Origin: an uncultured Candidatus Saccharimonadales bacterium
Lineage (GTDB): Bacteria > Patescibacteriota > Saccharimonadia > UBA4664
NCBI GenBank assembly: GCA_964467655.1
Contig: CAYXSN010000008.1
Location: forward strand, 78-64,077
Length of the DNA stretch: 64,000 bases
Direction: 5' to 3'
The position numbers and the translations under genes were made by a program. The notes beneath the pieces are model-generated. The model was not told where the DNA came from. It worked only from the letters and a program-made list of their open reading frames with translations, and did not search any database. Every line of letters starts with the position of its first letter. Within the stretch, counting starts at the first letter, position 1. Below, piece after piece: positions 1 to 64,000 of the stretch.

Positions 1-24
1 ACCTATATCTGGTATAATCGCCTC

Positions 25-765
25 ATGTCTGGACACTCAAAATGGGCTTCCATTAAGCACCAAAAAGGAATCAAAGACGCCCGCCGCGGCGCCAGTTTTA
101 CGAAGTTTGCCAACCTCATATCGGTGGCCGCCCGGGGTGGCGCCGATCCGGGCATGAACTTCAAGCTCAGATTGGCCATGGACGCTGCCAAAAAGGCCGG
201 TGTCCCCAACGCCAACATCGACAGGGCTATCAGGCGCGGGTCTGGCCAGGACGACGGCGGCACCTTCGAAGAAATCACCTATGAGGGCTATGGTCCCGCC
301 GGCGTGGCAGTCATCGTTGAAACCGCCACCGATAACCGCAACCGCACCGGTCCCGAAGTCCGCTCAGCCTTCACTAAGCACGGTGGCTCCTTGGGCACCA
401 CCGGCTCAGTGGCCTTCCAGTTCACTCAACGCGGTGTTATCGTCATTGCCGCCGACGACCTTGAAGCCGCCACCATGGCCGCCATCGAGGCTGGCGCCGA
501 AGATGTAGAAGAGGGTGAGGGCGAGTTAGTCGTTTATACGGCCGCCGTCGAGCTTGATGCTGTCCGCAAGGGGTTGGTCGCTGCGGGCTACACCGTTGCC
601 AAAGCCGAGCTGTCATTTGAACCCAACACCACAGTGCCGGTGACCGATGAAGCCACCGCCGGCAAACTCATGAGGCTCATGGATTCTCTCGATGAACTCG
701 ATGATGTTACGGCCACCTACGCCAATTTCGACATTGCACCCGACCTGCTCGAAAAACTTGGCTAA
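25..765 (+). CDS. yebC: YebC/PmpR family DNA-binding transcriptional regulator
   Basis: N-terminus MSGHSKWASIKHQKG and overall 246 aa match the YebC family; classic neighbour of the ruvCAB genes. Confidence 0.9.
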   Translation: MSGHSKWASIKHQKGIKDARRGASFTKFANLISVAARGGADPGMNFKLRLAMDAAKKAGVPNANIDRAIRRGSGQDDGGTFEEITYEGYGPAGVAVIVETATDNRNRTGPEVRSAFTKHGGSLGTTGSVAFQFTQRGVIVIAADDLEAATMAAIEAGAEDVEEGEGELVVYTAAVELDAVRKGLVAAGYTVAKAELSFEPNTTVPVTDEATAGKLMRLMDSLDELDDVTATYANFDIAPDLLEKLG

Positions 766-2021
766 ACCTGGGGCTTGCGCTTGTTTTTGGTGAGCTGCTC
801 GTAAAACGCCGGTTGTGGCCGCCAGGCCGGCACAAATTTAGCCGGTCCCTTGGCTAAGGCGTGGCGTTTCACAATTCGCTCGTAGGTCGCGGCGTAACGC
901 TGGGCCATAAACTGGTATGAGAACTTCTCTTCGACGCTGCGTCGGCAGGCCGCCGGGTCGATCTCTTCAACGCGCTGCATGTAGACGGCAAATTCTTCAG
1001 GTGTATCTGCCAAAAAGCCGTTCACACCGTGCTCGATGATTTCGGGCATCGAACCTCGCCGCATAGCTACTACCGGCGTCCCGCAAACCAAAGCGTCGAT
1101 GACGGCTACGCCAAACGGCTCGTCCCAGGCAATGGGCATCAGGAAAGCTTTGGCCCGGCCGATCAGCCGGTCTTTGACCTCACCAGTAACACTTCCAACG
1201 TACTCGATTTTGCCTGGCTGCAAATAGGGGACGACTGCATCCCTGAAGTACAAGATGTCCTTCTTGAGATCTTGGTGTTGCGCGCCGCCGAGTCGAGCTT
1301 CAAGCTGCTCCGGCGTGCTGATGTTTCCGATAATGCCGCCGATCTTAAACGGTACCCCTAGCTGGGCGCACAACTTGGCCGCCAAGCCAGTATTTTTTTC
1401 AGCCGCAATCCGGCCGACTGTCACAAAGTAATCATCTTTGCCATCGGCCATCTGGTGGCCGGCGACGTCAATGCCGTGATGGATGATAGCCACAATCTTT
1501 TTGCGCAACGGCACCGGTGCCTGCTCGGCTTGGGCCCGCGAAATGGCATTAAAATACAGTCTGTCGCTATGGGACATGAGGGTATATGCCACATCGGTAT
1601 CAATATAGCCCTGGTCCCGGCGCTCGGTAGTTACAAAGGGACCATGTAGGGTATGGAGGACCGGCGGCAATTCGGGCCGGCTTACCAGGAGGGCGGGTCC
1701 CAAAATATTGTTATGGTCGTGAATAATGTCGTACCCGCCGTGGCGCTGGATTTGTTCCATGACGCTCAAAAGATGGGTGACTGGAATCGGAGTTGGGTCG
1801 TCGGTGCCGGCTGTCAGGTGGCCATATTGCTCCTCGGCATACGTCCAATAATGGCGTCTGGCCGGCGTCACGCTGCCTTCCACTCCAAAGAAATCAACCT
1901 TTACTCCCATTTCGTATAAACCCCGGCACAAATGGTCAACTACCGATTCAGTGCCGCCATAACCCTTGGCCGGCACCGTCAGCCACGGCGGTGCCACCAT
2001 GGCAATTGTCAGCTTCTTCAT
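762..2021 (-). CDS. GT4-family (group 1) glycosyltransferase
   Basis: C-terminal EPFGVAVIDALVCGTPVV...E motif typical of GT4; start moved to MKKLTIAMV inside ORF 762..2069; 4-nt overlap with yebC stop. Confidence 0.7.
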   Translation of the reverse strand: MKKLTIAMVAPPWLTVPAKGYGGTESVVDHLCRGLYEMGVKVDFFGVEGSVTPARRHYWTYAEEQYGHLTAGTDDPTPIPVTHLLSVMEQIQRHGGYDIIHDHNNILGPALLVSRPELPPVLHTLHGPFVTTERRDQGYIDTDVAYTLMSHSDRLYFNAISRAQAEQAPVPLRKKIVAIIHHGIDVAGHQMADGKDDYFVTVGRIAAEKNTGLAAKLCAQLGVPFKIGGIIGNISTPEQLEARLGGAQHQDLKKDILYFRDAVVPYLQPGKIEYVGSVTGEVKDRLIGRAKAFLMPIAWDEPFGVAVIDALVCGTPVVAMRRGSMPEIIEHGVNGFLADTPEEFAVYMQRVEEIDPAACRRSVEEKFSYQFMAQRYAATYERIVKRHALAKGPAKFVPAWRPQPAFYEQLTKNKRKPQV

Positions 2022-2076
2022 AGCTCCCTCCTCAAGATACTTGATCATTTGACCATATCTAGAGAACAAAAGCCTT

Positions 2077-2097
2077 GGTAAATTAGCTAAATTTACC
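2077..2097. promoter_or_regulatory. imperfect palindrome GGTAAATT-AGCT-AAATTTACC in the divergent promoter region between the GT4 gene and the 620-aa ORF
   Basis: direct reading of the sequence; candidate operator. Confidence 0.3.
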
Positions 2098-2173
2098 GTA
2101 GCGCTACCCCGCCACAGTTGGATACTATGTAATTTACGTTAAAAACTGTTAACAAATACTCAAGGGAGGGTGA

Positions 2174-4036
2174 ATGCCAAAATCAGGGAATATCTGGCTT
2201 GAAGGTGCGTACTATATCGACACCAACGATTATGGCGAACTACGGATTGTGGGGCCGGGCAATCACTTGTTGCTTGGAGCCACCGGTCTGGCGCACCGCC
2301 ACCTCAAAGTCCTGGGAGTAAAGGCGAAAGCCAAAGAAGTTGAGATTAGCCTCAGACTGAGACTCACTGACGGATTTATCGGAGATCCAGCCATGGGCCA
2401 TATCCGCCGAGTCCGTCAATTGACCCAGTTTGACGGCCGGAAAGAGCCATCATTTGCCGATTTAGCCCCCAGAAAGCTGGCCGACCTCAGTCCTCAGCAA
2501 ATCACCGCCGTACCCAGTGACACGGGGACTGTAGTGACGTTCCTGCGGACCTACGGGCGCTCATACTACGGAACCGTGTGGCAGTGGCCGGCCGGCGTTC
2601 ACCTGAAACGCCGACAAGCAGACCACGGCTTCCAAGTCACGAGCACCGAGTCGGTCATGACGGTGATCGTGACGACGACGACCAACGTTCATCCGTCTCG
2701 TTTCCGACGGTCGTTGTGGCGGTCAAAGCAAACCGCCGACGCCACGCCGTTGCTCGCCCAAACTGCCGCTGAAATCAGCCACTTAGTCAGTAACGGCAAA
2801 ACCAGCGGCTTCGATTATGGTACGGTCTTCCCGAGAGACTGGATCGAGACGGCCGACCTACTGGAACCCGAACTCACACCCGTTGCCTACAGCTTCTTCT
2901 ACGCCCAAGCCTTGCGGCACGTGGCCGACGACGGCGCCGGCTGGCACGAAGATATCATCGGAGAATTCAGATATGAGAGAGAGCAGGAACTCGCCAACTT
3001 GCGTAATAATCTTGGCGAATTAGTCGGCCCAGATAGCCCCCACCGACAACGGTTTGAAACAGTCATGAGAGATCTCGATGAATTGTTCGTCACGCGCCAG
3101 ATGATCGACATCGAACCCCACTACATCTTGGGCTTGCGCCATATTGACCCGGTCGACTTTGACACCGACAGCCTGCTACGGCTGCGCCGGGTCGCCCGCT
3201 ATCTGGTCGCCCAGGCCGACAACCATAACCTCATTACATTTAAACAACTTGCACAGCCGTTCCGGCGGCAAAGAGGCGATGAATACTATGATGCCGGTAA
3301 TTGGCGCGATTCCACGCAGGCCTTTAGGCAGGTTGATCCGGTTATAGCGCCATTTGATGTGAACGCCGTCTTGTATCCTCAAGCGCTGCGCCAACTCCGC
3401 CGCCATCACCAGGTACTCGGCCTCGATGCGGCTCTGCTCGACCGGCTGGTCAGCAAATGGGACCGTACCAAGGCTTGGTACCGGTTTACGAATCCAGACG
3501 GTTTGTCGGCCTACGCCCTGGCGCTCTACGGTACCAACGGCGCGACCGGCCGCCATCATGGCCAGCTCCTAAAAGTCAACCATCTCGATGAATCATACGA
3601 TTTGTTTTACGGCACTCCCTCTGAAGCCGACGTTGAAAGCTTTGCCCGGCGGGTACTGTCGCCACACTACTTTCGCACAAATTCTGGCCCCACCTTGGTG
3701 GGGCACTACGACGGTTATGATCACAGCCAGTATCATGGCGATGTCATTTGGGCCAAGCAAGCCGCCTTTACAGCTGAAGGTTTCACGAGGCAGCTAGCGT
3801 ATGGTCGCGCCAACAGCTGGGCAGACAGTACCCTCGAACTGATAGCTGCCGCCCGCACTGACGTTGCCGGCACCATGCTGGCGGCGTTTGCAGCCTTGGG
3901 CCAGTTTCCCGAAGTCCACTACGACGACCAGGGCCTGGCCCGCCTGTATACCGACCAACCTGCTCCCGAGGGCGTGATGAACCGGGTGCAGTTATGGAGC
4001 GCCGCCGCCGCCCGCCGCTTGGCCGCGAGCCAATAA
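2174..4036 (+). CDS. hypothetical protein, 620 aa (possibly a glycoside hydrolase given glycogen-gene context; no motif recognised)
   Basis: long ORF with RBS GGGAGGG 6 nt upstream of ATG; no confident family assignment. Confidence 0.5.
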   Translation: MPKSGNIWLEGAYYIDTNDYGELRIVGPGNHLLLGATGLAHRHLKVLGVKAKAKEVEISLRLRLTDGFIGDPAMGHIRRVRQLTQFDGRKEPSFADLAPRKLADLSPQQITAVPSDTGTVVTFLRTYGRSYYGTVWQWPAGVHLKRRQADHGFQVTSTESVMTVIVTTTTNVHPSRFRRSLWRSKQTADATPLLAQTAAEISHLVSNGKTSGFDYGTVFPRDWIETADLLEPELTPVAYSFFYAQALRHVADDGAGWHEDIIGEFRYEREQELANLRNNLGELVGPDSPHRQRFETVMRDLDELFVTRQMIDIEPHYILGLRHIDPVDFDTDSLLRLRRVARYLVAQADNHNLITFKQLAQPFRRQRGDEYYDAGNWRDSTQAFRQVDPVIAPFDVNAVLYPQALRQLRRHHQVLGLDAALLDRLVSKWDRTKAWYRFTNPDGLSAYALALYGTNGATGRHHGQLLKVNHLDESYDLFYGTPSEADVESFARRVLSPHYFRTNSGPTLVGHYDGYDHSQYHGDVIWAKQAAFTAEGFTRQLAYGRANSWADSTLELIAAARTDVAGTMLAAFAALGQFPEVHYDDQGLARLYTDQPAPEGVMNRVQLWSAAAARRLAASQ

Positions 4037-4346
4037 TTACTATTGCCAACCAATCAGTGCTACTGCTACATTGGGAAGGCACCGTTCATTTTGATAAACC
4101 ATAGCTTCACGCTGATAGGGCGAAACCTGGGCAGTTCAGGGCAGTACCGCTACCGTAAAGTCGGACCAAACTATCAAGCGTTCACGCGTTTCGTGCCTTC
4201 GGAAATAAGGCCAGCCGCATTGCGTTTGAAAAAACGTCTCAGGCATACTTTCCGAACAGGGAAGTTTTTGTTTTTAAGGGGGTATTACTATCAAACGCTT
4301 TGGACTTATTACTGGGCTCATCCTTATCACTGCCATTGTCGGCCTG

Positions 4347-4859
4347 GTGGTGGTGCCCCGGCCCGCCGGACTGGTAGCCCGTCCGCAAACCGTCCCTGTG
4401 GTCGGTTCTAAAACCGTAACGCCGGTTGTCGCCGGAGACGCGACGGTCGCGCCGACTCCCTTGGTCTCGGTACCGCCACAGGCTAGCGCTACGCCACCGA
4501 TGTCCGTCGCCGGTTCAGGCGGCGCCGCCCGGTCGCCCGCCGCTACCATCACAGCTGCCCCCACGCCCCAGCCGCTCGTTAACCTCCGGCTTAACAGTCC
4601 GGCCGGCCAATTTACCTACAGCATCAAAGCCACCACCGTCACCGACGCCTGCAATATTTTGACTGCCGCTCACGACCAAGGTCTGATCAAAACGGTTACC
4701 ATCGACGATTCTTATCGGGCGGTCCTAAAAAGCGCATATGTGCGCGAGATTAACGGCTATTACAACAATTGGACCTTCAAGGTTAACGGCGTTTCGCCCA
4801 AAGGTTGTTCCTTAGCATCAGTAAAAACAGGAGACACGGTCCTATGGGAATATCAATAA
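4347..4859 (+). CDS. DUF4430 (transcobalamin beta-domain-like) protein; true start probably upstream around 4284-4290
   Basis: C-terminal ...NGYYNNWTFKVNGVSPKGCSLASVKTGDTVLWEY is the DUF4430 signature; in-frame upstream codons encode a hydrophobic anchor FGLITGLILITAIVGLVVV but no ATG/GTG/TTG start, so non-canonical start or coordinate uncertainty. Confidence 0.55.
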   Translation: MVVPRPAGLVARPQTVPVVGSKTVTPVVAGDATVAPTPLVSVPPQASATPPMSVAGSGGAARSPAATITAAPTPQPLVNLRLNSPAGQFTYSIKATTVTDACNILTAAHDQGLIKTVTIDDSYRAVLKSAYVREINGYYNNWTFKVNGVSPKGCSLASVKTGDTVLWEYQ

Positions 4860-6103
4860 ATCAATTTCGGCCACTTACTCGTGGTCTGACGGTGGCCATA
4901 CTCCTGGCCTTGCCGGCCAGATCACTAGCAGCGGTGCCCGCAGCCAATCAAACTGCCGTCACCAATGGCCTGGCCTACCTCACGAGCCAGCAACAGGCCG
5001 ACGGTCAGATCTCGGGCTTTAGCGGCATCAACCCATGGGCGCTCATGGCCTATACCGCCTCAGGCCAGGCCAATACCAACCTGCGCGCCTATCTGCTAGC
5101 GCATCCGCCGACAGCCGGCGCCACGGCCACAGATTGGGAAAAGGGCATCTTAGCCCTGGTAGCCGATGGTCAAAACCCGTACAACGCCGGTGGTACTAAT
5201 TATGTCACTGGGCTCAAAAGCCTGCACACCGCCGGCCAGTTAGGCAGTGCCTCGGCCGTCAATGATGATGCCTTTGGCGTGCTGGCCCTGTACGCCGCCA
5301 AGGTGCCGGCCCCCGACCCGGCCTTTGCTGATGCCCTCGACTTTTTGCTCGACCATCAGCTAGCCAGCGGTGGATTTAGCTACAGCGCTACGGCTGCATC
5401 ACCAGACGTGGATGATACGGCAGCCGCCCTGATGGCCATTCAGGCTGCCCAAACCGCCGGCAGTACCGACTCCAGGCTAGCCGCAGCCAAAATCTCGGCC
5501 CGCGCTTACATTCTCGGTACCCAAAACGCCGATGGTGGCTTCCCCTACGACCCGCTGACGCCACCAGAATGGGGCGGTAATGCCTCAAACCTGTCGACCA
5601 CAGCCTGGGTGATCAGCGCGCTCAACTCAATTGGTGAAGGCGGCTCAAGTGCCGGCACCAATGCTCAAAACTACCTCAAAGCTGGCCAAACCGCCAACGG
5701 CTCGTTCCCATACCAATCCGGTGCCGGTGATACCTTTGACACCTCATATGTGGTGTTGGCCTTGAGCGGCGCCGGCTGGCCGGTGGCCGTCTATGATGGC
5801 CAAGTGCCCACAACTGAGCCGGCCGCCGTTACTGCGACACCTACGCCCGTACCATCAGCCTCGCCTGCGCCCTCACCGTCTGCCACTCCTCAGGCCTCAA
5901 CCACTCCCAGTCCCAGTGCCTCGCCGACCCCAACGCCACAAACCGGTTCGGTGCTGGGCGCCAGTAGCGGCGGTGCCGGCCTGGGCAACCTTCCCGGTGT
6001 TGGTATGCTTGGTAGCGCCACCGGGCTCGTCATTGCCTCCTTACTGGCTATCGGCACCTACCTTGGTATCAGCCTCTGGCGCCGCCGTCAGGCCCGTATC
6101 TAA
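4844..6103 (+). CDS. secreted alpha/alpha-toroid (prenyltransferase/squalene-cyclase-like repeat) protein with Pro/Ser/Thr-rich linker and C-terminal membrane anchor plus basic tail
   Basis: signal peptide MGISINQFRPLTRGLTVAILLALPARSLAAV; repeated GG(F/S)xY / QxxDG(G/S) motifs; PT-rich linker; C-terminal hydrophobic segment followed by WRRRQARI. Confidence 0.5.
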   Translation: MGISINQFRPLTRGLTVAILLALPARSLAAVPAANQTAVTNGLAYLTSQQQADGQISGFSGINPWALMAYTASGQANTNLRAYLLAHPPTAGATATDWEKGILALVADGQNPYNAGGTNYVTGLKSLHTAGQLGSASAVNDDAFGVLALYAAKVPAPDPAFADALDFLLDHQLASGGFSYSATAASPDVDDTAAALMAIQAAQTAGSTDSRLAAAKISARAYILGTQNADGGFPYDPLTPPEWGGNASNLSTTAWVISALNSIGEGGSSAGTNAQNYLKAGQTANGSFPYQSGAGDTFDTSYVVLALSGAGWPVAVYDGQVPTTEPAAVTATPTPVPSASPAPSPSATPQASTTPSPSASPTPTPQTGSVLGASSGGAGLGNLPGVGMLGSATGLVIASLLAIGTYLGISLWRRRQARI

Positions 6104-6112
6104 ACAAAAACG

Positions 6113-6153
6113 CCCCCGGATACTCACAGTTGAAACACTGTGAGTATCCGGGG
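6113..6153 (-). terminator. rho-independent terminator (17-bp perfect stem CCCCGGATACTCACAGT, loop, then T-run on the minus strand)
   Basis: perfect inverted repeat at 6113-6153 followed on the minus strand by TTTTT (plus-strand AAAAA 6106-6110); lies downstream of the minus-strand genes 6163..6960. Confidence 0.7.
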
Positions 6154-6162
6154 AAGGGTCAG

Positions 6163-6552
6163 CTAAAAACGGTTCTCTGACCCGAAAGTCAGTTTTGTGC
6201 CGCTGGGACCGATGAACTCAATCTTGATGGTACCCGCCCTTGAGACATCAGTTTCCGAGATCCCGGGATTACCTGTAATCCGGTACAACGAACCCTTGGG
6301 AATTACACTTGAGAATGTTGCATGGTATCCCACAATACCGATATCGGTTCTATTAGCCCTAATCACGGTACTGGCTCCTGCAAAACATTCAAGTGATACA
6401 CTTGCCTGTTCATGACCAATTGAAATGGTCGACATACAAAACCGACGGGCAACCAGAATTCGCATTAAACTGGCCATGGTTTCTGTCAGGCCATCAAGTG
6501 GCTGGAAATCTCCGCCACACCAGTCCTTCAAAAGTGGACATGCCGACCTCAT
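6163..6552 (-). CDS. hypothetical small protein, paralogue of the 6559..6960 ORF
   Basis: shares YR(V/I)TG, I(P/S)(D/E)(S/T)D and C-terminal beta-strand-like I-x-I-x-F segment with the neighbour; lies in a lower-GC (about 47%) islet. Confidence 0.45.
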   Translation of the reverse strand: MRSACPLLKDWCGGDFQPLDGLTETMASLMRILVARRFCMSTISIGHEQASVSLECFAGASTVIRANRTDIGIVGYHATFSSVIPKGSLYRITGNPGISETDVSRAGTIKIEFIGPSGTKLTFGSENRF

Positions 6553-6558
6553 TTCACC

Positions 6559-6960
6559 CTAGGCTATTCGTTTTTCTGACCGAATTGTCAAAGTGTTACC
6601 AGACTTAAAAGTAAAGATGACTACGACGTCGCCTTTTGATCGGCGTAAAAATGCACGTTCATCGCTGTCAGGAATGCTGCTCATACCTGTGACTCGGTAA
6701 GTGCCGTCAGTATTGAGAATCCATATCGAGTGAGCATTAGTAGTCGATATTACAATGGCGCCAGGAGACAAGCTCACCTTAAGACGCCTCCGGTAGAGTG
6801 AACTAACATTAAACCCGTTCCCGTGAGAAAAGTTGACATTAAGTCTCAGTTGAGATCTTTCCCGCCGCGTTAAATCTGCCAATAAATTGAAAAGAGCTTC
6901 CTCGACCCCCATGGCTTCATGGTCTCGACCGTCAAGACATAAGCCTTCATAGCGGCCCAT
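6559..6960 (-). CDS. hypothetical small protein, paralogue of the 6163..6552 ORF
   Basis: tandem paralogue; same orientation; lower GC than flanks. Confidence 0.45.
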   Translation of the reverse strand: MGRYEGLCLDGRDHEAMGVEEALFNLLADLTRRERSQLRLNVNFSHGNGFNVSSLYRRRLKVSLSPGAIVISTTNAHSIWILNTDGTYRVTGMSSIPDSDERAFLRRSKGDVVVIFTFKSGNTLTIRSEKRIA

Positions 6961-7026
6961 CAGGCCTCCTTATTCTCTGAAAGAACAATCAGGATCGGCT
7001 AGTTATGGCATTAATTGCCAAAATGA

Positions 7027-7905
7027 TCAATCTATCAGCTTACTCCGCCATTGTAAGATCAGGTTACCAATCTCAGCCTCGCTGCCTTTGAGGTTATGCA
7101 GCGAGTCCTTAATCACAGCCACCTGTCCGTTGCGGCGCGCCAAAGCACCCTCAAACCAGTCGACTAGCTCGCCAACCGGACGGTCGATGTACTCGTCGGC
7201 ACCGGCGATAAGCACGAGCACTGGCACCCTCACGGCCTGCAGTGCCGAGGGCTGCCGGTCCTCAAAAGCATAAGGAAACGTTTCCTCTGGGCCATCGCCG
7301 CTGTACAAGCTGATCCAACGCTGAGCAGATACAACCTCAGGCCAATCGGCTTCATCAAGCAATGCCATCGGTTTGCCGTTTGTCACCAGTTGCCGAGCCG
7401 CTGCCGCCGCCCGCTGGAAAATCTCGGCCTCAACTTCCTGTTTCATAGCGGCGTAATCACTCATCGGACAAAGTAAAACTGCACCCGTTACCGCCGCATC
7501 GGCCTCAGGCTGGCCCAAGGCGTACACGGCTTTCTGGCAACCGGTTGAATGGCCGACCAGCACAATGTCGGTGGCGCCCCGCTCCTTGAGGAAGCCCACG
7601 GCTCCGGCGATGTCATCGGTGCAGTCAGTAAACACTTCCCGCGCCGCGCCGCCCGCCGCCCAGGTATAGCCCTTCTTGGAATCGGCTACTTGTTGAATGC
7701 CCGTCAGAGTATCGTGGCCACGGTTATTGAAGTACAGCACCTGAGTATCGCCGTCTGCCAGCGGAGCCAATATCTTATGTCCGCTAAACGCCGAACTCTC
7801 AAGACCATGAATAAATATATAGCCACGCTTGGCACCGGCCCGACCATATACCAGGCCGTCCAAAATATAGTTGTCACGTGGGGTAATGAGTTGAATGGCT
7901 TCCAT
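7027..7905 (-). CDS. alpha/beta-fold hydrolase
   Basis: nucleophile elbow VLVGHSTGC (GxSxG); start moved to [13 protein letters not shown] inside the longer ORF; divergent from ruvC. Confidence 0.65.
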
Positions 7906-7954
7906 ACAGTGCATCATACAGCAACCAAACGGTCTGATACACTTAATGTCAGGT

Positions 7955-8455
7955 ATGAAGATCATTGGCATTGACCCTGGCACTGCTACCACCGGCTTTG
8001 GTGTAATTGAGGCCGCCTCCGGCCGCATGAGGTTTATTGATGCCGGGGTTATTACCACCCCACCCACCGACGCCATGCCCGACCGCTTGACCACGATCTA
8101 TCGTGAGCTCACTGGGCTGGTTGCCGAACACCGCCCCCAGGCCGCCGCGGTCGAACAATTGTTCTTTGCTACTAACGTTACCACCGCCATATCAGTCGGC
8201 CAGGCTCGGGGAGTCATATTGCTGGTGCTGGCCCAGGCTGGTCTGATTGCCGCCGAATACACACCTATGCAGGTCAAGCAGGCGGTGTCGGGCTACGGCG
8301 GCGCCAAAAAGCCCCAGGTTCAGGAGATGGTCAAAAATCTATTAAAACTACCCGCAATTCCCCGACCAGACGATGCGGCCGACGCATTAGCGATTGCTAT
8401 TACCCATGCTCATACAGCTTCGTATAATATTCCGCCAGCATCCGCTCAGTCGTAA
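7955..8455 (+). CDS. ruvC: crossover junction endodeoxyribonuclease RuvC
   Basis: [19 protein letters not shown] ... [14 protein letters not shown] conserved RuvC motifs. Confidence 0.9.
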
Positions 8456-10052
8456 AGCCTTCTAGAACAAGTTTCATATTGGCCCTCATCCGCTCAATCC
8501 AATAGTGAGGAATCCCGTACGTCCGCCAATAGAATAGTGGCGCCACCTCTTCTGCTAAAATGTCATACAATGTCCGACCCGCCTCCTCGCCGCCAACGTC
8601 AGGTAAAAGCCAACCGATGTCCTGCAGCTTCACCTCATCCACCCAGCCGTCCGAAGTTGATAACTGCAAAGCACCATTGAGGCTGGCCTTCATCCCCGAA
8701 GTCCCACAGGCTTCGTACCCTCTGATCGGTGTATTCAGCCAGACGTCAGCACCACGTACCAGAAACTTGGCACTAAAGGGATTATAGCCTGGTAGGTAGG
8801 CCAAGCGGGCCGATAACTCCGGCAGCTTGCTGGCCGCAATTACTCGTTGCATGAGCTCCATGCCACCCATATCCGCCGGGTTGGCCTGGCCGGCTACAAT
8901 GATCTGCACTGGCTTATCGGCGGCATTCAGAATCTTGGAGAGTCGGGCAGTATCACTTACCAGGAGCTCAGGTCGCTTATAGGCAGCCATTCGGCGAGCC
9001 CAGACGACGGTTAACCAATCATTGTTGAGCTGCTTGCCCGTTTGCTGCCGCACATGCTCGATGAGCTGGCGCCGATTCTCGTTGTGGACGGCCCAAAATT
9101 TGGCGTCATCGTACTCGAGGGGGTTGCCGTCCCAGGCCTTGGTTGTCCAGCGCCATCTGAAAACGCCGTTGGTAATGGGAATAAGTACGCTTTCGGGATG
9201 TACCCTTTTCTCTTCGCCGACATGCAAGATAGACACCCCACTTTGGCGCCCGCACAAACTGACCAGTAGCTTGGTGCCCGAATAATCAGCTGGCTGCCGG
9301 CGGCCGGCCAAACCCTTGAGCTCATCCAGGTGTACGCCCGCCTCCTGTAAGGTCGGTCCTAGTAATAGCTCCACACTCTGCCAGTCCAAAAACAGTCCGG
9401 CGCCTGGCAGTATGGTGTGCTTGGTGCCGGCAAGCATTGGCTTGACGGCTGCCACGGCTGCGTCCAGGCCTGTGCCCGGGTGCTGCTGCAGGTATCCAAG
9501 AGCTACCGCTAGCCCAGCCAAAGCCGTATGGCCTTCATTGAGGTGCCAGGCTTTCGGCTCAAAACCCAGTGCTCGCACCATGGCCACGCCACCAAAGCCC
9601 AGGCAGATCTCCTGCGCCATGGCCAGCTGATGCTCACTGGCGTACAGATGGTCGCAAATCATTTGGTCTTGAGGGTCATTTTCTGGGAGCCGGCTATCGA
9701 GTAGTACCAGGCTGGTTTGACCCCATTGCTTCACCCAAGCCTGCAAGAGCACCGTCCTGTCGGCCACTTGCACTGGTACCGTCACACGTTGGCCATCGTG
9801 CACAGCCACCTCAAAACCATGAGCGCTCAGGCGTTCGTGAATCGGCCTCTGGTCAAGGTCATCGCCGCTAAAAGCTTGGTGGTACACCAGACCCATTGCC
9901 ATAAAAGGCCGGTTTTCGGCCGCTGCCTGTAGGACAATATCGGCCGCCAACACACCCAAACCACCCGCATAAATCGGCAGGTCATCGGCAATGGCGTATT
10001 CGGCCGAAAAATAAGCCACAGGAATTGATTGCTGAGTCGACATTCTGTTCAA
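8400..10052 (-). CDS. glgP: alpha-glucan (glycogen/maltodextrin) phosphorylase, GT35 short form
   Basis: PLP-binding signature [11 protein letters not shown] and N-terminal GGLGVLAAD; convergent 56-nt overlap with ruvC. Confidence 0.88.
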
Positions 10053-10089
10053 ACATTAGCAGATTCAACGCCGGGACGCATCAGCTGCG

Positions 10090-11082
10090 TTAACCGCGTT
10101 TGAGCGCAGCCATCACTGCCCGCACCAATTCGCTGATGGCGGCTTCCCGGTAGGCTGGGGTGACTTCAGGGGCGAGTTCCAGATGTCTGACCGTGCCAGT
10201 CGCACTGGACACCACCATGAAATCCCACAATTTCTCAAATTCAGCCTGGTCAAGCAACGTCTCGGTGGCGGCCGCCTCGGCCTTAAACGAGGCCTGCCAA
10301 TCGGGCATCGTGGCGCCCCGTATCCAGAACGTCACCAGGTCCATGAGTTCGTTGCCCCGCTGGGCATTCTCCCAGTCGATCAAGGCAATGTCGGCATTGT
10401 GGACAAAAATATGCATAGGATAAACTTCCCCATGGACCAATACTTGGGGTAAGCTGGCCACCCACGGCACCGCCGTCTCCAAATATGCTTCGATCTCAGG
10501 GCTGTAATGTTGCAGGGCCTGGGCAGAATTATCTAAGTTTAAACGTTTGACCCACGTCGACATGTGACGGGCGTCACTCTGAGAAGTTTCTACAGCCAGA
10601 TCAGGCAGGTCCAAAGACACCGCCTGGTAGTCTCTAATGTACCCGACCAGGCGCGAAATGTCGTTTGTCCTCCACGTCCCCGGATCAAAGCTAAATCCGT
10701 TATCAGCCAAGTCGACGGCCCGACCATGCACCATCGACCGGAGCGTCCAGGCCGGACGTTGCCGTTTATGGTTTAAAATTGACGGCACATGGCCTCGGAT
10801 GCGGTGCCGATGGTCGCCCAATGTCATCAAAACGTCGGCTTCAGCGAGCAGCTGGTCGGATGAATGCCACTCGGCTTGGTCGGTGCGTCGCCGCCAGGGC
10901 CAGTCATCGAGCACCACTTTGAGGACTCCCTCCTGGGCTGCTTGGCCATCTTGGCTGGGTAGTCTCACTCTACCAGTCCAAAACCGCGGACCCCGGCGCC
11001 ATATCGCCAAAACCTCTAATTGTTGCTCGTTCAATACTTGGGCAACTTCGGCTGGTATATCGTGTTTAGGAAACTCTTTCAT
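10090..11082 (-). CDS. phosphotransferase-family kinase (APH / maltokinase-like fold)
   Basis: LVHGEVYPMHIFV...IALIDWENAQRGNELMDL resembles the H-x-D...N...D catalytic and metal-binding loops of APH/Mak kinases; glucan-gene context. Confidence 0.55.
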   Translation of the reverse strand: MKEFPKHDIPAEVAQVLNEQQLEVLAIWRRGPRFWTGRVRLPSQDGQAAQEGVLKVVLDDWPWRRRTDQAEWHSSDQLLAEADVLMTLGDHRHRIRGHVPSILNHKRQRPAWTLRSMVHGRAVDLADNGFSFDPGTWRTNDISRLVGYIRDYQAVSLDLPDLAVETSQSDARHMSTWVKRLNLDNSAQALQHYSPEIEAYLETAVPWVASLPQVLVHGEVYPMHIFVHNADIALIDWENAQRGNELMDLVTFWIRGATMPDWQASFKAEAAATETLLDQAEFEKLWDFMVVSSATGTVRHLELAPEVTPAYREAAISELVRAVMAALKRG

Positions 11083-11957
11083 AAGCGGTTGCCCCTTTCA
11101 CCCTTTGGTTTATGTAGCCAGGCTTGCCAATCATGAGCTGCCCGATTGACCAGTCGTTCAGGCCCGATACCGGCTGCCCTCAACGCCAACAGGCACTCTC
11201 TGAGTTGATTGGGCACCGTAGGTTCGTTGAGCGAGCGCCAGTTAACTAATAGCCGTTCCAATTGTACCTGGTTGTGCAAATCAAACCCCAGCCACAACTG
11301 GGCCGGCCCCCGGCTTAAACTGGCGAGCCACGCAGTCCAGGCCCGCCGCCGCCAGGCTGGCTCGGTGATAACCGGGAATGAATTAACGTTGATTTCAATG
11401 GCAGTACCAGTGGCCGCCGCCCGCCGCCACAAAGGCTGCCAGTCGACCTCGGCTGCCGCAGCTTCAATCCCGCGCAAAGGGTGGCCCAAAACGTCGATTT
11501 CGGCCAGGTTGCAGACCTGCTCCAGGGCTGCCAGTCGGCTCGGCCCATCACTGAACTGGGCCGACCAGCCCCCGTGTACTGAGGCCACCACCACGGCGGC
11601 GCGGGTGCGTAAGGGTTCGGGCATATCAGTCCGGCCGTCAGGCAGTAAACTGCATTCAAACCCCTGCCAGACAGGTATATCGTCGACGGCAGTTTGCAGA
11701 GCCTGGTGCCTCAGTTGCCGTAGCCGCCAGCCATGGAGGCCCAGCCGCCAGGGCCGCACCGGGTTAGCAGTGTGGTTAGTGATAACTAAGTATTGCCAAG
11801 GAGCATCCGGTCCCAAAAGGCCCTGGGCCGTCAGCCAGCTCACGTATGATTGCACCGACTGGTCACTTTCGCGATGGCCATGGTAATTGCTCAGTCTGGT
11901 GTGCACATGTGCCAGACCGCCGAGATACTGCCTGACCCATGCATCGTTGGATTTCAC
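11079..11957 (-). CDS. PHP-domain (polymerase/histidinol-phosphatase-like) metal-dependent phosphoesterase
   Basis: N-terminal LAHVHTRLSNYHGH H-x-H motif; 4-nt overlap with downstream gene. Confidence 0.45.
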   Translation of the reverse strand: MKSNDAWVRQYLGGLAHVHTRLSNYHGHRESDQSVQSYVSWLTAQGLLGPDAPWQYLVITNHTANPVRPWRLGLHGWRLRQLRHQALQTAVDDIPVWQGFECSLLPDGRTDMPEPLRTRAAVVVASVHGGWSAQFSDGPSRLAALEQVCNLAEIDVLGHPLRGIEAAAAEVDWQPLWRRAAATGTAIEINVNSFPVITEPAWRRRAWTAWLASLSRGPAQLWLGFDLHNQVQLERLLVNWRSLNEPTVPNQLRECLLALRAAGIGPERLVNRAAHDWQAWLHKPKGERGNRL

Positions 11958-13699
11958 CAGCTGCCGCCTCCACCGCCACCGCCGCCGCCACCAGAGAAAC
12001 CACCGCCACCAAAGCCGCTACCACTCGAACTACTAGGTGGGCTAAAGCTGGTGTTGATAGCCCCCACAGCCCCATTGAGACTATGACTCAAGCTCAGAGC
12101 GTTAAAGGTGGTCCAGTGGCCACTGTACCAGTCGGGTTCAGCGGTATAAATATCGGTAAATTGCTGGGCCCAGGAATCTTCGACACCCAAGACGATGGCA
12201 TAAGGCAGTAACTTCTCGAACAACTCGACCGTCCTCTGAGGGGCTTCCGCCAGCGGCCGATTGTATTTGCGTGACACGCTTTGGAGCAGGTTGAGACGGT
12301 CTTTTTCGGCAGTGTTCAAATAGAGCTTTAAGCCTTGAATCTGTTCCCAGGCCGCCACTCCGCTACCGGTGCGTTTCGGCATGAGCACCGCCAGGGCAAA
12401 TACCGCCACCGCCGTGACGCCACAGGTAGTTGCCACCAGCGCCGACAGATTGGCTAGCATAAAAGCGCCTACCCCTAGGGCAATACCCACGGCCCACAGC
12501 CAGCCGCCACTCGTCACCGGGTTTGCCGGGAAAAAGCCTCGTTCAGTCAAAGACTTGGGCAAGGAGCTTGTTAGTTTTAATCTCAAGGCGGCTAGCTCTG
12601 TCCGCCGGTCCTTTATATCTTCTAGCACACTACCCGCCGTCTTATTCTCAAAGAGCGCCCCCAATAAGTCTTGTTCAAGCTCATTCAGGGTGCTCCAATC
12701 GGTTTTGAGCAACTCAAATTGATACTGGTTACCCGAGCTCAAAAAGCCTTTTTTCTCGACCTCAATAATGCGCACATACTTCCTAATAGCCAAATCTACC
12801 AAAGTAGCAGTGAGGTCACGAGATTCAAGCCGGTAGCCGTCGATCACGCCAGCTTCAGCCGGAGTCACGCCAGTTGGCGGTCCGTATTCGGGTACAATGA
12901 CCCCCCTGCCCTTGAGGTCACGGCCGTCCCGCCACCATTTACGCACACTCCAGCCGCCGGCCAACAAGGGGATTAATATGGCCAGGCCTAGTTCGACGGC
13001 GTGCTCACGCAACCAGTCGCGCCAGGTGGGTGCTACAAATACACCTTCGGGTAACTTGGCGGCTACCGTCAGCGTTTGATAAGCCGCTAGGCTTGTCGTC
13101 GTACTCGCACTCACCATGTCATTTTCAGAATGAACGGTACAATTCTGGGCGCTTGAGCCATAGGCACCAGTAAAGCAGAGGCTTTCACCAAAAGTCGAGC
13201 CCGACAGATGGATAGTGGCTGTCACGTGCTGAGTCTCGCTGTCCCATTGGTCACCGTTGATATCCCAGTACAATTGCGGCCGGCCGTCAAACCACCTCAC
13301 GACGTTGCGGACGGTGTAGTCAATCACGTACGATTGCCGGCCCGTCACAGTTTGGCTGGCGTCACCGATTTTCAATACGGTATTACCGTTGCTGGTTTCT
13401 TTGGTATAACCGCTAGGAGCGCCTGAAGGTGACGACACGCTGGTGATCGCTAGCTGCAAAGGTTGCTTTTGATAGGTTGAGGGGATCGCTCGTAAGATAC
13501 CATGCCTAGGCACCGCAAAATCAACGCTTATTGTTTCAACGATATGCAAGTGGCCCTGAGGGTCGCTGTTGGTCAGGGTCAGGTCGGAATTAAAATCGAC
13601 GATCGTCATCTCGTCGGCAGCTTGGGCCGTACCACCAGCGAGCCACCAAGCGGCCGCCACTATCATCAGTCCTAGGCTGCGCAGCACCAACGTCTTCAT
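11954..13699 (-). CDS. DUF2207-family membrane protein with C-terminal Gly-rich tail
   Basis: signal peptide, large extracellular N-domain, TM helices, C-terminal GGGGFSGGGGGGGGGGSW. Confidence 0.6.
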   Translation of the reverse strand: MKTLVLRSLGLMIVAAAWWLAGGTAQAADEMTIVDFNSDLTLTNSDPQGHLHIVETISVDFAVPRHGILRAIPSTYQKQPLQLAITSVSSPSGAPSGYTKETSNGNTVLKIGDASQTVTGRQSYVIDYTVRNVVRWFDGRPQLYWDINGDQWDSETQHVTATIHLSGSTFGESLCFTGAYGSSAQNCTVHSENDMVSASTTTSLAAYQTLTVAAKLPEGVFVAPTWRDWLREHAVELGLAILIPLLAGGWSVRKWWRDGRDLKGRGVIVPEYGPPTGVTPAEAGVIDGYRLESRDLTATLVDLAIRKYVRIIEVEKKGFLSSGNQYQFELLKTDWSTLNELEQDLLGALFENKTAGSVLEDIKDRRTELAALRLKLTSSLPKSLTERGFFPANPVTSGGWLWAVGIALGVGAFMLANLSALVATTCGVTAVAVFALAVLMPKRTGSGVAAWEQIQGLKLYLNTAEKDRLNLLQSVSRKYNRPLAEAPQRTVELFEKLLPYAIVLGVEDSWAQQFTDIYTAEPDWYSGHWTTFNALSLSHSLNGAVGAINTSFSPPSSSSGSGFGGGGFSGGGGGGGGGGSW

Positions 13700-13712
13700 A
13701 GATTCCAGTATA

Positions 13713-15167
13713 TCAGTCCCGGCTGCTGCGGGCCTTGATCGCCGCTCGGTAGATTTTGACGTATTTTTTGGCTGGAATTTCCCAGGAGTATGAGAGCTCC
13801 ATGGCCCGCCCCATCAGATTCCACCATTCTGTCTTGCGGCTCCAGACGGCCAATGCCCTATCAATGGCCGCCAGGAGCGCGCCGCCGGTGTAGTCTTCAA
13901 ACACAAAGCCGTTCGTGCCTTTTGCCCGCGGGCTGTACTCAAAGATGGTATCGGCCAGTCCGCCAGTGCGGCGCACCACCGGGATGGTACCGTAGCGCAG
14001 GCTGTACAGTTGGCCAAGCCCGCTCGGTTCAAACAAGCTGGGCATCAAAAACATATCAGCTCCCGCATACAGCAGGCTGCCCATGGCACTGGAGTAAGGC
14101 CGGTAAGCAATCTGTTTGGGGTACTGTTGAGCTTTGCGGCAGAGTATCTCGTCGTATTCTTCTTTTTGTGAAGTGCCGATAACTACCAGCTGTACGCCCC
14201 GGGCCATAAGTTCGTCGAGAATTTCGAAAACCAGGCTATAACCTTTTTGCTCTGTGATGCGCGAATTCATACCCAAAATAGGGAAACTGTCGTCAATCGG
14301 CAAGCCGAGCCGGTGTTGCAAAGCGCGTTTGTTATCGTACTTGCGATGCAAAATGTAGTGGTCGTAATTGACAGGCAGGTGAGGGTCGAACATAGGATTC
14401 CAATGGGCATAATCAACACCGTTCCGAATGCCAAAAAAATGTTTCGCCCGCGGAGTCAACACATCATGCAATCCGTGACTCGTGGCTTTCTCGAGCAGCT
14501 CCTTGGCATATTGTTCACTGACGGTCGTCACAATATCGGCATGCACAATACCCCGTTTGAGAAAATTTAGGTACGGGACCTGCTCTAAATCCAAAGGCAG
14601 CTTACCAGCTCCTTCATCCTGTTGTTCTTTCGGGATGGAACGCTGGCTATTGATTGATACATAGGCACTATTATGGATAGACTGGACGGTAGCGATGCGA
14701 GCATACTTGGAGCTGGCCGGTAAATCGGCGATCAAATTTGGTACCAAGCCGGCGTGCCAATCATGCACTTGGATGATGTCCGGGATCCAGTCCAGCGTGT
14801 CGAGCAATTTAAACACGCTGACGTTGAAGGCGTAAAAGGGCAGGTTGCCAGCTGTGTGATCGTACATTGCTTGGCGGTCACTAGGAAAATAGTCTTCACT
14901 TTCGAAAAAATAGATTGGCACCTCTTGGGCCAGGATACTGGCCGAGAACGATACCGCCGACTTGGTACCGCCCATAGTGAGGGTCGTCGGTCGGCCGATG
15001 GGCACGAAGGCCAAACGCTGTTCATCGATGGCGCCATACTTGGGCATGTACACCCTCACGTCATGGCCAAGCCGGTGGACAGCCTTGGGCAAGGCCTCCA
15101 TGACTTCACCCAAACCACCAGTTTTGGCGTACGGTGAGACTTCGCCCGCAATCATGAGGATATTCAT
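13713..15167 (-). CDS. glgA: glycogen synthase
   Basis: N-terminal MNILMIAGEVSPYAKTGGLGEV (KTGGL motif) and GT5/GT1 C-terminal fold. Confidence 0.9.
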   Translation of the reverse strand: MNILMIAGEVSPYAKTGGLGEVMEALPKAVHRLGHDVRVYMPKYGAIDEQRLAFVPIGRPTTLTMGGTKSAVSFSASILAQEVPIYFFESEDYFPSDRQAMYDHTAGNLPFYAFNVSVFKLLDTLDWIPDIIQVHDWHAGLVPNLIADLPASSKYARIATVQSIHNSAYVSINSQRSIPKEQQDEGAGKLPLDLEQVPYLNFLKRGIVHADIVTTVSEQYAKELLEKATSHGLHDVLTPRAKHFFGIRNGVDYAHWNPMFDPHLPVNYDHYILHRKYDNKRALQHRLGLPIDDSFPILGMNSRITEQKGYSLVFEILDELMARGVQLVVIGTSQKEEYDEILCRKAQQYPKQIAYRPYSSAMGSLLYAGADMFLMPSLFEPSGLGQLYSLRYGTIPVVRRTGGLADTIFEYSPRAKGTNGFVFEDYTGGALLAAIDRALAVWSRKTEWWNLMGRAMELSYSWEIPAKKYVKIYRAAIKARSSRD

Positions 15168-15219
15168 AGCAACTTAATTGTACGCGTCAAGCGAGGTCAG
15201 CAGCAAACATGAGAGGATT

Positions 15220-15237
15220 CATCACCATGAGGTGATG
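15220..15237. promoter_or_regulatory. palindrome CATCACC-ATGA-GGTGATG overlapping the ruvA core promoter (TACAAT -10 at 15239-15244)
   Basis: direct reading; 7-bp perfect arms; located 15 nt upstream of the ruvA ATG. Confidence 0.35.
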
Positions 15238-15251
15238 CTACAATACCAGGT

Positions 15252-15809
15252 ATGATTATAACGTTGGCCGGTAGTATAACCGAAAAATTGGGCGACAGTT
15301 TGGTCGTGGAGGCCGGCGGTATTGGATATGAGGTCGTGGTGACGGTCGAAACCTGGGGCGCCGCCCGCCCGGGCCAGGAGAGCAAATATTACATCTACGA
15401 GCATATCAGGGAGGACGCTCACCAGCTGTATGGCTTTACTGACTTGGCCGGCAGGCAGCTGTTTATCCAGCTGATCGGCGTCAATGGGGTGGGGCCCAAA
15501 TCAGCCATGCAAATATTAAGCGCCGGTGGCACCAGCCGTTTGCAACAAGCCATTGAGTCGGGGGATCCGGGCCTACTCAAGGGCATCACCGGCGTCGGGC
15601 CCAAAACGGCCCAGCGCATCGTGCTCGATCTGCGGGGTAAGCTTGAATTGGGACCGGGCGGTTTGGCGCCGGTGGCAGACAGCGCCTACCAGGCATTGGT
15701 CGGCTTAGGCTATACCCCGGCCCAGGCAACCCAGGCAGTAGCCGCCATTCCTGAGGGCCTTACCAGCGATCAAGACAGAATCAAGGCTGCCCTCAAATAC
15801 ATCAAGTAA
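15252..15809 (+). CDS. ruvA: Holliday junction branch migration complex subunit RuvA
   Basis: MIITLAGSITEK...GVNGVGPKSAMQIL...GVGPKTAQRIVLDL (two HhH motifs). Confidence 0.9.
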   Translation: MIITLAGSITEKLGDSLVVEAGGIGYEVVVTVETWGAARPGQESKYYIYEHIREDAHQLYGFTDLAGRQLFIQLIGVNGVGPKSAMQILSAGGTSRLQQAIESGDPGLLKGITGVGPKTAQRIVLDLRGKLELGPGGLAPVADSAYQALVGLGYTPAQATQAVAAIPEGLTSDQDRIKAALKYIK

Positions 15810-15845
15810 TAAATTCCCCCCGTACGCACTGATCGTACAGGGGTA

Positions 15846-16469
15846 CTAGGAAACAGTTGGATCGAGCGGGACATGGGTTGAATTGCAAGCTTGCCTAGGG
15901 CAGCCAAGCTGTCCTAGGCAAGCTTGCAAGGCAGTCTGCCAGCGCTTGGGGCAATGTACAATCAATCCTGGCTGGCTCATTGTAATATCTACGTGGTAGA
16001 TGCCTTTGAGGGTAATACCATGGGGACTACTGTCTCCGATGTTCCACTCAATGGCCCGAAACCGGTAGCTGGGCTTGCCATCGGCACTGGGCAGGACTTC
16101 GAGGGTACAAAGATAGACGTATCTGCTGCAGCGGCGCCAGCGGTGCTTGGTGTCGGCCGCCCCGCCACTCGGGGGCATGACGGTGCCATCGGGCCGGCAG
16201 AACACTTCGCTGCGACTGGTCGTGGGCTCTGTTTGGGCCCACACTTGTGGCCTGTAGACCACAGCGGGACCGATTCCCTCAGGAATGGGGCCGCACACAA
16301 TCTGTGAAGCCGGTGCATTGGTCGTTGCTTCCGGCACGATCGGCAAAGCCACCACCATGGCAGAGGGATTATTGAGTTGTCCGAGCAACAACCGGTCCTC
16401 AGGCGGGATAGTACGAATCTGACGGCCAGTCACGGCCTGAATCAAGTAAGCTCCAGTAATACGGGCCAT
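15846..16469 (-). CDS. hypothetical protein (doubtful ORF)
   Basis: 207-aa ORF between ruvA and ruvB with no recognisable motif; the large palindrome lies inside it; could be a spurious high-GC ORF. Confidence 0.25.
   Translation of the reverse strand: MARITGAYLIQAVTGRQIRTIPPEDRLLLGQLNNPSAMVVALPIVPEATTNAPASQIVCGPIPEGIGPAVVYRPQVWAQTEPTTSRSEVFCRPDGTVMPPSGGAADTKHRWRRCSRYVYLCTLEVLPSADGKPSYRFRAIEWNIGDSSPHGITLKGIYHVDITMSQPGLIVHCPKRWQTALQACLGQLGCPRQACNSTHVPLDPTVS
15883..15929. repeat. perfect 17-bp inverted repeat TTGCAAGCTTGCCTAGG ... CCTAGGCAAGCTTGCAA with 13-nt loop
   Basis: direct reading; 75 nt downstream of ruvA stop; no flanking T-run. Confidence 0.6.
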
Positions 16470-16599
16470 TGTTCACCAACCGATCTAGGAAAGGAGCAAG
16501 CTGGAGGTCTACCACCCCTCAACCGAATGATAATTGTAGTTATAAACATTTTTCCTGTCAAGTTGCCAGTGCGGCTGCCGTTCGGTACAATAACCTGGT

Positions 16600-17622
16600 A
16601 TGATTGAACGCATCGTAGCTCCAGTAGCCGATAGTGAATCCCCTGAAGCGCTAGCTGAAGAGCGAACGTTTGCCAATTTGCGTCCCACGACCTTTGCTGC
16701 CTATGTGGGCCAGGAGCTGCTCAAGAAGAATCTGCAGCTCGCCATAGCGGCTGCCCAGCATCGGGCCGAACCCGTTGATCACATATTGCTCTACGGCCCT
16801 CCCGGCTTGGGTAAAACTACCATGGCCGGTATTATTGCTGCCGAAATGGGGGCGGCTTTACGCCTCACCAGCGGGCCGGCCGTCGAACGGGCAGGGGATT
16901 TAGCTAGTTTGCTCACCAACCTGGCCCCTGGCGATGTCTTGTTTATCGATGAGATTCATCGGCTGCCCAAGACTGTCGAAGAAATTCTATATCCCGCCAT
17001 GGAAGATTTCGGCCTCGATATCATGCTAGGTAAAGGGCCATCTGCCAAATCAATCAGGCTTGACCTGCCGCGGTTCACTATCATTGGGGCCACCACCAGG
17101 GCTGGCGCTTTGTCGGCGCCATTGCGCGACAGGTTTGGGCATGTGCACCGGCTCGAATACTATTCACCCTCAGAAATGCACCAGATTATCACCAGAGCGG
17201 CCGGCATCCTGGGGATTACCATCGACCCCGATGCTGTCACCGAGATTAGTACCCGAGCCAGATTGACGCCTCGGATTGCCAACCGTCTGCTCAAGCGGGT
17301 ACGCGATTACGCTCAGGTCAAACAGGTTGATACCATTACCCGCACTGACGCCCGCGAGGCGCTGCACTTGCTGGAAATTGACGAACTGGGGTTAGACGCC
17401 GCCGACAGGTCGCTGCTGGAAGCCATCATCAGGCACTACGCCGGCGGACCGGTTGGGCTGGCCACCTTAGCCGCCTTGTGCTCAGAAGAAACCACCACCA
17501 TTGAAGATATTTATGAGCCGTATCTCATGCAGATCGGTCTGCTTGAACGCACACCCCGAGGGCGGCGGGTGACGGCGAAGGCGTACCAGCATCTCGGACA
17601 TCAGATACCAGCTCCGCGCTAA
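16600..17622 (+). CDS. ruvB: Holliday junction ATP-dependent DNA helicase RuvB
   Basis: Walker [10 protein letters not shown], Walker [10 protein letters not shown], sensor motifs. Confidence 0.92.
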
Positions 17623-17661
17623 CTCTTTCATCTGAGGACGAGAGCGGCTACAATCAGGCGT

Positions 17662-19404
17662 ATGCGCCAATCTGCCACCTCCGCTATCAAGAGATTCGTG
17701 GTTCGCCAGGTCCACAGTACCCGGAGCTGGTGGTCGTTTGAACTGCCTCTAAATCTGGCGTTTGCAATTTCGCTCCCCTTGATGGCTTTTACGAAGCAAC
17801 TTCAGCCTTACAATTACCTCATAGAAGTATGGTTGCCCCTTGGCTTGTTTGCGCTGATGGCGGTAGTTTTGAGCATGCTATTTCATTTCAGTCTGCCTGC
17901 GGGCGCCCCCCGCCTGGCTGCAAGCATTAGCGCATTCTACTGGTTAATGGTTCAGTACCCCGACAGGATCAAAGCCTCGTCGGGCAACGCCTTGCTGGCC
18001 TTCATACCTGGCAAAGGACCGCTGGTTACCATTATTACCCTGCTGAGCGGTAGCTACGCTCTGGGTTGGGCGGTAGTGTGGCTGGGCCGGCGTTGGCATC
18101 CAGCTGCCCAGTTTGCTCGAACGCTGCTAGCCTCATTTTGCTTGGTCATGCTCACCTACCATAGTCTGGGCCTGGGGCTATTTATCGGCCGCCAAGCTGC
18201 GGTTATGGCCTACACTCCGCCCGTAGTCCCGCTCGTCAAGGTCCAGGCGCCCGCAGTATCTCGTGATGTGTACTACATCGTGCTCGACAGATACGCCAGC
18301 CAAACAGTGCTGCGGCAAGATTTTGGCTTCGACAACTCGGCTTTTTATCAAAATCTCACCGATCAAGGCTTTACCGTCACGCCTGATGCCTTTGCCAATT
18401 ACCCGTTTACTGCCATGTCGCTGGCTTCCACGCTCAACATGGACTACCTGGCTGACGTATCGGCTAAGCTCAAAGACCAAACCACCTACAGCCAACTGCC
18501 ATACCGGCGTCTATTTGAAGTCAATCAAGTAGCTCAAACTTTTATGGCCGCTGGCTATCATACCTACAACATTAGTTCCTGGTTTGGAGTGGCTCGAACT
18601 ATGGCAGGCGCTACCAACCTGACTCAGGACCAATTCAATTTTAACCTGGCCGGTGACCACCAGGACTTATCTGACTACCAACAGGCGGTACTCGGCCAGA
18701 CGGTATATACCACGCTACTCAACGGCGGCCGCCAGATCGGCAGCATCACGGTCGGACAAATGCTGCCGACCCGCTCACCTGTCGATACGTTTAACCGCCA
18801 AATTAATACCGTACTGCAAGCGGCGTCCGATCACACGCCGGGGCCAAAATTTGTATTCACCCATCTCATTTCGCCCCATCCCCCGTATATCTTCACCAAC
18901 GATGGTCAGCCAGTGTCATATAATGATGAAGACAACGATCAGGGTATTCCTCGGGAGCAAAAATATCTTAACCAACTGCAATATCTCAATCAGCGGATCC
19001 TGCAAATGGTTGAACAAATTAAATCGGCTAGCCAAGTACCTCCGATCATTGTGATTGCCGCCGATGAAGGCCCTTACCCGCGCCAGTTCGCCGAAGTTGC
19101 TCCCGAAGCAGGAGGTGATTACAAGTGGGAACAGGCCGACGCCTCAGTTATTAGACACAAAGCCGGCATCTTCCAGGCAGCTTTTTTGCCCGAAGCTTCG
19201 GCTGAAGTCACAGCCCGTTTGACGACGCCGGTAAACACTTTCAGGTTAATTTTTAACCAGTATTTTGACGCCGGCTTGCCCTATTTACCTGATTGCAGTT
19301 TTATCTCGGATAATGACGCACCGTACAGATTTATCGACCTCACCCCGGCGTTAGCGTCAACACCCGACCCAGCCTGTGCTCAAATGAGGGGACCGACACC
19401 ATGA
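17662..19404 (+). CDS. membrane-anchored alkaline-phosphatase-superfamily (sulfatase / LtaS / EptA-like) protein
   Basis: five N-terminal TM helices followed by an extracytoplasmic domain beginning DVYYIVLDRYAS, resembling the metal-binding and nucleophile region of the sulfatase superfamily. Confidence 0.45.
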   Translation: MRQSATSAIKRFVVRQVHSTRSWWSFELPLNLAFAISLPLMAFTKQLQPYNYLIEVWLPLGLFALMAVVLSMLFHFSLPAGAPRLAASISAFYWLMVQYPDRIKASSGNALLAFIPGKGPLVTIITLLSGSYALGWAVVWLGRRWHPAAQFARTLLASFCLVMLTYHSLGLGLFIGRQAAVMAYTPPVVPLVKVQAPAVSRDVYYIVLDRYASQTVLRQDFGFDNSAFYQNLTDQGFTVTPDAFANYPFTAMSLASTLNMDYLADVSAKLKDQTTYSQLPYRRLFEVNQVAQTFMAAGYHTYNISSWFGVARTMAGATNLTQDQFNFNLAGDHQDLSDYQQAVLGQTVYTTLLNGGRQIGSITVGQMLPTRSPVDTFNRQINTVLQAASDHTPGPKFVFTHLISPHPPYIFTNDGQPVSYNDEDNDQGIPREQKYLNQLQYLNQRILQMVEQIKSASQVPPIIVIAADEGPYPRQFAEVAPEAGGDYKWEQADASVIRHKAGIFQAAFLPEASAEVTARLTTPVNTFRLIFNQYFDAGLPYLPDCSFISDNDAPYRFIDLTPALASTPDPACAQMRGPTP

Positions 19405-19588
19405 AGCCAAAACCGTTCGGCCCACCCGCCCAAACCCTGAGCCTGCCTATGACTGACCTTGAGGCAAAGGTGTACCAGGCTAGTCAGTGGGGGCGCCGGC
19501 TATCAAGTTTACTGGCTGAGCTTGAGAAGCAAGCCGGTATCAGCAAAGGGTCTGGAGCAATTGGCAATTGGCGCCACAGGCCCAAGTC

Positions 19589-19876
19589 CTAACGGAACGG
19601 ATCTTCCGAACCGAGCGCCCCGGCAGGAACGGCACCACTGACGTTGTCGAGGTTCTTGAGGGCTTCAATAGTTTTCTTGTCGAAAGTTATTTTGGTTGTG
19701 CTGCTACCAGAATCAGCGGCCCGCGGTGCCGGCATCACATTCATGGCACCGTTGACCACGTAAGCCGTATAGGCGAACACGGCTACTAAGGCGGCTCCAA
19801 AAAGATACGGCTGGGCCAGACGCAGTGCCTTCATGAGGGCTTTGGGATTAAGGCTAAGCTTGAGATTCATATTCAT
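19589..19876 (-). CDS. small membrane protein, last gene of the pilMNO operon (PilP-like position)
   Basis: start codon overlaps pilO stop (translational coupling); one TM helix. Confidence 0.4.
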   Translation of the reverse strand: MNMNLKLSLNPKALMKALRLAQPYLFGAALVAVFAYTAYVVNGAMNVMPAPRAADSGSSTTKITFDKKTIEALKNLDNVSGAVPAGALGSEDPFR

Positions 19877-20427
19877 GGTTTGATATAGGCGTTTAAACTG
19901 ATTGAATACACGATTGGTTTGGTTTTGTCGGGTCGGCTAATACCCAGATTTGTGACATTTGTGAAGCGGTTGAGGCGCTCAACTTTTTTGAGAAATGTTT
20001 GCAATTGCTCATAAGTGCCGGCCAGCTGAAAACTAATCGGCAACGCCAGTACCTGTCCACTCTTGACGGTTTGGGAGGTGCTAGTGGGCACGCCCACTGG
20101 GCTCGGCATGCTAATAGTCGAAATGTTCAGGCCCGATGCCCCGGCTATGTTCTGTAATTGGGCCAAGACCTCAGTCTGCTTCTTATCTTTGGGCAGGGCA
20201 TTGTTGATGAGCGTGAGATTGGGTGCCACATCGCGGTCATACTGTCGCTTGAGGGTCGCTAACTTTTCGATTTCCTGCGACGCCTCTTCGGCGGCGGCCA
20301 GCTTATCGGCCACGGCTAGTTTCTGGGCATTCAACTGTTTGAGGGCGTAATAATACCCACCGCCGCCACCACCCAGCACAAGTGCTAGAACGACGAGGAG
20401 TACATAAAAGAAGCGCTTAGGATCCAT
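19873..20427 (-). CDS. pilO: type IV pilus assembly protein PilO
   Basis: N-terminal TM plus coiled coil plus C-terminal ferredoxin-like region; coupled to pilN. Confidence 0.7.
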   Translation of the reverse strand: MDPKRFFYVLLVVLALVLGGGGGGYYYALKQLNAQKLAVADKLAAAEEASQEIEKLATLKRQYDRDVAPNLTLINNALPKDKKQTEVLAQLQNIAGASGLNISTISMPSPVGVPTSTSQTVKSGQVLALPISFQLAGTYEQLQTFLKKVERLNRFTNVTNLGISRPDKTKPIVYSISLNAYIKP

Positions 20428-20972
20428 TACTTGGCCTGGCCTTTGTTGAAACCAACAATCACGGCTGCAGTGTAGCTGCCGCTCGTTGTACTCGTAATAT
20501 TCTCAAGGTCAGCGGCGGCCACTCGGGGAGAGGTCATGAGTGCGTCCCGAAAAGCGAGAGCCGCCTGGTAGGTAGTGGCCGAAAAGTTAATTCGTACCGG
20601 TTGTTTCTCGTCGCCCGTGAGGGTCATGGTATCAATAGCTACACCTTGAGGCACGACCTTGGCTAAATCCTCGATGAGAGCCGAAAAGCGGGTTTGACTA
20701 TTAAAAACGTAAGCCACAGCCGCCAGTCGATCGCTGGCCTCCTTAGCTTTGGGTGCAAATGATTTATTGAGCGAGCTAATGGTCGCCTGTTTGTCGGCGG
20801 CTTCTTGATCCACTCGAGCCGCTTTCTGTCCGAGGTCACGCAAGGCCCATACAAAGACGCCCGCCAGAGCCACCACCACCACAATGCACAGTTTAATGTA
20901 GCGCAATACCAGACGATTCAATTTGGCGAAATGGATCTGCTGTTTGACATCTGGCGGCATCAAATTGATCAT
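20427..20972 (-). CDS. pilN: type IV pilus assembly protein PilN
   Basis: conserved N-terminal MINLMPP (INLLP motif), single TM. Confidence 0.7.
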   Translation of the reverse strand: MINLMPPDVKQQIHFAKLNRLVLRYIKLCIVVVVALAGVFVWALRDLGQKAARVDQEAADKQATISSLNKSFAPKAKEASDRLAAVAYVFNSQTRFSALIEDLAKVVPQGVAIDTMTLTGDEKQPVRINFSATTYQAALAFRDALMTSPRVAAADLENITSTTSGSYTAAVIVGFNKGQAK

Positions 20973-22021
20973 TTGTGAGTCTCCCACCTGGCTAGGCCAA
21001 TGGCTGTGGTGTACATTGGCGCATCGGTTTCTGGGATTTGATCGAGCTTACCTAAGTCCAGGTCTTTCCAGGGTTCAGCGACCACCAGGGGTACGTTCAT
21101 CTGGGAAGCCATATATTCCACAAACCCAGGCATACTGGCGCTGCCACCAGATACAATGATCAGCTCAATCTTCCGCCTGCCAGCGCCCCGGTCTTGGTAA
21201 AATTTAATAACCCGCTTCATCTCATCGCACATTTTCTTCAAGGGAACACCTAAGCTGGCCACAATCTTGGGCTGTAGCCCAGACGGCCCTACCCCAAATT
21301 TGTACTTAATCTCACTGGCCTGGTCACGGGTAATGGCCAGGTCTTTTACGAGCTGCATCGTTAAGGTGTCACCTCCCATGGCCACAGTATCAGTCAGGCG
21401 TAGCACTTTATCGTAGACTGTCAGGTCAATCGAACTCGAACCAATGTCGGCCACCAGTGTCGGCTTGTCCATCTGAGCGGTGGCTACCACTGCCCGGGTA
21501 GCGGCTGCCAGGCTCGATTCAATGAGACCGACCTCAAGCTTGAGGATGTCAAACAGCTTCATGTAACTATCTACGATGGCTCGGGGTGCAGCCACCATCA
21601 AGACTTCGCTTTGCTCAGCTCCTGCTTCCACGATTTCATGGTCGATATACAGATCAGCCAGCGGCACCGGAATGTATTGCTCAGCTTCCAGCCGCACCGC
21701 CGCCCCCAGGTCTTCTGGTTTCATATTGGGTAATTGGATGACCCGAGTAAATAGCTTGGCGACAGGCAAAGCTGTAGCTATGCGCGAGGCTGTTAGCCGG
21801 CCATGGGGAACCTTGTCAATCAGCGGTCTGAGTTGTTGAGCGATCAGCTTAGGATCAACAATAATACCTTCGGTGATGGCATCTTCATCAAAATCGGCAT
21901 ACCCATACGCCAGCACCTTGTGCCGGTTACCGCCGGGTCGCAGTTGCATAATCTTGGCTGTACGCGTGCCCAGATCAAAACCAAAAGTCGGCTTTTCCCG
22001 ATAAATGAGCGGTACTCGCAT
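20969..22021 (-). CDS. pilM: type IV pilus assembly ATPase-like protein PilM (actin-like fold)
   Basis: FGFDLGTRTAKIMQL, DIGSSSIDLTV, GGSASMPGF actin/FtsA-like motifs. Confidence 0.85.
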   Translation of the reverse strand: MRVPLIYREKPTFGFDLGTRTAKIMQLRPGGNRHKVLAYGYADFDEDAITEGIIVDPKLIAQQLRPLIDKVPHGRLTASRIATALPVAKLFTRVIQLPNMKPEDLGAAVRLEAEQYIPVPLADLYIDHEIVEAGAEQSEVLMVAAPRAIVDSYMKLFDILKLEVGLIESSLAAATRAVVATAQMDKPTLVADIGSSSIDLTVYDKVLRLTDTVAMGGDTLTMQLVKDLAITRDQASEIKYKFGVGPSGLQPKIVASLGVPLKKMCDEMKRVIKFYQDRGAGRRKIELIIVSGGSASMPGFVEYMASQMNVPLVVAEPWKDLDLGKLDQIPETDAPMYTTAIGLARWETHK

Positions 22022-22072
22022 TACGATATCCTAACCATAGCCATTATACCCATTGTATCATTATGCCAAGCT

Positions 22073-23461
22073 TTAGGGGTTATACAACTGCTCGCGCCAG
22101 TTCAATACGCTGTAGTTGCCAGTGGTGGGGTAGCAAGGGGGCGGCCCATACAGCAAATTGGTGTCGTAGGTAGTGGTGTTAGTCGGGTAGCCGCTAATCG
22201 GGTTACCGCCGCCATTGGTCCATAACCAGGTCCAGGTGTCATAGGTACTAATGCTGCCGTAGAACTGCAAGTTGGTTTTAACACCGCCGCTGTTGGGATA
22301 CCAAACGTTGCCTTTTTGGGCCAGCGCCGCCGCATTGATCTCGATGGTGTTGGGAGCGTAGGTGGCCACCAACACGTCTTTTTGAGCGATCAGGCCGATC
22401 ACGGCGCTACCGTCTTTGGCGGCATATGTGAGGTTACCGACGACAGTTATCGAGGTATTGGTGGCCGGACTTTCAGGCAAACGCCCGCTCATGATGTTGA
22501 TGCGTCCCGGCCAGCCGGTACCCTCCACCCAAACGTTATCCTGAACATATAAAATACCGTTGGCTGGAGCCGCCAAAGTTGCTACCGGAGTGCCCGTCGT
22601 GAATGTTAAGCCGCCTGAAGTTTCGTTCTTGACGATATATTCCTCAATCGTACCGTTCGACTTGAGTTTGAAGTAGTATCCAAGTTTGTTGGTTTTGGCG
22701 AAATACAGGCCATTGGACTGGGCCTTGGCGATACAGGCATTGTAGTCGGCCGTCACCTTGGAGAAATCAATCGACGGTACCGGGTACTGCCACTGGTACG
22801 TGGGGCCGCCGTTGCCCCAAACCCCGTTATGGGTCGCACCGTCGCCGCCGTAGGCCGGTGCTGGTTTGTATGTCGCCCGGGCGGATGTCACTTGGCCATT
22901 ATTAGTTCCGTCCATATGGACGCCCACATTTGAGTGCACCGGTCCAGAAGTACTCTCAGTATTACCGACCCAGACTTCGGTTTCGGTCAACAAAGCATAG
23001 GCAGCAAATGAGGTTTGGCCCAACTGGGCTAAAATGGTGCGTGTACCCGAAAATTTTGGCACGGTCCCAATCGATTTAACCGTTGTAATGGTCGTTCCGT
23101 TTGACGGCGGCGTTATCCAAAGCGTATACGTGCCCAGGAGCTTGCCGTTGGAATCGTAATAATTGTGGCTATAGGGTCCGTAAGGAGCGGTTGAGGGAGT
23201 AGTGGCATTGCCGTCAGTGTAGTCTGTTTGGTTGTGGGCCAGGTGCCATAGGTAATAATTAATACCGGCTTCAGCTACATCCATCGCCTGCGCGCTACGC
23301 ACCTCGTATTGAGTAAACCGGCTGTTTGAGATGAGGGTTTGCGCCGCAATCATGCCCAAAGTCGACAGAATAAACGCCATTACCAGAGCCGTCAGCATGA
23401 TAAACCCGCCCTCGCTTGAGGCGCTGGTTTCGGATTGGATGAGGCGAGAGCGTTGTATCAT
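22073..23461 (-). CDS. pilin-like / PilX-like minor pilin with large C-terminal domain
   Basis: N-terminal hydrophobic pilin-like helix GGFIMLTALVMAFILSTLGMIAAQ without E5; coupled to upstream minor pilin. Confidence 0.45.
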   Translation of the reverse strand: MIQRSRLIQSETSASSEGGFIMLTALVMAFILSTLGMIAAQTLISNSRFTQYEVRSAQAMDVAEAGINYYLWHLAHNQTDYTDGNATTPSTAPYGPYSHNYYDSNGKLLGTYTLWITPPSNGTTITTVKSIGTVPKFSGTRTILAQLGQTSFAAYALLTETEVWVGNTESTSGPVHSNVGVHMDGTNNGQVTSARATYKPAPAYGGDGATHNGVWGNGGPTYQWQYPVPSIDFSKVTADYNACIAKAQSNGLYFAKTNKLGYYFKLKSNGTIEEYIVKNETSGGLTFTTGTPVATLAAPANGILYVQDNVWVEGTGWPGRINIMSGRLPESPATNTSITVVGNLTYAAKDGSAVIGLIAQKDVLVATYAPNTIEINAAALAQKGNVWYPNSGGVKTNLQFYGSISTYDTWTWLWTNGGGNPISGYPTNTTTYDTNLLYGPPPCYPTTGNYSVLNWREQLYNP

Positions 23462-24063
23462 AGGTTGGTCTTGAAGTTCCGTAAGGTTACTTGGGTACTC
23501 AGCGACACGGGTTTACTGAGCTGTTTGGTCCGCGGATTAGCCGCCACATACACGCCCACGCCTTTGACTTGACTGAGACTAAAGCCGTTCGGTAACAATA
23601 CCCCGTTTTCGTCATAATATCGAAACAACGCATTGCCTTCCATTTGCAGGTCGACCCGGGTAACAGTAATAACCTCATTGGCGGAGTTATAGGTATAATT
23701 AGGCGCTGTACCGGTCGGGGGAGTCACGCCAATATTCAGATTGGTGCCGTTGATAAAGTACCTGATTTTTTTAACTTGAGTATCGGCCGGCGAGAAATAG
23801 CCATAGATAATCAGGCTATTATCGGTGGCCGAGACAATCCCGGTGGCGCCTCTGATCACCTTGGTCATACGGGCTGCGAGTGTCGTCAGCTCCTGGCTGG
23901 TGTTCGACTGGGCTTGCAGAAACTCAAACGAGCTCAAGCCCTTATAGGTAAATACCGTCAAGGGTACGGCCACCATGGCCACCAGACCCATCACGATAAT
24001 CAACTCCAGCAGGCTATAGCCACCTTGAGCGATGCCCTGGGAGCACCTGTCACGGTACCACAT
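23458..24063 (-). CDS. prepilin-type minor pilin
   Basis: class III signal GYSLLELIIVMGLVAM (G-Y-S-L-L-E). Confidence 0.6.
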   Translation of the reverse strand: MWYRDRCSQGIAQGGYSLLELIIVMGLVAMVAVPLTVFTYKGLSSFEFLQAQSNTSQELTTLAARMTKVIRGATGIVSATDNSLIIYGYFSPADTQVKKIRYFINGTNLNIGVTPPTGTAPNYTYNSANEVITVTRVDLQMEGNALFRYYDENGVLLPNGFSLSQVKGVGVYVAANPRTKQLSKPVSLSTQVTLRNFKTNL

Positions 24064-25417
24064 GGTAGCCTCCGGTCTGGGTGGCAGTCTTACCACTCTT
24101 GGTAACCACTAAACTCCAATCACCAGTAGCCGCACCCGTCAGGTTGACGTTGCATGTCAGGCTGGTGCTGGTGCCGCTACAGCCGGTACCGTTGATGTCA
24201 CTTTGGCCTGTCAGTTGCAGCTTCATAGCGGCCGAGCTTAAATTGGTACCTGTGACCGTCACGCTTGAACTGGCGGTGCCGGTTTGACCTGAAGTTGGAT
24301 TAACCTTTGCGATAGTCGGCCAGGTGCTGTCATCACTAATCACCAGGTTAACCGAAGTCGAACTGTTGGGTGCCAATGATGCCGGCGCCATCGGGGCGCT
24401 TGATACTACGTAGTAACCAGCGCCCACACTGAAGCTGTAATCATCCCACTCCATATTGGCTACCGTAATATCACCGCCGGCAGTGGTAGTGGAGCTTTGA
24501 GAATATTTATAAACGGTGGGGTTGTTCTTAGTCTTTTTGGCGCCAGTGATTGTGATAGGGAAGCTAGCCTTGGCTACGCCGTCGGTGTCGATGGCGTGTA
24601 CGTACAAAGTAGATAACTGGTCGATTGACATTGTCAGAGACGTTATCTGCTGAGTTAGTACGTTGGGGTTAAGTTTGACCGCCGTTTGCGAGCCCGGCGG
24701 ATCGGCTATCGTACCGTCAGTTGAATAGCCGCTTTTCGTGACTGTCACCACATAGGTGTTATTGCTGTAAGGTGGCAACCTGGGTACCACCACGAGCCCA
24801 TCGACATCTGTTGTAGTGGAGATATTCACAGCCGGATTTGGACTCGGATTGGTAATCGTCACCGTGGCGTTGGGTATGGGGTTGCCTGAAGCATCGAGCA
24901 CTTTAATGCTCAAAATACCGGTGTTGGAGGACGTTTCGGCCGCTTTGGCCGCCACGTCGGTGCTCAGTTCCGCCACGACTTGGTTACTGGTTTTGAGCTT
25001 GATGATAATGTGGGCCTTTTTGTAATCATATGGGTAAAGGTCCCGAGGCTTACCGGCCGCTGGCCCGCTGGCACAAGGGCATGATGCATACCCATCATAC
25101 GGGTCGTCTACATATTCGATGCGGTTATTGACCAGAAACGTATAACTGCCACGCACGACAGTTTCGTTGTCGGCAATGCTGCCCGGTGGATAAATCGTGC
25201 CATTTTGAGTGGCCAAGGCGTCATATGGCAAGCTGTGCAGATATTCCATTTTTTCGTTGGCCAACGCCAAACCAATCGCCCGAGCCTTGCCGAGTGTCAC
25301 GGTCTTAAGGTTATCCATAAACAAACCACCTACAGCCGCCACCATGATTGCCATAATGGTAACCCCAAAGACTAATTCAACGAGGGTAAAGCCCTGCTCA
25401 CGAGAGGCTCGTTTCAT
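24050..25417 (-). CDS. prepilin-type protein with Thr-rich Ig-like C-terminal region (PilV/PilY-like tip protein or adhesin candidate)
   Basis: class III signal QGFTLVELVFGVTIMAI; long T/S-rich beta-rich C-terminus. Confidence 0.6.
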   Translation of the reverse strand: MKRASREQGFTLVELVFGVTIMAIMVAAVGGLFMDNLKTVTLGKARAIGLALANEKMEYLHSLPYDALATQNGTIYPPGSIADNETVVRGSYTFLVNNRIEYVDDPYDGYASCPCASGPAAGKPRDLYPYDYKKAHIIIKLKTSNQVVAELSTDVAAKAAETSSNTGILSIKVLDASGNPIPNATVTITNPSPNPAVNISTTTDVDGLVVVPRLPPYSNNTYVVTVTKSGYSTDGTIADPPGSQTAVKLNPNVLTQQITSLTMSIDQLSTLYVHAIDTDGVAKASFPITITGAKKTKNNPTVYKYSQSSTTTAGGDITVANMEWDDYSFSVGAGYYVVSSAPMAPASLAPNSSTSVNLVISDDSTWPTIAKVNPTSGQTGTASSSVTVTGTNLSSAAMKLQLTGQSDINGTGCSGTSTSLTCNVNLTGAATGDWSLVVTKSGKTATQTGGYHVVP

Positions 25418-25502
25418 AACAGTTATTATATCGCTAATGCTTGCAATAACGAAACCGGCCTCCAAATTTGAAGGCCGGACTGTTATTTGTTTTATTGGTC
25501 GA

Positions 25503-25934
25503 CTAGTTACCGTTGACCACTTGGAAGGAACGGGTGGTGCAGGGTGACACCGCAGCCAGAGTATTGGTTGAGTTATCCTGATCGTTCTCCAGGCAAGCCG
25601 TCAGAGTGTACGTGGTGTTCGAGTTGGCTGGCGTGTAGGTGTAGACGAACGGCGACACGTTCTTGGGATCAGTCGGCACCGTCTTCATGATCGGGGCTGA
25701 ACCTGACTGCAAGTCAGCCAAAGCTGCCGGGTAAACATTGTTATTGACGAAGTATTCTTCGAGACCTTTGCGGACGGTGGTAATGTCCGTCTTGCGCTGG
25801 GTGTCACGGGCCTTCTTGGGTGCCGATGTGATGTTAGGAATGATCAAAAGGGCCAAGATACCAATGATCACAATCACGATCAGCAACTCGAGCAGCGTGA
25901 AACCACCTTGCTTCTTAATTGACAAACCAGACAT
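25503..25934 (-). CDS. pilA: type IV major pilin
   Basis: KQGGFTLLELLIVIVIIGILA prepilin leader plus N-terminal helix; 143 aa. Confidence 0.88.
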   Translation of the reverse strand: MSGLSIKKQGGFTLLELLIVIVIIGILALLIIPNITSAPKKARDTQRKTDITTVRKGLEEYFVNNNVYPAALADLQSGSAPIMKTVPTDPKNVSPFVYTYTPANSNTTYTLTACLENDQDNSTNTLAAVSPCTTRSFQVVNGN

Positions 25935-26000
25935 GAGTGCTCACCTCCTTAAAATTTTGCGGACAAAACAGCTTTTTATTTGATGCTATTCTTCCCTTGC

Positions 26001-26030
26001 ATCATAAAGTGCTTAAGGTTGATATGTCAA
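26001..26030 (-). promoter_or_regulatory. sigma70-like promoter for pilA (TTGACA-N18-TATGAT on the minus strand)
   Basis: reverse complement reads TTGACATATCAACCTTAAGCACTTTATGAT; RBS AAGGAGG precedes the pilA ATG. Confidence 0.45.
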
Positions 26031-26101
26031 TGGGAACTTGAGAGCGCTAGGCATAAACGTGATGCAGGCCCGGGGAACATGGTGTTCCCCGGGCCTGTGG
26101 T

Positions 26102-26305
26102 TCAGCCGACTCGCCACATGACGATGAACGCGATGATCAGCGCAAACGCCACGCCCACCAGCCCTGCTGATATCCAGGCGAACAAGGTGGCTCGGCCCGG
26201 CCGGGCCAGTATCTCTTCCTTGTTTCGCCGCGCCCATGAGATCTGTGCTCCCGTGGCCGCCACGATGGCGCCCGCAGTATAGAGCATCAGCGAACGAAGG
26301 TCCAT
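26102..26305 (-). CDS. small two-TM membrane protein (hypothetical)
   Basis: 67-aa ORF between pilC and pilA. Confidence 0.3.
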   Translation of the reverse strand: MDLRSLMLYTAGAIVAATGAQISWARRNKEEILARPGRATLFAWISAGLVGVAFALIIAFIVMWRVG

Positions 26306-26407
26306 AAACCCTCCCTTCTCGTGTGGACGTCATTACATTATAAAACAAATAATTATTTTTGTCAAATAGCGCAAAGTGACCGAGGCCAGCGCCGAAGTGG
26401 CTGGCTT

Positions 26408-27625
26408 CTAAACCGAGCTGCCAATATTGGAAATCGGCCCAAACACACTGATCACAATGAACCCGACCATACCACCCAACACCATGATCAGAATCGGCTC
26501 GATGATCGAACTAATACCGGCAACCACAGTATCTACTTCTTTCTCGTAGAAATCGGCCAGTTTCAACAAAATGGTATCCATCTGGCCGGTTTCCTCACCC
26601 ACGCTCAGCATCTGTCCTACAATCGCCGGAAAGTGCTTGCTCGCGCGAATGTGTTCACTCATGGGCCGGCCGTTTTTGACCGATTGCGCTACGACAGCCA
26701 GCTCTTCCTGATAAACGGTATTACCGAGAGCTGATTTAGTGGCGTTGATGGCATCAAGCACCGAAATGCCCGATGCCATAAGTGAACCAAAAGTACGGGC
26801 GAATCGGGCAATGTTGACCTTCACGAGGATCTCACCAAATATAGGCATCTTTAATAGTAATTTATCAACTATACGCCGCCCGCCGGCCGTGGCCCGCCAG
26901 CGCACAAAACCGATTCCCGCAGCCACTAAGCCTCCGATAACCATCCACCAGCTATGAACCAAAAAACCTGATATCGCCAGCATGGCCTTGGTATAAACCG
27001 GCAGTTCGGCACCGGCGTTCTCGAAAATGCTCGATAGCTTCGGCACGATTACGGTCATCAGGAAGATAAATGCAGACACAGTCGCCACGGTAATGACGCC
27101 CGGATAAATCATGGCGCTGCGCACCTTGCTGACGATCTCGGCGTCTTTTTCTTGTTGGGTCGCCAGCCGGTCCAAGACCTGGTCTAAAATACCGCCCACT
27201 TCACCGGCTCTCACCATATTGACGTAAATCTCATTGAAAACATCGGGGTGCGCCGACAACGCGTTAGCCAGCGTGGCCCCGCCTTCGACCTGCTTGGAGA
27301 CATCGGCAGTCACGTTCTTGAGCTTCTTGGAGGTCGTCTGCTCGGCCAGAATGCTCAAGGTCTGCACGATTGGCACGCCGGCATTGATCATGGTGGCAAA
27401 CTGACGGCTAAATACCACCTTGTCTTGTAGACTGACGTGCTGGCCAAGAAATTTGCCAAGAAACCCGGCGCCATTCTTGCCGACAGCCGCCTGTTCCTTG
27501 ATAAGCACCGGTGTCAGGCCTTTAGAGGTCAGGCTGGCGGTGGCACCGGCTCGATCAGGAGCAAAAACCGTACCCTTGACGATGGCACCGCTTTTATCGT
27601 GAGCGCTATAGTTAAATTGACCCAT
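26408..27625 (-). CDS. pilC: type IV pilus platform protein PilC (GspF family)
   Basis: duplicated T2SF domains, 405 aa. Confidence 0.9.
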   Translation of the reverse strand: MGQFNYSAHDKSGAIVKGTVFAPDRAGATASLTSKGLTPVLIKEQAAVGKNGAGFLGKFLGQHVSLQDKVVFSRQFATMINAGVPIVQTLSILAEQTTSKKLKNVTADVSKQVEGGATLANALSAHPDVFNEIYVNMVRAGEVGGILDQVLDRLATQQEKDAEIVSKVRSAMIYPGVITVATVSAFIFLMTVIVPKLSSIFENAGAELPVYTKAMLAISGFLVHSWWMVIGGLVAAGIGFVRWRATAGGRRIVDKLLLKMPIFGEILVKVNIARFARTFGSLMASGISVLDAINATKSALGNTVYQEELAVVAQSVKNGRPMSEHIRASKHFPAIVGQMLSVGEETGQMDTILLKLADFYEKEVDTVVAGISSIIEPILIMVLGGMVGFIVISVFGPISNIGSSV

Positions 27626-27650
27626 GCCGGTTTAGCCGTTATCCATTAGG

Positions 27651-29660
27651 TTACTCTCGCGTCACCCGCATGATTTCTTCAATCGTCGTTTTACCGAGTA
27701 GTGCTTTCACAAATCCGTCTTGCTGCATGGTCAACATACCACTACGAATGGCGGCCACCTGGATGTCCTCACTGGTCGCCCGCGACACAATTAGCTTTGA
27801 TAGAGTGGTATCAATTTCTAGCACTTCGTAGATACCCATCCGGCCCTGGAACCCGGCACTACCGCAGGCTTCGCAGCCGGGTCCTTGCTTATACAAGATG
27901 AACTGGCCCGATTTCAGATCTTTGGGATCAGGAGCCGGTTCGGCCATGGGCACCTTGGTCTCCTTGGCGGCGGGTGCAGTTTGTGCGACGGCCTTGGGCT
28001 GGTTGGCCTCTGCGGCGCTGCGGTTCAAAATATTGGGATCAGCTGCAATTTTATCGAGGATACTCTTGGCATTTTCAATGATTTCGTGCTCAGGATTAAT
28101 TACCCGGCCTTTTTTGTGCTCAGTGGGTAGGATGGCCTCTTCTTCAACCTTGGGCACAGCTTCGACTTCGGCCGTGGCCGCTGGTGTGGCTGGCGCCTCG
28201 GGCATGCCTTTGATCTCGTTGAAGCGTTTCAAAGCGGCATCCAGCTGAAAGTCGCGCTTGATATTGGTGAGCTCAACCCCCACCGGCACGTAGGGAATCC
28301 GGCAGGTCTGGCACAGCCGGCGCACCAGCCGCTGGCCGATCACGGTATTAACGGTACTGGCAATCAAAAACGGCTCGATGCCCATATCGAGCAAACGGGG
28401 GAGGGTGGTGGCGGCATTGTTGGTGTGCAAGGTACTGAGTACGACGTGGCCGGTGAGCGCCGCCTGCACCGCCAGATCGGCCGTCTCGCCATCCCGAATC
28501 TCGCCAACCATGATGATGTTGGGGTCTTGCCGCAGCAAGGCCCGCAGGCCCGAGGCAAACGTCATGCCCGCCTTGGGATTGACCTGAGTCTGGTTAACGC
28601 CGCCTACCCGGTATTCCACGGGGTCCTCAATGGTAGAAATATTGACACCGGCGGTATTGAGCATACTCAAGACCGAATACAACGTTGTCGATTTACCGGA
28701 ACCAGTCGGGCCGGTCACCAGAGTCATGCCGTGGGGCTTATGGAGGTTACGCACGATGGTTTCCAGGGCATGACCGTTAAAGCCCAATTCCTCGAGCGTC
28801 AGGGCACGGGCCGATTCGTCCAAAATACGCATGACTACTTTTTCGCCATCCATGATCGGCAGGGTGGAAACGCGCAAAGCCACCTGGGTTTGGCCAATGG
28901 CAAATTTAAACCGCCCGTCCTGGGGCACGCGGTGCTCATCGATCTTGAGATTGGCCAAGATCTTAATACGCGACACTACGGCCGCCAGAATTGGCTTGGG
29001 CAGGGTCATGGTCTCTTTGAGGACACCATCAATCCGGTAACGCACTTGCACGATAGTCTCGCGGGGCTCGATGTGGATGTCCGAAGCTCGCGATTTGACG
29101 GCGTACTCCAAGATGACGTTGACAGTTTTGGCGATGGGCGCGTCTTCGGCCAAGTCTTTGGCCGACACTTTTTCCTCAGCGGCGGCATCAGCACTAGAGT
29201 CCTTGATGGCCTGAGTGATCTCACTGGAAATACTACCCTTGTATTGGTCAAGGGTACCCAAGATGTCGGCCTGGGTAGCAATGTAGGTTTTGAGTTTACC
29301 GCCGACTTGCTTGGTGATGAAGTCGATAGCTTGGAAGTCTTCAGGGTCGGCCATCGCCAGCTGGAGCTGGTCTTCATCCACACCAAACAGCACCACTTGG
29401 TATTTGCGGGCAATCCTCTCGGGGATTTTGAGGAGGATCTCGCGGGGGATCTTGGCCTCACCGAGCTCAACAAACGGCATTTCCAAGCTCTTGGCGTACA
29501 GCTTGGCCAGGTCTCTCTCGGAGACCAGCTTTTTCTTGAGGACATTCGATAGCAATGTCTCCGACTCGCCCTCTTTGGGCATCAACTCCTCCACGGCCTC
29601 AGCCTTGACCAAGCCGGACTTCACGAGTAGCTGTTTGAGCTCTGGGTCTGCTATGCGCAT
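27651..29660 (-). CDS. pilB: type IV pilus assembly ATPase PilB (GspE family) with tandem N-terminal GSPII_E_N domains
   Basis: Walker A GPTGSGKSTT, Asp box, His box, tetracysteine CQTC...C. Confidence 0.92.
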   Translation of the reverse strand: MRIADPELKQLLVKSGLVKAEAVEELMPKEGESETLLSNVLKKKLVSERDLAKLYAKSLEMPFVELGEAKIPREILLKIPERIARKYQVVLFGVDEDQLQLAMADPEDFQAIDFITKQVGGKLKTYIATQADILGTLDQYKGSISSEITQAIKDSSADAAAEEKVSAKDLAEDAPIAKTVNVILEYAVKSRASDIHIEPRETIVQVRYRIDGVLKETMTLPKPILAAVVSRIKILANLKIDEHRVPQDGRFKFAIGQTQVALRVSTLPIMDGEKVVMRILDESARALTLEELGFNGHALETIVRNLHKPHGMTLVTGPTGSGKSTTLYSVLSMLNTAGVNISTIEDPVEYRVGGVNQTQVNPKAGMTFASGLRALLRQDPNIIMVGEIRDGETADLAVQAALTGHVVLSTLHTNNAATTLPRLLDMGIEPFLIASTVNTVIGQRLVRRLCQTCRIPYVPVGVELTNIKRDFQLDAALKRFNEIKGMPEAPATPAATAEVEAVPKVEEEAILPTEHKKGRVINPEHEIIENAKSILDKIAADPNILNRSAAEANQPKAVAQTAPAAKETKVPMAEPAPDPKDLKSGQFILYKQGPGCEACGSAGFQGRMGIYEVLEIDTTLSKLIVSRATSEDIQVAAIRSGMLTMQQDGFVKALLGKTTIEEIMRVTRE

Positions 29661-29727
29661 AATACGCTAATTGTAGCATAAGCGGTGTAAACAGGCGTAT
29701 TGAGGCAGAAACAGTGAATCGCTCCCC

Positions 29728-29982
29728 CTAGCTCTGTTCAAAGCAGGCCGTATCAGTTGCCTGATTGAACTCCGCCTGAGCTAGCAGTTCCCTGAGCATC
29801 CCGTAGTTTTTGATGGAACTCTGGCACAACTCTCTGATAGCAGAAGTCGCTACGGCAGTTACGCTACAGACGATCAAAATAACCGACGATGCCGCGAGCC
29901 ATCCGCTGACGAAATCATTGTCCGGGTTAGCAGAGGCCATCAGAGTCAGAAATACCACAGGGACGATGAAGAATACTGCCAT
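29728..29982 (-). CDS. small membrane protein (hypothetical)
   Basis: 84-aa ORF upstream of pilB; two TM. Confidence 0.25.
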   Translation of the reverse strand: MAVFFIVPVVFLTLMASANPDNDFVSGWLAASSVILIVCSVTAVATSAIRELCQSSIKNYGMLRELLAQAEFNQATDTACFEQS

Positions 29983-30233
29983 GACTAAAGCCGCAGTATT
30001 GATATATCCTGAAACCTTCAGCCAGGATCTGCGTACGTTGAGGGTTCCGTCGATTGCCGTTCACGATTCCCCCAGGAAGGGGTGAATTCAGGGTCGAACA
30101 CCTGGGCAAAATCACACAACAAAATGCAAGAAAAGTCCAGCTGGCCGCTCATCTTCAATCCGCCCATGCTTGCATTACGGTATTCGTTCGGTATAGTCGA
30201 ATGCATCAGATCGTCAAGATGGAGAAACTGCCT

Positions 30234-31646
30234 ATGCGCCGCCTGTATGTAATTGTCCTGAGCTCGATATTGAGTCTGCCGGTAAACGTCGCCTTTGCCG
30301 CCCCTGCCCATTCAGCTGGCGAGGCCTTGTCGATCACCGAACTTCTGCCTGATCCGGCCAGCCCCCAGACCGATGCCGACAACGAGTTTGTCGAAATCTT
30401 TAACAGCAGTTCCGATGTCATGAGCCTGTCGGGTATGAAACTGCAGGTCAAATCGGCTACCGCTGCCAATCCGACCCTCAAACCGTTGCCAGACGCCGTT
30501 GTCCCGGCCGGTGGGTATCTAGTGGTTACATCAGGCCAAGCCGGTTTTGCGCTGTCAAACAGTGGGGCCACCGTCTCATTACTCGGAACCGATGGCGCGG
30601 TGTCTGGTGCCAGCGTGACATATCCCAAAGCCGTCACTGGGGCTGCCTGGGCGCTCGGGCCGGCCGGCTGGGGCTGGACGGTTGTTACTACCTCTGGCTC
30701 AACCAACACCATCGTGGCGCCCACTCCGGCGCCGGTCAAAACCGTAAGCTCAGGTAGCGCCGCCACTACCACATCTACACACCAAATCGCCAGTTCGGAA
30801 CAAGCCACGGCCGGCCCAACTGGACCACAAAACTACGGTGCCTTGATGCTCACCGAGCTACTGCCCGATCCGGCCAGCCCCCAGACCGACGCCGCCGACG
30901 AATACATTGAATTTTATAATGCCGGATCGGCGCCAATTGATCTCACTGGCGTAATAGTTAAAACCGGCTCAGCCCTCGGAACCAAACATACTCTCAAGGG
31001 TGGCACTGTCGAACCGGGAGCATATCTGGCCCTCAAAATCACCGACACCAAAGTCTCGTTATCAAACAGCGGTTCCTCAATTGCTCTTTTTACCCCTGAA
31101 GGCGAGCCTATTGGCAGCACCGTCACCTACGGTAAGGCGGTGGCCGGCTCAGCCTGGGCCCGCGACAGTGAAGCCTGGAGCTGGACGACCACTCCCACTC
31201 CTGGTGCGGCCAACCACCTCACAGTCAAGGGCGGTGCGGCGGGCTCAACTACGGGCGGGACCACCTCGAGCAAGTCGTTTGCCGATTCCACAGGTCTGGC
31301 TCCAGCTGCCAGTAAAGCCGCCGCATTAGCGAAATCCGCCGGGGAGGCTGCCAAGTCGCCGGGCGGGGGCTGGTTGATATTTACGCTGCTCGGGCTTACA
31401 CTAATCTACTGTATCTATGAGTTCCGCTATGACGTACAACGTTTCTACCACCGGCTCCGTGGCCACTCAGGAGCTGGCAGCCAGCCTGGCGCCGTTCCTA
31501 CGGGGCGGTCAGGTCTTGGAATTGGTCAGCGATTTGGGCGGTGGCAAAACCACCTTCGTGCAAGGCTTGGCCAAAGGCTGGGGTTTTGGCGGCGACGTCG
31601 GCAGTCCGACCTTCACGATCAACCGGGTTTACCATTTGAAGCCTGA
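30234..31646 (+). CDS. lamin-tail-domain (LTD) surface protein with two LTD repeats and C-terminal TM anchor
   Basis: signal peptide MRRLYVIVLSSILSLPVNVAFA; two LTELLPDPASPQTDA...EF(V/I)E(I/F)(F/Y)N repeats; RBS GGAGA before 30234; ORF runs about 220 nt into tsaE. Confidence 0.6.
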   Translation: MRRLYVIVLSSILSLPVNVAFAAPAHSAGEALSITELLPDPASPQTDADNEFVEIFNSSSDVMSLSGMKLQVKSATAANPTLKPLPDAVVPAGGYLVVTSGQAGFALSNSGATVSLLGTDGAVSGASVTYPKAVTGAAWALGPAGWGWTVVTTSGSTNTIVAPTPAPVKTVSSGSAATTTSTHQIASSEQATAGPTGPQNYGALMLTELLPDPASPQTDAADEYIEFYNAGSAPIDLTGVIVKTGSALGTKHTLKGGTVEPGAYLALKITDTKVSLSNSGSSIALFTPEGEPIGSTVTYGKAVAGSAWARDSEAWSWTTTPTPGAANHLTVKGGAAGSTTGGTTSSKSFADSTGLAPAASKAAALAKSAGEAAKSPGGGWLIFTLLGLTLIYCIYEFRYDVQRFYHRLRGHSGAGSQPGAVPTGRSGLGIGQRFGRWQNHLRARLGQRLGFWRRRRQSDLHDQPGLPFEA

Positions 31647-31917
31647 GCTCGAAGTCCACCACTACGACCTCTATCGCCTCGGCGACACAGGAGTGGTAGG
31701 CGACGAACTCGCTGAAGATCTCAACGACCCTCAAGTGATCACAGTGATCGAGTGGGCCGACATTGCTCGCAGCCAACTACCGGCCGACAGGCTGACCATT
31801 ACGTTTGCAGTGACAGCCGAAGACAGTCGGGAGCTGTCATTGGTAGCTGGCGGTCCAATCTCAGGCCAAATTCTTTCCCAGTGGCAGACATCACGCGAAT
31901 CGGAGGCCACCTCATGA
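31429..31917 (+). CDS. tsaE: tRNA threonylcarbamoyladenosine biosynthesis ATPase TsaE
   Basis: Walker A DLGGGKTTF and SPTFTI motifs. Confidence 0.8.
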   Translation: MTYNVSTTGSVATQELAASLAPFLRGGQVLELVSDLGGGKTTFVQGLAKGWGFGGDVGSPTFTINRVYHLKPELEVHHYDLYRLGDTGVVGDELAEDLNDPQVITVIEWADIARSQLPADRLTITFAVTAEDSRELSLVAGGPISGQILSQWQTSRESEATS

Positions 31918-32333
31918 TTCTGGCTCTCAAAGCTGCCGGCCCTACCACTCAAGTGTGGCTAGTTGAAGACGCCCCGACATCCATCGCAGGCCAATTACCG
32001 CCAACCCTGGACTGGCAATCGGGCCGCAATCTGTCCACCGAATTACTTGGCCGGCTCCAAGAGCTTTTAGCTCAGCGCCAATTCACGTTCAAAGACCTCA
32101 CGGGGTTCATTGTCTTTAGTGGCCCCGGTTCGTTTACATCACTACGCATTGGCCACACGGTCGCCAACGCCTTGGCTGACAGCCTCAACCTACCCATCGT
32201 GGGCACCCAGGGGGAGCATTGGCTCGCCCAGGGCTTACAGGTATTACCACAAACTGCTCCTGCCATACCGGCGATCCCTCAGTACGGCGGCCCGGCCCAC
32301 ATTACAACGCCTCGAACCTTGCCCAAATCTTGA
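31914..32333 (+). CDS. tsaB: tRNA threonylcarbamoyladenosine biosynthesis protein TsaB (short form)
   Basis: MILALKAAG...FIVFSGPGSFTSLRIG motif; ATGA overlap with tsaE stop. Confidence 0.7.
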   Translation: MILALKAAGPTTQVWLVEDAPTSIAGQLPPTLDWQSGRNLSTELLGRLQELLAQRQFTFKDLTGFIVFSGPGSFTSLRIGHTVANALADSLNLPIVGTQGEHWLAQGLQVLPQTAPAIPAIPQYGGPAHITTPRTLPKS

Positions 32334-32532
32334 CCCAACTGCCCATCAGGTAGTTTAATGAGATTGTTCGCTTATGACTTGCTGACCTAACACTATCCAA
32401 ATTTACTTTAAGACTATGCTCATGATCTCAACTTCTACCTCCCGCGCCGCCCAAGTCTAGAGCGGCTGTTTGTATATTGTTCACTTTCGGGCGCGGCCAG
32501 GCATTGACACATGAGTACGAGGCACCCATACC

Positions 32533-34047
32533 ATGATCCTTTACGTTATTGTGGCGTTTTTACTGGGTGGTGGCGCCACATTTGCTTACGATAAGTACAG
32601 CAAGGCCCGCCGCTCCCAAGCCGCTACCGAGCAGGCCGACAAAATTATTAAACAGGCCCAAAGCCAAGCCAAAGAATTGGTCAGCGATGCTAAATCAGAA
32701 GCGGCCAAGCTGGCCGACACTGCCCGACAGGAAGAAAAAGAGCGTCGCAGCGAGCTTGCTAAAACTGAACAACAACTGTTAGCCCGCCAAGCCTCCCTCG
32801 ATGCCAAACTCGAAGAGCTCGACAAACGCTCAGAGAAACTGCGCAAGCACGAAGCTGACCTCGACGTCCTCAAGGACGATTTGCGTTCCATTAGATCCAA
32901 ACAACAAGAAAACCTCGAGAAAATTGCTGCTCTCACCAAGGACGAAGCCAAACAAAAGCTGCTCAAAATGACCGAGCGTGATATCAAGCAAGATCTCGTT
33001 AAACTGGTTTCCAAGATGCAAATTGATGCCCAGGAAGAAGCCGACGACAGGGCCCGCATGATTATCGTGTCGGCCATGGAGCGCATGGCATCAGACCAAA
33101 CCGCCGAGCGCACTATCACCACGGTGCCGCTGCCGAGCGAGGAACTCAAGGGTCGCGTCATCGGCAAAGAAGGCCGCAACATCCAGGCGCTCGAGCGGGC
33201 GACAGGTGTTGATGTGATTATCGATGAAACACCCGGCGCCATCGTCTTGTCCAGCTTTGACCCCATGCGTCGCCAAGTTGCTCGTGTTGCCCTCGAAAAA
33301 CTACTCTCAGACGGCCGGATCCACCCTGGCCGTATCGAGGAAGTAGTCGCCAAGGCCAAGGCCGAAGTCGACAAAATGGTCAAAGAAGCCGGCGAGAAGG
33401 CTCTCAAGGAAACCGGTGTGGTCGGTCTGCCGCCGGAGCTTATCAGGTTACTGGGTCAGCTGAAATTTCGCACCAGCTACTCCCAGAACGTGCTCAAACA
33501 CTCAGTCGAAATGGCCAATCTGGCCGGGATGATCGCCACCGAACTAGGCGCCGACGTCCGCATCGCCAAAACCGCCACTTTGTTGCACGACATGGGCAAG
33601 GCAGTCACTCACGAGATTGAAGGCGGCCACCACCACATTGGCGCCGAGCTTGCCCAAAAATACGGTCTCGAAGAAGCTATTGTGCATGCCATCGATGCTC
33701 ATCATGACGACACCGAGGCTACTACCGTGGAAGCCCTCATCGTGAGGGTGTGCGACGCCCTATCGGCCGGTCGCCCGGGTGCTCGCGGTGATACTCTCGA
33801 AAACTACGCCAAGCGTATGACCGAATTGGAGAATCTGGCGAATGCCTTCCCGGGTGTCGACAAATGTTACGCCATCTCGGCCGGTCGTGAAATCAGAGTG
33901 ATTGTCACTCCTGAGCGCATTGACGACCTCCAGGCCATCCAAATGGCCCGTGACATCGCCACCAAGGTTGAGGCCACGCTCAAGTATCCAGGCGTCATCA
34001 AGGTGAACGTCATTCGCGAAACCCGCGCCATCGAGTTCGCCAAATAG
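32533..34047 (+). CDS. rny: ribonuclease Y
   Basis: N-terminal TM, coiled coil, KH domain GKEGRNIQALERATGV, HD domain LLHDMGK...HH. Confidence 0.92.
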   Translation: MILYVIVAFLLGGGATFAYDKYSKARRSQAATEQADKIIKQAQSQAKELVSDAKSEAAKLADTARQEEKERRSELAKTEQQLLARQASLDAKLEELDKRSEKLRKHEADLDVLKDDLRSIRSKQQENLEKIAALTKDEAKQKLLKMTERDIKQDLVKLVSKMQIDAQEEADDRARMIIVSAMERMASDQTAERTITTVPLPSEELKGRVIGKEGRNIQALERATGVDVIIDETPGAIVLSSFDPMRRQVARVALEKLLSDGRIHPGRIEEVVAKAKAEVDKMVKEAGEKALKETGVVGLPPELIRLLGQLKFRTSYSQNVLKHSVEMANLAGMIATELGADVRIAKTATLLHDMGKAVTHEIEGGHHHIGAELAQKYGLEEAIVHAIDAHHDDTEATTVEALIVRVCDALSAGRPGARGDTLENYAKRMTELENLANAFPGVDKCYAISAGREIRVIVTPERIDDLQAIQMARDIATKVEATLKYPGVIKVNVIRETRAIEFAK

Positions 34048-34111
34048 CTGACAATATGGTATAACAAATTATCGGAAATATTCCGTGCAAAGTTCAAAAA
34101 AATGAGAGAAG

Positions 34112-34921
34112 GTGGTAATTGTGGCCAGCAGCAAACAACTGCATTTCGCTGTTGCACCAGTATCGGGTCGGCCAGGTTACTATCTACTGACCTGTCTGAA
34201 TGGTACAAATCCCCGGGCGGGCGCCAAGTTGGTCCTACCCGACCACATCGCCCAGCTGCCATCCGGACTTGCCGAGGCGCTGCGGCAATTTCTCAAGCCT
34301 AGTGAAGCGGTTCAGCATAGCTACCGGATCCATCTTGACCAGACCCGGTCGAAGCAACTGCAAACCCAATTGCAGATCGTGACAGGTCTCGTCAATGAAG
34401 CCGGTTACCAGGCCGTCATGTGGCTTGCCAAGCTCGAGGGTAAGCAGCTGACATTGCGCCGCCGCTACAATGTGGTGTGCACTGATGTAGGCCTGTTACT
34501 GAGCCTGTCGCCCGCTTACGATACAGCTCACCTGGAAACGTCCCAGATCAAAGACTATCGTTATCCCGTCGGAATCGTGTTCGTCAAACCCAGGTTTGGT
34601 GTAAGGCGAAACAAGGTGGTATTCAGTGTATCGGGCTGCCTCGGAGAAAAACCCAACATGCTGCTCGCCATGAGCGGCTTAGTTCGGCCGTTCCGAGACT
34701 TGCGAGCTGTCGAGCGGGCCTTGGGTTTGGTCGAAGGCGATATCGCCTGGGTGGAAGACACGTTCATCAGGGTTAAGCTACCCCAGGGCTTAAGTCGGCA
34801 GCAGCTCATGAAGGTCTTAGAGCGTTACTGCCTTCAGGCCGGCCACGAGGTTTCGTTTTGGCATTACTGGCGCTTGCCGTTCACTGGCATATACATCTGG
34901 CGCCGGCCAGTTTCCATCTAG
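34112..34921 (+). CDS. hypothetical protein
   Basis: 269-aa ORF, no recognised motif. Confidence 0.4.
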   Translation: MVIVASSKQLHFAVAPVSGRPGYYLLTCLNGTNPRAGAKLVLPDHIAQLPSGLAEALRQFLKPSEAVQHSYRIHLDQTRSKQLQTQLQIVTGLVNEAGYQAVMWLAKLEGKQLTLRRRYNVVCTDVGLLLSLSPAYDTAHLETSQIKDYRYPVGIVFVKPRFGVRRNKVVFSVSGCLGEKPNMLLAMSGLVRPFRDLRAVERALGLVEGDIAWVEDTFIRVKLPQGLSRQQLMKVLERYCLQAGHEVSFWHYWRLPFTGIYIWRRPVSI

Positions 34922-35005
34922 GGATTCCCGCAGAAAGGAGCCAAGAACATGATGGTCTACGTTCCTCCCCATTAAGGTGCCAAGGTGGCACACGAAAGGG
35001 GAGAC

Positions 35006-35179
35006 ATGTCTCGCTCCGGAAAATCCAAGGCCAACGACTACGAGACCCAGCGCCTCAACCGCCAGAACCGCCGCAGCGCCAAGGCAGCCATCAGGAGGCT
35101 CGACCGGGTCGACGCCGAAGTCTTCGACATCAAGCCCGGCCGCTGGAGCCGCCGCACTGTCCGCTGGAACCTCAGCTGA
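35006..35179 (+). CDS. small basic protein (57 aa), high-GC3 codon usage
   Basis: RBS AAAGGGGAG before ATG at 35006; GC3 very high; followed by a strong hairpin terminator. Confidence 0.4.
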   Translation: MSRSGKSKANDYETQRLNRQNRRSAKAAIRRLDRVDAEVFDIKPGRWSRRTVRWNLS

Positions 35180-35186
35180 CACCATG

Positions 35187-35212
35187 CCCCGGACAACTCA
35201 TGTTGTCCGGGG
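35187..35212 (+). terminator. hairpin CCCCGGACAAC-tcat-GTTGTCCGGGG
   Basis: perfect 11-bp stem directly after the small gene; moderate T content after it. Confidence 0.5.
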
Positions 35213-35242
35213 CGCGCTATTTATGGTATAACTACATTTATT

Positions 35243-36046
35243 ATGAAATTACTCTATTTGGGCGACATCATGGGCCGGCCTGGCCGCGAAACGGTCCAAA
35301 AGCTCCTGCCCAGTCTGGTGGCCGAGCGGCAGATTGACGTTGTGGTTGCTCAGGGTGAAAACCTGTCGCACGGTAAAGGCCTGTTGCCGCATCACGCCCA
35401 AGCCATGCTCGATACCGGAATCACGGCTCTCACCGGCGGCGATTGGACACTGCACCGGCCCGAAATCCATCAGTGGTTGGAAGACCCTGCCAAGCCCCTC
35501 GTGCGCCCAGCCAATTACCCGGCCGGCACACCGGGCCGTGGCTACAAATTTGTGGACACACCTTTCGGCAAAGTACTTATCATCAGTCTGCTCGGTCAAA
35601 CTGTTGGGTACCGCCAGCCGGAAAACCTCGATAATCCGCTGACGACAGTCGATACAATCCTGGAAGACACCAAGCACCAAACCCGGGTGGCTACCATCGT
35701 GAATTTGCACGGCGACTATTCATCAGAAAAGTACGTTATCGGACAATACCTGGACGGCCGCGTCACAGCCGTAGTGGGCGACCACTGGCACATCCCGACG
35801 GCTGACGCCCGCGTCTTGCCCGGCGGCACTGCCCATATTACTGACGTCGGTATGGTGGGTTCGCGCGACTCCTGCCTGGGCATTCAGACTGACATTATCA
35901 CTCGCCGCTGGCTCACCGGCGACCGCAGTCGCAACGAGCTCGAAACCGCAGGCACCCGCCAGTTATGCGGCGTCATTATCACGGTTGACACTCAGACTAG
36001 CCTTGCCACAGCCATTGAGCAGGTCATACAATTAGTCTCACCATGA
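35243..36046 (+). CDS. ymdB: YmdB-family metallophosphoesterase (2',3'-cyclic-nucleotide phosphodiesterase-like)
   Basis: MKLLYLGDIMGRPGRE N-terminus and GDHWH motif; conserved rny-ymdB linkage. Confidence 0.8.
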   Translation: MKLLYLGDIMGRPGRETVQKLLPSLVAERQIDVVVAQGENLSHGKGLLPHHAQAMLDTGITALTGGDWTLHRPEIHQWLEDPAKPLVRPANYPAGTPGRGYKFVDTPFGKVLIISLLGQTVGYRQPENLDNPLTTVDTILEDTKHQTRVATIVNLHGDYSSEKYVIGQYLDGRVTAVVGDHWHIPTADARVLPGGTAHITDVGMVGSRDSCLGIQTDIITRRWLTGDRSRNELETAGTRQLCGVIITVDTQTSLATAIEQVIQLVSP

Positions 36047-36315
36047 CGAAACAGCAACTTATCGAACTCCTCGCGACCGAATCAAACTTAACCAAGCGCC
36101 AATCAGAGCGCACGCTTAATACGCTCTTGGACATTATCGAACGCACCCTAGCCGCAGGCGAGCGTGTGAGCATCTCTGGCTTTGGTACCTTTGACACCAC
36201 CAATCGCAACGCCCGCCGCGGTGTCGACCCCCGCACCGGCGCCCCTATCGAGATTCCGGCCATGACCCTGGCCCAGTTCCGGCCTGGCCACCAACTCAAA
36301 ACCACAGTCAAATAA
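36043..36315 (+). CDS. hup: HU-family DNA-binding protein
   Basis: ...GFGTFDTTNRNARRGVDPRTGAPIEIPAMTLAQFRPGHQLK beta-arm signature. Confidence 0.9.
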   Translation: MTKQQLIELLATESNLTKRQSERTLNTLLDIIERTLAAGERVSISGFGTFDTTNRNARRGVDPRTGAPIEIPAMTLAQFRPGHQLKTTVK

Positions 36316-36325
36316 ATATAATTCC

Positions 36326-36402
36326 TGGTGCCCCCGGCAGGATTCGAACCTGCGACCATTGGCTTAGAAGTCCACTGCTCTATCCAGCTGAGCTACAGGG
36401 GC
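36326..36402 (-). tRNA. tRNA-Arg (anticodon TCT inferred from loop CTTCTAA); anticodon stem has two mismatches
   Basis: minus-strand GCCCCTGTAGCTCAGCTGGATAGAGCAGTGGACTTCTAAGCCAATGGTCGCAGGTTCGAATCCTGCCGGGGGCACCA with encoded CCA; the weak anticodon stem keeps the identity tentative. Confidence 0.65.
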
Positions 36403-36417
36403 GGGCAAATGATACCT

Positions 36418-36492
36418 TGGTGCGGGTAGCGGGAATCGAACCCACATCCTCTGCTTGGAAGGCAGATACACTAGCCGTTGTGCGATACCCGC
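36418..36492 (-). tRNA. tRNA-Gly (TCC)
   Basis: GCGGGTATCGCACAACGGCTAGTGTATCTGCCTTCCAAGCAGAGGATGTGGGTTCGATTCCCGCTACCCGCACCA; anticodon loop CTTCCAA. Confidence 0.85.
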
Positions 36493-36557
36493 AAGAATCA
36501 ATATTTGCAAACGTTATTATATCAGATGATGGTGCATGTTGCGTATAAATGAGGTGT

Positions 36558-36583
36558 CCCCCGGTGACCGAAGTCACCGGGGG
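36558..36583 (-). terminator. hairpin CCCCCGGTGAC-cgaa-GTCACCGGGGG downstream of the high-GC gene
   Basis: perfect 11-bp GC-rich stem 17 nt after the stop of 36600..36938. Confidence 0.5.
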
Positions 36584-36599
36584 ACGGGGTTGCGAGGGG

Positions 36600-36938
36600 T
36601 CAGGCGTTGGTGGCCGGCCGCCTGCGCCTCTTCGGAGCCAGCTCGGCGAGACGCCGCTCCAGCTCCGCCTTCTCCTCCTTGGTGAGGCGGGCCTTCAGGC
36701 GCGTCCGCTCTCGCGTGGCGCCAAGGCCGAAACCGAGGCGCTCGTCGAGCAGGTCCAGCTGATCGAGGGCCGTGCGCCCGTCGCGCTCCTCCTGCTTCGA
36801 GGCCACCGCCTCGCGGCGGTCCGCCGCCGTGCGGTGGTGGCTGCGGGCGCCCTTGTGGGCGTCGCAGTTGACCGTAAGGCCGCCGTGTCGACGGCAGGTC
36901 TGCGGCGTGCCGGACTCGGTCTGGGGCTTCTTGGCCAT
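36600..36938 (-). CDS. hypothetical 112-aa protein with extreme GC3 (about 95%) codon usage typical of Actinobacteria; C-x-x-H ... C-x-x-H motif
   Basis: ATG preceded by GGGAGG RBS; nearly every codon ends in G/C (GCC AAG AAG CCC CAG ACC GAG TCC...); embedded in about 400 bp of 70% GC between the tRNA-Gly gene and the HAD hydrolase gene. Confidence 0.55.
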   Translation of the reverse strand: MAKKPQTESGTPQTCRRHGGLTVNCDAHKGARSHHRTAADRREAVASKQEERDGRTALDQLDLLDERLGFGLGATRERTRLKARLTKEEKAELERRLAELAPKRRRRPATNA

Positions 36939-37024
36939 TGCTGGCCTCCCTTCACGTGCCCTGATTAGGGCATCTGGGTTTGGACAGGATCGTCAGGCCG
37001 TTGTGCGCCTGAACGCAGTAAATA

Positions 37025-37675
37025 CTAACACAATTTCTTAATTTTGTCAATATTATCAGCTATCTCATCCGCCACAGCCCGCACCGCCGGCCTGTCGGCA
37101 TGTGCCACGTATGCCACAAAGGTATCGGCTAGACCCGCCCGCCGTACCTCATAATCAGTCATGCCATCGCCCACCATCACCACGCCGCCATCCAGGCTCA
37201 GTGACCGCACCGCCAGCACTTTGCCGTCATCCTGCGCCAACGGCCGTCCCGTCTCATAACCTCGGGCTACACCGTCGGTATCCCATATCAATCTGTTAGC
37301 CAGCACATGATCAGCGCGCAAACCGAGCCGCTCTACCACCGGCACGATCCAATCATCGAAACCGCCGCTCACCACCCACACGGCATTAGATCGCTTGGCC
37401 AGCCAGTCTGCCTCGCGCACAAACGAATTATCTACCGCCTCGTGCAGCGAATCTATCAACGCCTCCACCTGATTTCGTCGCGGCGACACCAAGGCCATGC
37501 GTTGTCGTAAACTATCAGCAAAACCAATCCTGCCCTCCATGCCGGCTGCAGTAATGTTGGCAATCTGAGCCGCTTTGGCCTCTCCATCAGGGTCTCCGGC
37601 CAGTACCATTCGTGCCAGTTCGTCAAGGCTCTCCACCCGCACAATTGTACTGTCGAAATCGAGTATAAAATTCAT
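37025..37675 (-). CDS. HAD-IB family hydrolase (phosphoserine phosphatase SerB-like)
   Basis: motif I FILDFDSTI, VVSGG, motif III MVGDGMTD; start moved to MNFILDFD because the longer ORF N-terminus is just the tRNA-Pro gene read in frame. Confidence 0.7.
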   Translation of the reverse strand: MNFILDFDSTIVRVESLDELARMVLAGDPDGEAKAAQIANITAAGMEGRIGFADSLRQRMALVSPRRNQVEALIDSLHEAVDNSFVREADWLAKRSNAVWVVSGGFDDWIVPVVERLGLRADHVLANRLIWDTDGVARGYETGRPLAQDDGKVLAVRSLSLDGGVVMVGDGMTDYEVRRAGLADTFVAYVAHADRPAVRAVADEIADNIDKIKKLC

Positions 37676-37685
37676 AAATAATGAC

Positions 37686-37762
37686 TGGTCGGGGTGAAAG
37701 GACTCGAACCTTCGACCTCCTGCTCCCAAAGCAGGCGCGCTAGCCAACTGCGCCACACCCCG
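37686..37762 (-). tRNA. tRNA-Pro (TGG)
   Basis: CGGGGTGTGGCGCAGTTGGCTAGCGCGCCTGCTTTGGGAGCAGGAGGTCGAAGGTTCGAGTCCTTTCACCCCGACCA. Confidence 0.85.
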
Positions 37763-37860
37763 ATGTACGATCCGTATCATTATACGGCCATACTCCGATA
37801 AGGTCTAGATTTATGAACCAAAATAGGGTAGAGTACGATAGTATTTTTTCATACCCATGT

Positions 37861-37938
<78 letters not shown>

Positions 37939-37945
37939 GGAATTA

Positions 37946-37972
37946 TAAACAGCGGCAAATGCCGCTGTTTTT
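37946..37972 (+). terminator. hairpin AAACAGCGGC-aaat-GCCGCTGTTT plus TTG directly after tRNA-His
   Basis: perfect 10-bp stem followed by T-rich run. Confidence 0.55.
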
Positions 37973-37992
37973 GTGTCCACATCGGGATAATC

Positions 37993-38026
37993 GGCGGTTC
38001 TAACCCTTTCGTATTCGGCGGCCAGG
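37993..38026 (+). repeat. R0: copy of the conserved GGCGGTTCTAA...CGGC(G/C)(G/C)CCAGG motif (family of five)
   Basis: GGCGGTTCTAACCCTTTCGTATTCGGCGGCCAGG; compare R1-R4 and the tRNA-His 3' end. Confidence 0.5.
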
Positions 38027-38308
38027 GCGGGATAGCGTTCTGCGATCGGAATGAGCCATTTATTGGGTTCAATACGCAGCTTTCCGTCTAAAAGCGTGGG
38101 GTTCGAACCTAATGCGCTCAATATGCTCCGCTTTGTCTCATAGCTGCCGCTGGCAAAGGCCTCGCGGGCGCCGCACGCAAACTTGAACGTCTGCTCCGTA
38201 AGCTCAAACCACTTTTCGGCGCGGCCGGCCGTTTCGCGCTGCTCTTTTTCCAGCCGAGCGATTTGTGCCTTAAGCGTCTCGCGCTCTTTCGTGAATTCCT
38301 CATCCTTG

Positions 38309-39109
38309 TCAACCTCTACTTTTTCCGGACACCAATTCTCTTTCATCTAAGCTAGATCTGAGCTTTGCAGCATAAGCTGCTGGCGGCATTTTCAACGCGG
38401 TGTGAATGCGCTGGTGGTTGTAATAATAAATGGCTCGGGCAATGGCTTCGTGGAAATGCGGCAGGTCTTGGTATTGGTTGAGTGGGCCAAGTTCAAGCTG
38501 AATTGTCCACATGAATCGTTCCATGAACCCATTTTGCCAAGGGCTGGCTTTGTCGGAGCAGGATAGCGTAATTTCGAGTCGGTCGCACAATTCCTGGTGC
38601 TTGTAGCTGAGGTATTCGGTGCCTTGGTCGGAATGCAGGATGTCCGGTGTTGGGTGTTTACTCAGCGCGTCTACGACGGCCGCATACGTCAGTTCACTGG
38701 AATGGCTCAGTCCCAACTGCCAGCCCAATATCTGCCGGGTTGCCAGGTCAAGAACCACGGCCAAGTACCAGTAATACCGGCCAAGCCACAAGTAGGTGAA
38801 GTCTTGCACCCAAGCCCCGGAACGCACCATACCGGCGTAGCTTTGGCCATCCTGAGGCCGGTTAGGGTCGCGAAAGGTAGCGTAGGACTTGAGGGCATTG
38901 CCGGGTGCCGTAATCTCGGCCGGTACCGTCCGAGTGGTTTTGCGCTTCTTACTCGGTCGGGGAATAACCAGACCTGCCAGGTTGCGGATGCGCCGGGTTT
39001 TCTTCTCACTCCAACGCAGGTGGAGTGCCAGCCGCTCGACGCCGTATAACGGGTGTTGGGCATGGGCCGCCAGGAGCTCTTGGATTGCGAGCTCGTCCCG
39101 ACTCCGCAA
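38309..39109 (-). CDS. IS3-family transposase OrfB (integrase core, DDE)
   Basis: HSDQGTEYLSYKHQ and PWQNGFMERFMWT motifs; reading frame stays open upstream to 39211 in the -1 frame relative to orfA, across slippery run CCCAAAAAG. Confidence 0.9.
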   Translation of the reverse strand: MRSRDELAIQELLAAHAQHPLYGVERLALHLRWSEKKTRRIRNLAGLVIPRPSKKRKTTRTVPAEITAPGNALKSYATFRDPNRPQDGQSYAGMVRSGAWVQDFTYLWLGRYYWYLAVVLDLATRQILGWQLGLSHSSELTYAAVVDALSKHPTPDILHSDQGTEYLSYKHQELCDRLEITLSCSDKASPWQNGFMERFMWTIQLELGPLNQYQDLPHFHEAIARAIYYYNHQRIHTALKMPPAAYAAKLRSSLDERELVSGKSRG

Positions 39110-39201
39110 GGTTACGGGCTGGTCGTAGTAGCTGCTGAGCGATATCCTCAGCCTGGCTACAAAATGCCGGCGCCATCCCGGCTCGACTTCTTCCAGGATG
39201 G

Positions 39202-39459
39202 CTAGCTTTTTGGGCGTTGCATTTCGGCGGTAGCCCGACCGAGTAAACGGTATGCCTGCTCCAGCTCTTTCTTGAGCCGGTTGTTTTCGAGTATAAGGTT
39301 GCGATTGCCGTCTACGACGCCCTCGCGGAGCCAGTTGTAGATGGTTTTACTTGAAATGCCATACGTGTTGCTGACTTCAGTAACACTCACGCCTTCATGG
39401 CGTATTTTGGCAATAATCTCAGTTTTGGTTTGGGGGTCGGTGGTTTTGCCGGTTGGCAT
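39202..39459 (-). CDS. IS3-family transposase OrfA (HTH)
   Basis: HTH ISSKTIYNWL plus leucine zipper LILENNRLKKELEQAYRLL; ends ...CAA CGC CCA AAA AGC TAG where the -1 frame continues into orfB. Confidence 0.85.
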   Translation of the reverse strand: MPTGKTTDPQTKTEIIAKIRHEGVSVTEVSNTYGISSKTIYNWLREGVVDGNRNLILENNRLKKELEQAYRLLGRATAEMQRPKS

Positions 39460-39552
39460 CTGGACACGCTCCTTACGAGTGATTTGCGTAGTTTATACGG
39501 TTATCTTGAAAGAGACAACATGTCCATTATTAGGGCAGGGTTACAATGGCGA

Positions 39553-39703
39553 GCTGCGACAAAAGCGAGCGGACACGCTCGTGCGTACCCTTGAAAAAGA
39601 GTACGACATAGACCTCGGCCGTCGTGGTGATATGCGGCTCGGCACCCTCCGTAAGGAGCTAGGTGTCACCGATATCAAGGACATCCTGAAGCGCAGCCGT
39701 TAA
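39553..39703 (+). pseudogene. 3' fragment of a gene cut by the IS3 insertion (…GELRQKRADTLVRTLEKEYDIDLGRRGDMRLGTLRKELGVTDIKDILKRSR)
   Basis: in-frame coding-like sequence with high GC3 begins exactly at the IS boundary; no start codon outside the IS. Confidence 0.3.
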
Positions 39704-39841
39704 GGCTTAGCTCTTGATGAGAGGGGGAACCAGGTAAACTTCCCACTCGCACAAAGTTCCAAGCTATATTGCTTATGGTCAATATAACATAAGCGTAATG
39801 GAGTGATCAGCTTAAGCGGCCAGCTATTGATATTTAAGCTT

Positions 39842-39890
39842 GGCGGTTCTAAGGTCGTCCGCTATCCGGAAACTTGCAATTATTATACTT
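39842..39890 (+). repeat. R1: GGCGGTTCTAAGGTCGTCCGCTATCCGG-AAACTTGCAATTATTATAC (att-like repeat)
   Basis: aligned with R0, R2-R4 and the tRNA-His 3' end. Confidence 0.6.
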
Positions 39891-39964
39891 TTATGCTAAT
39901 ATAGCACTTATCTTGCCTCCACTAGGACGCAAGCGCCATCCATCCCATAGGATCGGAGAACATC

Positions 39965-40585
39965 ATGCCCGGTGAGGTTATTCGCGTGCCTCGCACCACC
40001 GCCCTCTTCATCAACGGCCTCGGACGCATCCTGCGGGATGAGTTGGGCTACCCTGTGTTTATCGAGGAGTCCTGGACGTTCGAACACACAGCTCAGTGGG
40101 AGGAGTGCGGTCGTAAAAGCCAGTGCTCGCTTCACAACAACACGGAGCAGTGCATCGATCACGACTACGAGAAGTGCCAGTGCTTCATGCCGTGCTACGA
40201 ATACCGCCACGATGTCTACATGGGCGAAGGCTTCTTCTTCGCTACCGGCCACCGCGTCGAGGTTCGTTGCCGCATCTCGCTCACGCATTGGGATGCCGGC
40301 GGCGACCTCATTGACATCGAGCTGTGGGTCCAGGACAAGGACGGTCCCGTCCAGTCAAAACTGTTCAGTATTGGCTTCGACGGCCGCCCCCGTGCCGAGG
40401 CAGAAAAGCCAACGCTGGCGTTCCCGCCGAATCGGTTCGCCTTCTGGAAGGACCACCCCGGTCTTAAGACTCACCGTAAGAGCCGGCAGGGCTACCGGCT
40501 GGAGCGCCTGCTCCGGCGCCACCGCCCTGAATCCTGGGAATCCGCTCTCCTCCGGCAACGCCTGACACCGGCCAGCCGGGGATAA
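39965..40585 (+). CDS. cassette 1: Cys-rich hypothetical protein (206 aa) with very high GC3
   Basis: ATG with GGAGAACATC upstream; codons almost all end in G/C; no known domain recognised. Confidence 0.5.
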   Translation: MPGEVIRVPRTTALFINGLGRILRDELGYPVFIEESWTFEHTAQWEECGRKSQCSLHNNTEQCIDHDYEKCQCFMPCYEYRHDVYMGEGFFFATGHRVEVRCRISLTHWDAGGDLIDIELWVQDKDGPVQSKLFSIGFDGRPRAEAEKPTLAFPPNRFAFWKDHPGLKTHRKSRQGYRLERLLRRHRPESWESALLRQRLTPASRG

Positions 40586-40676
40586 TTAGCCCGCCTACTA
40601 CAAGAACGCCTTCCGGCCCTTGTGGTCGGCGGGCGTTCTGCTTTTACGAAGCGGACGCCAAGCTACCGAATAATAC

Positions 40677-40720
40677 TGCGGTTCTAACGTCGTCCACTAT
40701 CCGGCCCCAGGAATTATTAA
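40677..40720 (+). repeat. R2: TGCGGTTCTAACGTCGTCCACTATCCGGCCCCAGGAATTATTAAG (att-like repeat; final CCCCAGGAATTAT identical to the tRNA-His 3' end plus 8 nt downstream)
   Basis: 13/13 identity with the tRNA-His end CCCCAGG|AATTAT; upstream part resembles a tRNA T-arm/acceptor 3' half. Confidence 0.65.
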
Positions 40721-40771
40721 GATAATAGCTCCATAGAGCCATTATCTTGTTTTTGTTAAACTGGTCTTACC

Positions 40772-41281
40772 ATGACGTTCGGATTAACCCCTACTCAACT
40801 TTGGCACTTGCTCGCGGTCATCCCGCCGTTGGTATTGTGGTGGCTTGCTTTGCCTTGGGCTAAGCACCGACATATAACGCGTTGGCACAACGCTTCACTG
40901 GGTGTTTCGTTTTGGGAAGAAGTATTATTCCGTGGTCTAATATATGGCCTCTTACTCTGGATGACGAACAGCCCTCTCGCCGCAATTGTTATATCATCGT
41001 TGCTCTTCGGCCTGTTCCACTTGCGCAATCTGTGGTGGGCCGACAGGCGTCACGTTGCCCTAAACTGCCTTTACACTGGTCTTATTGTCGGGCCTATTTT
41101 CGCGCTCGTCCGTTTCTGGAGTGGTGATATCTATCTCGGGGTCCTCGTTCATTTCCTACATAACTTCATCAACATGCGCCTGGCTCACAACACACCAACT
41201 GACGAATTCCTCGCATCAAAACGGCCCAATCAGAATTGGTTCGAGCGCTTCTTTGCCGGTGACTGGCCGCGCCAGAACTGA
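40772..41281 (+). CDS. cassette 2: CPBP-family intramembrane glutamic endopeptidase (CAAX protease / bacteriocin-immunity-like)
   Basis: EEVLFRGLIYG, FGLFHLRN, HFLHNF motifs. Confidence 0.7.
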   Translation: MTFGLTPTQLWHLLAVIPPLVLWWLALPWAKHRHITRWHNASLGVSFWEEVLFRGLIYGLLLWMTNSPLAAIVISSLLFGLFHLRNLWWADRRHVALNCLYTGLIVGPIFALVRFWSGDIYLGVLVHFLHNFINMRLAHNTPTDEFLASKRPNQNWFERFFAGDWPRQN

Positions 41282-41396
41282 TTTAGACCTAATATCATTC
41301 ACCATCAGGCAAATCTGGGCATAACATGCGAAGCCAAAGGTCTTCTCCATCAGCTCAAGCCAATTCTTGGCTCATTACACGAGTTCAGCGCTTGAA

Positions 41397-41440
41397 GTGT
41401 GGTTCTAATGCCCTCCAAGATCCGGCCCCATAACGCTTAT
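41397..41440 (+). repeat. R3: TGTGGTTCTAATGCCCTCCAAGATCCGGCCCCATAACGCTTATG (att-like repeat)
   Basis: aligned with R2 and R4. Confidence 0.6.
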
Positions 41441-41455
41441 GTTTAAAGAGGCTCC

Positions 41456-41818
41456 ATGGTCTCTTTTTGCTATATACTAAAAAACATGAGTAAACGTAAT
41501 TGGCTTTCCTCCATAAGGCTTGGGTATTGGCCAGTGGCGGTTTGTGCCATTGTGCTTATAGCTGAAATAGCTATCGAGCTATATCCCGAGGCAGTTCAGA
41601 ATTGGTACTACTACAACACATCCGTGAGTGGGCTAGACGAAATATTTGTGGTACTCAACCTGATGGTTAAATTAGCTGTGGTCCAAGTCCTAATGGTACT
41701 CTTGGCCTGGCTTGGACCCGGTGTTAAAAACCGAAAGCTATCAATTGCGCTGTGCAGCTCCATGATTGTTACTGAAATCATTTTCGCGACCGTAGTTTAT
41801 CATTTCCGCGGATACTAG
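41456..41818 (+). CDS. cassette 3: AT-rich small membrane protein (about 120 aa, 3-4 TM)
   Basis: RBS AAAGAGG; about 40% GC, unlike neighbours; N-terminus MVSFCYIL is echoed by a frameshifted remnant after R4. Confidence 0.4.
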   Translation: MVSFCYILKNMSKRNWLSSIRLGYWPVAVCAIVLIAEIAIELYPEAVQNWYYYNTSVSGLDEIFVVLNLMVKLAVVQVLMVLLAWLGPGVKNRKLSIALCSSMIVTEIIFATVVYHFRGY

Positions 41819-41840
41819 CATTGCCGTAAGCGCAACTGTA

Positions 41841-41880
41841 GTTTTTTATGCCCTCAACGATCCGACCCCAGGAATTATGC
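41841..41880 (+). repeat. R4: GTTTTTTATGCCCTCAACGATCCGACCCCAGGAATTATGC (att-like repeat, 5' part degraded)
   Basis: ends in ACCCCAGGAATTAT like the tRNA-His end; followed by hairpin AGACCCGAAAGGGTCT plus TTTTT (41883-41905). Confidence 0.6.
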
Positions 41881-41882
41881 CC

Positions 41883-41905
41883 GAAAGACCCGAAAGGGTC
41901 TTTTT
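41883..41905 (+). terminator. hairpin AGACCC-gaaa-GGGTCT plus TTTTT
   Basis: direct reading; lies just after R4. Confidence 0.45.
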
Positions 41906-42068
41906 GCTATGCTCAAGTTGTACTGACAGTCTTTCTAAGTTATTTCATCTTGAACGAGAAGGGGCATGTAATAAGGAAGATAGGCGCTGCCGTGATGGTA
42001 GTTTTGGCCGCCATCTTAATCAAAAGTTAGTTTACTCCCTACCAACCAAAACAACGTATAATCCTGGC

Positions 42069-42551
42069 ATGATCAGCCTAGCCAACTATTTCCACTACCC
42101 AAATATTCAGCTTGTTCGTATCAAAGCTGCCGACATTTCAGAGACCGTGGCCCTCATCAATAAAGCCTACGCCTATCAGGACGTGTACAAGCAGGCGCCA
42201 CGCACCAACCCTGAGCATTTGAGCAAAAACGCTACCGATAACGAGTTTTACATCGCAAAGCAGGGCGACGAGATTGTTGGCTGCCTGTATACCAAAAGAG
42301 GAGTTCACTCGGTGCATTTCGGGCTGCTAACCGTCGCCGATGAGTTTAGAGGTAAGGGGCTCGGGCCTGCTTTGATTGAAGCTGTCGAAGCCTTTGCTCA
42401 ACATACTGGCGCCAGAAACGTCGAGCTTGATTATATGTCGGCAGCGCCCTGGCTCAAGCCATACTACGAAAAGTACGGCTACGTTGAAACTGGTGAAATT
42501 ACCAATTGGGGAACGATTGATTTAATTCGCATGTCAAAGCCGCTGCTCTAA
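42069..42551 (+). CDS. cassette 4: GNAT-family N-acetyltransferase
   Basis: ...VGCLYTKRG...RGKGLGPALIEAVEAFA acetyl-CoA binding motif; start moved to MISLANYF. Confidence 0.7.
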   Translation: MISLANYFHYPNIQLVRIKAADISETVALINKAYAYQDVYKQAPRTNPEHLSKNATDNEFYIAKQGDEIVGCLYTKRGVHSVHFGLLTVADEFRGKGLGPALIEAVEAFAQHTGARNVELDYMSAAPWLKPYYEKYGYVETGEITNWGTIDLIRMSKPLL

Positions 42552-42596
42552 GTGAGAGCTGAGGGCAATGTATGAACCTACCAAAAGTCAGCTCAG

Positions 42597-43253
42597 CTAC
42601 AAGCTGCCGCGCTCAATGACTTCTTCATAATAGGCGCCGGTCTGGCCCTCAACGCGTTCAACAATGCGTTGCGCAACCTTCGCCGGATCGAGAAAGGTAT
42701 CGAAGTCCGCTGGTCGCTTGCCCTCCCAAAAAGGTGTCTGCATACCTCCAGGCATAAAAAGAGAGACTTTGACCTTGGCCCCAAGTCGCTCACTCTCAAG
42801 ACCGAGACTTCGAGTAAACCCGACCTGAGCATGTTTGGTGCCGGCATAAACGGCCTCATGAGTTCGGGGCTTTATGCCTGTGGTGGAGCTGACCACAACG
42901 AACCTGCCGACTTGCGCAGCGGTGAGCAGTCGTTGCCAAACGGCCTGAGCTGCCGGCAGCATGTGGCCAAAGTTGACGGCCGCCATGGTATCAGGAGACT
43001 CTTGAGCAGAGAAATCTCCAGTATAACCATAGCCTGAGATCCAATAAAAATTGAGTTCCTGAGCAACAAGGTCGCGGATGTACTGTGCCAACTTCAGGGC
43101 ATCGTCTGCTGACGCCAGATCGATCTTGAGTCCATTGCCGTGCTGTTGCTGCTTGTAGCTACGACCAATAACACACATTGTCTGGCCGTTGCGCTGTAAA
43201 ATATCGGCTATTTCACGGCCCAAACCATGTGTGCCACCGACAATAATATTCAT
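42597..43253 (-). CDS. short-chain dehydrogenase/reductase (SDR) family oxidoreductase
   Basis: N-terminal IVGGTHGLGREIA Rossmann motif, 218 aa. Confidence 0.7.
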   Translation of the reverse strand: MNIIVGGTHGLGREIADILQRNGQTMCVIGRSYKQQQHGNGLKIDLASADDALKLAQYIRDLVAQELNFYWISGYGYTGDFSAQESPDTMAAVNFGHMLPAAQAVWQRLLTAAQVGRFVVVSSTTGIKPRTHEAVYAGTKHAQVGFTRSLGLESERLGAKVKVSLFMPGGMQTPFWEGKRPADFDTFLDPAKVAQRIVERVEGQTGAYYEEVIERGSL

Positions 43254-43411
43254 GGTATAGAGTATAGCATCGACACCCGCATGAGCAGGCCGGTAAACAC
43301 CGCCACGGCAAACACAAACAAAATTGCATAATGACGGCGCACAAACCCGGCATCACCAAAGCGTCAACTGCCAGCTGGGGCACCGCAGTCGACGACTGAA
43401 ATGCCCCAATG

Positions 43412-43456
43412 CCCCGGATCTTTGACCTAGCGTCACTGATCCGGGGTTGTTTTTTC
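43412..43456 (+). terminator. orphan plus-strand hairpin CCCCGGATC...GATCCGGGG plus TTGTTTTTT
   Basis: 9-bp stem plus T-run on plus strand but no annotated plus-strand gene upstream; overlaps the 3' end of the minus-strand phosphatase gene. Confidence 0.35.
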
Positions 43457-43972
43457 TAGCTTGTCCACAGTGACATGTCCGTCAGCCTGACTCACCACAT
43501 ACCCGGCCAGTGGCTCAATGGGTACACCCGGCAGACCTCGTTGGCTCATCGCCGGAACAATCGTAATGTCGTGCGATACCACGAGAGCCCATTGGCCGTC
43601 GGTCAGTTTTACCAAAAGCTCATCAATCAGGCTGTTGAGGTCTTTGGCTTGCTCGCCAATATCAGACAGCACCAAGGCGTCGTTGTAGATGTGGGCGGCC
43701 TCCAGAAACGATAAGCCTTTTTGGGCCGCTAATGCGTTGATGGTGTCGCTCACGTCTTGAGGCGCCATCGGGTAGCCCGCCCGTTCGTCAATCATGGGAT
43801 CTTGACCGCTGAGCAACTGAGCCGTCTGGATCGCCCGGGCATACCCGGAGGCTACCACCAATTCAAAATGGGGGAGTTGAGGCCGCAAAGCTGCCGCTGA
43901 CTGTTGGCCCTCATCCGTTAGGTTACCTGCAAAATCTTTGTGGCCATGACGCATTACATACACAGCTTTCAT
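43433..43972 (-). CDS. histidine phosphatase family protein (phosphoglycerate-mutase-like)
   Basis: VYVMRHGHK (RHG catalytic motif). Confidence 0.7.
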   Translation of the reverse strand: MKAVYVMRHGHKDFAGNLTDEGQQSAAALRPQLPHFELVVASGYARAIQTAQLLSGQDPMIDERAGYPMAPQDVSDTINALAAQKGLSFLEAAHIYNDALVLSDIGEQAKDLNSLIDELLVKLTDGQWALVVSHDITIVPAMSQRGLPGVPIEPLAGYVVSQADGHVTVDKLEKTTPDQ

Positions 43973-44161
43973 GTTCATCATCATAGCAGACGGCTCGCAT
44001 ACCGTTGGTAATCATGAGTCGTGAGTGATTAAATGAGACCACTACCCGCGAGTGAGGAAAGGTCTCGTTATGAAATTGACGCGTATCGAAACTGACAACT
44101 CAGGCAATAGATGGAATAAATAACCGCCTAGGTTTGACCTACAAGTATTACTTGTAATACT

Positions 44162-44419
44162 ATGAACTTCATGCATCAACCTCACGCCATGTACCGTCTG
44201 GCCGGCACCGTTAGTGTCGGACCCAAGGGTCAGGTTGTCATTCCAGCCGAGGTTCGCGAATGCATGAATATCAGGCCAGGGGACAAGCTCATCGCTCTGT
44301 ACATCACGGCCAAGAACGCTATAGCCTTCATCACCGAGGACCAGGCACAAAAGCTGGTGGAGCACCTAGGCGCGCAGGCAACCGGCCTATCCAAATTAAT
44401 TGATACTGACAAAAACTAA
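44162..44419 (+). CDS. AbrB/MazE/SpoVT-type DNA-binding protein
   Basis: VGPKGQVVIPAEVRECMNIRPGDKL swapped-hairpin motif; start uncertain. Confidence 0.55.
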   Translation: MNFMHQPHAMYRLAGTVSVGPKGQVVIPAEVRECMNIRPGDKLIALYITAKNAIAFITEDQAQKLVEHLGAQATGLSKLIDTDKN

Positions 44420-44432
44420 ACGAGGGAAAACT

Positions 44433-46115
44433 ATGCTTCATCACATGTCACAGCGCGAAAAAATTATCGTCATGCTGGCCGTCATGAGTGGCTTATTTTT
44501 GGTCGCTCTCGATCAAACCATCATTGCCACCGCCCTCGGCAAAATCGTTGAGGAGTTCAAGAGTTTCTCGTCGCTCAGCTGGGTAGTAACCGCCTACCTA
44601 CTCACCACAACCGTCACCATTCCCATTGCCGGAAAGCTATCAGACCAGTTCGGCCGCCGTGTTGTACTCATGACAGGTGTTGCAGTGTTTACCGCAGGAT
44701 CGCTGCTGAGTGGAGCTTCGAGTAGTATCGAGCAACTCATTTGGGCCCGCGCCTTCCAGGGCCTCGGCGGTGGTATCATTACGGCCAACGCCTTTACGAT
44801 TATTGGCGACCTGTTTATGCCTCGTGAACGAGCTAAGTGGCAGGGGATGATTGCAGCTGTTTTTGGCCTAAGCTCACTGGTCGGGCCGTTATTAGGCGGC
44901 TTTCTGACCGATCCTCATCCGGTGCTTGGCCTGATCACCAACTGGCGCTGGACATTTTGGATCAACGTCCCCATTGGTATTGCCAGCTTTGCCGTTATCT
45001 CCATGTATGCGCCCAGTGTCCGCCGCTCCGAGAAGCCCAAAGTCGATTACCTTGGCGCCGGCCTCCTGGCAGTAGCTCTGGCCGCCTTGATTCTGGCTGT
45101 CGATAATACCGACAAGATCTTTGCCCCAATCATCGATGCCGGGTGGAACATCACAGGCATCAAAATCGCACTTTACGGCCTGTTTGTAGTCGCTTCTATT
45201 GGTTTCGTCTGGGCCGAAAAGCGGGCTGCCGAACCAATCATTCCTTTGCGCTTTTTCAAAAACCACAATTTCACCACGGTCATGGTGGCCGCCCTCTTGT
45301 TTGGTGCCGCCTTCTTGGGTGCCATATTGTACCTCACTCAATTTAACCAACAGGTCTTTGGGGCCAACGCGACAACTTCGGGTCTGATGATCTTGCCGAT
45401 GGTGGTTGGCCTGGCTTCCTGCGCCGCCATTACCGGTCAGTACGTCACTCGATCCGGCAAGTACAAATGGCCGATCGTGACAGGCTTTAGCGTGGCTACG
45501 GTAGCTGTCGGCCTATTGACCACCCTCACCCCTAGCTCACCCTACTGGCACGAGGCCATCCTTATGCTCATGGCCGGCGCGGGCCTGGGGGCGGGTATGC
45601 CCATTATGAACCTGGCGGTCCAGAACGAGTTCGAACAGCACGATCTGGGTGCGGCTACTTCTGCCAGCCAGCTTTTCCGGGGCCTGGGCTCTACCATCGG
45701 CACCGCAGTGTTTGGCAGTATCTTGGCCACCGGCATCACTACCCAGCTGGGCAACTTACAGGACAACGCCTACATTCAATCGTTACAACGCCAACCGGCC
45801 GCGGCCCAGTTATTGGGAGACCTCAACGCCGACACTGCCCTCAACCTCAACACTGCTGATGTCAAAAAAGCCGTTACAAATGGCGCCGCCCAGGCCTTGG
45901 CCAATGCTCCAGCGCCTGTCGCCGAACAAGCGCTCGCCAAACTCAAACAGCAACAAGATAGCTTTGCTCATGATGTTGTTGAAGCCTTCAGTCAGTCACT
46001 GCGGCCGGTCTTTGTGGCCGCGGCGGTCCTCATGTTGCTGGCAACACTGGCAGTTGCCCGCATCCGCGAAGGCAAATTGCGCAGCGGCCATGGTACTCCA
46101 GCCGAAATCAGTTAA
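44433..46115 (+). CDS. MFS transporter, DHA2 (EmrB/QacA-like, 14-TMS) drug:H+ antiporter family
   Basis: LDQTIIATALGKI, GRR motif, 14 predicted TM segments; RBS GAGGGA. Confidence 0.85.
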   Translation: MLHHMSQREKIIVMLAVMSGLFLVALDQTIIATALGKIVEEFKSFSSLSWVVTAYLLTTTVTIPIAGKLSDQFGRRVVLMTGVAVFTAGSLLSGASSSIEQLIWARAFQGLGGGIITANAFTIIGDLFMPRERAKWQGMIAAVFGLSSLVGPLLGGFLTDPHPVLGLITNWRWTFWINVPIGIASFAVISMYAPSVRRSEKPKVDYLGAGLLAVALAALILAVDNTDKIFAPIIDAGWNITGIKIALYGLFVVASIGFVWAEKRAAEPIIPLRFFKNHNFTTVMVAALLFGAAFLGAILYLTQFNQQVFGANATTSGLMILPMVVGLASCAAITGQYVTRSGKYKWPIVTGFSVATVAVGLLTTLTPSSPYWHEAILMLMAGAGLGAGMPIMNLAVQNEFEQHDLGAATSASQLFRGLGSTIGTAVFGSILATGITTQLGNLQDNAYIQSLQRQPAAAQLLGDLNADTALNLNTADVKKAVTNGAAQALANAPAPVAEQALAKLKQQQDSFAHDVVEAFSQSLRPVFVAAAVLMLLATLAVARIREGKLRSGHGTPAEIS

Positions 46116-46125
46116 GATATAACTC

Positions 46126-47097
46126 ATGAAAATGGATCAAGCTGGCCAGTTTGCGCCGACCCCTGAAAGTATCCAGGCTATCCTAACTGAATACAACTTG
46201 ACCCTCGGTCAATTTGAGCCAGCCATGAGCGGCATCGAAAATACGACCCTCTTGGTGGTCGCGCTGGCGCAGCAGTTTGTCCTCAGGGTGTACCGCCATC
46301 GTCGCAAGTCTGATGCCATGATTCGCCGTGAACTAGCCTTCATCAAATATCTGGCGGCAGCAGGTCTTCCGACAGTGCCCGCCATCGTCAATCGCGCCGG
46401 CCAAAGCTACACGAGATACGGCAAGTGGCGCGCCATCCTCATGCCGTTCCGGCCAGGCTATCACCCCTCGCACTACACAGCGGCACTTGTCAGTCAAATG
46501 GCTCAGACTCAAGCCACCATGCACCAGCTGGCGGCTCGCTTTGGCCGGCCGCCCCTCTGGGAGCTGCCGTTATTCAAATTGAAAGAAACCTACTTTCATC
46601 AACACATTGATCGGCGGCAAGACCTCAAGCCGGCTGTGAAAGATTTTTTGGACCGGGTGAAAAGCTTCAATTATCGACTCGATCATGGTTTACCCAAGGG
46701 GTATTGTCACCTCGACTTTAGCGCCGGTAACGTGCTAGTCGGTGGTAGCGGCGAGCTCGCTGCCATTCTGGATTTTGATGATTTGGCCCATGCACCATAT
46801 GTAGTCTGTCTGGGCTACACCTTATGGAGCCTATACCAGCAGGAAGACCCGCGCCTGTTTGCCCAATACCTGGAAGCGTATCAGGCAGTCAGGCCATTGA
46901 GTCAGGTCGAGCTGGCCAGCTTGCCGGCCGTCATGCTGTTTCGACATTATACGGTAGGTGCCATGAAGATTCTTGAGGGGACTATGGATGACCAGAAGAT
47001 TGGGCACTACGTCAGACTTGAGTCGCAGCTGGCTCGAGAATGCTACACTGAAAGCCTAACCTGTGAGAGGACGAACTATGGCTCAATCCACGACTGA
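46126..47097 (+). CDS. phosphotransferase enzyme family protein (APH / homoserine-kinase-II-like)
   Basis: GYCHLDFSAGNVLVGGSGELAAILDFDD (H-x-D-x4-N ... D-F-D). Confidence 0.75.
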   Translation: MKMDQAGQFAPTPESIQAILTEYNLTLGQFEPAMSGIENTTLLVVALAQQFVLRVYRHRRKSDAMIRRELAFIKYLAAAGLPTVPAIVNRAGQSYTRYGKWRAILMPFRPGYHPSHYTAALVSQMAQTQATMHQLAARFGRPPLWELPLFKLKETYFHQHIDRRQDLKPAVKDFLDRVKSFNYRLDHGLPKGYCHLDFSAGNVLVGGSGELAAILDFDDLAHAPYVVCLGYTLWSLYQQEDPRLFAQYLEAYQAVRPLSQVELASLPAVMLFRHYTVGAMKILEGTMDDQKIGHYVRLESQLARECYTESLTCERTNYGSIHD

Positions 47098-47557
47098 CAC
47101 TGTTTTCGACAAAATTGTCCGCGGCGATATACCGTCGTTTAAGGTTTGGGAATCAGCTACGCACCTTGCCTTTTTAACGCCATTTCCGAATACGCCAGGT
47201 TTTACCGTGGTGATTCCCAAAACTAACCAGGGCGACGACGTTTTTGAACTCGATGACATAGCCTATCAAGGCCTAATGTTGGCCGCCAAAACGGTTGCAG
47301 CCAAGCTCAAAAAAGCCTTGGGCGTAGCAAGAGTCGGGCTTGTATACGAGGGCACGGGCATACCATATGTTCATGCCAAGCTCATCCCGATGCATGGCGA
47401 CCTGGCAACCCAAACCGGTGTCTGGAGTAAGCACCAGGAATTTTATCCTGAATACGCGGGATACCTCACAACGGTCGAGGGGCCGAGGATGAGTGACGAC
47501 GAACTCAGGGCACTGCAAGAGCGAATATGCGGTGTGGTACCGTCTTCTGTGGACTAA
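47078..47557 (+). CDS. HIT-like nucleotide hydrolase/transferase family protein
   Basis: FDKIVRGDIPSFKVWESATHLAFLTPFP and YVHAKLIPMHG; overlaps the APH gene end. Confidence 0.55.
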   Translation: MAQSTTDTVFDKIVRGDIPSFKVWESATHLAFLTPFPNTPGFTVVIPKTNQGDDVFELDDIAYQGLMLAAKTVAAKLKKALGVARVGLVYEGTGIPYVHAKLIPMHGDLATQTGVWSKHQEFYPEYAGYLTTVEGPRMSDDELRALQERICGVVPSSVD

Positions 47558-47712
47558 GTTTCAAACCTTGCAGCAAAACTAGGCATAGACATCGTCACTT
47601 GGGTGACGGCTATTGACAAAGCCATACTTATTATAGTATGGTATTATTCGTCACAATCAAGTGGCCTGCGGCCATGCGCTGACATGGAGAGTCTCGGAAA
47701 GGTAGATGAATC

Positions 47713-48150
47713 ATGGCAGGTCTCGTATTCCTGGGCGGCACAGCGGCCAACAACCCCTGGCGCGACGGACTGATCAAGCGACTGGCTGCGCGCGGAGTAC
47801 CCCTTGAGTGTCTGTTCAACCCGGTGGTGCCCGACTGGAATGAGGCAGCGCGGATCGCTGAGGAGAACGCCAAGAAGGCTGCAACCGTGATGTTCTTCTG
47901 CATCGCCGACCCGCGGCAGGAGGGCAACCCCCTCTCGGCCTACTCCATGCTCGAGGTCACCATGGCGTTGTACGACCGTCCTGGGGTGACCGCAGTGGTG
48001 TTCGACACCACTGGCATGGTCGGGCATCCGCTCAAGGCTATGAACCAGGCCTTGAGGGCGCTCAAGGGCCGGTTCCCTGACGCCAACATCTTCAGCAGCA
48101 TGCAGGAAGCCGAAAACTGGCTGGTGGAGAAGCTGGCGAGCAGCGTCTGA
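47713..48150 (+). CDS. nucleoside 2-deoxyribosyltransferase-like (PF05014-like Rossmann) protein, very high GC3
   Basis: VFLGG...CLFNPVV...VVFDTTGMVGHPLKAMN pattern resembles NDT/PF05014; GC3 about 85%; candidate TTGACA -35 at 47615. Confidence 0.45.
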   Translation: MAGLVFLGGTAANNPWRDGLIKRLAARGVPLECLFNPVVPDWNEAARIAEENAKKAATVMFFCIADPRQEGNPLSAYSMLEVTMALYDRPGVTAVVFDTTGMVGHPLKAMNQALRALKGRFPDANIFSSMQEAENWLVEKLASSV

Positions 48151-48172
48151 GCAGCGTCTGAGCAGCGGCTCA
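48140..48172 (+). repeat. 11-bp tandem repeat (GCAGCGTCTGA) x2.8 spanning the stop codon of 47713..48150
   Basis: GCAGCGTCTGA GCAGCGTCTGA GCAGCGGCTCA. Confidence 0.6.
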
Positions 48173-48200
48173 AGGCGCTGACTTCAGACAACCTCATCTC

Positions 48201-48233
48201 AAGGGCCCGCGACAGCATTTTGTCGCGGGCCCT
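48201..48233. terminator. bidirectional hairpin GGGCCCGCGACA-gcatttt-TGTCGCGGGCCC between convergent genes
   Basis: perfect 12-bp GC-rich stem. Confidence 0.55.
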
Positions 48234-48243
48234 TCACTATTTA

Positions 48244-48930
48244 TTACCCCATCCACGGGGAGTCAAGCGCCTGTGGCACCCGCTGCTTAAACCGGAACAG
48301 TTGGGCTGGGCGATGCCTCCCGCCGCGCACCAGATCGCCTGTCGGTTCGACAAAACCCAGTGACAAATACTTTTTGCGGAAATTACGCTTGTCCACGGCC
48401 GCCCCAAACGCCACTTCATATACCGTCTGCAGATCACTAAACACAAATACTTCAGGGAGCAATGAATAGGCCGCGTTCGTGTAGGTCAGCTTCGACCGCA
48501 GCCGCTCAACCGCCACAGCAATAATCTCAGTGTGGTCAAACCCCAATGCCGGTAGTTCACTCACTGGTACAAACTCCACCTCAGCGGCTGGCTGCAGCTG
48601 GCTGGGAGCCGCCAGCGCTAGGTACGCAACACTAGTTACTCGACCGCGCGGATCGCGGTCAAGTGCGTCAAAGGTAGCCAGTTGCTCCAGAAACATACCA
48701 GATATTCCGGCTTTAGCTGACAGTAAACGTTCGGCACTCCGGCGAAACGTCTCACCGTCCCAGACAAAGCCTCCAGGTAAAACGAGGCTGCCAGTGAAAG
48801 GTTCGGCAGTACGCGGGATCAGCATAACTCGCAATTGACTATCAATAATCGTCAGTAACACCACGTCAGTAGTAAGCCTGATGGTAGCTAACCCGGGGCG
48901 TTCTGTAGAGGGCGTAATTGGTGGTTGCAT
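48244..48930 (-). CDS. nrtR: NrtR-like regulator (degenerate Nudix domain + C-terminal winged helix)
   Basis: Nudix-like PGGFVWDGETFRRSAERLLSAKAGI and C-terminal ...EVAFGAAVDKRNFRKKYLSLGFVEPTGDLVRGGRHRPAQLFRF typical of NrtR; start moved to MQPPITP (the longer ORF would cover the operator region). Confidence 0.55.
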   Translation of the reverse strand: MQPPITPSTERPGLATIRLTTDVVLLTIIDSQLRVMLIPRTAEPFTGSLVLPGGFVWDGETFRRSAERLLSAKAGISGMFLEQLATFDALDRDPRGRVTSVAYLALAAPSQLQPAAEVEFVPVSELPALGFDHTEIIAVAVERLRSKLTYTNAAYSLLPEVFVFSDLQTVYEVAFGAAVDKRNFRKKYLSLGFVEPTGDLVRGGRHRPAQLFRFKQRVPQALDSPWMG

Positions 48931-48950
48931 ACAAGAAATTATATCAAAAA

Positions 48951-48965
48951 GTGTAAAAAATACAC
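48951..48965. promoter_or_regulatory. palindrome GTGTA-AAAAA-TACAC overlapping the nrtR promoter (TATAAT at 48936-48941 on the minus strand)
   Basis: direct reading. Confidence 0.4.
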
Positions 48966-48973
48966 AATACCCC

Positions 48974-49035
48974 TTGACAAAGTGTAATGCAAACACTAAG
49001 TTGAGAGTATGGTTTGTGTGTGAATAACACAAACC
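48974..49035 (+). promoter_or_regulatory. pncA-like promoter TTGACA-N17-TAAGTT with palindrome GTGTAATGCAAACAC in the spacer, plus strong palindrome GGTTTGTGT-gtgaata-ACACAAACC (49011-49035)
   Basis: direct reading; both palindromes share the GTGT...ACAC core; RBS AAAGGAG precedes ATG 49072. Confidence 0.45.
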
Positions 49036-49071
49036 TGATCCTGAACAACCCACATCTCAAAGGAGCTAACC

Positions 49072-49926
49072 ATGACCACACGTGTGCATCTGGTGATCGT
49101 CGATCCCCAGGTTGACTTCATGGATACGCCCGGATCGGCATTGCCAGTTCCGGGTGCCACAGCCGACATGCAGCGGTTGGCCGCAATGGTACGCCGGCTC
49201 GGCGGCAGACTTGACGACATTCATGTCACCCTCGATAGCCACCATCTGGTGGACGTCGGGCACCCTGCCCTGTGGCGCAACGGCACTGACGGTACGCCGC
49301 CACCGCCGTTCACAGTCATCAGGGCGGATGACCTGCGCCATCGGCTGTGGGTGCCTCGCTTCGAGACCGCCAAGCCTCCGGCGCTCGATGGTCAAACAGT
49401 TGGCCAGTATCTGCTGAGCTACGCTGATACCCTCGAAGCCCAAGGTCGCCATCTCCTGATGGTCTGGCCGACGCACTGCCTCATTGGGAGTCCCGGTCAC
49501 AGCGTCCAGCTCGACTTGGCTCAGGCACTCAACGACTGGGCCGACGCACAATTCGCCAACATCGACTGGGTCGTCAAGGGTACCAATCCATGGACAGAGC
49601 ACTACGGTGCCGTGCATGCGGAAGTGCCCATGCCCACAGACCCGTCAACCGCTCTCAACACCCGCTTCCTCGAAGTGTTGGAGGCAGCCGATCTGGTGGT
49701 ATTCGCCGGTGAGGCACTGTCTCACTGCGTGCGTGAAACCGTCAGGCAAGTGGCCGATAATCTCGGCGACAAGGCTGTACAAAAGCTGCACCTAGTGACC
49801 GACTGCACTTCAAGCATTCCTGCCACCCCCGGCGGGCCCGACTTCCCGGCCATGACCCAAGATTGGCTGGACGACATGACAGCTCGGGGCTTGCAGTTGA
49901 CCACTTCCGAGGCATTTCTGGCCTAA
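49072..49926 (+). CDS. pncA: nicotinamidase/pyrazinamidase-like cysteine hydrolase (isochorismatase family, PncA-like with insertion)
   Basis: LVIVDPQVDF, WPTHCLIGSPGH, FAGEALSHCVRET (catalytic Cys) closely parallel PncA. Confidence 0.65.
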   Translation: MTTRVHLVIVDPQVDFMDTPGSALPVPGATADMQRLAAMVRRLGGRLDDIHVTLDSHHLVDVGHPALWRNGTDGTPPPPFTVIRADDLRHRLWVPRFETAKPPALDGQTVGQYLLSYADTLEAQGRHLLMVWPTHCLIGSPGHSVQLDLAQALNDWADAQFANIDWVVKGTNPWTEHYGAVHAEVPMPTDPSTALNTRFLEVLEAADLVVFAGEALSHCVRETVRQVADNLGDKAVQKLHLVTDCTSSIPATPGGPDFPAMTQDWLDDMTARGLQLTTSEAFLA

Positions 49927-49955
49927 ACCTACCCGATCGAAAGGACGTGCTCATC

Positions 49956-50738
49956 ATGCCAAAGCTCACCCCTGACCCCGGCGACGCCGGTCTGCAGGCC
50001 CACACGATTCCCGGTTCCACCTTTGGTTTCACTGCTGCCCGCATCGGCGACCTTGGCGCCACCGAGTACACGCTGGCCACCATCGTGGTGGATGTCACAG
50101 GCTCGACCGAGGGCTTCACCGACGACTTGCGGCGTATGCTGGAGGCCACAATCGAGGCGTGCCAGCGCTCGCCCCGACGGGAGCACTTGCTGGTGCGAGT
50201 GGTGTTGTTTTCAACTCGCTTTCAGGGTCACATTCAGGAGCTACACGGTTTCAAGCCGTTGGCCGACATCGACCCTGCTGGTTACCCGCGGTTGGTGGCC
50301 GGCGGCGCCACCCCGCTATGGGACGCCACCTATGATGCTGTTGGTGCGGTAGCTGAGTACGGCCGCCAACTGACGGAAGCCGACTATGGCACCAATGCCA
50401 TAGTCTTCGTCATCACCGACGGCCAGGAAGGTGACGGCTGGGGGAAGCCGGTGTCAGTCATGCGACCGGCGAATATTGCCCAGCAGTTGCGCGATATCGT
50501 CGCCAAGGAGTGGCTCGAGTCGGTAGTAACAGTGCTCATTGGCATCAATGCTACTGACTGCCGAAACGCGTTGGAGCGCTTCCAGCAGGACGCCGGCTTC
50601 ACCCAGTACACCGATGTGGCCGATGCTACTTCGGCCAACCTGGCCAAGCTGGCGGCCTTCGTCAGCCAGTCGATCGTCAGCCAGAGTCAGGCTCTCGGTA
50701 CCGGCGGGCCGTCGCAGGCCATCTCGGCTACCATCTGA
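49956..50738 (+). CDS. von Willebrand factor A (vWA, TerY-like) domain protein
   Basis: MIDAS-like VVDVTGSTEG, GGATPLWDA, FVITDGQEGDG; RBS AAAGGA before ATG 49956. Confidence 0.7.
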   Translation: MPKLTPDPGDAGLQAHTIPGSTFGFTAARIGDLGATEYTLATIVVDVTGSTEGFTDDLRRMLEATIEACQRSPRREHLLVRVVLFSTRFQGHIQELHGFKPLADIDPAGYPRLVAGGATPLWDATYDAVGAVAEYGRQLTEADYGTNAIVFVITDGQEGDGWGKPVSVMRPANIAQQLRDIVAKEWLESVVTVLIGINATDCRNALERFQQDAGFTQYTDVADATSANLAKLAAFVSQSIVSQSQALGTGGPSQAISATI

Positions 50739-50819
50739 ACCGCGACGCTAGGCGTCCAACCAATGGGGTGGTGAGGCAAGCATACTTGTCTCACCACCCC
50801 CTTCTCATTTGGAGGTATC

Positions 50820-51671
50820 ATGACCACCACGTTCCAGACAGACTCACACTTCGTCCTCGGTTCACTTCATAGCTCCAGCGGCCAACCTTGCCAGGACTAT
50901 GCCACCAGTGGTCAGTTGGAATCAGCGGCCTACGCTATTGTGGCTGATGGTTGCTCCAGCGGCGGCCAGACAGATGTCGGCGCCCGTATCACGGCACTAG
51001 CCATGGCTGAGGCTCTGAGGATACAGAGTAAGCTCCATCATCAGATAGGAGAAGCTCAGATCCAAACTCTCACAGCTCAGCAATTAGCCATCATGGTAGC
51101 CACAGGCCATTTGCTCAATCTCACACCCGCCGATTTACTGGCTACCTGTCTTGTTGCCTACCAAAGTCATCAAGGCGGCTGGGCCTATCTGCGTGGTGAC
51201 GGTCTCGTGATCTGGCACACTGCTGCCGGAGAGCAGCTGGCAGTGCGTGTCGAATGGAGTCCGGACAACCCGGACCGGGCCGCACCGTTCTACCCAGCTT
51301 ATGCCATTGGCGATATCGCCGGCTTTGTCGAGCACTATGGTGGGCCCGAAGTACTGGCATATCGCGTCGAACACTGGCGTTTGGCCCCGGGCAAACCACT
51401 GTGCCTGTCATCGCAGCTTCAAACTGTGAGTGAAGGCCTTGCTGGCACATTCGTGACCTTGCCTGCCGACACTCAAACAGTAGCCGTCGTCAGTGACGGT
51501 TCCTGTCAGATAGAGGGTCTGGATTGGCAGGAAGCAGCTAGGCAGCTGACCAGTTTCAAAACAACTGCCGGCGCCTTTGCCATCCGGCGCCTCATGAGGT
51601 TCGTCAAAGCCAATCAGGCAATCGGTCGTCGGCCACTCGATGATCTGGCGCTGGCTGTCATTCGACGCTAA
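50820..51671 (+). CDS. PP2C-family Ser/Thr protein phosphatase
   Basis: HSSSGQPCQDYA ... AYAIVADGCSSGGQTDVGARI (PP2C motifs 1-2), downstream Asp-containing motifs. Confidence 0.7.
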   Translation: MTTTFQTDSHFVLGSLHSSSGQPCQDYATSGQLESAAYAIVADGCSSGGQTDVGARITALAMAEALRIQSKLHHQIGEAQIQTLTAQQLAIMVATGHLLNLTPADLLATCLVAYQSHQGGWAYLRGDGLVIWHTAAGEQLAVRVEWSPDNPDRAAPFYPAYAIGDIAGFVEHYGGPEVLAYRVEHWRLAPGKPLCLSSQLQTVSEGLAGTFVTLPADTQTVAVVSDGSCQIEGLDWQEAARQLTSFKTTAGAFAIRRLMRFVKANQAIGRRPLDDLALAVIRR

Positions 51672-51718
51672 GGCTGTCGTCTGCGGGGCAAAAAAGAGTG
51701 TCCAATGGAGGAATCAAA

Positions 51719-53452
51719 ATGAAACTCAACCATCTAACCGGCTTCCATCTCGATGGTCATGGTCCTGTCAAACTGAGTACCAAGCATCATCTGGCCACCG
51801 GCGGCGAAGCCTCAGTCTACCGGCTCGATACGCTGGCCATCAAACTCTACACCGATACTGGGCGCCTCAGCCAGCCCGGCATGATCGGCAGGATCCAATC
51901 GCTCACAGAACTGCGCCATCCGGGAGTAACGGCACCGCGCGGCCTCGTGACTACAACGACGGGCAGACCGGTTGGCTACTGGATGGATTTTGTCGACCAA
52001 GCTGAAGCGTTGCCCTCAGTGTGCACCAACGACTTCCGTCGTCGAACCAGTTTTGATGACAACCAAGCGTCCAAACTGGTTGGCGCCATGTTCGGCGTCA
52101 TGAGCTACGCTCATGGAGCTGGGGCCATTATGGTTGACCCCAACGAGCTCAACTGGGCGATCACCAGCCAGAACCGTTCGTATCGGCCCCGGGCACTCGA
52201 TGTTGATGCCTGGGTGCTGGGAAATTACACTCCGAGCAGCGTAGCCGTTATGCCATCCATCCGTGATTGGCATTCAGCTGGCATCGGCCAGGCAGCCGAT
52301 CGTTTCGGCCTGGCAGTTGTGACGTTCCAGGTATTTACCGGCATTCACCCCTACAAGGGTACGCTCGATGGCTATCGTCGAGGCGATCTAGTACGGCGCA
52401 TGCAAGATAACGCCTCAGTGTTCACGCCAGGCGTGCGCCTAAACCAGGCAGTACGTGATCCAGGCCGCATTCCCCGTCGACTCCTCGACTGGTATAAGGG
52501 TGTTTTTGATCATGGCGATCGCAGCGATCCACCATCAAAGTGGACAGCCTCAGCCGTGCCAAGCCAGAATATAGTGACGAAGCGCATCGCGGCAACGGCT
52601 GGAGGCAAGTTAACCTACACCCGAGTCTATGAGTCAATCGGTGACCCTGTTGTTCAGGTGTATGGCTGCGGCGTCGTCAAGCTGGCATCAGGTAAGCTGG
52701 TTGATCTGGCAACCGAGCGAGTGCTCTACACCACGACTGCAGCACGAGTACAAGTAACAACAGTTGAATCAGGCTGGCTCATAGCCGAGCTGGAACCAGA
52801 GCCACAGTTCAACTTTGTCTCCAAGGTACCTCAACCGGTACAGCCTCTGAGCCTGGGTATCGACATCTCAGAGCTCGTCTCCTATCAGAACCGGCAGTTT
52901 GTGGTTACGCCTCAGGGTTTGACCGAACTGCTCGTCAAACATTTCGCTCGGCCGGTTCTGACTACGGGTCGTATCTGGCAAGCCACCAGCACAGCTACCC
53001 GTTGGTACGACGGTGTTGGTATCCTCGATGCTATGGGCGCGACGTTTGTAATCGCACCGTTCGGAGAAGGATCCTGCGCCATCATCCGCGTGCCCGAACT
53101 AGATGGTCAACGAGTAATAGCGGCCATCTCTGGGCCACGCTGCGTGGTGCTGTCTGCGATGCAGACCAACGGTTCGTACCACCACGTGGAGTTGGTATTC
53201 GACCGCTCCTATACCAGCTACCAGATCAACCAGACTGAGGTTGACACCCCTCAGCTGAACCGCGCCATTTTGCCGAAAGGAGTCATGGTCGCCATCATCG
53301 AAGATGGTGAGATTGTCATCACAGTTCCTACTACCGGCGACCGCCGCCTGGTACATGACAGCCAAGCTCTAACAAGCTTGGCTCTGGCTTCATGGGGTAA
53401 TCGGGCGGTAGCCATCCGCGATGGCGCACTGTGGCAGCTCCAGCTGGCCTAG
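51719..53452 (+). CDS. Ser/Thr protein-kinase-like protein with about 300-aa C-terminal extension
   Basis: glycine loop ATGGEASVYRL, VAIK-like LAIKLY, catalytic loop HGAGAIMVDPNELN, DFG-like LDVDAW; RBS GGAGG before ATG 51719. Confidence 0.65.
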   Translation: MKLNHLTGFHLDGHGPVKLSTKHHLATGGEASVYRLDTLAIKLYTDTGRLSQPGMIGRIQSLTELRHPGVTAPRGLVTTTTGRPVGYWMDFVDQAEALPSVCTNDFRRRTSFDDNQASKLVGAMFGVMSYAHGAGAIMVDPNELNWAITSQNRSYRPRALDVDAWVLGNYTPSSVAVMPSIRDWHSAGIGQAADRFGLAVVTFQVFTGIHPYKGTLDGYRRGDLVRRMQDNASVFTPGVRLNQAVRDPGRIPRRLLDWYKGVFDHGDRSDPPSKWTASAVPSQNIVTKRIAATAGGKLTYTRVYESIGDPVVQVYGCGVVKLASGKLVDLATERVLYTTTAARVQVTTVESGWLIAELEPEPQFNFVSKVPQPVQPLSLGIDISELVSYQNRQFVVTPQGLTELLVKHFARPVLTTGRIWQATSTATRWYDGVGILDAMGATFVIAPFGEGSCAIIRVPELDGQRVIAAISGPRCVVLSAMQTNGSYHHVELVFDRSYTSYQINQTEVDTPQLNRAILPKGVMVAIIEDGEIVITVPTTGDRRLVHDSQALTSLALASWGNRAVAIRDGALWQLQLA

Positions 53453-53469
53453 CCGCCATTGCACTGCCG

Positions 53470-53509
53470 GTTCAGGTTCTCGTCAACACAAGAGAGCCTG
53501 AACCGGTCA
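53470..53509. terminator. hairpin CCGGTTCAGG...CCTGAACCGG (10-bp stem) between convergent genes; also the approximate right edge of the accessory island
   Basis: direct reading; left arm GGTTCTCGTC loosely resembles the GGTTCTAACGTCGTCC repeat. Confidence 0.45.
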
Positions 53510-53547
53510 CACCTAATACTACTTTGATTAACCCGCCAATGATCGCG

Positions 53548-54108
53548 TTAGGCTTTGACAGTCCGGCGTATCCGCAGACGCCCGACCAATCCCCGCACCA
53601 GACCAGGGCCATACACGGCTAAGGTAAACAGCGCCGGAACCGCCACCAAATTACCAATCAAGTTCATCCGATAAAACGGCAATGCCATTATGTAGCAGTC
53701 AACCAATCCGGCCCAGGTATGCTCGTACATAGTACCGGTTAGCCACACGCCAAAGTTTGTGTACACAAAGAAAAACAGCGCCGATAGTATGCCACCAGCG
53801 GTACCCGCCAGCACCAAACGGCCGCCCTGCCAACGCCGCAGATACAGGCCGCTCAAACCGATCAGTGCAAACGCCGACCAAGTGAAGGTCAAAATAGGGG
53901 AATTGCCCATGATAAGATCCCCGGCCACCATCACGCTCAGAGGCACCACCAATGCCGCCCGCCGCGGCAGCATGGCCGCTGCTACCAAGCTAGCAGCCGT
54001 TACGAGCTCAAACCCTGGAGCTATCATGTGCTGGTAATTAAACACCCGCCACCCTAAAGCCAGCACCACCAAAACAATGGCGGCATACCATTTTTTATCA
54101 ATCGACAT
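53548..54108 (-). CDS. small polytopic membrane protein (candidate ECF-type substrate-capture component, CbrT-like)
   Basis: 5-6 TM helices, about 186 aa; position in a cobO/DUF4430 cluster next to nrdJ; function inferred from context only. Confidence 0.4.
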   Translation of the reverse strand: MSIDKKWYAAIVLVVLALGWRVFNYQHMIAPGFELVTAASLVAAAMLPRRAALVVPLSVMVAGDLIMGNSPILTFTWSAFALIGLSGLYLRRWQGGRLVLAGTAGGILSALFFFVYTNFGVWLTGTMYEHTWAGLVDCYIMALPFYRMNLIGNLVAVPALFTLAVYGPGLVRGLVGRLRIRRTVKA

Positions 54109-54171
54109 GAGACCCCCTATTAAATAATTACGCAACGTGCTCTATCAGCATAGCACGCCCCGATCGTAAAA

Positions 54172-54555
54172 TTAATAACTCTTAAGTTGCCAGGTAATAC
54201 TCTCATCGCCGCGGCAAATGTAAGCCGAAGGATCCTGATCAACGAGCCGCCCGTCTACCCAAAACGACCACTGCTCGTGCCTGGCCAGCTCAGCTTGCCG
54301 GCCATTTATACCGGTGACGTATTTGGCACCACCGACCTGGCGGATATCAACCACAGCCTTCTGCTGCAGCACCTCCAGCGCCGTCATACCCTCGACGCCG
54401 GTCAGGGTAAACTCAGCCGGGCTCATATCCCTCAATGCAGTTGCGGCTTCGGCGACTGAAACCGGCTCACTGCTCACAAGAGGCAGTGCTGAACTGACGG
54501 TTAATACTATGCCCACCGCCGCCGTCGCCCACCACCAAACGTTGCGAGTCGTCAC
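54172..54555 (-). CDS. secreted DUF4430 (transcobalamin beta-domain-like) protein
   Basis: signal peptide; C-terminal ...GGAKYVTGINGRQAELARHEQWSFWVDGRLVDQDPSAYICRGDESITWQLKSY. Confidence 0.55.
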   Translation of the reverse strand: MTTRNVWWWATAAVGIVLTVSSALPLVSSEPVSVAEAATALRDMSPAEFTLTGVEGMTALEVLQQKAVVDIRQVGGAKYVTGINGRQAELARHEQWSFWVDGRLVDQDPSAYICRGDESITWQLKSY

Positions 54556-54649
54556 GAGAGTATACCTCTTATCTAATCAACGTCCAAAATTCTAGAGTTA
54601 TCAACCAGATAACGCAAGCATAAGCCTATCTGAGCAGTGGCGGCTCGGT

Positions 54650-55204
54650 CTAGTAGTCGATCGTTTTGCGGGCCAAAATGCCGGCGTCATACGGGTGTTT
54701 AACTTTTCGCATCTCGGTCACCAGATCGGCCCGTTCAATCAGCGGCGTTAGATCAAGGCCTTTGTGGCCGGTCAAAACTAGATCGATCTCGGGCGGTCGG
54801 GAATCGGCTAGTTCAACTACTGCCGCCAACGGCAACAGCCCGCCAGTGACGCAGCCGATGATCTCGTCTAGCACAACCACATCATAGGCTCCCGAAGCGA
54901 GCTTTCTGGCTGCCAGCTCCAGGGCGGCCCGGGCTGCTTCCACGTGCTCGGTTTCCGGTAGCTTATCGCCGAGTATCTTGTAGAAGCCTTTGCCCGCCTG
55001 TATAAATTCGACATTTGGCAGGTGCTCGAAGCCGCCTTTTTCACCGGTAAACCATGTTTTTACAAACTGAATAACGAGCACCCGTTTGCCATAGCCGGCT
55101 GCCCGTAGCGCCAAGCCCATGGCGGCCGTTGTTTTACCCTTACCATCGCCGGTGTATAGGATGAGCAATCCGCGATCTGATTCGTGCAGCTCTGGTTCAG
55201 CCAT
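54650..55204 (-). CDS. cobO: cob(I)yrinic acid a,c-diamide / corrinoid adenosyltransferase (CobO/BtuR/CobA type)
   Basis: P-loop LILYTGDGKGKTTAAMG, VLDEI, 184 aa. Confidence 0.8.
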   Translation of the reverse strand: MAEPELHESDRGLLILYTGDGKGKTTAAMGLALRAAGYGKRVLVIQFVKTWFTGEKGGFEHLPNVEFIQAGKGFYKILGDKLPETEHVEAARAALELAARKLASGAYDVVVLDEIIGCVTGGLLPLAAVVELADSRPPEIDLVLTGHKGLDLTPLIERADLVTEMRKVKHPYDAGILARKTIDY

Positions 55205-55302
55205 GACGCCTGTCTCCTTGTGTTATTTACAGACTAGTGATGTAAATGGTATTCTAGGCCAACGCACCTTCAACGTCTACTCTTTCGACTAGTGGAGCCG
55301 TC

Positions 55303-55806
55303 ATGGGAATACACCCGCTGCGGGTGAAAGTTCGCACGCTCTGGCGTTATCGGAAGCAGCGTGCCAAAATCCCTGGTATTTTAGCCATTCGCTACCTGGC
55401 TATTGTCAGCTGGCTAGCAGTGGCGGGAATAGCCATCATCATCTACTACTGGATGGGTGGTCTTGCGGTGAGCATGGTGCTACCGTTCATAGTCTATGTG
55501 ATAATCGTGATCCACGATTATCGGCGTCGGCTTGAAAACCGCTATTTGCTTGACCAGTACCGCCAGGATTACTGGGTCGGCCGATCGTGGTTCTACACAT
55601 GCGTCATCAACCTTCTCTGGGCGATCTTCATCATCCTCACCATCATCGTGACCGGTGTCGCCATCAGGATTGTTCTAGGATATGGGCGCAGCGACACCCT
55701 CCTTACCGCCTACATCATGAGTACTATCTTGGTACTCCTATCCGGCAGCCAACGGTATCTTGCACTGATGCTGAAACCAAGCCGCCGATCGGACTCGTCG
55801 AGATGA
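55303..55806 (+). CDS. hypothetical membrane protein (4 TM)
   Basis: 167-aa ORF, hydrophobic. Confidence 0.35.
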   Translation: MGIHPLRVKVRTLWRYRKQRAKIPGILAIRYLAIVSWLAVAGIAIIIYYWMGGLAVSMVLPFIVYVIIVIHDYRRRLENRYLLDQYRQDYWVGRSWFYTCVINLLWAIFIILTIIVTGVAIRIVLGYGRSDTLLTAYIMSTILVLLSGSQRYLALMLKPSRRSDSSR

Positions 55807-55874
55807 CGAAAGCCGACTTGTACCTGCCACACCACCCCCAGGACGTTCGTCCTGGGGGTTCTTTTGTGGTCAAA

Positions 55875-58586
55875 CTAGCACTTACTAAAACCGCAGATCT
55901 CGCATTTTTGGCAGCCTTCAATGAATCGCAAAGAGGCGTTACCGCAATCTGGGCACATGTCAGCCAGGTGCGCCGATTCGCTCCGGTCGTGAACAGCTCC
56001 AGGTGCGGGGCTGCCGGCGGTGCCGTTGAGAACGCCCGCCGCCGCTTCAGCTGCTGCCGCCCCGCTGCCGCCGCCCATCAGTGCTCCCGCCGCAGCCATG
56101 CTGGCGAGCTGAGCCGCCTGAGGACCAGATACGGGTTCATTGCTATTCTTGGCTGTTTCGTGCTCGCGCAACACCTTGGCGACGGCGTCGGCCAGACTGC
56201 GCACCCGGGCTTGACCAAATCCCGCCGAGCTTGATCCACCAATGCCGCTGAGCTGATCGATCACATTTTGGGCGATCCGGTCCGAGGCAAATGTGCTCGG
56301 AATGCGGAATGATAGGGAGATAAGTCGTCCCATAGCTTCGGCATCCGCCATGATGTCCGATCCGGCCCGACCCAATCCGATAAATACCTCGAAGATATTG
56401 CCGCTGTCATCTTCGTTAATCGTGATGTACGCGTTACCGATTGGAGTAGCCACTTTGTATGTTTTGCCATTGAGAGTCTCGGGCCGTTGCTTCATAGCTA
56501 CTGGTACACCCATGAGGGCTTTATCACCAGCTTTGACGACTTTACCTGCCAGCTGGTCGTAGTACGAACCCTCTTTCTTGGTCTCCAAGATCTGCTTGTC
56601 CCGTGAGCCATCACGGTAGATGGTGATACCTTTGCAACCAGATTCAAAGACCTGCCAATAGGCGTCGCGCACGTCCTGGACGGTGGCGTCATTGTTGAAG
56701 TTGATCGTTTTGGAAATAGCGTTATCAACATACTTTTGGAAAGCAGCTTGCATGTTGATGTGTTGGCTCGGGGTGATGTCGCCGGCCACCACAAAGGTGC
56801 GGCGCAGGTCTTCGGGCAGATCGGTCATGCTCTGGATAGAGCCTTTATTCTGCTGCACCCGCTCCAGCAACTCTTCACTATAGAGGCCGCGTTTCTTGAG
56901 CTCGGCTTCGAAGTAGCGGCTCGATTGGAACATCCGTTTGCCCTCGATGGTGTTCTTGGCATAGGTGAGGGCAAAGAGCGGCTCGCAACCACTGGAACAG
57001 TCGGCCAGCATGGCGGTGGTGCCAGTGGGCGCAATGGTGGTCCGGGCGCCGTTGCGCGGGCGGATCTCGCCGGGCTTGTCGTAAATGCTACCTTTAAAGG
57101 CCGGGAAGACGCCGCGTACCCGGGCCATGTCAACCGATGCGTTATCTGATTCCTGCTGGATGAACTTCATGACGCGTTCGGCGGCGTCGGTGCCTTCCTT
57201 GGTGTTGTAACCAATGCCGAGATCAAGCAATGCATCAGCAAAACCCATGATACCCAATCCAATGCGGCGGATAGCACGCGTGGTCACCCGGACCTGCTCG
57301 ATCGGGTATTCGTTCATATCGAGAACGTCATCGAGGAATCGGGTGCCAATATGCACCATAGTCTTGAGTCGCGACCAATCAAAATCGGTCTTTTCGGCAT
57401 TGACGAATTTGCTCAAGTTAATCTGGCCCAAGGTACAGGCGTCGTAGGGCAGGAGTGGTTGCTCACCGCATGGGTTGGTGGCCTCAATCATGCCCAATTG
57501 AGGCGTCGGGTTGGCCCGGGAGTTATTAATCCGGTCAACCATGATCATACCCGGGTCACCGTAGCGCCAGGCTAATCGGGTGATAATGTCGTACAGTTTC
57601 TTGGCATTGAGTCGGCCAGCCACAGCTCCAGTGCGCGGATTGATGAGCTCATATCCTTTGTTGGGATCAGATTCATCACACCATTCATGTAATTTTTTGA
57701 CGGCAGCGTCCAGGCGCACAATCTTAAGATCAGGATCACGCAACTTGAGGGCTTCCTGGGCCTCGTTGATGACAGCCTCAAAATCAAATCCAGCCTCATA
57801 ATCTGCGGGCAGCGAGGCCGCATCGCGTTTAACCGCCTCAAAGAAGTCTTCGTCGACTGTCACCGAGATATTGAAGTTAGTGAGGCTAAATTCATCTACT
57901 TTGTAGACAGCAAACATCAAAATATCTGGATGGGTATAGTGCAAAATGCCCATGTTGGCGCCGCGTCGTACCCCGCCCTGCCTGATGCTTGAGGTGATAT
58001 CGTTGTACGTCTGCATGAAAGCCACAGGGCCAGTAGTTTTGCCGCCGGATGAGGCAATGATGTCATCTTTGGGTCGTAGGCGGCTAAACGAAAAGCCAGT
58101 ACCACCGCCACTCTTGTGAATGCGCGCCATATCCATGGCCGATCCCAAGATGCCGTCGAGGTCATCGGGCACCGGCAGGACAAAACACGCCGAGAGTTGT
58201 TGATTAGGCTTGCCCGCGTTCAGCATCGTCGGCGTATTGGCCACAAATTCTTGCCGAGCCATGGTCATATAGAATTCGCGGGCCATTTCCAGATGGGTTT
58301 CGCGTGGGTTCTCACTGTACAAACGCTCAGCCGTCGCAATGTTATAGCTGATACGCCATAGCATTTGCTTGGGTGATTCGATAGGATTACCAGCCTTATC
58401 GCGGAAGGCGTAGCGGGTTTTACCAATGTACCAGGCATTTTCTGAATAACGAGGTTCAGGCAGGTCATCGGGTGCAGCCGGAATCTGCTTACCGATGACG
58501 TACAATTCTTCAAGCCGCTCCCGGTCCTCGGGCGTTTCCGCCACAATATTGTTGGCCAAAATGGCCTCTGGTGTACTAGTAGCCAC
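55875..58586 (-). CDS. nrdJ: adenosylcobalamin-dependent ribonucleoside-diphosphate reductase, class II
   Basis: 903 aa; NAGKPNQQLSACFVLPV, SGGGTGFSFSRLRP, C-terminal CPDCGN...CQKCEICGF zinc ribbon. Confidence 0.9.
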   Translation of the reverse strand: MATSTPEAILANNIVAETPEDRERLEELYVIGKQIPAAPDDLPEPRYSENAWYIGKTRYAFRDKAGNPIESPKQMLWRISYNIATAERLYSENPRETHLEMAREFYMTMARQEFVANTPTMLNAGKPNQQLSACFVLPVPDDLDGILGSAMDMARIHKSGGGTGFSFSRLRPKDDIIASSGGKTTGPVAFMQTYNDITSSIRQGGVRRGANMGILHYTHPDILMFAVYKVDEFSLTNFNISVTVDEDFFEAVKRDAASLPADYEAGFDFEAVINEAQEALKLRDPDLKIVRLDAAVKKLHEWCDESDPNKGYELINPRTGAVAGRLNAKKLYDIITRLAWRYGDPGMIMVDRINNSRANPTPQLGMIEATNPCGEQPLLPYDACTLGQINLSKFVNAEKTDFDWSRLKTMVHIGTRFLDDVLDMNEYPIEQVRVTTRAIRRIGLGIMGFADALLDLGIGYNTKEGTDAAERVMKFIQQESDNASVDMARVRGVFPAFKGSIYDKPGEIRPRNGARTTIAPTGTTAMLADCSSGCEPLFALTYAKNTIEGKRMFQSSRYFEAELKKRGLYSEELLERVQQNKGSIQSMTDLPEDLRRTFVVAGDITPSQHINMQAAFQKYVDNAISKTINFNNDATVQDVRDAYWQVFESGCKGITIYRDGSRDKQILETKKEGSYYDQLAGKVVKAGDKALMGVPVAMKQRPETLNGKTYKVATPIGNAYITINEDDSGNIFEVFIGLGRAGSDIMADAEAMGRLISLSFRIPSTFASDRIAQNVIDQLSGIGGSSSAGFGQARVRSLADAVAKVLREHETAKNSNEPVSGPQAAQLASMAAAGALMGGGSGAAAAEAAAGVLNGTAGSPAPGAVHDRSESAHLADMCPDCGNASLRFIEGCQKCEICGFSKC

Positions 58587-58673
58587 CGCTTCCCCTCCTG
58601 ATTAACACGTGAATTTAACTGTATGATGTTTGGCGCCCACAATTCAAGACCATTTCTGACAATGGGCAAACAA

Positions 58674-58705
58674 GGCTTAGGCGTTCCCCTCTCGACGCCT
58701 AAGCC
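58674..58705. promoter_or_regulatory. inverted repeat GGCTTAGGCGT-N10-ACGCCTAAGCC at the nrdR/nrdJ junction (attenuator or terminator candidate)
   Basis: 11-bp perfect arms overlapping the nrdR stop. Confidence 0.35.
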
Positions 58706-59162
58706 GGCTTGCCGGGCTGATCAAGCAATTCGCCAACCTCTTCGGCAAATGCTTCTACCTGGGTGTAGCCCCGGCAGACGCTGGCAAAGCGAATATAGGC
58801 AATGTGGTCGACACTTTTGAGCTGCTCCATCACGAGCGCTCCTATCAACTCAGCCGGTACTTCCCGTCGCTTGCCACTACGTAGCTCAGCCTCTACGGCC
58901 TCGATCATCGTAAGCACCTGCACTTCGCTTACGGGCCGCTTGGTGACAGCTAGCTGAACGCCGCGTTTAAGTTTCTCCGGATCAAAACTCTCGCGCCGGC
59001 CATCATGCTTGATCACCATGAGATCGGGTAATTCCACACGCTCATAGGTCGTGAAGCGCTGACGGCAGCCCAAACATTCTCGCCGCCGGCGAGTGCTCGT
59101 GATATCGCTTTCGCGCTTGTCGAGCACCTTCGTGTCGCTGTGATCGCAAAAAGGACAAATCA
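58699..59162 (-). CDS. nrdR: transcriptional repressor NrdR (zinc ribbon + ATP cone)
   Basis: (M)ICPFCDHSDTKVLDKRE...RRRRECLGCRQRFTTYE; TTG start with GGGAGA RBS. Confidence 0.85.
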
Positions 59163-59211
59163 AGCCTTGGTGTAGTCTCCCGTGGGTTGTTGATGGTTGC
59201 GATAGCACAAC

Positions 59212-59260
59212 CACTTGTGCTACATTAGCATTATGAACGCTACATATTGTAGTCGTCAAT
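59212..59260. promoter_or_regulatory. two palindromes (AGCACAA-ccac-TTGTGCT at 59212-59229 and CTACATATTGTAG at 59248-59260), candidate tandem NrdR boxes in the nrdR / trxA divergent region
   Basis: centres about 34 bp apart; flanks match the CACAA...TTGTG arms of NrdR boxes. Confidence 0.4.
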
Positions 59261-59318
59261 ACTAAATACGGCGTGCTATGATGGTTCATGCCGCGTCAAA
59301 AAAAAGAGGGGACCACAC

Positions 59319-59639
59319 ATGGTTACAACTGTTTCCAGCGCCAACTTTAAACAAACTGTACTCGAATCCAAGCAACCGGTGCTGGTCGATTTTTGGGCTC
59401 CCTGGTGCGGACCCTGCCTGGCTATGGGCCCCATCATAGATGATGTCGCCAAAGAGCTTGAAGGTAAGGTTACTGTCGCCAAACTCAATGTCGATGACAA
59501 CCCTGACGTCGCCCAAAGCTATGGCGTTATGAGTATCCCGACCATGTTTGTCTTCAAGGACGGCCAGCCAGTTGAGCGACTCGTCGGAGTAACAGCCAAA
59601 GACAAGCTCAAGAGTGTACTTGATCATGCCGTCAGCTAA
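59319..59639 (+). CDS. trxA: thioredoxin
   Basis: WAPWCGPC active site, 106 aa. Confidence 0.9.
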
Positions 59640-60618
59640 GCCTGAAATCCGCCAGCTTATTATTATTGGTTCGGGTCCAGCCGGACTGACTGCCGCCGTT
59701 TATGCCTCAAGAGCGAGTCTTGAGCCACTGATGTTTGAAGGCGAAGTAGTCTCAAGCGGCGACCAGCCCGGCGGCCAGCTCATGACCACTACCGAGATCG
59801 AAAATTTTCCCGGTGCCCCCGACCTCACCGGTCCCGAGCTGATCGCCCGTATGAAGGAACAAGCCGTTAAGTTTGGCACCACCATCAAAACCGAGCGCGT
59901 CACCAGAGTTGATTTCTCGAAACGGCCTTTTGGCATTTGGGTGGGAGATACCGAATACCGCTCCCATAGCGTGATTATTGCCACAGGCGCAGTTCCCCTC
60001 ATGCTCGACCTGCCCCGCGAATGGGACCTCATGGGCCGCGGCGTTTCGGCTTGTGCCACCTGCGACGGGTTTTTCTTCAAGGACAAAGACATTGCTGTGG
60101 TCGGCGGAGGAGACTCGGCTATGGAAGAAGCCACCTTCCTCACCAAATTCGCCAAGAGTGTCACCGTCATTCACCGCCGCGATAGCCTGAGAGCCAGCCA
60201 AGTCATGCAGGACCGCGCCAAAGCCAACCCCAAGATTAAATTTCATTGGAACGCTCAAGTTACAAGTTTGCTTGGCCAAGATCATCTCACTGGCGTTGAG
60301 CTGACAGATACCGTGACCGGCGCCAAGTCTGAGCTGGCTATTGAAGGATTATTTATCGCCATCGGCCACAAGCCCAATTCCGAACTATTCAAAGGCCAAC
60401 TAGACATGCACCCCAACGGCTACCTCAAAACCCAGGGTGTCATCACCAATATCCCCGGCGTATACGCCGCCGGCGATGTCCAAGACGCCCGCTACCGCCA
60501 AGCCATTACTTCGGCCGGTTCAGGCTGCATGGCGGCGCTTGAGGCTCAACACTTTTTGGCTGAACACCACATAGGTGCGGCAGTATCGCAACCAGAGCCT
60601 GTCACCGCTATGAGTTAA
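59626..60618 (+). CDS. trxB: thioredoxin-disulfide reductase
   Basis: IIGSGPAGLTAAVYA, CATCDG redox-active disulfide, GGGDSAMEEA. Confidence 0.9.
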   Translation: MPSAKPEIRQLIIIGSGPAGLTAAVYASRASLEPLMFEGEVVSSGDQPGGQLMTTTEIENFPGAPDLTGPELIARMKEQAVKFGTTIKTERVTRVDFSKRPFGIWVGDTEYRSHSVIIATGAVPLMLDLPREWDLMGRGVSACATCDGFFFKDKDIAVVGGGDSAMEEATFLTKFAKSVTVIHRRDSLRASQVMQDRAKANPKIKFHWNAQVTSLLGQDHLTGVELTDTVTGAKSELAIEGLFIAIGHKPNSELFKGQLDMHPNGYLKTQGVITNIPGVYAAGDVQDARYRQAITSAGSGCMAALEAQHFLAEHHIGAAVSQPEPVTAMS

Positions 60619-60839
60619 ATGGCCCGATTTCAGATTCGAGCATCCAATGTTAGTTTTGGCGCCAACTTGAACAACGCCCTGTAGGATGTGAGCAGCTTCA
60701 GCTTGTCGGTGACGCGCAGTAGGCTGCTTGCGCAACGTGCCGTCTAAGATAGCCGACTTGACGGCTTCGGCCGCCATCAATACAGCCTCACGGGTTCCAT
60801 GATTGCCAATATACTCGCTGACCAGCCTTGGATTGCTTG

Positions 60840-61871
60840 TTAAAGCAGAAACAACGGCTCAGGCTCCAGCTCAACGCCAAACTCCTGACGCACCTTGCGC
60901 TGCATCAATTCAACCAGTTTCATCAAGTCATCGTATCCTCTATGATGCGGGTTCGTTATCACGAGAGCATGCTCGGGCCAAATCTTCAAACCAAAATGCT
61001 CAGCCCCCTTGAAGCCGCATTTCTCGAGTAGCCAACCGGCGGCTAGTTTATAATTCTCACCAAAGCCAAAGCTTTTAATATCCTCATATTCAGCCTGCAA
61101 GCGTTTCAAGGCCTCAGCATCCACAATCGGGTTCTTGAAGAATGATCCTGCACTCGGGACCACACTGGGGTCGGGCAGCACTTTGGCTCTCAGTGCCATC
61201 ACAGTCTCACGGAGCTGCTGACCCGTCGGTTCACTGATGCCGTCATCGGCCAGCCGCTTGTTCAACCTCTCATACCGCGCCGGATCAGGCGCCCCTGACC
61301 TCAGCTCAAACCGCACCTGGGCGATAACAAACCTTCCCGCATCTTCCTCCCGGAACCGGCTGGTGCGGTAACCGAAGCGGCAAGCGGCTGCCGGCAATCC
61401 CAGCCATTCATTGGTTTTTAGGTCATAAGCCTCCAGATCCACAAGATGGTCGGCAGTTTCGCCACCGTATGCCCCGGCGTTCTGCACAGGAGCCGCACCG
61501 GCCGTCCCGGGAATCATCGACAACGTCTCAAGGCCAGTTAGTCCCAATGCGACAGTGCGCTGCACTACGTCGTCCCAATGCTCGCCGCCGCCTACCGTTA
61601 CTCGCACCAAACCATTGGCCGCCGACTGCGTCTCAAAACCATGTAGCTCCAGCTTGAGTACTAGCGCATCTACCACGCCGTCACCGACGATCAGATTGGA
61701 GCCCTCACCCAGAATAATCACCCGCAAATCCTGGAGCTTGGCCCAAGCCACCGCTGCTTCGAGCTGGTCACGGGTCTGTACTCGTCCGAAATAAGCTGCC
61801 GCTCCGCCCATTTTCATGGTCGTAAGTGGTGCCAGTGAAACGTTAGTTTGAATAATATCAGGTTGCGTCAT
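60840..61871 (-). CDS. murB: UDP-N-acetylenolpyruvoylglucosamine reductase
   Basis: FAD-binding domain, MurB C-terminal domain, 343 aa. Confidence 0.85.
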   Translation of the reverse strand: MTQPDIIQTNVSLAPLTTMKMGGAAAYFGRVQTRDQLEAAVAWAKLQDLRVIILGEGSNLIVGDGVVDALVLKLELHGFETQSAANGLVRVTVGGGEHWDDVVQRTVALGLTGLETLSMIPGTAGAAPVQNAGAYGGETADHLVDLEAYDLKTNEWLGLPAAACRFGYRTSRFREEDAGRFVIAQVRFELRSGAPDPARYERLNKRLADDGISEPTGQQLRETVMALRAKVLPDPSVVPSAGSFFKNPIVDAEALKRLQAEYEDIKSFGFGENYKLAAGWLLEKCGFKGAEHFGLKIWPEHALVITNPHHRGYDDLMKLVELMQRKVRQEFGVELEPEPLFLL

Positions 61872-61890
61872 CTACCTACCTCCGCTGAAA

Positions 61891-62727
61891 TTATCTGGCC
61901 GGGATGGTACCGGTGGCCAAGAGTACTAATACTATACAACCCAAAGCGATCCGGTAGCCGATAAATACTGAATAATTGTGTCGGGCCACATAACGCAGCA
62001 ACCAGGCCACGGCCGCATACGCCGTCACAAAGCTCACGATTGTCGCCACGATCGTCGGTCCCCAGCCGACCCCGCCGGCAATAGCGTCGTACTCGGTAAT
62101 AGTTTGTAGCAAACCAGCCGCCAACAGCGCCGGGATCGACAAGAAAAACGACAGTTTGGTGACAGTCACCCGGTCAAAGCCCCGCCATAAGCCGGCGGTC
62201 ATGGTGGCCCCAGAGCGCGATACTCCCGGCACCAGCGCCAAGCACTGCGCCAGGCCAATGATGAGAGTGTCGCGCCAACCCACCTGACCTTCGGTCCGGC
62301 TGTGGCGGGTCCAGCGATCGGCGGCCCACATCACAATGCTCCAACCAATCAGCGCCCAGCCCACAAACCATAAACTACGCAGGGTGGTCTCAATTTGGTC
62401 CTTAAACAACAATCCAACTACTGCAATCGGCATCGAGCCCAAAATAATGGCCCAACCGTAGCGGTAACCTGGCTCCCGCCGCGCCGCCGCTGATGTGAGT
62501 CCTTTCAGCCACGCTGTCAGTAGCTGCCACAAGTCTCGCCGGAAATACCACACCGTCGCCAGTACCGCTCCCGACTGAATAATGGCGGTAAATGCTGTGA
62601 TATCGGGGCTGTCCAACGGATAGCCCATGAGCCGCTCGGCAATCGTCAAATGACCGGTGCTCGAAACTGGCAAAAACTCGGTAATGCCCTCGATCAGACC
62701 AAAGATAATGGCAGCCAGCCAGCTCAC
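61891..62727 (-). CDS. uppP: undecaprenyl-diphosphate phosphatase
   Basis: LIEGITEFLPVSSTGHL motif, 8 TM. Confidence 0.9.
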   Translation of the reverse strand: MSWLAAIIFGLIEGITEFLPVSSTGHLTIAERLMGYPLDSPDITAFTAIIQSGAVLATVWYFRRDLWQLLTAWLKGLTSAAARREPGYRYGWAIILGSMPIAVVGLLFKDQIETTLRSLWFVGWALIGWSIVMWAADRWTRHSRTEGQVGWRDTLIIGLAQCLALVPGVSRSGATMTAGLWRGFDRVTVTKLSFFLSIPALLAAGLLQTITEYDAIAGGVGWGPTIVATIVSFVTAYAAVAWLLRYVARHNYSVFIGYRIALGCIVLVLLATGTIPAR

Positions 62728-63158
62728 TAGAGCGTCTGCCGGGCGGCCGTTAAGCCATTCACCATGGCTACCACCTGGGCAGCCTCTGCCTCGGATACAT
62801 CGACAGTCTGGCTCCCATCGGCACTGCCCCCGTTGGCACCAAAGATCATATCGTTGGTGTACTTCGTGAAGCGGTGATCACCAAATAATTGGTAGCCCAC
62901 CTCGCGCACTCCTCGGTTGACCCGCTCAAAATGCTGCACTTTGATGCGTGGCACGCTGGTTTCGGCCACATTGCACAGTGTCAGGTAGACCAGCTCGTTG
63001 GCGTTCGTCAAAAACTTCTTGGTAACAATCGGCACAGCGGCGTCCCCAAGCTTGTCCGACAAAAACCAGGTGACGCTATTTTCCAAGGCAATTTTGGTGG
63101 CTTCAGAGGCCGGCTGGGCCGCACCTGCGGGGGATGGTTCACTCATAACCACTATCAT
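62727..63158 (-). CDS. hypothetical protein
   Basis: 143-aa ORF coupled to uppP. Confidence 0.4.
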   Translation of the reverse strand: MIVVMSEPSPAGAAQPASEATKIALENSVTWFLSDKLGDAAVPIVTKKFLTNANELVYLTLCNVAETSVPRIKVQHFERVNRGVREVGYQLFGDHRFTKYTNDMIFGANGGSADGSQTVDVSEAEAAQVVAMVNGLTAARQTL

Positions 63159-63235
63159 ACGGTATTGCTACATCACTGGCTACGGTCGCGCCGTGCTAGA
63201 ATAAAGCTAAGATTATATAAAGGTACTTCTCAAAC

Positions 63236-64000
63236 ATGGAGCCTCAAACTACCTCAGCACCGGTTGCCGCACCCGTAGCCGCCGCGCCAGTTGCCTCTGC
63301 CCGCTACATCTCTAATCCGTTTGGCCTACTCAGCCCGTCATGGCAGGCCTTCAAACTAGTTTGGCTCCAGCTGCTCATCCTCGGCTTAATCGGCGTTGTC
63401 ATTGGCACTTTGGCTAACCTTCTACCTGGTGTCCGTCAAGCCAGCAGCGAAGGGGCCTCACCGAGCACAATCATGCTGTATTTGCCGCTCGTCATCATTT
63501 TAAGCCTGGCTATTAACTCGTACACCGGCTGGATGAGTGCCAAGATCATGCTGGCCGGCATCAATGGCCGCACCATTAGTTTGGGTCAGTCAATGCCGCC
63601 GTCGGTGATAAGCGCCGTTAAATTTATCCTAACCAGCTTCCTGTACGTGCTCATTGTCGCCGGCGGCTTCCTGCTCTTCATTGTCCCCGGCATCATCTGG
63701 GCCGTGCGTTACCAATATGCATTGCCGGTGTGCGTCGAGGAAGGCGTCTTCGGTATGGCGGCCATTCGCCGCAGTGGCCAGCTGACCAAAGGTCACTTTT
63801 GGGAAATTATCTCAGTTCCCGGTGTATTCGTGGCGGCGTTACCACTACTACTTATCCCGATCCTTGGTTGGATCGCCATCATAGTCTTTGCCTTCGTGGT
63901 GGGTATAGCAGGATACGTCCGCTATCATCAATTGAAACAACTGGCCGCCGGTCAGTTGCAGGCTGTGCCTACCCACATTTTGAACTACATAATGGGCCTT
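63236..64000 (+). CDS. membrane protein, 3'-partial (runs off the window end)
   Basis: open frame from ATG 63236 to the window end, several TM segments; not in the ORF table because no stop is reached. Confidence 0.4.
   Translation, partial: MEPQTTSAPVAAPVAAAPVASARYISNPFGLLSPSWQAFKLVWLQLLILGLIGVVIGTLANLLPGVRQASSEGASPSTIMLYLPLVIILSLAINSYTGWMSAKIMLAGINGRTISLGQSMPPSVISAVKFILTSFLYVLIVAGGFLLFIVPGIIWAVRYQYALPVCVEEGVFGMAAIRRSGQLTKGHFWEIISVPGVFVAALPLLLIPILGWIAIIVFAFVVGIAGYVRYHQLKQLAAGQLQAVPTHILNYIMGL

Follow-up and report, generated by a model that had tools for sequence, protein, structure and literature searches.

In the human cobalamin carriers transcobalamin, intrinsic factor and haptocorrin, an alpha6/alpha6 toroid and a beta domain sandwich one cobalamin molecule between them; these carriers are single polypeptides, soluble and targeted to receptors. 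According to the title of PDB entry 5NP4, the isolated beta domain of transcobalamin was crystallised with cyanocobalamin. Bacterial systems of this kind were predicted in 2007, when transcobalamin-like SLBB proteins carrying a fused alpha/alpha toroid were described and the two parts were predicted to cooperate in B12 binding (Burroughs, Balaji, Iyer and Aravind, 2007; Biol Direct 2:4, PMC1796856). In these secreted or anchored proteins, found mainly in Firmicutes, the toroid lies on either side of the transcobalamin-clade beta-grasp domain, some members have Gram-positive anchors, and riboswitch evidence was not presented (PMC1796856). A split pair was described in Lactobacillus in 2019: Lsa1839 and Lsa1840 of L. 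sakei, encoded in the ECF operon lsa1836-1840, are explicitly regarded by the authors as a transcobalamin-like binder divided into a beta and an alpha subunit (Verplaetse et al., bioRxiv 10.1101/864751). This operon contains genes for an S-component and for ECF A/A'/T; the paper mentions no riboswitch, and its authors argue for haem as the substrate, deletion of lsa1836-1840 having lowered haem uptake (bioRxiv 10.1101/864751).

The L. delbrueckii gene cluster nrdJ-cbrS-cbrT-pduO represents another related arrangement; its membrane protein CbrT transports both cobalamin and cobinamide (Santos et al., 2018; PMC5997447). A DUF4430 gene is also found next to rtpR, the class II reductase gene, in L. 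rhamnosus (PMC9963975). The Bacteroides proteins BtuG, BtuH and BtuJ offer an analogy only: they too are surface-exposed, B12-regulated and feed a membrane transporter, but have unrelated folds (beta-propeller, DUF4465) and are lipoproteins of the outer membrane that serve BtuB, which is TonB-dependent. BtuH, considered as a possible relative of DUF4430 proteins, was rejected since it belongs to DUF4465. The literature search returned nothing on DUF6580, on cobalamin riboswitches of Patescibacteria or on riboswitch-linked transcobalamin-like proteins.

Organization of the locus

The window, i.e., the whole 64-kb stretch of DNA that was analysed, contains two overlapping genes (by 16 nt) coding for a DUF4430 protein and a toroid protein, preceded by a leader with regulatory elements; the coordinates of all features are listed in Table 1. 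This operon (4290-6103) likely provides surface capture of cobalamin or another corrinoid and would be turned off by cobalamin via a transcription-terminating riboswitch. The earlier note had suggested a surface B12-capture pair under cobalamin-riboswitch control in a B12-dependent host, and comparative and structural evidence supports this proposal, its riboswitch part being based on a lineage model and conservation.

Table 1. Features of the operon, its leader and the distant corrinoid-related gene cluster in the window.
Feature	Coordinates	Strand	Evidence
Putative sigma-70-type promoter, extended -10	4043..4072	+	Consensus scan; putative function
Apparent cobalamin riboswitch aptamer, compact class-II-like four-way junction	4098..4181	+	RF01689, model R1, conservation
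P13-like hairpin GCCUU-CGGAAAU-AAGGC	4195..4211	+	Sequence invariant in clade
Intrinsic terminator: 7-bp stem, loop GAACA, then TTTTGTTTTT	4247..4275	+	Terminator scan
DUF4430 protein, transcobalamin beta-domain-like subunit ("CbrS-like")	4290..4859	+	PF14478, AF2, Foldseek
Secreted single alpha6/alpha6 toroid protein	4844..6103	+	PF13243, AF2, Foldseek
18-bp perfect hairpin 3' of the toroid stop codon	6113..6154	.	Terminator scan, minus-strand report
CbrT-family (DUF6580) membrane protein	53548..54135	-	PF20221, 112 bits
Second secreted DUF4430 protein	54172..54555	-	PF14478, 28 bits; locus-derived HMM
CobO/BtuR ATP:corrinoid adenosyltransferase	54650-55204	-	PF02572, 184.6 bits
Class II B12-dependent ribonucleotide reductase NrdJ	55875-58586	-	TIGR02504, 631 bits

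As in L. sakei, separate extracellular DUF4430/beta-like and prenyltransferase-type toroid/alpha-like proteins are encoded side by side and are associated with an ECF S-component, a likeness drawn from the published description; the window pair, however, belongs to a Patescibacteria-like genome and has no further genes with it behind its apparent cobalamin riboswitch. In contrast to the fusions described in 2007, the two domains are separate polypeptides, the host is of the candidate-phyla-radiation type, and the genes are associated with a Cbl-II-type aptamer and with the CbrT family. The folds are those of the human carriers, whereas the toroid lacks detectable PF01122-type similarity and retains the DxDDTA motif of terpene cyclases.

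The DUF4430 protein

The DUF4430 protein comprises an N-terminal membrane anchor, a Pro/Ala/Thr linker and a C-terminal beta-grasp domain of about 95 amino acids. The family assignment made in the earlier note holds, the reading frame 4347-4859 matching PF14478 at 27.5 bits with a cut-off of 23.8, but the start of the gene at GTG 4347, the first canonical start codon, should probably be revised. The most likely start is ATC 4290, as indicated by the N-terminal transmembrane helix KRFGLITGLILITAIVGLVVV, which is encoded only upstream of 4347, by the AGGGGG sequence (4277-4282) located 7 nt ahead of this ATC, and by the equivalent codons of related loci (ATC in L001 and L004, TTG in L005).

The AF2 model of the domain (pLDDT 95.1) has the transcobalamin beta-domain fold, the absence of which would have spoken against the original proposal; it agrees with the beta-grasp fold and characteristic insert of the transcobalamin clade of SLBB domains. 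The best PDB matches found by Foldseek are the isolated human transcobalamin beta domain in its apo form (5NO0) and with cyanocobalamin (5NP4), both with TM 0.74; the superposition on 5NO0 has an rmsd of 2.6 A over 98 columns, and the top 8 PDB matches are all transcobalamin. Consistently, the DUF4430 family profile matches transcobalamin (1e-4), intrinsic factor and haptocorrin. Single-sequence searches of the PDB returned nothing for the DUF4430 protein and only cyclases for the toroid protein, so that profiles and predicted structures are needed to see these relationships.

The toroid protein

The second protein consists of a signal peptide, a toroid (approximately residues 30-325), a Pro/Thr/Ser stalk and a C-terminal hydrophobic anchor. 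Its C-terminus contains LPGVG (5990-6004), a hydrophobic segment and RRRQARI; this LPxVG-type motif is conserved in homologues, and the protein is probably anchored by sortase. The match to PF13243 (SQHop_cyclase_C), at 47.3 bits versus 26.1, together with the signal peptide, linker and anchor, agrees with its earlier description as a prenyltransferase/squalene-cyclase-like repeat protein. AF2 predicts a 12-helix toroid (pLDDT 96.7) forming a single domain of about 295 residues. With this high-confidence toroid next to the beta-domain fold of its neighbour, structural and comparative evidence bears out the idea that two adjacent surface proteins encode the two transcobalamin folds separately.

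The affinities of the toroid are primarily with class II terpene cyclases, both by sequence (E 1e-39) and in the Foldseek ranking, where terpene cyclases come first and transcobalamin follows from the 17th position (E 1.5e-6, TMq 0.58-0.63). A profile of the 60-sequence toroid family did not match any chain of transcobalamin, intrinsic factor or haptocorrin at E <= 1, and PF01122 (Cobalamin_bind) has no match in the toroid protein. The sequence DVDDTAAA is kept at 5405-5428, and conservation across the toroid family is highest in [SP]Dx[DN]DTAAA. Such matches, and the conservation of the catalytic DxDDTA motif across the family, could be expected of an exported enzyme resembling class II terpene cyclases, or of an envelope protein unrelated to B12 with an incidental DUF4430 neighbour. 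Such an explanation is extremely improbable: the protein has one toroid of 295 residues and not the two-toroid (beta-gamma) architecture of cyclases, is exported and anchored outside the cell, and stays far under the equivalog-level NCBIfam cyclase cut-offs (33.7 vs 431 bits for TIGR01507 and 41.7 vs 851 for TIGR03463). Moreover, of the 88 sequences surveyed (87 fetched loci plus the window), 82 have the toroid next to DUF4430 or joined to it in one protein; the toroid also lies behind cobalamin riboswitches, and fusions of the two domains occur in both orders (P0043, P0053, and P0066).

Promoter and cobalamin aptamer in the leader

Consensus scanning revealed a putative promoter composed of TTGCCA (4043-4048), an 18-nt spacer and TGcTACATT ending at 4072, from which transcription would start near 4080. 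The -10 hexamer is unchanged in four related leaders. CAGTGC (4055-4060) lies within this promoter, and GGGAAGGC (4073-4080), which follows after a 12-nt gap, falls in the discriminator/start region and varies among relatives (GGTAAAGC and GAGAAAGC). This combination, previously likened to a B12 box, is present as described, but it is promoter sequence, situated where transcription likely starts or ahead of that point, and was rejected as a riboswitch element. The GGGCGAAACCTGGGC sequence at 4118-4132, proposed to be a conserved riboswitch element, does lie inside the aptamer, but as its J3/4-P4 segment and not as a B12 box.

The predicted aptamer has the same orientation as the DUF4430 gene and lies 110 nt ahead of its start. 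Its closing stem is formed by 4111-4118 and 4171-4179, with A4176 bulged, P4 by 4126-4129 and 4137-4140, P5 by 4143-4145 and 4149-4151 with the loop ACC, and P6 by 4153-4155 and 4162-4164. The best Rfam match in the leader is a full-length one to RF01689 (AdoCbl-II; clan CL00101) at 4102-4181, with all helices formed in the alignment; it scores 23.4 bits, 13 bits under the gathering score of 36.5, and its E-value of 0.0055 applies to the 551 nt searched and becomes about 1 if scaled to the whole window. At Rfam gathering scores, the whole 64-kb window yielded four tRNAs only and no cobalamin family, so that formally the above-threshold riboswitch match on which the earlier note had staked its proposal was not obtained. 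No RF00174/RF01482-type match is listed in 3900-4450 at E <= 10, in an output where overlapping clan members are hidden and RF01689 alone is displayed.

A covariance model, R1, was built solely from seven above-threshold aptamers of distant relatives. On the 64-kb window it gives a single match, at 4098-4180 (24.2 bits, E 5e-4 with shortened calibration), in the expected place and on the expected strand. Above-threshold Rfam cobalamin riboswitches occupy the same position in the orthologous leaders L069, L017, L016, L019, L022, L014, and L023, and the same aptamer element is present in the syntenic leaders L001, L003, L004, and L005. The closing stem is retained via double changes (GAUAG/CUAUC vs UUUAG/CUAAA), and P4, P5, and P6 are each retained by compensatory changes relative to Saccharibacteria aptamers, while the core is nearly invariant among relatives that share only about 60% identity in their proteins. 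Among 44 distinct aptamer sequences, the proportion of paired cells is 89.9% (65.4% for shuffles), double changes occur at 13 of the 17 pairs, and the family-level covariation score is 0.508 against 0.129 for shuffled data; these pair counts are inflated by the fitting of the alignment (A7) to the model. Of 46 R1 matches, 41 are located immediately ahead of a DUF4430 or toroid gene in the same orientation.

That the leader merely carries a decayed or chance likeness to an aptamer, the operon being constitutive or otherwise controlled, seems unlikely given the lone R1 match, the near-invariant core with compensated stems despite such protein divergence, the conservation of terminator and antiterminator alongside, and the above-threshold aptamers in the same position of homologous operons. 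Such an explanation would fit the lack of a gathering-score match in Rfam, the kissing partner of L5 and L13, for which no assignment is convincing, and the whole-leader fold energy, which is no more stable than that of shuffles (z -0.05), a measure that is uninformative here. On the strength of the single R1 match, the compensatory changes in syntenic relatives and the 41 related loci, the element at 4102-4181 is taken as an apparently real, divergent cobalamin aptamer.

With class II riboswitches of the AdoCbl-II/env8 type (RF01689), this aptamer shares a compact four-way junction without a large P6 extension, the conserved J3/4 GGxGAA, the GCxGUxCCGCxACxGUAAAGUCxGA core and a predicted OFF-switch platform. 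It differs in its score, 13 bits under the threshold, in insertions or deletions in L5, L6, and J6/3, and in the predicted action of the leader through a terminator and an antiterminator. The leader also points to a branch of class II cobalamin riboswitches, specific to this lineage, that falls under the Rfam threshold, in which case B12 regulons in such phyla would be under-called by standard annotation.

Expression platform

A hairpin homologous to the P13-like one, CCUUCGAGCAAAGG, is found 3' of the aptamer in Saccharibacteria leaders, and a terminator is present at the equivalent site in L001, L004, and L005. The 5' strand and loop of the P13-like hairpin (4198-4205) can pair instead with 4249-4256, forming an antiterminator, and the two conformers are near-isoenergetic, folding at -21.4 and -23.0 kcal/mol. 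Complementarity and cross-clade comparison offer two to three possible loop-loop pairs between L5 (ACC) and L13 (CGG), with no clear covariation.

These features point to switching between terminator and antiterminator. The nascent leader would fold into a compact class-II-type cobalamin aptamer (4111-4179). With ligand bound, the P13 hairpin would be held, presumably as its loop contacts L5; formation of the terminator (4247-4275) would follow and transcription would halt. When no ligand is present, pairing of 4198-4205 with 4249-4256 would block the terminator and the genes would be read. The hairpin following the toroid gene (Table 1) is likely a bidirectional terminator closing the two-gene operon, with presumed use on the plus strand.

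Genomic context and corrinoid uptake

In the window, the CbrT-like gene is unlinked to the 4290-6103 operon, being located 47 kb away, and the second DUF4430 gene lies immediately upstream of it. The DUF6580 family profile matches chain A of 6FNP, the ECF-CbrT entry (E 1.5e-22), and the gene product is a probable B12-specific ECF S-component that would receive the captured corrinoid. The presence of NrdJ in the same region agrees with the statement of the earlier note that the organism has a B12-dependent ribonucleotide reductase. A search for a riboswitch at the nrdJ-cobO-DUF4430-cbrT locus found none, and no ORF of the window contains an ABC ATPase motif or represents an ECF ATPase gene. The locus follows the same logic as the L. 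delbrueckii cluster, differing from it in its CobO-type rather than PduO-type adenosyltransferase; no toroid partner has been reported in the Lactobacillus cluster. The cbrS gene of that cluster is said to have been named by Rodionov in 2009, and we infer that it codes for a DUF4430 protein.

Transcobalamin itself and the fused bacterial homologues suggest, by analogy, a two-protein corrinoid clamp. The membrane-tethered DUF4430 protein and the stalked toroid would associate as a heterodimer at the cell surface and hold a single corrinoid molecule between them. The captured corrinoid would pass to the ECF S-component of the CbrT type, whose gene lies at 53.5 kb, and its uptake would supply the adenosyltransferase CobO and the B12-dependent reductase NrdJ.

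The position of the pair outside the CbrT operon, and the pairing of a second DUF4430 gene with CbrT, would also suit proteins that bind B12 mainly as an extracellular reservoir or for sequestration, serving competition or storage, and not as obligatory feeders of an importer; surface B12 reservoirs (BtuJ1) are described in Bacteroides. Such a role is improbable, since in 46 related loci a CbrT-family gene lies directly 3' of the toroid gene and in two sequences (P0073 and L082) toroid and CbrT-family domains are fused, which argues for physical coupling to transport.

Capture of haem or another tetrapyrrole in place of cobalamin, as proposed for Lsa1839/Lsa1840, is distinctly unlikely here: the window operon and 41 related ones lie behind a cobalamin-class aptamer, the linked membrane protein belongs to the family of CbrT, a demonstrated transporter of cobalamin and cobinamide (PMC5997447), nrdJ and a corrinoid adenosyltransferase gene are the genomic partners, and no haem-related gene was seen nearby. 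Arguments for haem are that transcobalamin-type clamps recognise the tetrapyrrole macrocycle in general, that the L. sakei pair, the only homologous split pair studied experimentally, belongs to the operon lsa1836-1840, whose deletion reduced haem uptake (bioRxiv 10.1101/864751), and that the literature search found no published binding data for bacterial DUF4430 or toroid proteins. The riboswitch linkage in the 41 related loci represents independent regulatory evidence for a corrinoid as the natural ligand of the protein family, making the choice between haem and B12 directly testable; we infer that the DUF4430 and toroid proteins bind cobalamin.

A broader interpretation, offered as a tentative suggestion, is that riboswitch, DUF4430 protein, toroid and CbrT might constitute the standard B12 apparatus of Patescibacteria, with fused variants in Dehalococcoidia, Bathyarchaeia and some Actinobacteria. 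The two-subunit, wall-tethered "proto-transcobalamin" might be an extracytoplasmic substrate-binding device of an ECF transporter, and its alpha subunit a recruited class II terpene-cyclase toroid with DxDDTA. To our knowledge, ECF transporters are defined as a class by the absence of extracytoplasmic binding proteins. If true, the recruitment of a terpene-cyclase toroid would tell the origin of the alpha domain of animal transcobalamin.

Bacteria of the candidate phyla radiation have tiny genomes and obtain cofactors from their neighbours. The host is probably such a small-genome bacterium and probably unable to make B12, and the locus shows a probable route by which B12 reaches the ribonucleotide reductase, the one B12 enzyme visible in this host. 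The closest complete genome is that of MAG CP064960.1, with a size of 1.32 Mb.

Genetic organization of the DUF4430–toroid locus

Two overlapping co-directional genes lie behind a 253-nt intergenic leader and code for a DUF4430 protein, similar to the transcobalamin beta domain, and a toroid protein of the squalene-cyclase/prenyltransferase-repeat type. The earlier note had read them as a split transcobalamin-like pair, and both genes are confirmed by domain matches. Coordinates are collected in the table.

Features of the two cobalamin-related loci of the window
Feature	Position	Strand	Details
Sigma-70-like promoter, extended -10	4043–4072	+	TTGCCA, 18 nt, TGcTACATT
Small P13-like hairpin	4195–4211	+	GCCUU-CGGAAAU-AAGGC; upstream of terminator
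Intrinsic terminator	4247–4265	+	7-bp stem, then TTTTGTTTTT; terminator scan
DUF4430 gene	4347–4859 as listed; 4290 preferred start	+	GTG start as listed; Pfam DUF4430, 27.5 bits (threshold 23.8)
Toroid gene	4844–6103	+	ATG start; SQHop_cyclase_C, 47.3 bits; prenyltransferase-repeat matches weaker
DUF6580 (CbrT-family) membrane protein	53548–54135	-
Second secreted DUF4430 protein	54172–54555	-	found with locus-derived HMM
Corrinoid adenosyltransferase CobO/BtuR	54650–55204	-
Class II B12-dependent ribonucleotide reductase nrdJ	55875–58586	-
nrdR	58699–59289	-

From position 4278 onward the DUF4430 frame contains no stop codon, and the region upstream of GTG 4347 encodes a clear transmembrane helix (KRFGLITGLILITAIVGLVVV). 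Because of this helix, a Shine-Dalgarno sequence (AGGGGG, 4277–4282) 7 nt ahead of ATC 4290, and the codons aligned with it in related loci (ATC in L001 and L004, TTG in L005), the gene appears to start at the non-canonical ATC 4290 (region 4284–4292). Gene callers cut the protein at GTG 4347, with loss of the membrane anchor, and in relatives they lengthen the ORF upstream through the riboswitch terminator (homologue P0002 begins MRLGNFRREVFCFLGG...). An 18-bp perfect inverted repeat (6113–6154) between the toroid gene and the convergent ORF 6163–6552 borders on an A-run at one end and a T-run at the opposite end, and is therefore probably a bidirectional terminator.

A probable cobalamin riboswitch in the leader

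AdoCbl-II (RF01689) is a compact class of cobalamin aptamer. At gathering thresholds, the Rfam search of the whole window returned four tRNAs only and no cobalamin riboswitch. The best permissive match in 3900–4450 was a full-length one to RF01689 (4102–4181; 23.4 bits, below the 36.5 threshold), with an E-value of 0.0055 that refers to a 551-nt search and alone is not significant for the whole window.

Comparison with relatives places an aptamer here. DUF4430 homologues of about 60–74% identity sit in syntenic loci (YebC, glycosyltransferase, 620-aa unknown protein, leader, DUF4430, toroid, hydrolase, RuvC, phosphorylase), whose leaders also show the sub-threshold RF01689 match. The aptamer core is almost invariant among them, with the closing stem altered on both strands (GCUGAUAG/CUAUCAAGC, GCUCAUAG/CUAUCGAGC, GCUUUUAG/CUAAAAGU). 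A toroid-profile scan of one genome per species returned 80 loci, mostly from Patescibacteria (Saccharibacteria, Microgenomates, Parcubacteria), the rest from Dehalococcoidia, Bathyarchaeia and some Actinobacteria. Of these loci, 13 were scanned with Rfam at the gathering level: in seven an aptamer of the AdoCbl-II or AdoCbl family directly precedes the DUF4430 gene, and in an eighth, L008, one lies elsewhere. Helices P4, P5 and P6 are preserved between these aptamers and that of the window via compensatory substitutions.

The covariance model R1, built from the seven above-threshold aptamers only, with the window's clade left out, gave exactly one match in the 64-kb window (4098–4180, plus strand; 24.2 bits, E 5e-4). 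Across 84 sources it gave 46 matches, 41 of them directly upstream of a same-strand DUF4430 or toroid gene. Paired cells in the alignment of R1 hits amount to 89.9%, versus 65.4% in shuffles, and both-sided changes occur in 13 of 17 pairs; these figures are generous, since the alignment was fitted to the model.

The 5' strand and loop of the P13-like hairpin have a possible alternative partner in the terminator's 5' half (4198–4205 with 4249–4256). The predicted folding energies of the two alternative conformers, -21.4 and -23.0 kcal/mol, match the requirement of a switchable platform. Saccharibacteria leaders likewise contain a P13-homologous hairpin (CCUUCGAGCAAAGG) and, behind it, a terminator that includes a complementary segment. 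A search for an L5–L13 loop–loop contact gave no confident assignment.

Judged from its sequence and conservation, the leader is taken to be a real, lineage-divergent cobalamin riboswitch of the class II type, predicted to act by transcription termination and missed by the Rfam threshold. The riboswitch proposed in the earlier note is thus placed by the lineage model and conservation, although the Rfam match remained sub-threshold; its observations were mostly correct and its interpretation is supported, but one of its two RNA motifs was misassigned. Both quoted strings are present where it located them. The second (4118–4132) sits within the aptamer, running from the end of the closing stem through J3/4 and P4's 5' strand. 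The first, CAGTGC/GGGAAGGC, was rejected as RNA structure: CAGTGC falls inside the promoter and GGGAAGGC directly 3' of it, and the pair is assigned to promoter or start-site sequence because three related leaders share the -10 hexamer unchanged but read GGTAAAGC or GAGAAAGC at the GGGAAGGC position.

Further strong cobalamin aptamers not directly upstream of DUF4430 or toroid genes occur in L008 (8383–8467), L015 (2353–2432) and, as a tandem pair, L013 (8496–8594 and 8654–8738, minus strand).

Predicted structures of the two proteins

The DUF4430 domain, predicted from a 40-sequence alignment with pLDDT 95.1, has the transcobalamin beta-domain fold proposed for it: transcobalamin structures fill the first eight places among its PDB matches. 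The top ones (TM 0.74, rmsd 2.6 Å over 98 columns) are 5NO0 and 5NP4, the isolated human beta domain in apo form and with cyanocobalamin. The family sequence profile also matches transcobalamin (E 1e-4), as well as intrinsic factor and haptocorrin.

The toroid protein begins with a signal peptide; its toroid-sized body is followed by a stalk rich in Pro, Thr and Ser, and the C-terminus is hydrophobic and carries an Arg-rich tail. Its body is modelled as a 12-helix alpha/alpha barrel (pLDDT 96.7), in agreement with the suggested alpha/alpha fold, and transcobalamin is among the fold matches (from rank 17, E 1.5e-6), though class II terpene cyclases rank higher (best E 3e-9). The sequence profile clearly groups the toroid with squalene-hopene and drimenyl-diphosphate cyclases (E 1e-39) and did not match transcobalamin. 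Conservation in the family peaks at [SP]Dx[DN]DTAAA (DVDDTAAA at 5405–5428), which is the cyclase DxDDTA motif, a catalytic motif thus kept in an exported, presumed binding protein. Unlike class II cyclases, the protein is a single toroid, is exported and scores far below the cyclase equivalog cut-offs. Its C-terminus (5990–6100) consists of LPGVG, a hydrophobic segment and RRRQARI; close homologues carry LPAVG, LPSVG, LPATG or LPVTG (LP[AGSVT][VT]G) at the same place, followed by a hydrophobic segment and an Arg-rich tail. This arrangement is a predicted sortase-type sorting signal, with Val often in place of Thr.

Gene linkage and the second B12 locus

An HMM built from homologues found DUF4430 adjacent or fused to a toroid in 82 of 88 sequences (87 fetched loci and the window). 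Fusions occur in both orders, DUF4430–toroid (P0043) and toroid–DUF4430 (P0053, P0066), and P0073 joins a toroid to a membrane protein of the ECF type. In 46 related loci the next gene after the toroid is a same-strand DUF6580/CbrT gene, which makes riboswitch–DUF4430–toroid–cbrT the usual layout of the operon. In Bathyarchaeia loci L025, L027, L030, L062 and L068, proteins with two or three tandem DUF4430 domains stand beside a toroid–DUF4430 fusion; these loci also contain one more stand-alone DUF4430 protein and match DUF6580 weakly, and R1 detected no riboswitch in them.

The B12-dependent reductase to which the earlier note refers is present as the class II enzyme NrdJ. Just downstream of nrdR–nrdJ, a second DUF4430 gene is located between cobO/btuR and the DUF6580 gene, mirroring the nrdJ-cbrS-cbrT-pduO cluster of L. 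delbrueckii. The DUF6580 profile matches chain A of 6FNP, the ECF-CbrT vitamin B12 transporter of L. delbrueckii (E 1.5e-22), the next match being another ECF S-component. No riboswitch was detected at this locus. The usual operon is apparently split into two loci in this genome, with the putative riboswitch on the first only. The window contains no ABC ATPase gene; any energising module would lie outside it. The 670-nt gap between nrdJ and cobO (55205–55874) contains a sole unsupported ORF (55303–55806, plus strand) with a membrane-like prediction and no Pfam match, and a weak NsiR1-like Rfam match (55819–55866; 25.8 bits against 39), probably due to chance.

Proposed mechanism and relation to previous work

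What the analysis shows is the sequence-level anatomy, the folds and the linkage; ligand binding, heterodimerisation and hand-over to CbrT are inferred. When cobalamin is scarce, the antiterminator would form and the operon would be transcribed. The DUF4430 protein would be tethered to the membrane via its N-terminal helix and the toroid carried on its stalk, probably wall-linked, so that both could clamp one corrinoid like the alpha and beta domains of transcobalamin. The ligand would be handed to CbrT and the ECF module, adenosylated by CobO and consumed by NrdJ. With sufficient cobalamin, the aptamer would be bound, P13 retained and transcription halted at the terminator.

Burroughs et al. 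(2007; PMC1796856) defined a transcobalamin-like clade of SLBB beta-grasp domains, whose bacterial members are secreted or wall-anchored, often with an alpha/alpha toroid fused before or after the domain. The authors predicted that the two cooperate in binding B12 and suggested that animals obtained transcobalamin from Gram-positive bacteria. Verplaetse et al. (bioRxiv 10.1101/864751) described an L. sakei ECF operon in which the beta-like and alpha-like "transcobalamin subunits" are two proteins, Lsa1839 and Lsa1840 respectively, and ascribed haem uptake to this operon. The concept of a transcobalamin-like binder in bacteria, even in split form, thus has precedents, and the system, with its presumptive B12-binding role, holds nothing categorically new. 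Cobalamin transport by ECF-CbrT was shown by Santos et al. (2018; PMC5997447), who cited the nrdJ-cbrS-cbrT-pduO cluster, and in L. rhamnosus a DUF4430 gene adjoining the class II reductase gene rtpR was termed "of unknown function" (PMC9963975). In the searchable literature we found no report of riboswitch linkage to DUF4430/toroid genes, their spread through Patescibacteria, Dehalococcoidia and Bathyarchaeia, their systematic coupling to the CbrT family, or the sub-threshold aptamer variant. The riboswitch evidence informs the question of the ligand of this family, B12 or haem, and also that of whether external binding proteins can serve ECF transporters.

Other features of the window and related loci

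Directly upstream of the leader, a 620-aa protein (2174–4036, plus strand) without Pfam or NCBIfam match is shared with L001 and L002, missing from L005 and split among four ORFs in L004. In the latter (CP064960.1, a 1.32-Mb complete MAG; 477–7194), several genes intact in relatives are split into two to four ORFs, namely those for the glycosyltransferase, the 620-aa protein and the DUF1749 hydrolase, a pattern more suggestive of uncorrected long-read indel errors than of pseudogenes. Two tandem ORFs on the minus strand (6163–6960; 129 and 133 aa), without Pfam match and with C-terminal halves that look alike, also occur in L088–L090; because L001, L004 and L005 carry only a short ORF or nothing there, they could represent an insertion specific to this strain. 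A tRNA cluster at 36329–37935 comprises four genes, of which three lie on the minus strand and the other on the plus strand.

Follow-up and report, generated by a model that had tools for sequence, protein, structure and literature searches.

A probable NrtR-type switch over a four-gene operon that links a nicotinamidase-like enzyme to a TerY-P-like signalling triad

Regulators of the NrtR family combine a Nudix-like effector domain with a C-terminal winged helix, and their published operator is a 21-bp palindrome with a GT-N7-AC core that lies over promoters (Rodionov et al. 2008; 3GZ5; PMC2330246). Their genes are divergent from or co-directional with NAD-salvage genes, and nrtR<>pncA-pncB divergons are a known arrangement (PMC2330246). 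The locus described here agrees with the family in domain architecture, operator type and position, and orientation toward a NAD-salvage gene. It differs in that its target operon contains a vWA/PP2C/kinase triad, which is absent from the NrtR regulon members in PMC2330246, and in that its host is a probable CPR bacterium, a group outside that study. Within the same family, the arabinose sensor AraR of Bacteroides thetaiotaomicron (5BS6) has arabinose genes as its targets, and in the BtAraR-DNA crystal structure the residues K179, R180, N181, K184, K204 and R205 "define GTGT" (PMC4666351).

The signalling part of the operon resembles the TerY-P triad (Anantharaman, Iyer & Aravind 2012, as cited in PMC11090510), which according to that account consists of contiguous vWA/MIDAS, PP2C and Ser/Thr kinase genes and is read as a phosphorylation switch. 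TerY-P kinases end in a zinc ribbon (CoCoNuT-type) or an OB fold (defence type) (PMC11090510), and, on the evidence of Gao 2020 as cited in PMC11090510, TerY-P-like modules can defend against phage as stand-alone systems. Predicted ADPr-centred conflict systems likewise contain recurring Nudix-HTH regulators and vWA proteins (PMC9503650). The ARG-centred systems among them (Iyer et al. 2022, PMC9503650 section 3.8) are similar to our locus in that vWA proteins and phosphatases neighbour a negative regulator of NrtR-like type, for which ADPr sensing is predicted; unlike our cassette, they are built on ARG, rhodanese-type phosphatases and chaperones, without a nicotinamidase-like enzyme, PP2C or kinase core.

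We analysed a 64-kb stretch of DNA, hereafter the window. The locus is probably an NrtR-type repressor/operator switch over a four-gene operon, with release of the repressor by ADP-ribose, nicotinamide deamidation and a phospho-switch as its proposed steps. Its features are listed below from left to right.

47613-47642, plus strand: promoter-like site TTGACA-18-TATGGT upstream of the NDT-like gene, overlapped by the inverted repeat CCATACT-N6-AGTATGG (47621-47642)
47713-48150, plus strand: NDT-like gene, 145 aa, Pfam PF15891 family, a separate transcription unit
48201-48234, no strand assigned: terminator-like hairpin, perfect, 14 bp, GC-rich, between the convergent NDT-like and nrtR genes
48244-48930, minus strand: nrtR, 228 aa, degenerate Nudix domain and C-terminal winged helix with recognition helix DKRNFRK (residues 180-186)
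48938-48943, minus strand: putative nrtR -10 box TATAAT, read from the sequence, ending 7 nt before the ATG
48951-48965, no strand assigned: operator 1, GTGTAAAAAATACAC, overlapping the spacer and -35 region of the putative nrtR promoter
48974-49002, plus strand: putative promoter of the rightward operon, TTGACA-17-TAAGTT (TTGACA 48974-48979, TAAGTT 48997-49002), read from the sequence
48982-48996, no strand assigned: operator 2, (A)GTGTAATGCAAACAC(T), filling the spacer of the operon's putative promoter
49011-49035, no strand assigned: operator 3, GGTTTGTGT-N7-ACACAAACC, with 9-bp arms, downstream of the putative -10 in the 5' leader
49072-49926, plus strand: PncA-like cysteine amidohydrolase, isochorismatase/nicotinamidase-like, 284 aa, the operon's first gene
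49956-50738, plus strand: TerY-like vWA protein, 260 aa, with MIDAS residues D46, T48, S50, T119 and D155 and a conserved Ser/Gln-rich C-terminal tail
50820-51671, plus strand: PP2C-family phosphatase, 283 aa, metal-binding Asp conserved
51719-53452, plus strand: divergent Ser/Thr protein kinase with a C-terminal propeller-like domain, 577 aa from ATG 51719

The regulator is an ordinary member of the NrtR family. Pfam assigned a NUDIX domain to residues 23-131 (36.9 bits, cutoff 21.1) and NrtR_WHD to residues 155-214 (74 bits, cutoff 27). An earlier sequence-only reading had proposed an NrtR-like regulator with a degenerate Nudix box and a winged-helix tail; the C-terminal domain does align to the NrtR wHTH model, so the objection that it might fail to do so falls away. 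The Nudix box reads G54-x5-E60-x7-R68-L-L-S-A-K-A-G-I and has thus lost the three catalytic Glu of REUXEE; judged from its residues, the protein joins a Nudix domain without catalytic capacity to a winged helix. The NCBIfam NrtR repressor model NF050029 gave 132.5 bits (E 1.7e-38) against an equivalog cutoff of 400, so the protein is not an equivalog of the curated NrtR set. A sequence search of the PDB placed AraR (5bs6) first, with an E value of 7e-37 and 130.6 bits, and gave 4e-26 and 95.5 bits for Shewanella NrtR (SoNrtR, 3gz5), residues 16-217 aligning to both. The nearest structural relative is an arabinose sensor rather than an ADPR sensor, which counts against ADP-ribose sensing.

The recognition helix is identical to that of AraR, which reads GTGT in the crystal structure, and is near-invariant across 31 orthologues (28-31 of 31 at each position); the wing arginine R207, conserved in AraR, is invariant among them. 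The putative ligand residues K73, R92, H133 and R95 are found in 28, 30, 30 and 20 of the 31 orthologues, respectively. In the alignment, R40, K73 and R95 stand where SoNrtR contacts ADPR with R41, K76 and R98; the phosphate and ribose contacts are gone from AraR, which has Leu (L67) and Gly (G89) in place of K73 and R95. The N-terminal adenine-contacting aromatics of SoNrtR (Y10 and F15) have no evident counterparts in this alignment, and N43 of SoNrtR is replaced by Ala.

The motif GTGT-N7-ACAC occurs exactly three times in the window, at 48951-48965, 48982-48996 and 49016-49030, where about 0.84 copies would be expected. All three sites lie within 80 bp, in the 141-bp intergenic region between the divergent nrtR and PncA-like genes, with centre-to-centre spacings of 31 and 34 bp, or about three helical turns. 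They fit the published NrtR motif, and what the sequence-only reading had said of their arms and positions holds: three palindromes with GTGT/ACAC arms in the shared region, the third longer than the others, and one exactly in the 17-nt spacer between TTGACA and TAAGTT. The palindrome that it placed over the nrtR TATAAT promoter overlaps the spacer and -35 region, the site itself standing 7 nt upstream of the minus-strand TATAAT (48943-48938). Its description of the layout as "textbook" overstated the promoters, whose hexamers are weak: TAAGTT and the nrtR -35 each fit the consensus at three of six positions, which is why a consensus promoter scan reported no promoter within this intergenic region. 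The short distance between the nrtR -10 box and the ATG implies a leaderless mRNA.

Across 80 related loci, the operator consensus is TTAGTGTA-N5-TACACTAA. At least one exact site is present upstream of the PncA-like gene or a co-directional nrtR in 42 of the 80 other species, compared with 0.4 expected in simulation (maximum 3), so the palindromes are retained upstream of orthologues in related genomes. Sites in these relatives lie mostly upstream of the PncA-like gene, nadD, pncB, nrtR, pnuC and canonical pncA. The sequence comparison thus establishes predicted operators that are conserved across phyla.

The operon's first product is, by alignment and modelling, nicotinamidase-like in fold and catalytic residues, yet it belongs to a distinct family with an insertion. 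The triad D11, K169 and C219, invariant in 23 sequences, aligned with D8, K122 and C167 of yeast Pnc1, and the predicted metal ligands D55, H57, H64 and H135, also invariant, coincide in the alignment with the DxH and WPxHC motifs found in Pnc1 and in P. horikoshii PncA. In PncA, the Asp/His/His metal site positions the pyridine nitrogen. In the PDB, the family profile matched nothing but nicotinamidases (E 7e-6 to 2e-4), and the top 11 Foldseek matches of the AF2 model (pLDDT 89.6) were all nicotinamidases (E 2e-11 to 3e-8), with target-normalised TM values of 0.74-0.82 except for a longer Drosophila entry at 0.49. Besides this fold, the enzyme shares with PncA/Pnc1 nicotinamidases (2WTA, 2H0R, 3PL1, 1ILW) the Asp-Lys-Cys triad, the Asp/His/His(/His) metal site and the motifs VDxQxDF, DxH and WPxHC. 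It differs from them in its identity of only 17-19%, in SHCV before the nucleophile in place of D/E-Y/F-CV, and in an inserted subdomain of about 60-70 residues (about residues 58-130) with its own invariant residues D61, W68, W93, P95 and Y117. The Pfam Isochorismatase match is partial (residues 191-259) and below the gathering score (24.4 against 27 bits), and NCBIfam models gave no match. Also unlike PncA/Pnc1, the gene is nearly always in an operon with a signalling triad, and in six loci it stands beside a canonical PncA, where plain nicotinamidase activity would therefore be redundant. The original label of a PncA-like nicotinamidase is sound for the fold and the active site, and is qualified by the sub-threshold Pfam score, the insertion and the canonical enzyme alongside.

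Only 29 bp separate the stop of the PncA-like gene (49926) from the start of the vWA gene (49956). Among the 71 loci with enough flanking sequence, out of the 80, the PncA-like, vWA, PP2C and kinase genes form a complete cassette in the same order and on the same strand in 66 species from several phyla. The linkage of the PncA-like gene to this triad is tighter than its linkage to nrtR, which lies within 6 kb of the cassette in only 33 of the 80 loci, indicating that the cassette does not depend on NrtR. The idea that a lone pncA is the regulated unit was therefore not supported; the sequence-only reading had stopped at the first gene of the operon and missed the vWA, PP2C and kinase genes.

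The vWA protein scored 19.8 bits for VWA, under the Pfam cutoff of 23.8, while among 61 sequences its MIDAS residues are conserved at 95% or above (D46, S50, T119 and D155) and 80% or above (T48). The phosphatase matched PP2C_2 (PF13672) with 58.5 bits against a cutoff of 24, and its aspartates are conserved. The kinase ORF opens at GTG 51698, and the kinase domain spans residues 1 to about 270. Searched against the PDB, its profile matched Ser/Thr kinases exclusively (E about 1e-3), PF00069 is present in some homologues, and K49, D147 and D168-x-D170 are invariant or near-invariant, with N152 at 90% or above. An AF2 model (pLDDT 86.5) gave the LRRK2 kinase-WD40 region and IRAK4 as the best Foldseek matches (E 7e-12 to 1e-6), and both the model and Foldseek indicated an all-beta, propeller-like architecture for the C-terminal 280 residues; both folds, kinase and propeller, are confident predictions. 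This beta-propeller-like C-terminus distinguishes the cassette from TerY-P with its zinc ribbon or OB fold, as do the nicotinamidase-like first gene, the NrtR control and the location in NAD-salvage clusters rather than Ter/restriction contexts. PADLOC models, TerY-P among them, matched none of the eight proteins searched at E <= 0.01. No account of an NrtR-controlled nicotinamidase-like gene combined with vWA, PP2C and kinase genes was found in the literature searched, and the cassette as a whole looks like an undescribed variant.

The four-gene linkage and the NAD-salvage neighbourhood are both conserved. Neighbours confirmed by Pfam in the 80 loci are NAPRTase (25), NadD-like (21), ADP-ribosylglycohydrolase (8, a likeness to the ARG-centred systems), canonical PncA (6), PnuC (4) and NadR (3). 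In relatives, pncB, nadD, pnuC-nadR and canonical pncA adjoin the operon and carry the same operator, which bears out the proposed link to NAD salvage, and pncB, nadD and nadE flank the cassette; these last three are absent from the window, which thus holds no receiver of nicotinate. Pentose-utilisation genes were found in none of the 80 loci. CPR bacteria predominate among the carriers, which also include some Proteobacteria and huge phages, and the phyletic spread is patchy (CPR, Alpha-, Beta- and Gammaproteobacteria, cyanobacteria, Armatimonadota), with cross-phylum identities of 50-66% marking well-conserved sequences that are not fast-evolving. The huge-phage genomes LR745208 and LR756511 encode the PncA-like, vWA and PP2C proteins at 43-46% identity, and one of the two encodes the kinase; such phages appear to have captured the cassette. 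Variovorax megaplasmids carry an NrtR<>PncA-like-vWA arrangement with NDT-like, NAD kinase, macro and Nudix genes. A eukaryote-like ion channel (P0379) is fused to two copies of the PncA-like domain, hinting that the domain can serve as a ligand sensor.

On the other side of nrtR, the NDT-like protein scored weakly for PF15891 (27.0 bits, cutoff 30), a family that is precomputed for most of its 110 homologues, and sequence search gave no solved relative. The family shows no variation at E81 (in a YSxxE motif), E50, W16 and R17, the two glutamates being invariant across 26 sequences; going by the family motif, such a conserved acidic residue may be equivalent to the NDT nucleophile. Membership of a NAD/nucleoside module, as proposed earlier, is supported by recurrence with the module in three other contexts (L085, L088 and L092) and weakened by the gene's own promoter and the lack of an NrtR-type site upstream of it in the window. 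The claim of foreign codon usage likewise stands in part: GC3 is the window's highest (0.82, z = +3.0), and the synonymous-codon likelihood is ordinary (z = +0.65). Horizontal acquisition, for which the GC3 outlier and the patchy distribution are the evidence, was not borne out and is unproven, as is a phage-defence role of the module. The hairpin between the convergent genes is likely a terminator, with a T-rich tail on the plus strand only.

On this basis, we propose the following mechanism. NrtR dimers would bind the operators through the recognition helix and the wing arginine, and the bound repressor would shut off both directions by covering the leaderless nrtR promoter on one side and, on the other, the operon's promoter spacer and 5' leader. 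A phosphorylated-ribose ligand from NAD+ cleavage, most likely ADP-ribose, would free the operators of NrtR. Once derepressed, the operon (49072-53452) would yield a first enzyme whose most likely reaction is the deamidation of nicotinamide or of a closely related pyridine carboxamide, feeding the Preiss-Handler route. The vWA/MIDAS protein, the PP2C phosphatase and the Ser/Thr kinase with its beta-propeller may form a TerY-P-like phospho-switch that probably tunes or reports the state of the PncA-like enzyme, with the invariant Ser-rich tail of the vWA protein as a candidate phospho-acceptor; this role of the triad is wholly inferred. The NDT-like gene would be a recurrent accessory of the module, transcribed separately.

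Other explanations of the locus were weighed against this switch over a four-gene operon. That the palindromes arose by chance in an AT-rich intergenic region, or bind another factor, is effectively refuted: three or more matches did appear somewhere in 64 kb in 4 of 100 window shuffles, but the actual sites crowd into one intergenic region, recur upstream of orthologues far beyond expectation, and present the half-site read by an identical recognition helix in a crystal structure. It is very unlikely that the regulator is AraR-like, sensing a free pentose or other non-nucleotide sugar, so that the operon follows carbon source and not NAD turnover. The higher PDB score of AraR, the identical helix and the sugar-contacting R92 and H133 common to both proteins would fit such a sensor, whereas K73 and R95 occupy the positions of ADPR phosphate and ribose contacts that are Leu and Gly in AraR, and NAD genes are frequent in loci where pentose genes are missing. 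A simple two-gene NAD-salvage switch seems improbable; in that view nrtR and a divergent pncA serve to recycle nicotinamide, the genes for vWA, PP2C and kinase lie next to them without any functional tie, and horizontal transfer added the NDT-like gene. The known divergons, the nicotinamidase-like first enzyme and the GC3 outlier agree with it, but the triad follows the PncA-like gene far more constantly than nrtR accompanies it, the first two operon genes are closely spaced, and a canonical PncA is already at hand in six loci.

We also regard as unlikely a conflict system (anti-phage, or counter-defence in phages) in which a TerY-P-like switch monitors NAD+ cleavage by reading nicotinamide with the PncA-like domain and ADP-ribose with NrtR, and triggers a protective response instead of housekeeping salvage. 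The TerY-P architecture, with the anti-phage activity cited for such modules in PMC11090510, points this way, as do the huge phages, the Variovorax megaplasmids, the patchy distribution and the regulators and vWA proteins of the predicted ADPr-centred systems. Against it, no component matches a PADLOC model, nuclease, pore and other effector genes are missing from the cassette, the kinase lacks the C-terminal domains of described TerY-P kinases, the sequences are well conserved, and in CPR the cassette sits inside a salvage cluster whose operator is common to pncB, nadD and pnuC.

The proposed repressor/operator switch over the four-gene operon leaves room for a further reading, which we offer tentatively as a possibility short of an even chance. 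In it, the cassette may act as a surveillance module for NAD+ cleavage of a type not described before: both products of glycohydrolysis would be read, ADP-ribose transcriptionally via NrtR and nicotinamide at the protein level via a nicotinamidase-derived sensor/enzyme, and the reading would be converted into a phosphorylation signal. If this is true, such a module would govern NAD economy or infection responses in CPR symbionts and some Proteobacteria.

Analysis of the region around the NrtR-like gene indicated that the divergent nicotinamidase-like (PncA-like) gene, read from the sequence alone as a lone regulated nicotinamidase, heads a four-gene operon whose vWA, PP2C and kinase genes that reading had missed. 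The four plus-strand genes, here called the cassette, are closely packed from 49072 to 53452. The region is laid out as follows:

46126-47097, APH-type kinase gene
47078-47557, HIT-family gene
47713-48150, plus strand, NDT-like gene (145 aa)
48201-48234, perfect 14-bp GC-rich hairpin
48244-48930, minus strand, nrtR (228 aa)
between nrtR and the PncA-like gene, 141-bp intergenic region holding the operators
49072-49926, plus strand, PncA-like gene
49956-50738, plus strand, vWA gene with an intact MIDAS motif
50820-51671, plus strand, PP2C phosphatase gene (58.5 bits)
51698/51719-53452, plus strand, kinase-propeller gene (577 aa)

The segment 3' of the operon (53548-60618) encodes, with names inferred from the translations, a CobO-like ATP:corrinoid adenosyltransferase (54650-55204), a class II-like ribonucleotide reductase of 903 aa (55875-58586, minus strand), NrdR (58699-59289, minus strand), thioredoxin and thioredoxin reductase. 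An Rfam scan of the window returned tRNAs only; four tRNA genes (Arg-TCT, Gly-TCC, Pro-TGG and His-GTG) are clustered at 36326-37938.

Of the 71 loci with sufficient sequence downstream, 66 keep the gene order PncA-like, vWA, PP2C and kinase unbroken; the loci come from CPR lineages, Bradyrhizobium isolates, other Proteobacteria, a cyanobacterium and Gracilibacteria. The N-terminal half of the 577-aa protein is a divergent Ser/Thr kinase, whose profile matches kinases only and which keeps the invariant K49, D147...N152 and D168-V-D170, while the C-terminal half forms a domain that is all-beta and propeller-like. For the AF2 model (pLDDT 86.5), Foldseek ranks IRAK4 and the kinase-WD40 region of LRRK2 highest. 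The vWA protein ends in a Ser/Gln-rich tail, FVSQSIVSQSQALGTGGPSQ (50650-50738), with conservation of at least 80-95% across 61 orthologues. The neighbouring kinase may phosphorylate this tail. A PHROGs search gave weak, generic matches only.

The PncA-like protein falls under the Pfam Isochorismatase threshold (24.4 vs 27) and matched no NCBIfam model. Close homologues number about 1,900, with Saccharimonadales, Parcubacteria and other CPR groups contributing many of them; at a threshold of E <= 1e-30, an exhaustive profile search collected 1,088 cluster representatives. The triad D11, K169 and C219 and the metal site D55, H57, H64 and H135 are invariant in this family. Searched against the PDB, the family profile finds nicotinamidases only, and the top 11 Foldseek neighbours of the AlphaFold model (pLDDT 89.6) are all nicotinamidases, with target-normalised TM scores of 0.74-0.82 and, for a longer Drosophila entry, 0.49. 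Canonical PncA lacks the inserted subdomain of about 60-70 residues, with its own invariant residues, that characterizes the PncA-like family; in six loci a canonical PncA of about 215 aa is encoded in the same cluster as the PncA-like gene. The earlier assignment thus holds for fold and chemistry but not for an ordinary PncA: the PncA-like proteins are a separate family, and a plain housekeeping nicotinamidase activity is not assured.

Some family members are fusions, whose N-terminal partners gave no Pfam match; on examination of these fusions, the 520-aa P0354 was rejected as an NrtR-PncA-like fusion. A eukaryote-like member of 1,629 aa, P0379, has ankyrin repeats and an ion-transport domain together with two PncA-like domains in tandem, the first retaining Asp/Lys/Cys and the second having lost the Cys. 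This protein may be a TRP-like channel whose ligand domain derives from a nicotinamidase. On a 925-kb replicon of Vibrio vulnificus (locus L093), a distant homologue (28% identity) adjoins an RNA ligase family gene, a potassium channel and a large TerD-family protein. Source labels for these genes currently include 'nicotinamidase', 'cysteine hydrolase', '8-oxo-dGTP diphosphatase' and 'hypothetical protein', a practical lesson for annotation.

The minus-strand protein belongs to the NrtR family, as had been proposed. Its winged-helix domain aligns to the NrtR model (Pfam NrtR_WHD, 74 bits, cutoff 27), its Nudix domain scores 36.9 bits (cutoff 21.1), and the NCBIfam NrtR repressor model matches at E 1.7e-38, under the equivalog cutoff. 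The shorter, 228-aa start is backed by the median orthologue length and by the way the protein aligns with solved relatives. All three catalytic glutamates are gone from its Nudix box (R68-L-L-S-A-K73). The nearest solved relative is the Bacteroides arabinose sensor AraR (E 7e-37), followed by Shewanella NrtR (SoNrtR, E 4e-26). In the AraR-DNA crystal structure, residues K179, R180, N181, K184, K204 and R205 'define the GTGT DNA sequence motif' (PMC4666351). The recognition helix of the window regulator, D180-K-R-N-F-R-K186, is identical to that of AraR, giving a clean structural rationale for the GTGT half-site, and R207 is equivalent to AraR R205. Among 31 orthologues, each helix position is kept in 28-31 and R207 in all.

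Because the best match is an arabinose sensor, we compared the ligand contacts, mapping the residues listed in PMC4666351 through alignments to the solved relatives. In that listing, SoNrtR R41, K76 and R98 touch the phosphates and ribose of ADP-ribose; in the alignment they correspond to R40, K73 and R95 of the window regulator, whereas AraR has Leu and Gly in place of K73 and R95. K73 is retained in 28 and R95 in 20 of the 31 orthologues. Of the other SoNrtR contacts listed there, N43 is replaced by Ala, and nothing in the alignment obviously corresponds to the adenine-stacking Y10 and F15. From these residues we infer that the ligand is a phosphorylated ribose, probably ADP-ribose.

The operator pattern GTGT-N7-ACAC occurs three times in the 64-kb window (starting at 48951, 48982 and 49016), against 0.84 expected window-wide, and all three sites are confined to 80 bp of the nrtR/PncA-like intergenic region, with centre spacings of 31 and 34 bp. 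The palindromes had been placed accurately. Operator 1 lies just upstream of the minus-strand TATAAT, which ends 7 nt before the nrtR ATG, so that a leaderless nrtR mRNA is implied. Operator 2 occupies the 17-nt spacer of TTGACA/TAAGTT, the putative operon promoter, and operator 3, with 9-bp arms, is in the 5' leader of the operon. The promoter hexamers are where they had been read, but they are weak matches, absent from the consensus promoter scan. With mismatches allowed, no further NrtR site in the window rose above chance, and none lies upstream of the NDT-like gene.

Conservation of the operators was analysed in 80 loci from 80 species-level genomes, each encoding a PncA-like relative. 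Sites of the TAGTGT-N7-ACACTA type recur upstream of the orthologous PncA-like gene, and all 134 exact GTGT-N7-ACAC sites, found mainly upstream of the PncA-like gene, nadD, pncB, nrtR, pnuC and canonical pncA, yield the consensus TTAGTGTA-N5-TACACTAA. At least one exact site precedes the PncA-like gene or a co-directional nrtR in 42 of the 80 loci, compared with a mean of 0.4 loci (maximum 3) in Markov simulations of the same regions; the palindromes are therefore conserved upstream of orthologous genes. Winged-helix alignment and palindrome conservation, the two tests proposed for the NrtR reading, both favour it. The consensus agrees with the published NrtR operator, a 21-bp palindrome with a GT-N7-AC core (PMC2330246), and the nrtR/operator switch is a new member of the known NrtR family.

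The same loci bear out the NAD theme, with operators and salvage genes beside the cassette. nrtR lies within 6 kb in 33 of the 80, co-directional and upstream in 26 and divergent, as in the window, in 4. Pfam-confirmed neighbours comprise NAPRTase (25 loci), NadD-like adenylyltransferase (21), ADP-ribosylglycohydrolase (8), canonical PncA (6), PnuC (4) and NadR (3). Within the 64-kb window itself, a search for pncB, nadD, pncA, pnuC, nadR and ARH homologues found none.

The NDT-like protein scores 27 bits against PF15891 (cutoff 30), a domain present in the majority of its 110 homologues; the family shows no variation at E81 and E50, and PDB sequence searches with the single sequence and with the profile found nothing. 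Foreign codon usage had been suggested for this gene: its GC3 (0.82, z = +3.0) is indeed the highest in the window, but its codon-preference score is unremarkable. Composition outliers in the low-GC direction, stronger in that direction than any part of the NrtR/cassette locus, are the gene pairs at 6163-6960 and 41456-42551 (GC3 z of roughly -1.5 to -2.6 against the window). The one promoter of consensus grade in the region (TTGACA-18-TATGGT, 47613-47642) precedes the NDT-like gene, and the hairpin at 48201-48234 stands between this gene and nrtR. The inverted repeat CCATACT-N6-AGTATGG covers the -10 element of that promoter, a possible operator for a regulator other than NrtR. Across the stop codon (48138-48167) runs an 11-bp tandem repeat, GAGCAGCGTCT, in 2.7 copies that are 100% identical, which looks like a recent duplication at the 3' end of the gene.

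PF15891 genes also accompany related loci. In L085 one runs convergently to nrtR, with nadD, NAPRTase and nadE alongside; in L088 one is directly upstream of the PncA-like and vWA genes; and on Variovorax megaplasmids one lies two genes downstream of a divergent NrtR/PncA-like-vWA unit, adjoining an NAD kinase gene; three other contexts have no NAD link. The window and Variovorax proteins both match PF15891, the former under the cutoff, and pairwise homology between them is not detectable. The NDT-like gene is plausibly an accessory of the module rather than a core part. On Variovorax sp. SRS16 plasmid 2 (L092, 631562-648407), the NAD/ADPr-themed island includes divergent NrtR-like and PncA-like genes, vWA, a hypothetical gene, the PF15891 gene and NAD kinase, with no PP2C or kinase; a Nudix hydrolase, RecX, a macro-domain protein, AlkB and RNase HII are encoded nearby.

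The cassette is distributed patchily, at 50-66% identity, which suggests that it has been transferred horizontally; mis-binning of CPR DNA could account for some of the 'proteobacterial' MAG contigs, but isolate genomes do carry the cassette. PncA-like, vWA and PP2C are also encoded by two metagenomic huge-phage genomes of 595 kb (L090, LR756511.1) and 485 kb (L091, LR745208.1), the latter with the kinase gene as well. There the cassette genes are interleaved with ORFs that mostly gave no Pfam match, and Nudix and GmrSD_N proteins are encoded downstream. Given these copies, a conflict-related role for the cassette is possible.

As summarised in PMC11090510, vWA, PP2C and kinase constitute the 'TerY-P triad', a proposed phosphorylation switch, one form of which has been demonstrated to defend against phage. 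The kinase described in that summary carries a zinc ribbon or OB fold, whereas the cassette kinase ends in a propeller. We did not adopt the triad as a known defence system, since a PADLOC scan of all eight local proteins gave no match. A full-text literature search found no paper joining a nicotinamidase/isochorismatase with vWA, PP2C or NrtR, and no mention of PF15891. Nearest in theme are ADPr systems centred on ARG, which include Nudix-HTH regulators and vWA proteins (PMC9503650); their core differs from that of the cassette. As far as checked, the NrtR-governed nicotinamidase-like/TerY-P-like cassette is an undescribed variant.

The regulator/operator pair alone extends the NrtR family to a probable CPR bacterium, a Saccharimonadales origin being suggested by the best homologues. 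The regulated unit is the more useful result, and the cassette is worth experimental follow-up. The nicotinamidase-like family is almost always linked in an operon to the vWA/PP2C/kinase triad, and it is found inside the NAD-salvage clusters of organisms reliant on scavenged NAD precursors. Were this linkage functional, NAD+ turnover would be coupled to Ser/Thr phosphorylation in bacteria, and the cassette would provide a cloneable four-gene system to probe how reduced-genome symbionts and their phages handle NAD.

Follow-up and report, generated by a model that had tools for sequence, protein, structure and literature searches.

The window is the whole stretch of 64,000 nucleotides of DNA that was analysed. 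Between positions 49956 and 53452 the ORF scan shows three co-directional plus-strand ORFs, which a sequence-only reading had taken for consecutive genes of a vWA protein, a PP2C-type phosphatase and a protein kinase. This proved correct, and the motifs quoted for them are present. That reading overlooked the directly adjoining upstream gene (49072–49926), which is part of the same conserved unit. The region comprises the following features:

48244–48930, minus strand: nrtR, Nudix-related transcriptional regulator with Nudix domain and NrtR winged-helix domain (Pfam NrtR_WHD E=1.5e-20, NUDIX E=6.7e-9)
48948–48968, 48979–48999 and 49013–49033, no strand assigned: three tandem 21-bp NrtR-type operator palindromes with GT-N7-AC core, predicted by palindrome and weight matrix
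49072–49926, plus strand: predicted long-form PncA-like nicotinamidase, 284 aa, first gene of the tetrad (25-homologue profile against the PDB)
49956–50738, plus strand: TerY/YegL-like vWA protein, 260 aa, MIDAS intact (profile and AlphaFold2 model)
50765–50800, plus strand: 16-bp GC-rich hairpin (16 pairs, 10 G-C) and then CTTCTCATTT, resembling a terminator or an attenuator
50820–51671, plus strand: PP2C_2-family Ser/Thr phosphatase, PphC-like, 283 aa (Pfam PP2C_2 E=8.9e-16, above threshold)
51719–52528, plus strand: atypical Hanks-type protein kinase domain, YegI-like, residues 1 to ~270 (profiles, model and conserved residues)
52610–53452, plus strand: all-beta C-terminal domain of the kinase, residues ~298–577 (AlphaFold2, pLDDT ~90 there)

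The kinase ORF starts at 51698 or 51719 (584 or 577 aa), and the database proteins begin at ATG 51719. Among the three proteins only the phosphatase passed a Pfam threshold; the VWA model stayed below its cut-off of 23.8 bits when only the window protein was searched (19.9 bits, E=9e-4) and the window kinase gave no Pfam match. The kinase fold was confirmed through the family, as 23 of its 33 members match Pkinase, and through the AlphaFold2 model (pLDDT 88.7), which matches eukaryote-like protein kinases (LRRK2, Aurora B and IRAK4 by Foldseek). A weak match to PknI was also seen. The model of the vWA protein (pLDDT 89.7) matches only vWA and integrin I domains in the PDB, with the NorD vWA domain in the match list, and 'YegL' is the JGI name for members of its cluster. 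The MIDAS-like motif noticed earlier is genuine, its residues D46-x-T/S-x-S50, T119 and D155 being invariant in 25–38 homologues; the Ser/Gln-rich C-terminal segment FVSQS.SSQSQALGTGGPSQ is invariant as well. Likewise, the metal-binding Asp set of the phosphatase (D26, D43, D127, D226, D274, D275) is invariant in the homologue alignment, and the Gly-loop, K42, D140, N145 and D163 are conserved in the kinase family. With these residues in place, all three proteins look active.

The 300-residue C-terminal region of the kinase, described before as uncharacterised, is genuine, and none of the 33 members searched has a Pfam match there. Structure prediction provides a fold for it: the ~280 residues are modelled with 28 strands, which we read as seven blades of four, that is, a seven-bladed beta-propeller, presumed to be a sensor or docking domain. 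The best PDB matches to the whole kinase model are kinase+WD40 chains of human LRRK2 (611–648 aligned columns), the C-terminal half of which also has a protein kinase followed by a seven-bladed WD40 propeller. With 11–12% identity and an rmsd of ~25 A over both domains together, the resemblance is an analogy of architecture only, without sign of shared propeller descent.

The product of 49072–49926 is, judged from profile and residues, a PncA-like nicotinamidase of the long form. The profile of 25 homologues found only nicotinamidases in the PDB (29iv, 1.8e-8; 2h0r, 4.9e-8; 3pl1; 1ilw), the catalytic triad D11, K169 and C219 and the metal ligands D55, H57, H64 and H135 are invariant, and members of the cluster carry the JGI name 'nicotinamidase/pyrazinamidase'; the Pfam Isochorismatase model remained sub-threshold (24.4 against 27 bits). 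The third metal ligand is separated from the fourth by an insertion of an estimated ~55 residues, with the spacing in M. tuberculosis PncA taken as reference. In all 70 loci that are testable, that is, with at least 3 kb of DNA upstream of the kinase gene, the four genes share a strand and follow one another as pncA-like, vWA, PP2C, kinase; the gaps between them have medians of 48, 78 and 43 bp. The conserved unit is a four-gene cassette, and the vWA, PP2C and kinase genes are its last three genes; these are syntenic among the homologues, but the view of them as a three-gene unit has to be given up.

Divergent from the cassette lies nrtR. Its ORF extends to 49053, and the probable start is ATG 48930 (MQPPITPST..., 228 aa) because longer starts would put all three operator boxes in coding sequence; the homologue in locus L003 has 223 aa. 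The boxes fall in the 141-bp spacer between nrtR and the pncA-like gene; nowhere else in the 64 kb does a weight-matrix match score 10 bits or more. Box 3 is perfectly palindromic (7+7+7). A promoter can be read by eye (TTGACA, 48974–48979; 17 nt; TAAGTT, 48997–49002), which is absent from the list of the scan tool; box 2 occupies its 17-nt spacer. The published NrtR consensus is a 21-bp palindrome with a GT-N7-AC core, and NrtR responds to ADP-ribose (PMC2330246). Such palindromes (no fewer than six of the seven arm positions matching, −300 to +30 of the pncA-like start) were found in 35 of 71 loci, where ~3 would be expected from the background of 0.134 sites per kb; a recognisable operator thus stands directly upstream of the pncA-like gene in only about half of the loci. 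The motif TTAGTGTA-N5-TACACTAA was in addition found upstream of nrtR (21 matches), pncB (16), nadM (6) and nadE (6). The matrix count for the pncA-like gene is circular because the matrix was trained on sites upstream of these genes, whereas the literature-based palindrome count and the matrix matches at other NAD genes are not circular. By its predicted operators, the cassette belongs to the ADP-ribose-responsive NrtR regulon of NAD salvage.

This arrangement resembles the known NrtR-controlled pncA-pncB operons, which have a divergent or adjacent nrtR, the same 21-bp GT-N7-AC palindromes before the nicotinamidase gene, and pncB, nadD/M, nadE and prs nearby (PMC2330246). Unlike in these operons, three signalling genes directly follow pncA in the cassette and the nicotinamidase is long (270–290 aa); the regulon tables of Rodionov et al. 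2008 list no kinase, phosphatase or vWA gene (PMC2330246).

Within the cassette, the vWA–PP2C intergenic region has a folding energy of −40.9 kcal/mol. Hairpins with z<−2 occur at this junction in 77% of the loci, at the pncA–vWA junction in 38% and at the PP2C–kinase junction in 1%. The element is specific to the vWA–PP2C junction, where other loci have a counterpart at the corresponding place. The PP2C start lies only 20–40 nt beyond the hairpin, therefore there is no room for a separate promoter. At least five T in the nine nucleotides after the hairpin are present in only 33 of 71 loci; complete termination at the hairpin, or a role limited to stabilising the mRNA, is also conceivable.

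The triad had been considered unexpected in a small, reduced genome, yet the cassette is typical of the reduced genomes of Patescibacteria, which account for ~55 of 80 species-level loci; it was also found in Proteobacteria, one cyanobacterium and one Desulfobacterota genome. In most loci it adjoins pncB, nadE or nadM, in 12 of them with pncB or nadM directly 3′ of the kinase gene on the same strand, and at least one of nrtR, pncB, nadE, nadM/D or prs lies within the fetched DNA of 55 of 82 loci. The remaining 27 include three Bradyrhizobium loci and some for which the fetched DNA is short. An example is L003 (nrtR–pncA-like–vWA–PP2C–kinase–nadM–pncB–prs–nadE). Thus, the proximity to NAD genes seen before is real, but it is systematic, through NrtR operators and pncB, nadE or nadM, and no accident of position in an island. 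The horizontally acquired island itself was not supported: a relative with 87% identity has the same gene order, followed downstream by ribonucleotide reductase, thioredoxin reductase and MurB, and the GC content of the cassette (0.59–0.61 against ~0.55) is raised only mildly. An APH-family gene is located at 46126–47097 of the window.

The TerY-P phosphorylation triad was reportedly described by Anantharaman, Iyer and Aravind in 2012. Like that triad, the cassette has the genes of a TerY/YegL-like vWA protein, of a PP2C_2 phosphatase and of an atypical Ser/Thr kinase side by side, and it presumably follows the same logic of a reversible phosphorylation switch around a MIDAS protein. The closest characterised homologues are yegI, pphC (yegK) and yegL of E. 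coli K-12: hhalign aligned the kinase domain with YegI (96.7% probability, E=3.6e-10), the phosphatase with PphC (93%, E=2.8e-7) and the vWA protein with YegL at only 36% (E=3.8e-4), and both sets have a glycine loop of the form GGEG.VY and a vWA protein with a Ser-rich end. The E. coli genes differ in order and orientation, with yegJ interposed, lack an adjacent nicotinamidase or NrtR, and the C-terminal half of YegI cannot be aligned with the propeller. On this homology the triad is a distant relative of YegL/PphC/YegI, and the label "TerY-P-like" is fair. Contrary to the earlier statement that no phenotype is established, there are biochemical characterisations of YegI and PphC (bioRxiv 10.1101/819920, 10.1101/303594), and PMC11090510 and PMC7699616 cite Gao 2020 for TerY-P-like modules as stand-alone defence against T7-like phages.

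One could regard the last three genes as an independent TerY-P defence triad that is functionally untied to the nicotinamidase, in line with the homology and the mildly raised GC content. This explanation is already disfavoured and appears very improbable. In loci from several phyla, 70 of 70, the pncA-like gene accompanies the triad at close spacing and shares an NrtR-type operator with it. In addition, TerY-P kinases have an OB fold (Gao) or, when CoCoNuT-associated, a zinc ribbon as tail, in contrast to the modelled propeller, and TerY-P genes are found with ter, McrBC/CoCoNuT, DNA-processing and type VII secretion genes, whereas the cassette, mainly present in Patescibacteria, always has a nicotinamidase gene 5′, together with NrtR and NAD salvage. 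The four window proteins drew no match from the PADLOC models, those of TerY-P included, even with a cut-off as loose as E≤10.

Since the triad ends a conserved cassette that is led by a nicotinamidase and lies behind NrtR sites, the results suggest that vitamin B3 (NAD) salvage is under a previously undescribed phosphorylation switch rather than that a stray defence module is present. The genes are associated as described; that they form a nicotinamidase module under NrtR control, with reversible Ser/Thr phosphorylation as its gate, is the reading we prefer, with a probability of roughly 55%. Upon NAD consumption ADP-ribose would free NrtR from the three operators (48948–49033) and the operon would be transcribed. 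The hairpin may let only part of the transcripts pass, and therefore nicotinamidase and vWA protein would be in excess over phosphatase and kinase. The kinase, its propeller sensing or docking a partner or ligand, would phosphorylate the vWA protein and/or the nicotinamidase; the MIDAS of the vWA protein would then capture or release its partner and so switch nicotinamidase activity, setting the flux from nicotinamide via nicotinate and PncB, NadD/M and NadE to NAD as well as the level of free nicotinamide. The phosphatase would reset the switch. The Ser-rich segment of the vWA protein may not be the phospho-acceptor because AlphaFold2 models it mostly as the last helix of the fold and not as a free tail. 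Counted against this switch, the closest characterised triads serve antiphage defence, not metabolism.

Some kinase-fold enzymes phosphorylate small molecules. As the context is wholly NAD metabolism and the window has the APH-family gene, kinase and phosphatase might instead work together on pyridine nucleosides or nucleotides, one possibility being a nicotinamide riboside kinase with an NMN phosphatase. We consider this highly unlikely, as the kinase retains protein-kinase features (activation-segment region, DxW(F)xxG subdomain IX-like motif, GxHPY), its structural neighbours and its closest characterised relative YegI are protein kinases, PP2C enzymes are protein phosphatases, and the vWA protein would be left without a role.

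The vWA partners of MoxR-type ATPases mature metalloenzymes. By analogy, the MIDAS might load or exchange the catalytic metal of the nicotinamidase, kinase and phosphatase timing the step. This idea, an inference only, seems doubtful: the cassette lacks an AAA+/MoxR ATPase in all loci, and we know of nothing that points to a need for a chaperone in canonical nicotinamidases. It would fit the four invariant metal ligands with the unusual insertion between the third and fourth, the NorD match, and the pncA-like and vWA genes, which are still adjacent where the PP2C and kinase genes have moved away. TerY-P was moreover first proposed as a metal-sensing switch, according to the citation in PMC11090510.

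Compared with the phosphorylation switch on salvage, a conflict module centred on NAD is a possible but rather unlikely reading. The triad would sense infection or an NAD-depleting attack and switch the nicotinamidase, so that nicotinamide is removed and phage NAD reconstitution starved, or NAD is rebuilt faster after depletion; the copies in huge phages would serve the latter. TerY-P-like triads are published antiphage systems, stand-alone or as McrBC-type accessories (PMC11090510, PMC7699616), and the ADP-ribose sensed by NrtR (PMC2330246) is a product of NAD-degrading defence systems (PMC9503650). The defence or abortive-infection role proposed in the sequence-only reading gained no direct support, given the PADLOC result; at the loci with annotated neighbours no defence genes were found, and in Patescibacteria the cassette lies within ordinary NAD-salvage operons and beside housekeeping genes, among them rpoB, ftsW and ribonucleotide reductase. 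Six of seven 'viral' IMG/VR contigs are probably cellular, not phage, because their four genes are contiguous as in the ordinary tetrad and one contig coincides with a Bradyrhizobium scaffold (L074). The phage pathways NARP1 (Adps/Namat), NARP2 (Nampt/Nmnat) and NARP3 (PnuC/NadR-like) are likewise phage-carried gene sets restoring NAD, but they rely on other enzymes, without nicotinamidase, vWA protein, PP2C or kinase.

Divergent full-length copies are present in the huge phages LR745208 and LR756511 and on IMG/VR contig L095. In huge phages the pncA-like and vWA genes lie 3–6 kb from the PP2C and kinase genes, still linked, amid Nudix, Macro and NDT-like genes; by this separation the cassette consists of two sub-modules. 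Locus L099 has Nudix, Macro, GmrSD_N, NDT-like and metallophosphoesterase genes as neighbours, and on a Variovorax replicon PP2C–kinase–pncB adjoins MazG-like, NADAR and NadE genes; both contexts would suit a conflict module. The same holds for a gut Myoviridae kinase with the architecture of the window kinase; the best viral match to the latter is a full-length Myoviridae kinase (550 aa, E=1.3e-24).

The sequence-only reading had taken the three consecutive co-directional genes for a vWA protein, a PP2C-type phosphatase and a kinase at 49956–53452 as one unit, and three open reading frames on the + strand are indeed found at these positions. The unit, however, comprises four genes, as a nicotinamidase gene (49072–49926) precedes the triad wherever enough upstream sequence could be inspected. 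As a whole, the observation was confirmed and the interpretation given to it is supported in part. The features of the region are:

48244–49053, − strand: nrtR open reading frame, divergent from the cassette (Pfam NrtR_WHD E=1.5e-20, NUDIX E=6.7e-9)
48948–49033: three predicted NrtR boxes in the spacer of nrtR and the nicotinamidase gene (weight matrix, palindrome)
49072–49926, + strand: PncA-like nicotinamidase, 284 aa, isochorismatase-like, first gene of the tetrad
49956–50738, + strand: vWA protein, 260 aa, vWA fold with MIDAS
50765–50800, + strand: GC-rich hairpin of 16 bp, then CTTCTCATTT, between the vWA and PP2C genes
50820–51671, + strand: PP2C_2 phosphatase, 283 aa (Pfam PP2C_2 E=8.9e-16)
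51698 (GTG) or 51719 (ATG) to 53452, + strand: kinase, 584 aa or 577 aa

A scan with the kinase alignment over one genome per species yielded 80 loci, in which the neighbouring genes were placed by tblastn. All 70 loci in which 3 kb or more of sequence precedes the kinase keep the same order on one strand, namely isochorismatase-like protein (270–290 aa), vWA protein, PP2C phosphatase and kinase, with median gaps of 48, 78 and 43 bp. The families are also similar in size: there were 1928 homologues for the nicotinamidase query and 1749 for the vWA query, and the kinase profile detected 942 representatives with E≤1e-30 when run against a library clustered at 50% identity, of which the best 150 are full length almost without exception. 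In the databases most of these genes are annotated as hypothetical proteins.

The first gene is predicted to code for a divergent long-form nicotinamidase. A profile of 25 sequences matched only nicotinamidases in the PDB (29iv, 1.8e-8; yeast Pnc1 2h0r, 4.9e-8; M. tuberculosis PncA 3pl1; P. horikoshii 1ilw), and members of the cluster bear the JGI label 'nicotinamidase/pyrazinamidase'. D11, K169, C219, D55, H57, H64 and H135 are invariant in the 25 sequences; following the numbering of M. tuberculosis PncA, we take the first three to be the Asp–Lys–Cys triad and the last four to be the metal ligands. The protein carries an insertion between H64 and W132, presumably about 55 extra residues between the third and the fourth metal ligand. 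The Pfam Isochorismatase model scores 24.4 bits, below its cut-off of 27, with a match limited to residues 191–259, and this score, together with the length of 284 aa (canonical ∼180–220) and the insertion, marks the protein as a divergent long form. In two related loci a second long-form copy is present without the triad (L038, 12862–13734; L053, 6340–7182), one of them between nrtR and nadM; thus, the long form is not confined to the cassette and exists as an ordinary salvage gene, too.

That the second gene product has a vWA fold with a MIDAS, as had been claimed, is certain. The MIDAS residues D46-x-(T/S)-x-S50, T119 and D155 are invariant in alignments of 25 and of 38 homologues. The window protein alone remains just under the threshold of Pfam VWA (E=9e-4, 19.9 bits, cut-off 23.8), and as the alignment profile found no match in the PDB, the fold was settled by structure prediction. 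The AlphaFold2 model is confident (pLDDT 89.7), and the top structures among the PDB matches listed are vWA and integrin I domains (ITIH1, TFIIH p44, integrin alpha-M, NorD). Members of its protein cluster bear the JGI label 'YegL', and the protein may belong to the TerY/YegL clade. One could imagine that such a protein has a metal-loading role in the cassette, but we regard this as improbable. The Ser/Gln-rich tail had been considered as a free phospho-acceptor peptide and was demoted to a lead, since most of its residues are modelled in the terminal helix.

The identity of the third product as a PP2C phosphatase was borne out by the Pfam match, and the metal-binding aspartates expected for this fold (D26, D43, D127, D226, D274, D275) are all invariant in the alignment; a search of the PDB with the PP2C alignment profile gave no match.

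The kinase can start at GTG 51698 or, like the identical database protein of 577 aa, at ATG 51719. The kinase fold proposed from the sequence holds for the family: Pfam Pkinase matches 23 of 33 members, the window protein itself having no Pfam match, and Foldseek relates its model (pLDDT 88.7, pTM 0.88) to the eukaryote-like protein kinases LRRK2, Aurora B, IRAK4 and BRAF. The family alignment shows, as invariant or nearly invariant positions, the glycine loop G28-G29-E30, K42, the catalytic D140, N145 (five positions further) and D161-V-D163. Its catalytic loop has the sequence (M/L)VDxNELN and the segment equivalent to DFG is DVD(S/A)W; an invariant Glu is not seen in the alphaC region. From these motifs the window protein is best classified as an atypical Hanks-type kinase, like YegI of E. 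coli. A small-molecule kinase is very improbable and disfavoured.

No Pfam family covers the C-terminal domain, described as uncharacterised in the sequence-only reading, in the 33 members. Structure prediction gives it a shape: residues 298–577, the C-terminal ∼280, form 28 beta-strands in the model, which we read as seven blades of four strands, i.e. a putative seven-bladed beta-propeller. The best whole-chain matches of the model in the PDB are LRRK2 chains comprising kinase and WD40 domains.

How does this triad relate to the described TerY-P class of vWA/PP2C/kinase triads, to which it had been assigned? Like TerY-P, it consists of neighbouring vWA, PP2C and Ser/Thr kinase genes whose synteny is strictly kept, and E. 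coli yegL, pphC and yegI are distant homologues of the three genes (hhalign probabilities of only 36%, E=3.8e-4; 93%, E=2.8e-7; and 96.7%, E=3.6e-10 over kinase residues 25–215). This homology makes the label 'TerY-P-like' a reasonable one. YegI and PphC have been characterised as kinase and phosphatase, respectively (bioRxiv 10.1101/819920, 10.1101/303594). The kinase tail and the neighbours, on the contrary, differ from those of TerY-P. According to PMC11090510, TerY-P kinases carry an OB fold in the stand-alone defence type (Gao 2020) and a zinc ribbon in the CoCoNuT type, whereas a propeller is predicted here and a Cys-rich ribbon is not visible in the kinase alignment. Published triads accompany McrBC, DNA-processing or type VII secretion genes, as PMC11090510 and PMC4978471 describe them; the neighbours of the cassette are instead NAD-salvage and housekeeping genes. 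Among them no ter, McrBC/CoCoNuT, DNA-processing or other defence genes were found, with the exception of a GmrSD_N-like gene near a huge-phage copy. The triad is thus of the TerY-P/YegIKL type and new in its kinase tail, its fixed enzyme partner and its defined regulator. In the literature searched, no report joins a nicotinamidase to a vWA protein or TerY.

Searches with defence models were blank: PADLOC gave no match to any of the four window proteins at E≤0.01 or at E≤10. NCBIfam returned nothing relevant. The PADLOC TerY model PDLC02224 missed the vWA protein but is insensitive, as YegL itself reaches it only at E=0.032, so that this blank excludes close kinship only. The statement that no phenotype is established for such triads has to be corrected, as TerY-P-like modules protect against T7-like phages according to PMC7699616 and PMC11090510.

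The divergently transcribed neighbour of the cassette codes for an NrtR regulator. As published, NrtR binds palindromic operators of 21 bp built around a GT-N7-AC core (PMC2330246), and a perfect 7+7+7 palindrome of this type is located at 49013–49033, 59 bp upstream of the nicotinamidase ATG. When palindromes with this core and no more than one mismatch in the 7 arm positions were counted, 35 of 71 loci had one between −300 and +30 relative to the start of the nicotinamidase gene, compared with ∼3 expected from a background of 0.134 per kb; their consensus is TTAGTGTA-N5-TACACTAA. A weight matrix trained on the sites upstream of the nicotinamidase genes finds only three matches of at least 10 bits in the whole 64-kb window (48948, 48979 and 49013), all in the spacer of nrtR and the nicotinamidase gene. 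Over all loci, matches of the matrix are found upstream of nrtR (21), pncB (16), nadM (6) and nadE (6) as well, sites which are independent of the training set. From these predicted operators we conclude that the cassette most probably belongs to the NAD regulon under NrtR. The 2008 tables of the NrtR regulon contain no such triad genes (PMC2330246).

The three boxes are intergenic only if nrtR begins at ATG 48930 and not at the longer starts of the gene callers. This start is probable, as the product of 228 aa would resemble other NrtRs, for example the one of 223 aa in the related locus L003. Gene callers place the start at 49032 or similarly (262 and 252 aa in loci L006 and L097), which puts the boxes inside the gene; the first 41 residues of the long reading frame (48931–49053) look non-protein-like. 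Box 2 occupies the 17-nt spacer of a promoter identified by eye (TTGACA, 48974–79; TAAGTT, 48997–49002), which is weak evidence because a sigma-70 scan listed no promoter upstream of the pncA-like gene. An Rfam scan of 44000–56000 at E≤1 gave two sub-threshold chance matches only and no NAD riboswitch. A further perfect 21-bp palindrome with GT-N7-AC core, CAGTGGTGTTCGACACCACTG, lies at 47993–48013 inside the gene of an NDT-like protein; it scores below 10 bits with the matrix and is therefore probably no NrtR site.

NAD genes are also frequent neighbours. nrtR is present in the fetched DNA of 38 of 82 loci (within 700 bp upstream in 16), any of nrtR, pncB, nadE, nadM/D or prs in 55 of 82, and in 12 loci pncB or nadM directly follows the kinase on the same strand. 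A complete Niyogibacteria genome carries nrtR, pncA-like, vWA, PP2C, kinase, nadM, pncB, prs and nadE on a single strand. The link to NAD extends beyond the Patescibacteria, as a divergent nrtR is present in Agitococcus, Desulfosudis and Thiodictyon, accompanied by pncB in the latter two. That triad and NAD genes are neighbours merely by chance is, in the face of these counts, scarcely credible, and we disfavour it. We rather suggest that the functional target of the triad lies in NAD salvage, and rate the chances of this somewhat better than even.

The cassette appears to be divided into two halves. The hairpin between the vWA and PP2C genes (folding energy of the intergenic region −40.9 kcal/mol) is conserved in position but not in sequence across the loci. 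When 90-nt windows centred on each gene junction were folded, z<−2 was obtained at the vWA–PP2C junction in 77% of loci (median −3.4), compared with 38% at the pncA–vWA and 1% at the PP2C–kinase junction. Many of them have the textbook form of an intrinsic terminator, e.g. GGGGCGGC...GCCGCCCCTTTTTTT, and by a strict count at least five T are found in the 9 nt after the hairpin in 33 of 71 loci. The PP2C start follows the hairpin at a distance of only 20–40 nt, within which the ribosome-binding site also lies; we therefore infer a leaky terminator with read-through, by which nicotinamidase and vWA protein would be made in larger amounts than phosphatase and kinase. Divergent copies in huge phages (LR745208 and the IMG/VR contig L095) are also split two and two, with pncA-like and vWA genes 3–6 kb apart from PP2C and kinase genes. 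Three Bradyrhizobium loci (L074, L077, L078) are arranged divergently: the PP2C–kinase gap is 400–650 bp instead of ∼40 bp, and a strong vWA–PP2C hairpin is absent, as are NAD genes within 10 kb. Another GC-rich hairpin of 15 bp (48201–48234), between the convergent NDT-like gene (47713–48150, + strand) and nrtR (end 48244, − strand), has the appearance of a bidirectional terminator; the Rfam match to STnc380 that overlaps it stays below threshold and is probably due to chance.

Such a triad had been called unexpected in a small, reduced genome. By record title, however, ∼55 of the 80 species-level loci are from Patescibacteria (Saccharimonadales, Parcubacteria and many others), and the cassette is characteristic of small genomes. 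The others belong to Proteobacteria (Methylococcaceae, Rickettsiales, Micavibrio, Bdellovibrionales, three Bradyrhizobium, Agitococcus, Thiodictyon), one Thermosynechococcus and one Desulfosudis. Six of these loci (L018, L027, L039, L049, L069, L076) have titles of predatory or obligately associated bacteria (Micavibrio, Bdellovibrionales, Pseudobdellovibrionaceae, Rickettsiales); they may reflect a dependence on salvaged NAD precursors or mis-binned metagenome-assembled contigs. The proposal that the triad sits in a horizontally acquired island is unproven: GC at the cassette is merely 0.59–0.61 compared with ∼0.55, and the nearest relative, whose kinase is 87% identical, has the same gene order. 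Beyond this relative the kinase identity falls to ∼50% within the Saccharimonadales. In a plasmid collection only a Variovorax replicon of 800 kb was found, with a partial divergent copy of the cassette in which PP2C, kinase and pncB lie near MazG-like, NADAR and NadE genes; there was no sign of a plasmid-borne cassette.

Six of seven IMG/VR contigs carry an ordinary contiguous tetrad and are probably cellular sequence, one of them being the same stretch as the Bradyrhizobium scaffold L074. True phage copies are those of LR745208 (485 kb), with all four genes, and of LR756511 (595 kb), with vWA, PP2C and kinase genes, the pncA-like gene not being detected in the fetched DNA. Both phage kinases are 26–28% identical to the window kinase over 97–98% of its length, and the best viral match, a Myoviridae kinase of 550 aa, aligns end to end (E=1.3e-24). 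Genes for Nudix, Macro and GmrSD_N proteins, a metallophosphoesterase and an NDT-like protein of 405 aa are among the neighbours of the cassette in LR745208. Two open reading frames between its vWA and PP2C genes (6048–7826, 592 aa; 7910–8545, 211 aa) have no Pfam match and may code for extra partners of the phage version. The same parts could serve a conflict between phage and host over NAD, a role supported by the copies in phages and by the descent of the triad; the housekeeping context in Patescibacteria and the missing match to defence models speak against it, and we consider this main alternative doubtful.

A farther-reaching reading, to which we give a probability of about 0.35, is an undescribed layer of NAD homeostasis, in which a Ser/Thr kinase–phosphatase pair and a MIDAS adaptor toggle a nicotinamidase, wired into the ADP-ribose-responsive NrtR regulon. 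It would be conserved across ∼1000 protein clusters, mainly in host-dependent Patescibacteria, and would also have been taken up by huge phages. In the mechanism that we favour, with the target in NAD salvage, ADP-ribose sensed by NrtR would release the operon, nicotinamidase and vWA protein would be synthesised in bulk, and little phosphatase and kinase would be made. The kinase, docking or sensing via its propeller, would then phosphorylate the vWA protein, the nicotinamidase or both; the MIDAS site would bind or let go of its partner, the nicotinamidase activity would be switched, and the PP2C phosphatase would reset the system. For the steps after transcription we reason from domain logic and gene order.

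If this layer of NAD homeostasis exists, the TerY-P/YegIKL class would have its first assigned metabolic target and would be tied to the battlefield over NAD between phages and bacteria. In the literature searched we found no physiological substrate named for these widespread triads, and the cassette offers a concrete candidate. Since the variant is always attached to a nicotinamidase, with its known chemistry, and to the known regulator NrtR, the question of the triad's target becomes directly testable. Patescibacteria are thought to need salvaged precursors for NAD, and a conserved module controlling the first step of salvage is relevant to how they cope with this dependence. The huge-phage copies among Nudix, Macro and NDT-like genes could represent a further phage NAD route beside NARP1-3.

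Some neighbouring genes should be mentioned. The NDT-like protein of 145 aa next to nrtR scores 27 bits with Nuc_deoxyri_tr2 (cut-off 30), and tblastn did not find it in other loci; the 405-aa protein near the phage cassette (14711–15928 in LR745208) is above the threshold of the same model (E=1.1e-10). The NDT-like protein could be a second, looser link to NAD or nucleosides. Downstream of the kinase, on the − strand at 53548–58586, DUF6580, DUF4430, a CobA/BtuR-type corrinoid adenosyltransferase and a ribonucleotide reductase of 903 aa follow in a row, which looks like a cobalamin-handling cluster for a B12-dependent reductase. The 87% relative likewise has cobalamin-handling genes, ribonucleotide reductase (with lgN, lgC and TSCPD domains), thioredoxin reductase and MurB downstream, and MFS transporter, APH, HIT, NDT-like gene and nrtR upstream. 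In the window a small MazE/AbrB-like gene directly precedes the MFS transporter and overlaps the TTG at which the transporter is listed to start, and the APH-family phosphotransferase gene after the transporter overlaps the HIT-family gene by 35 nt; this block (44162–47557, + strand) is also conserved in the 87% relative.
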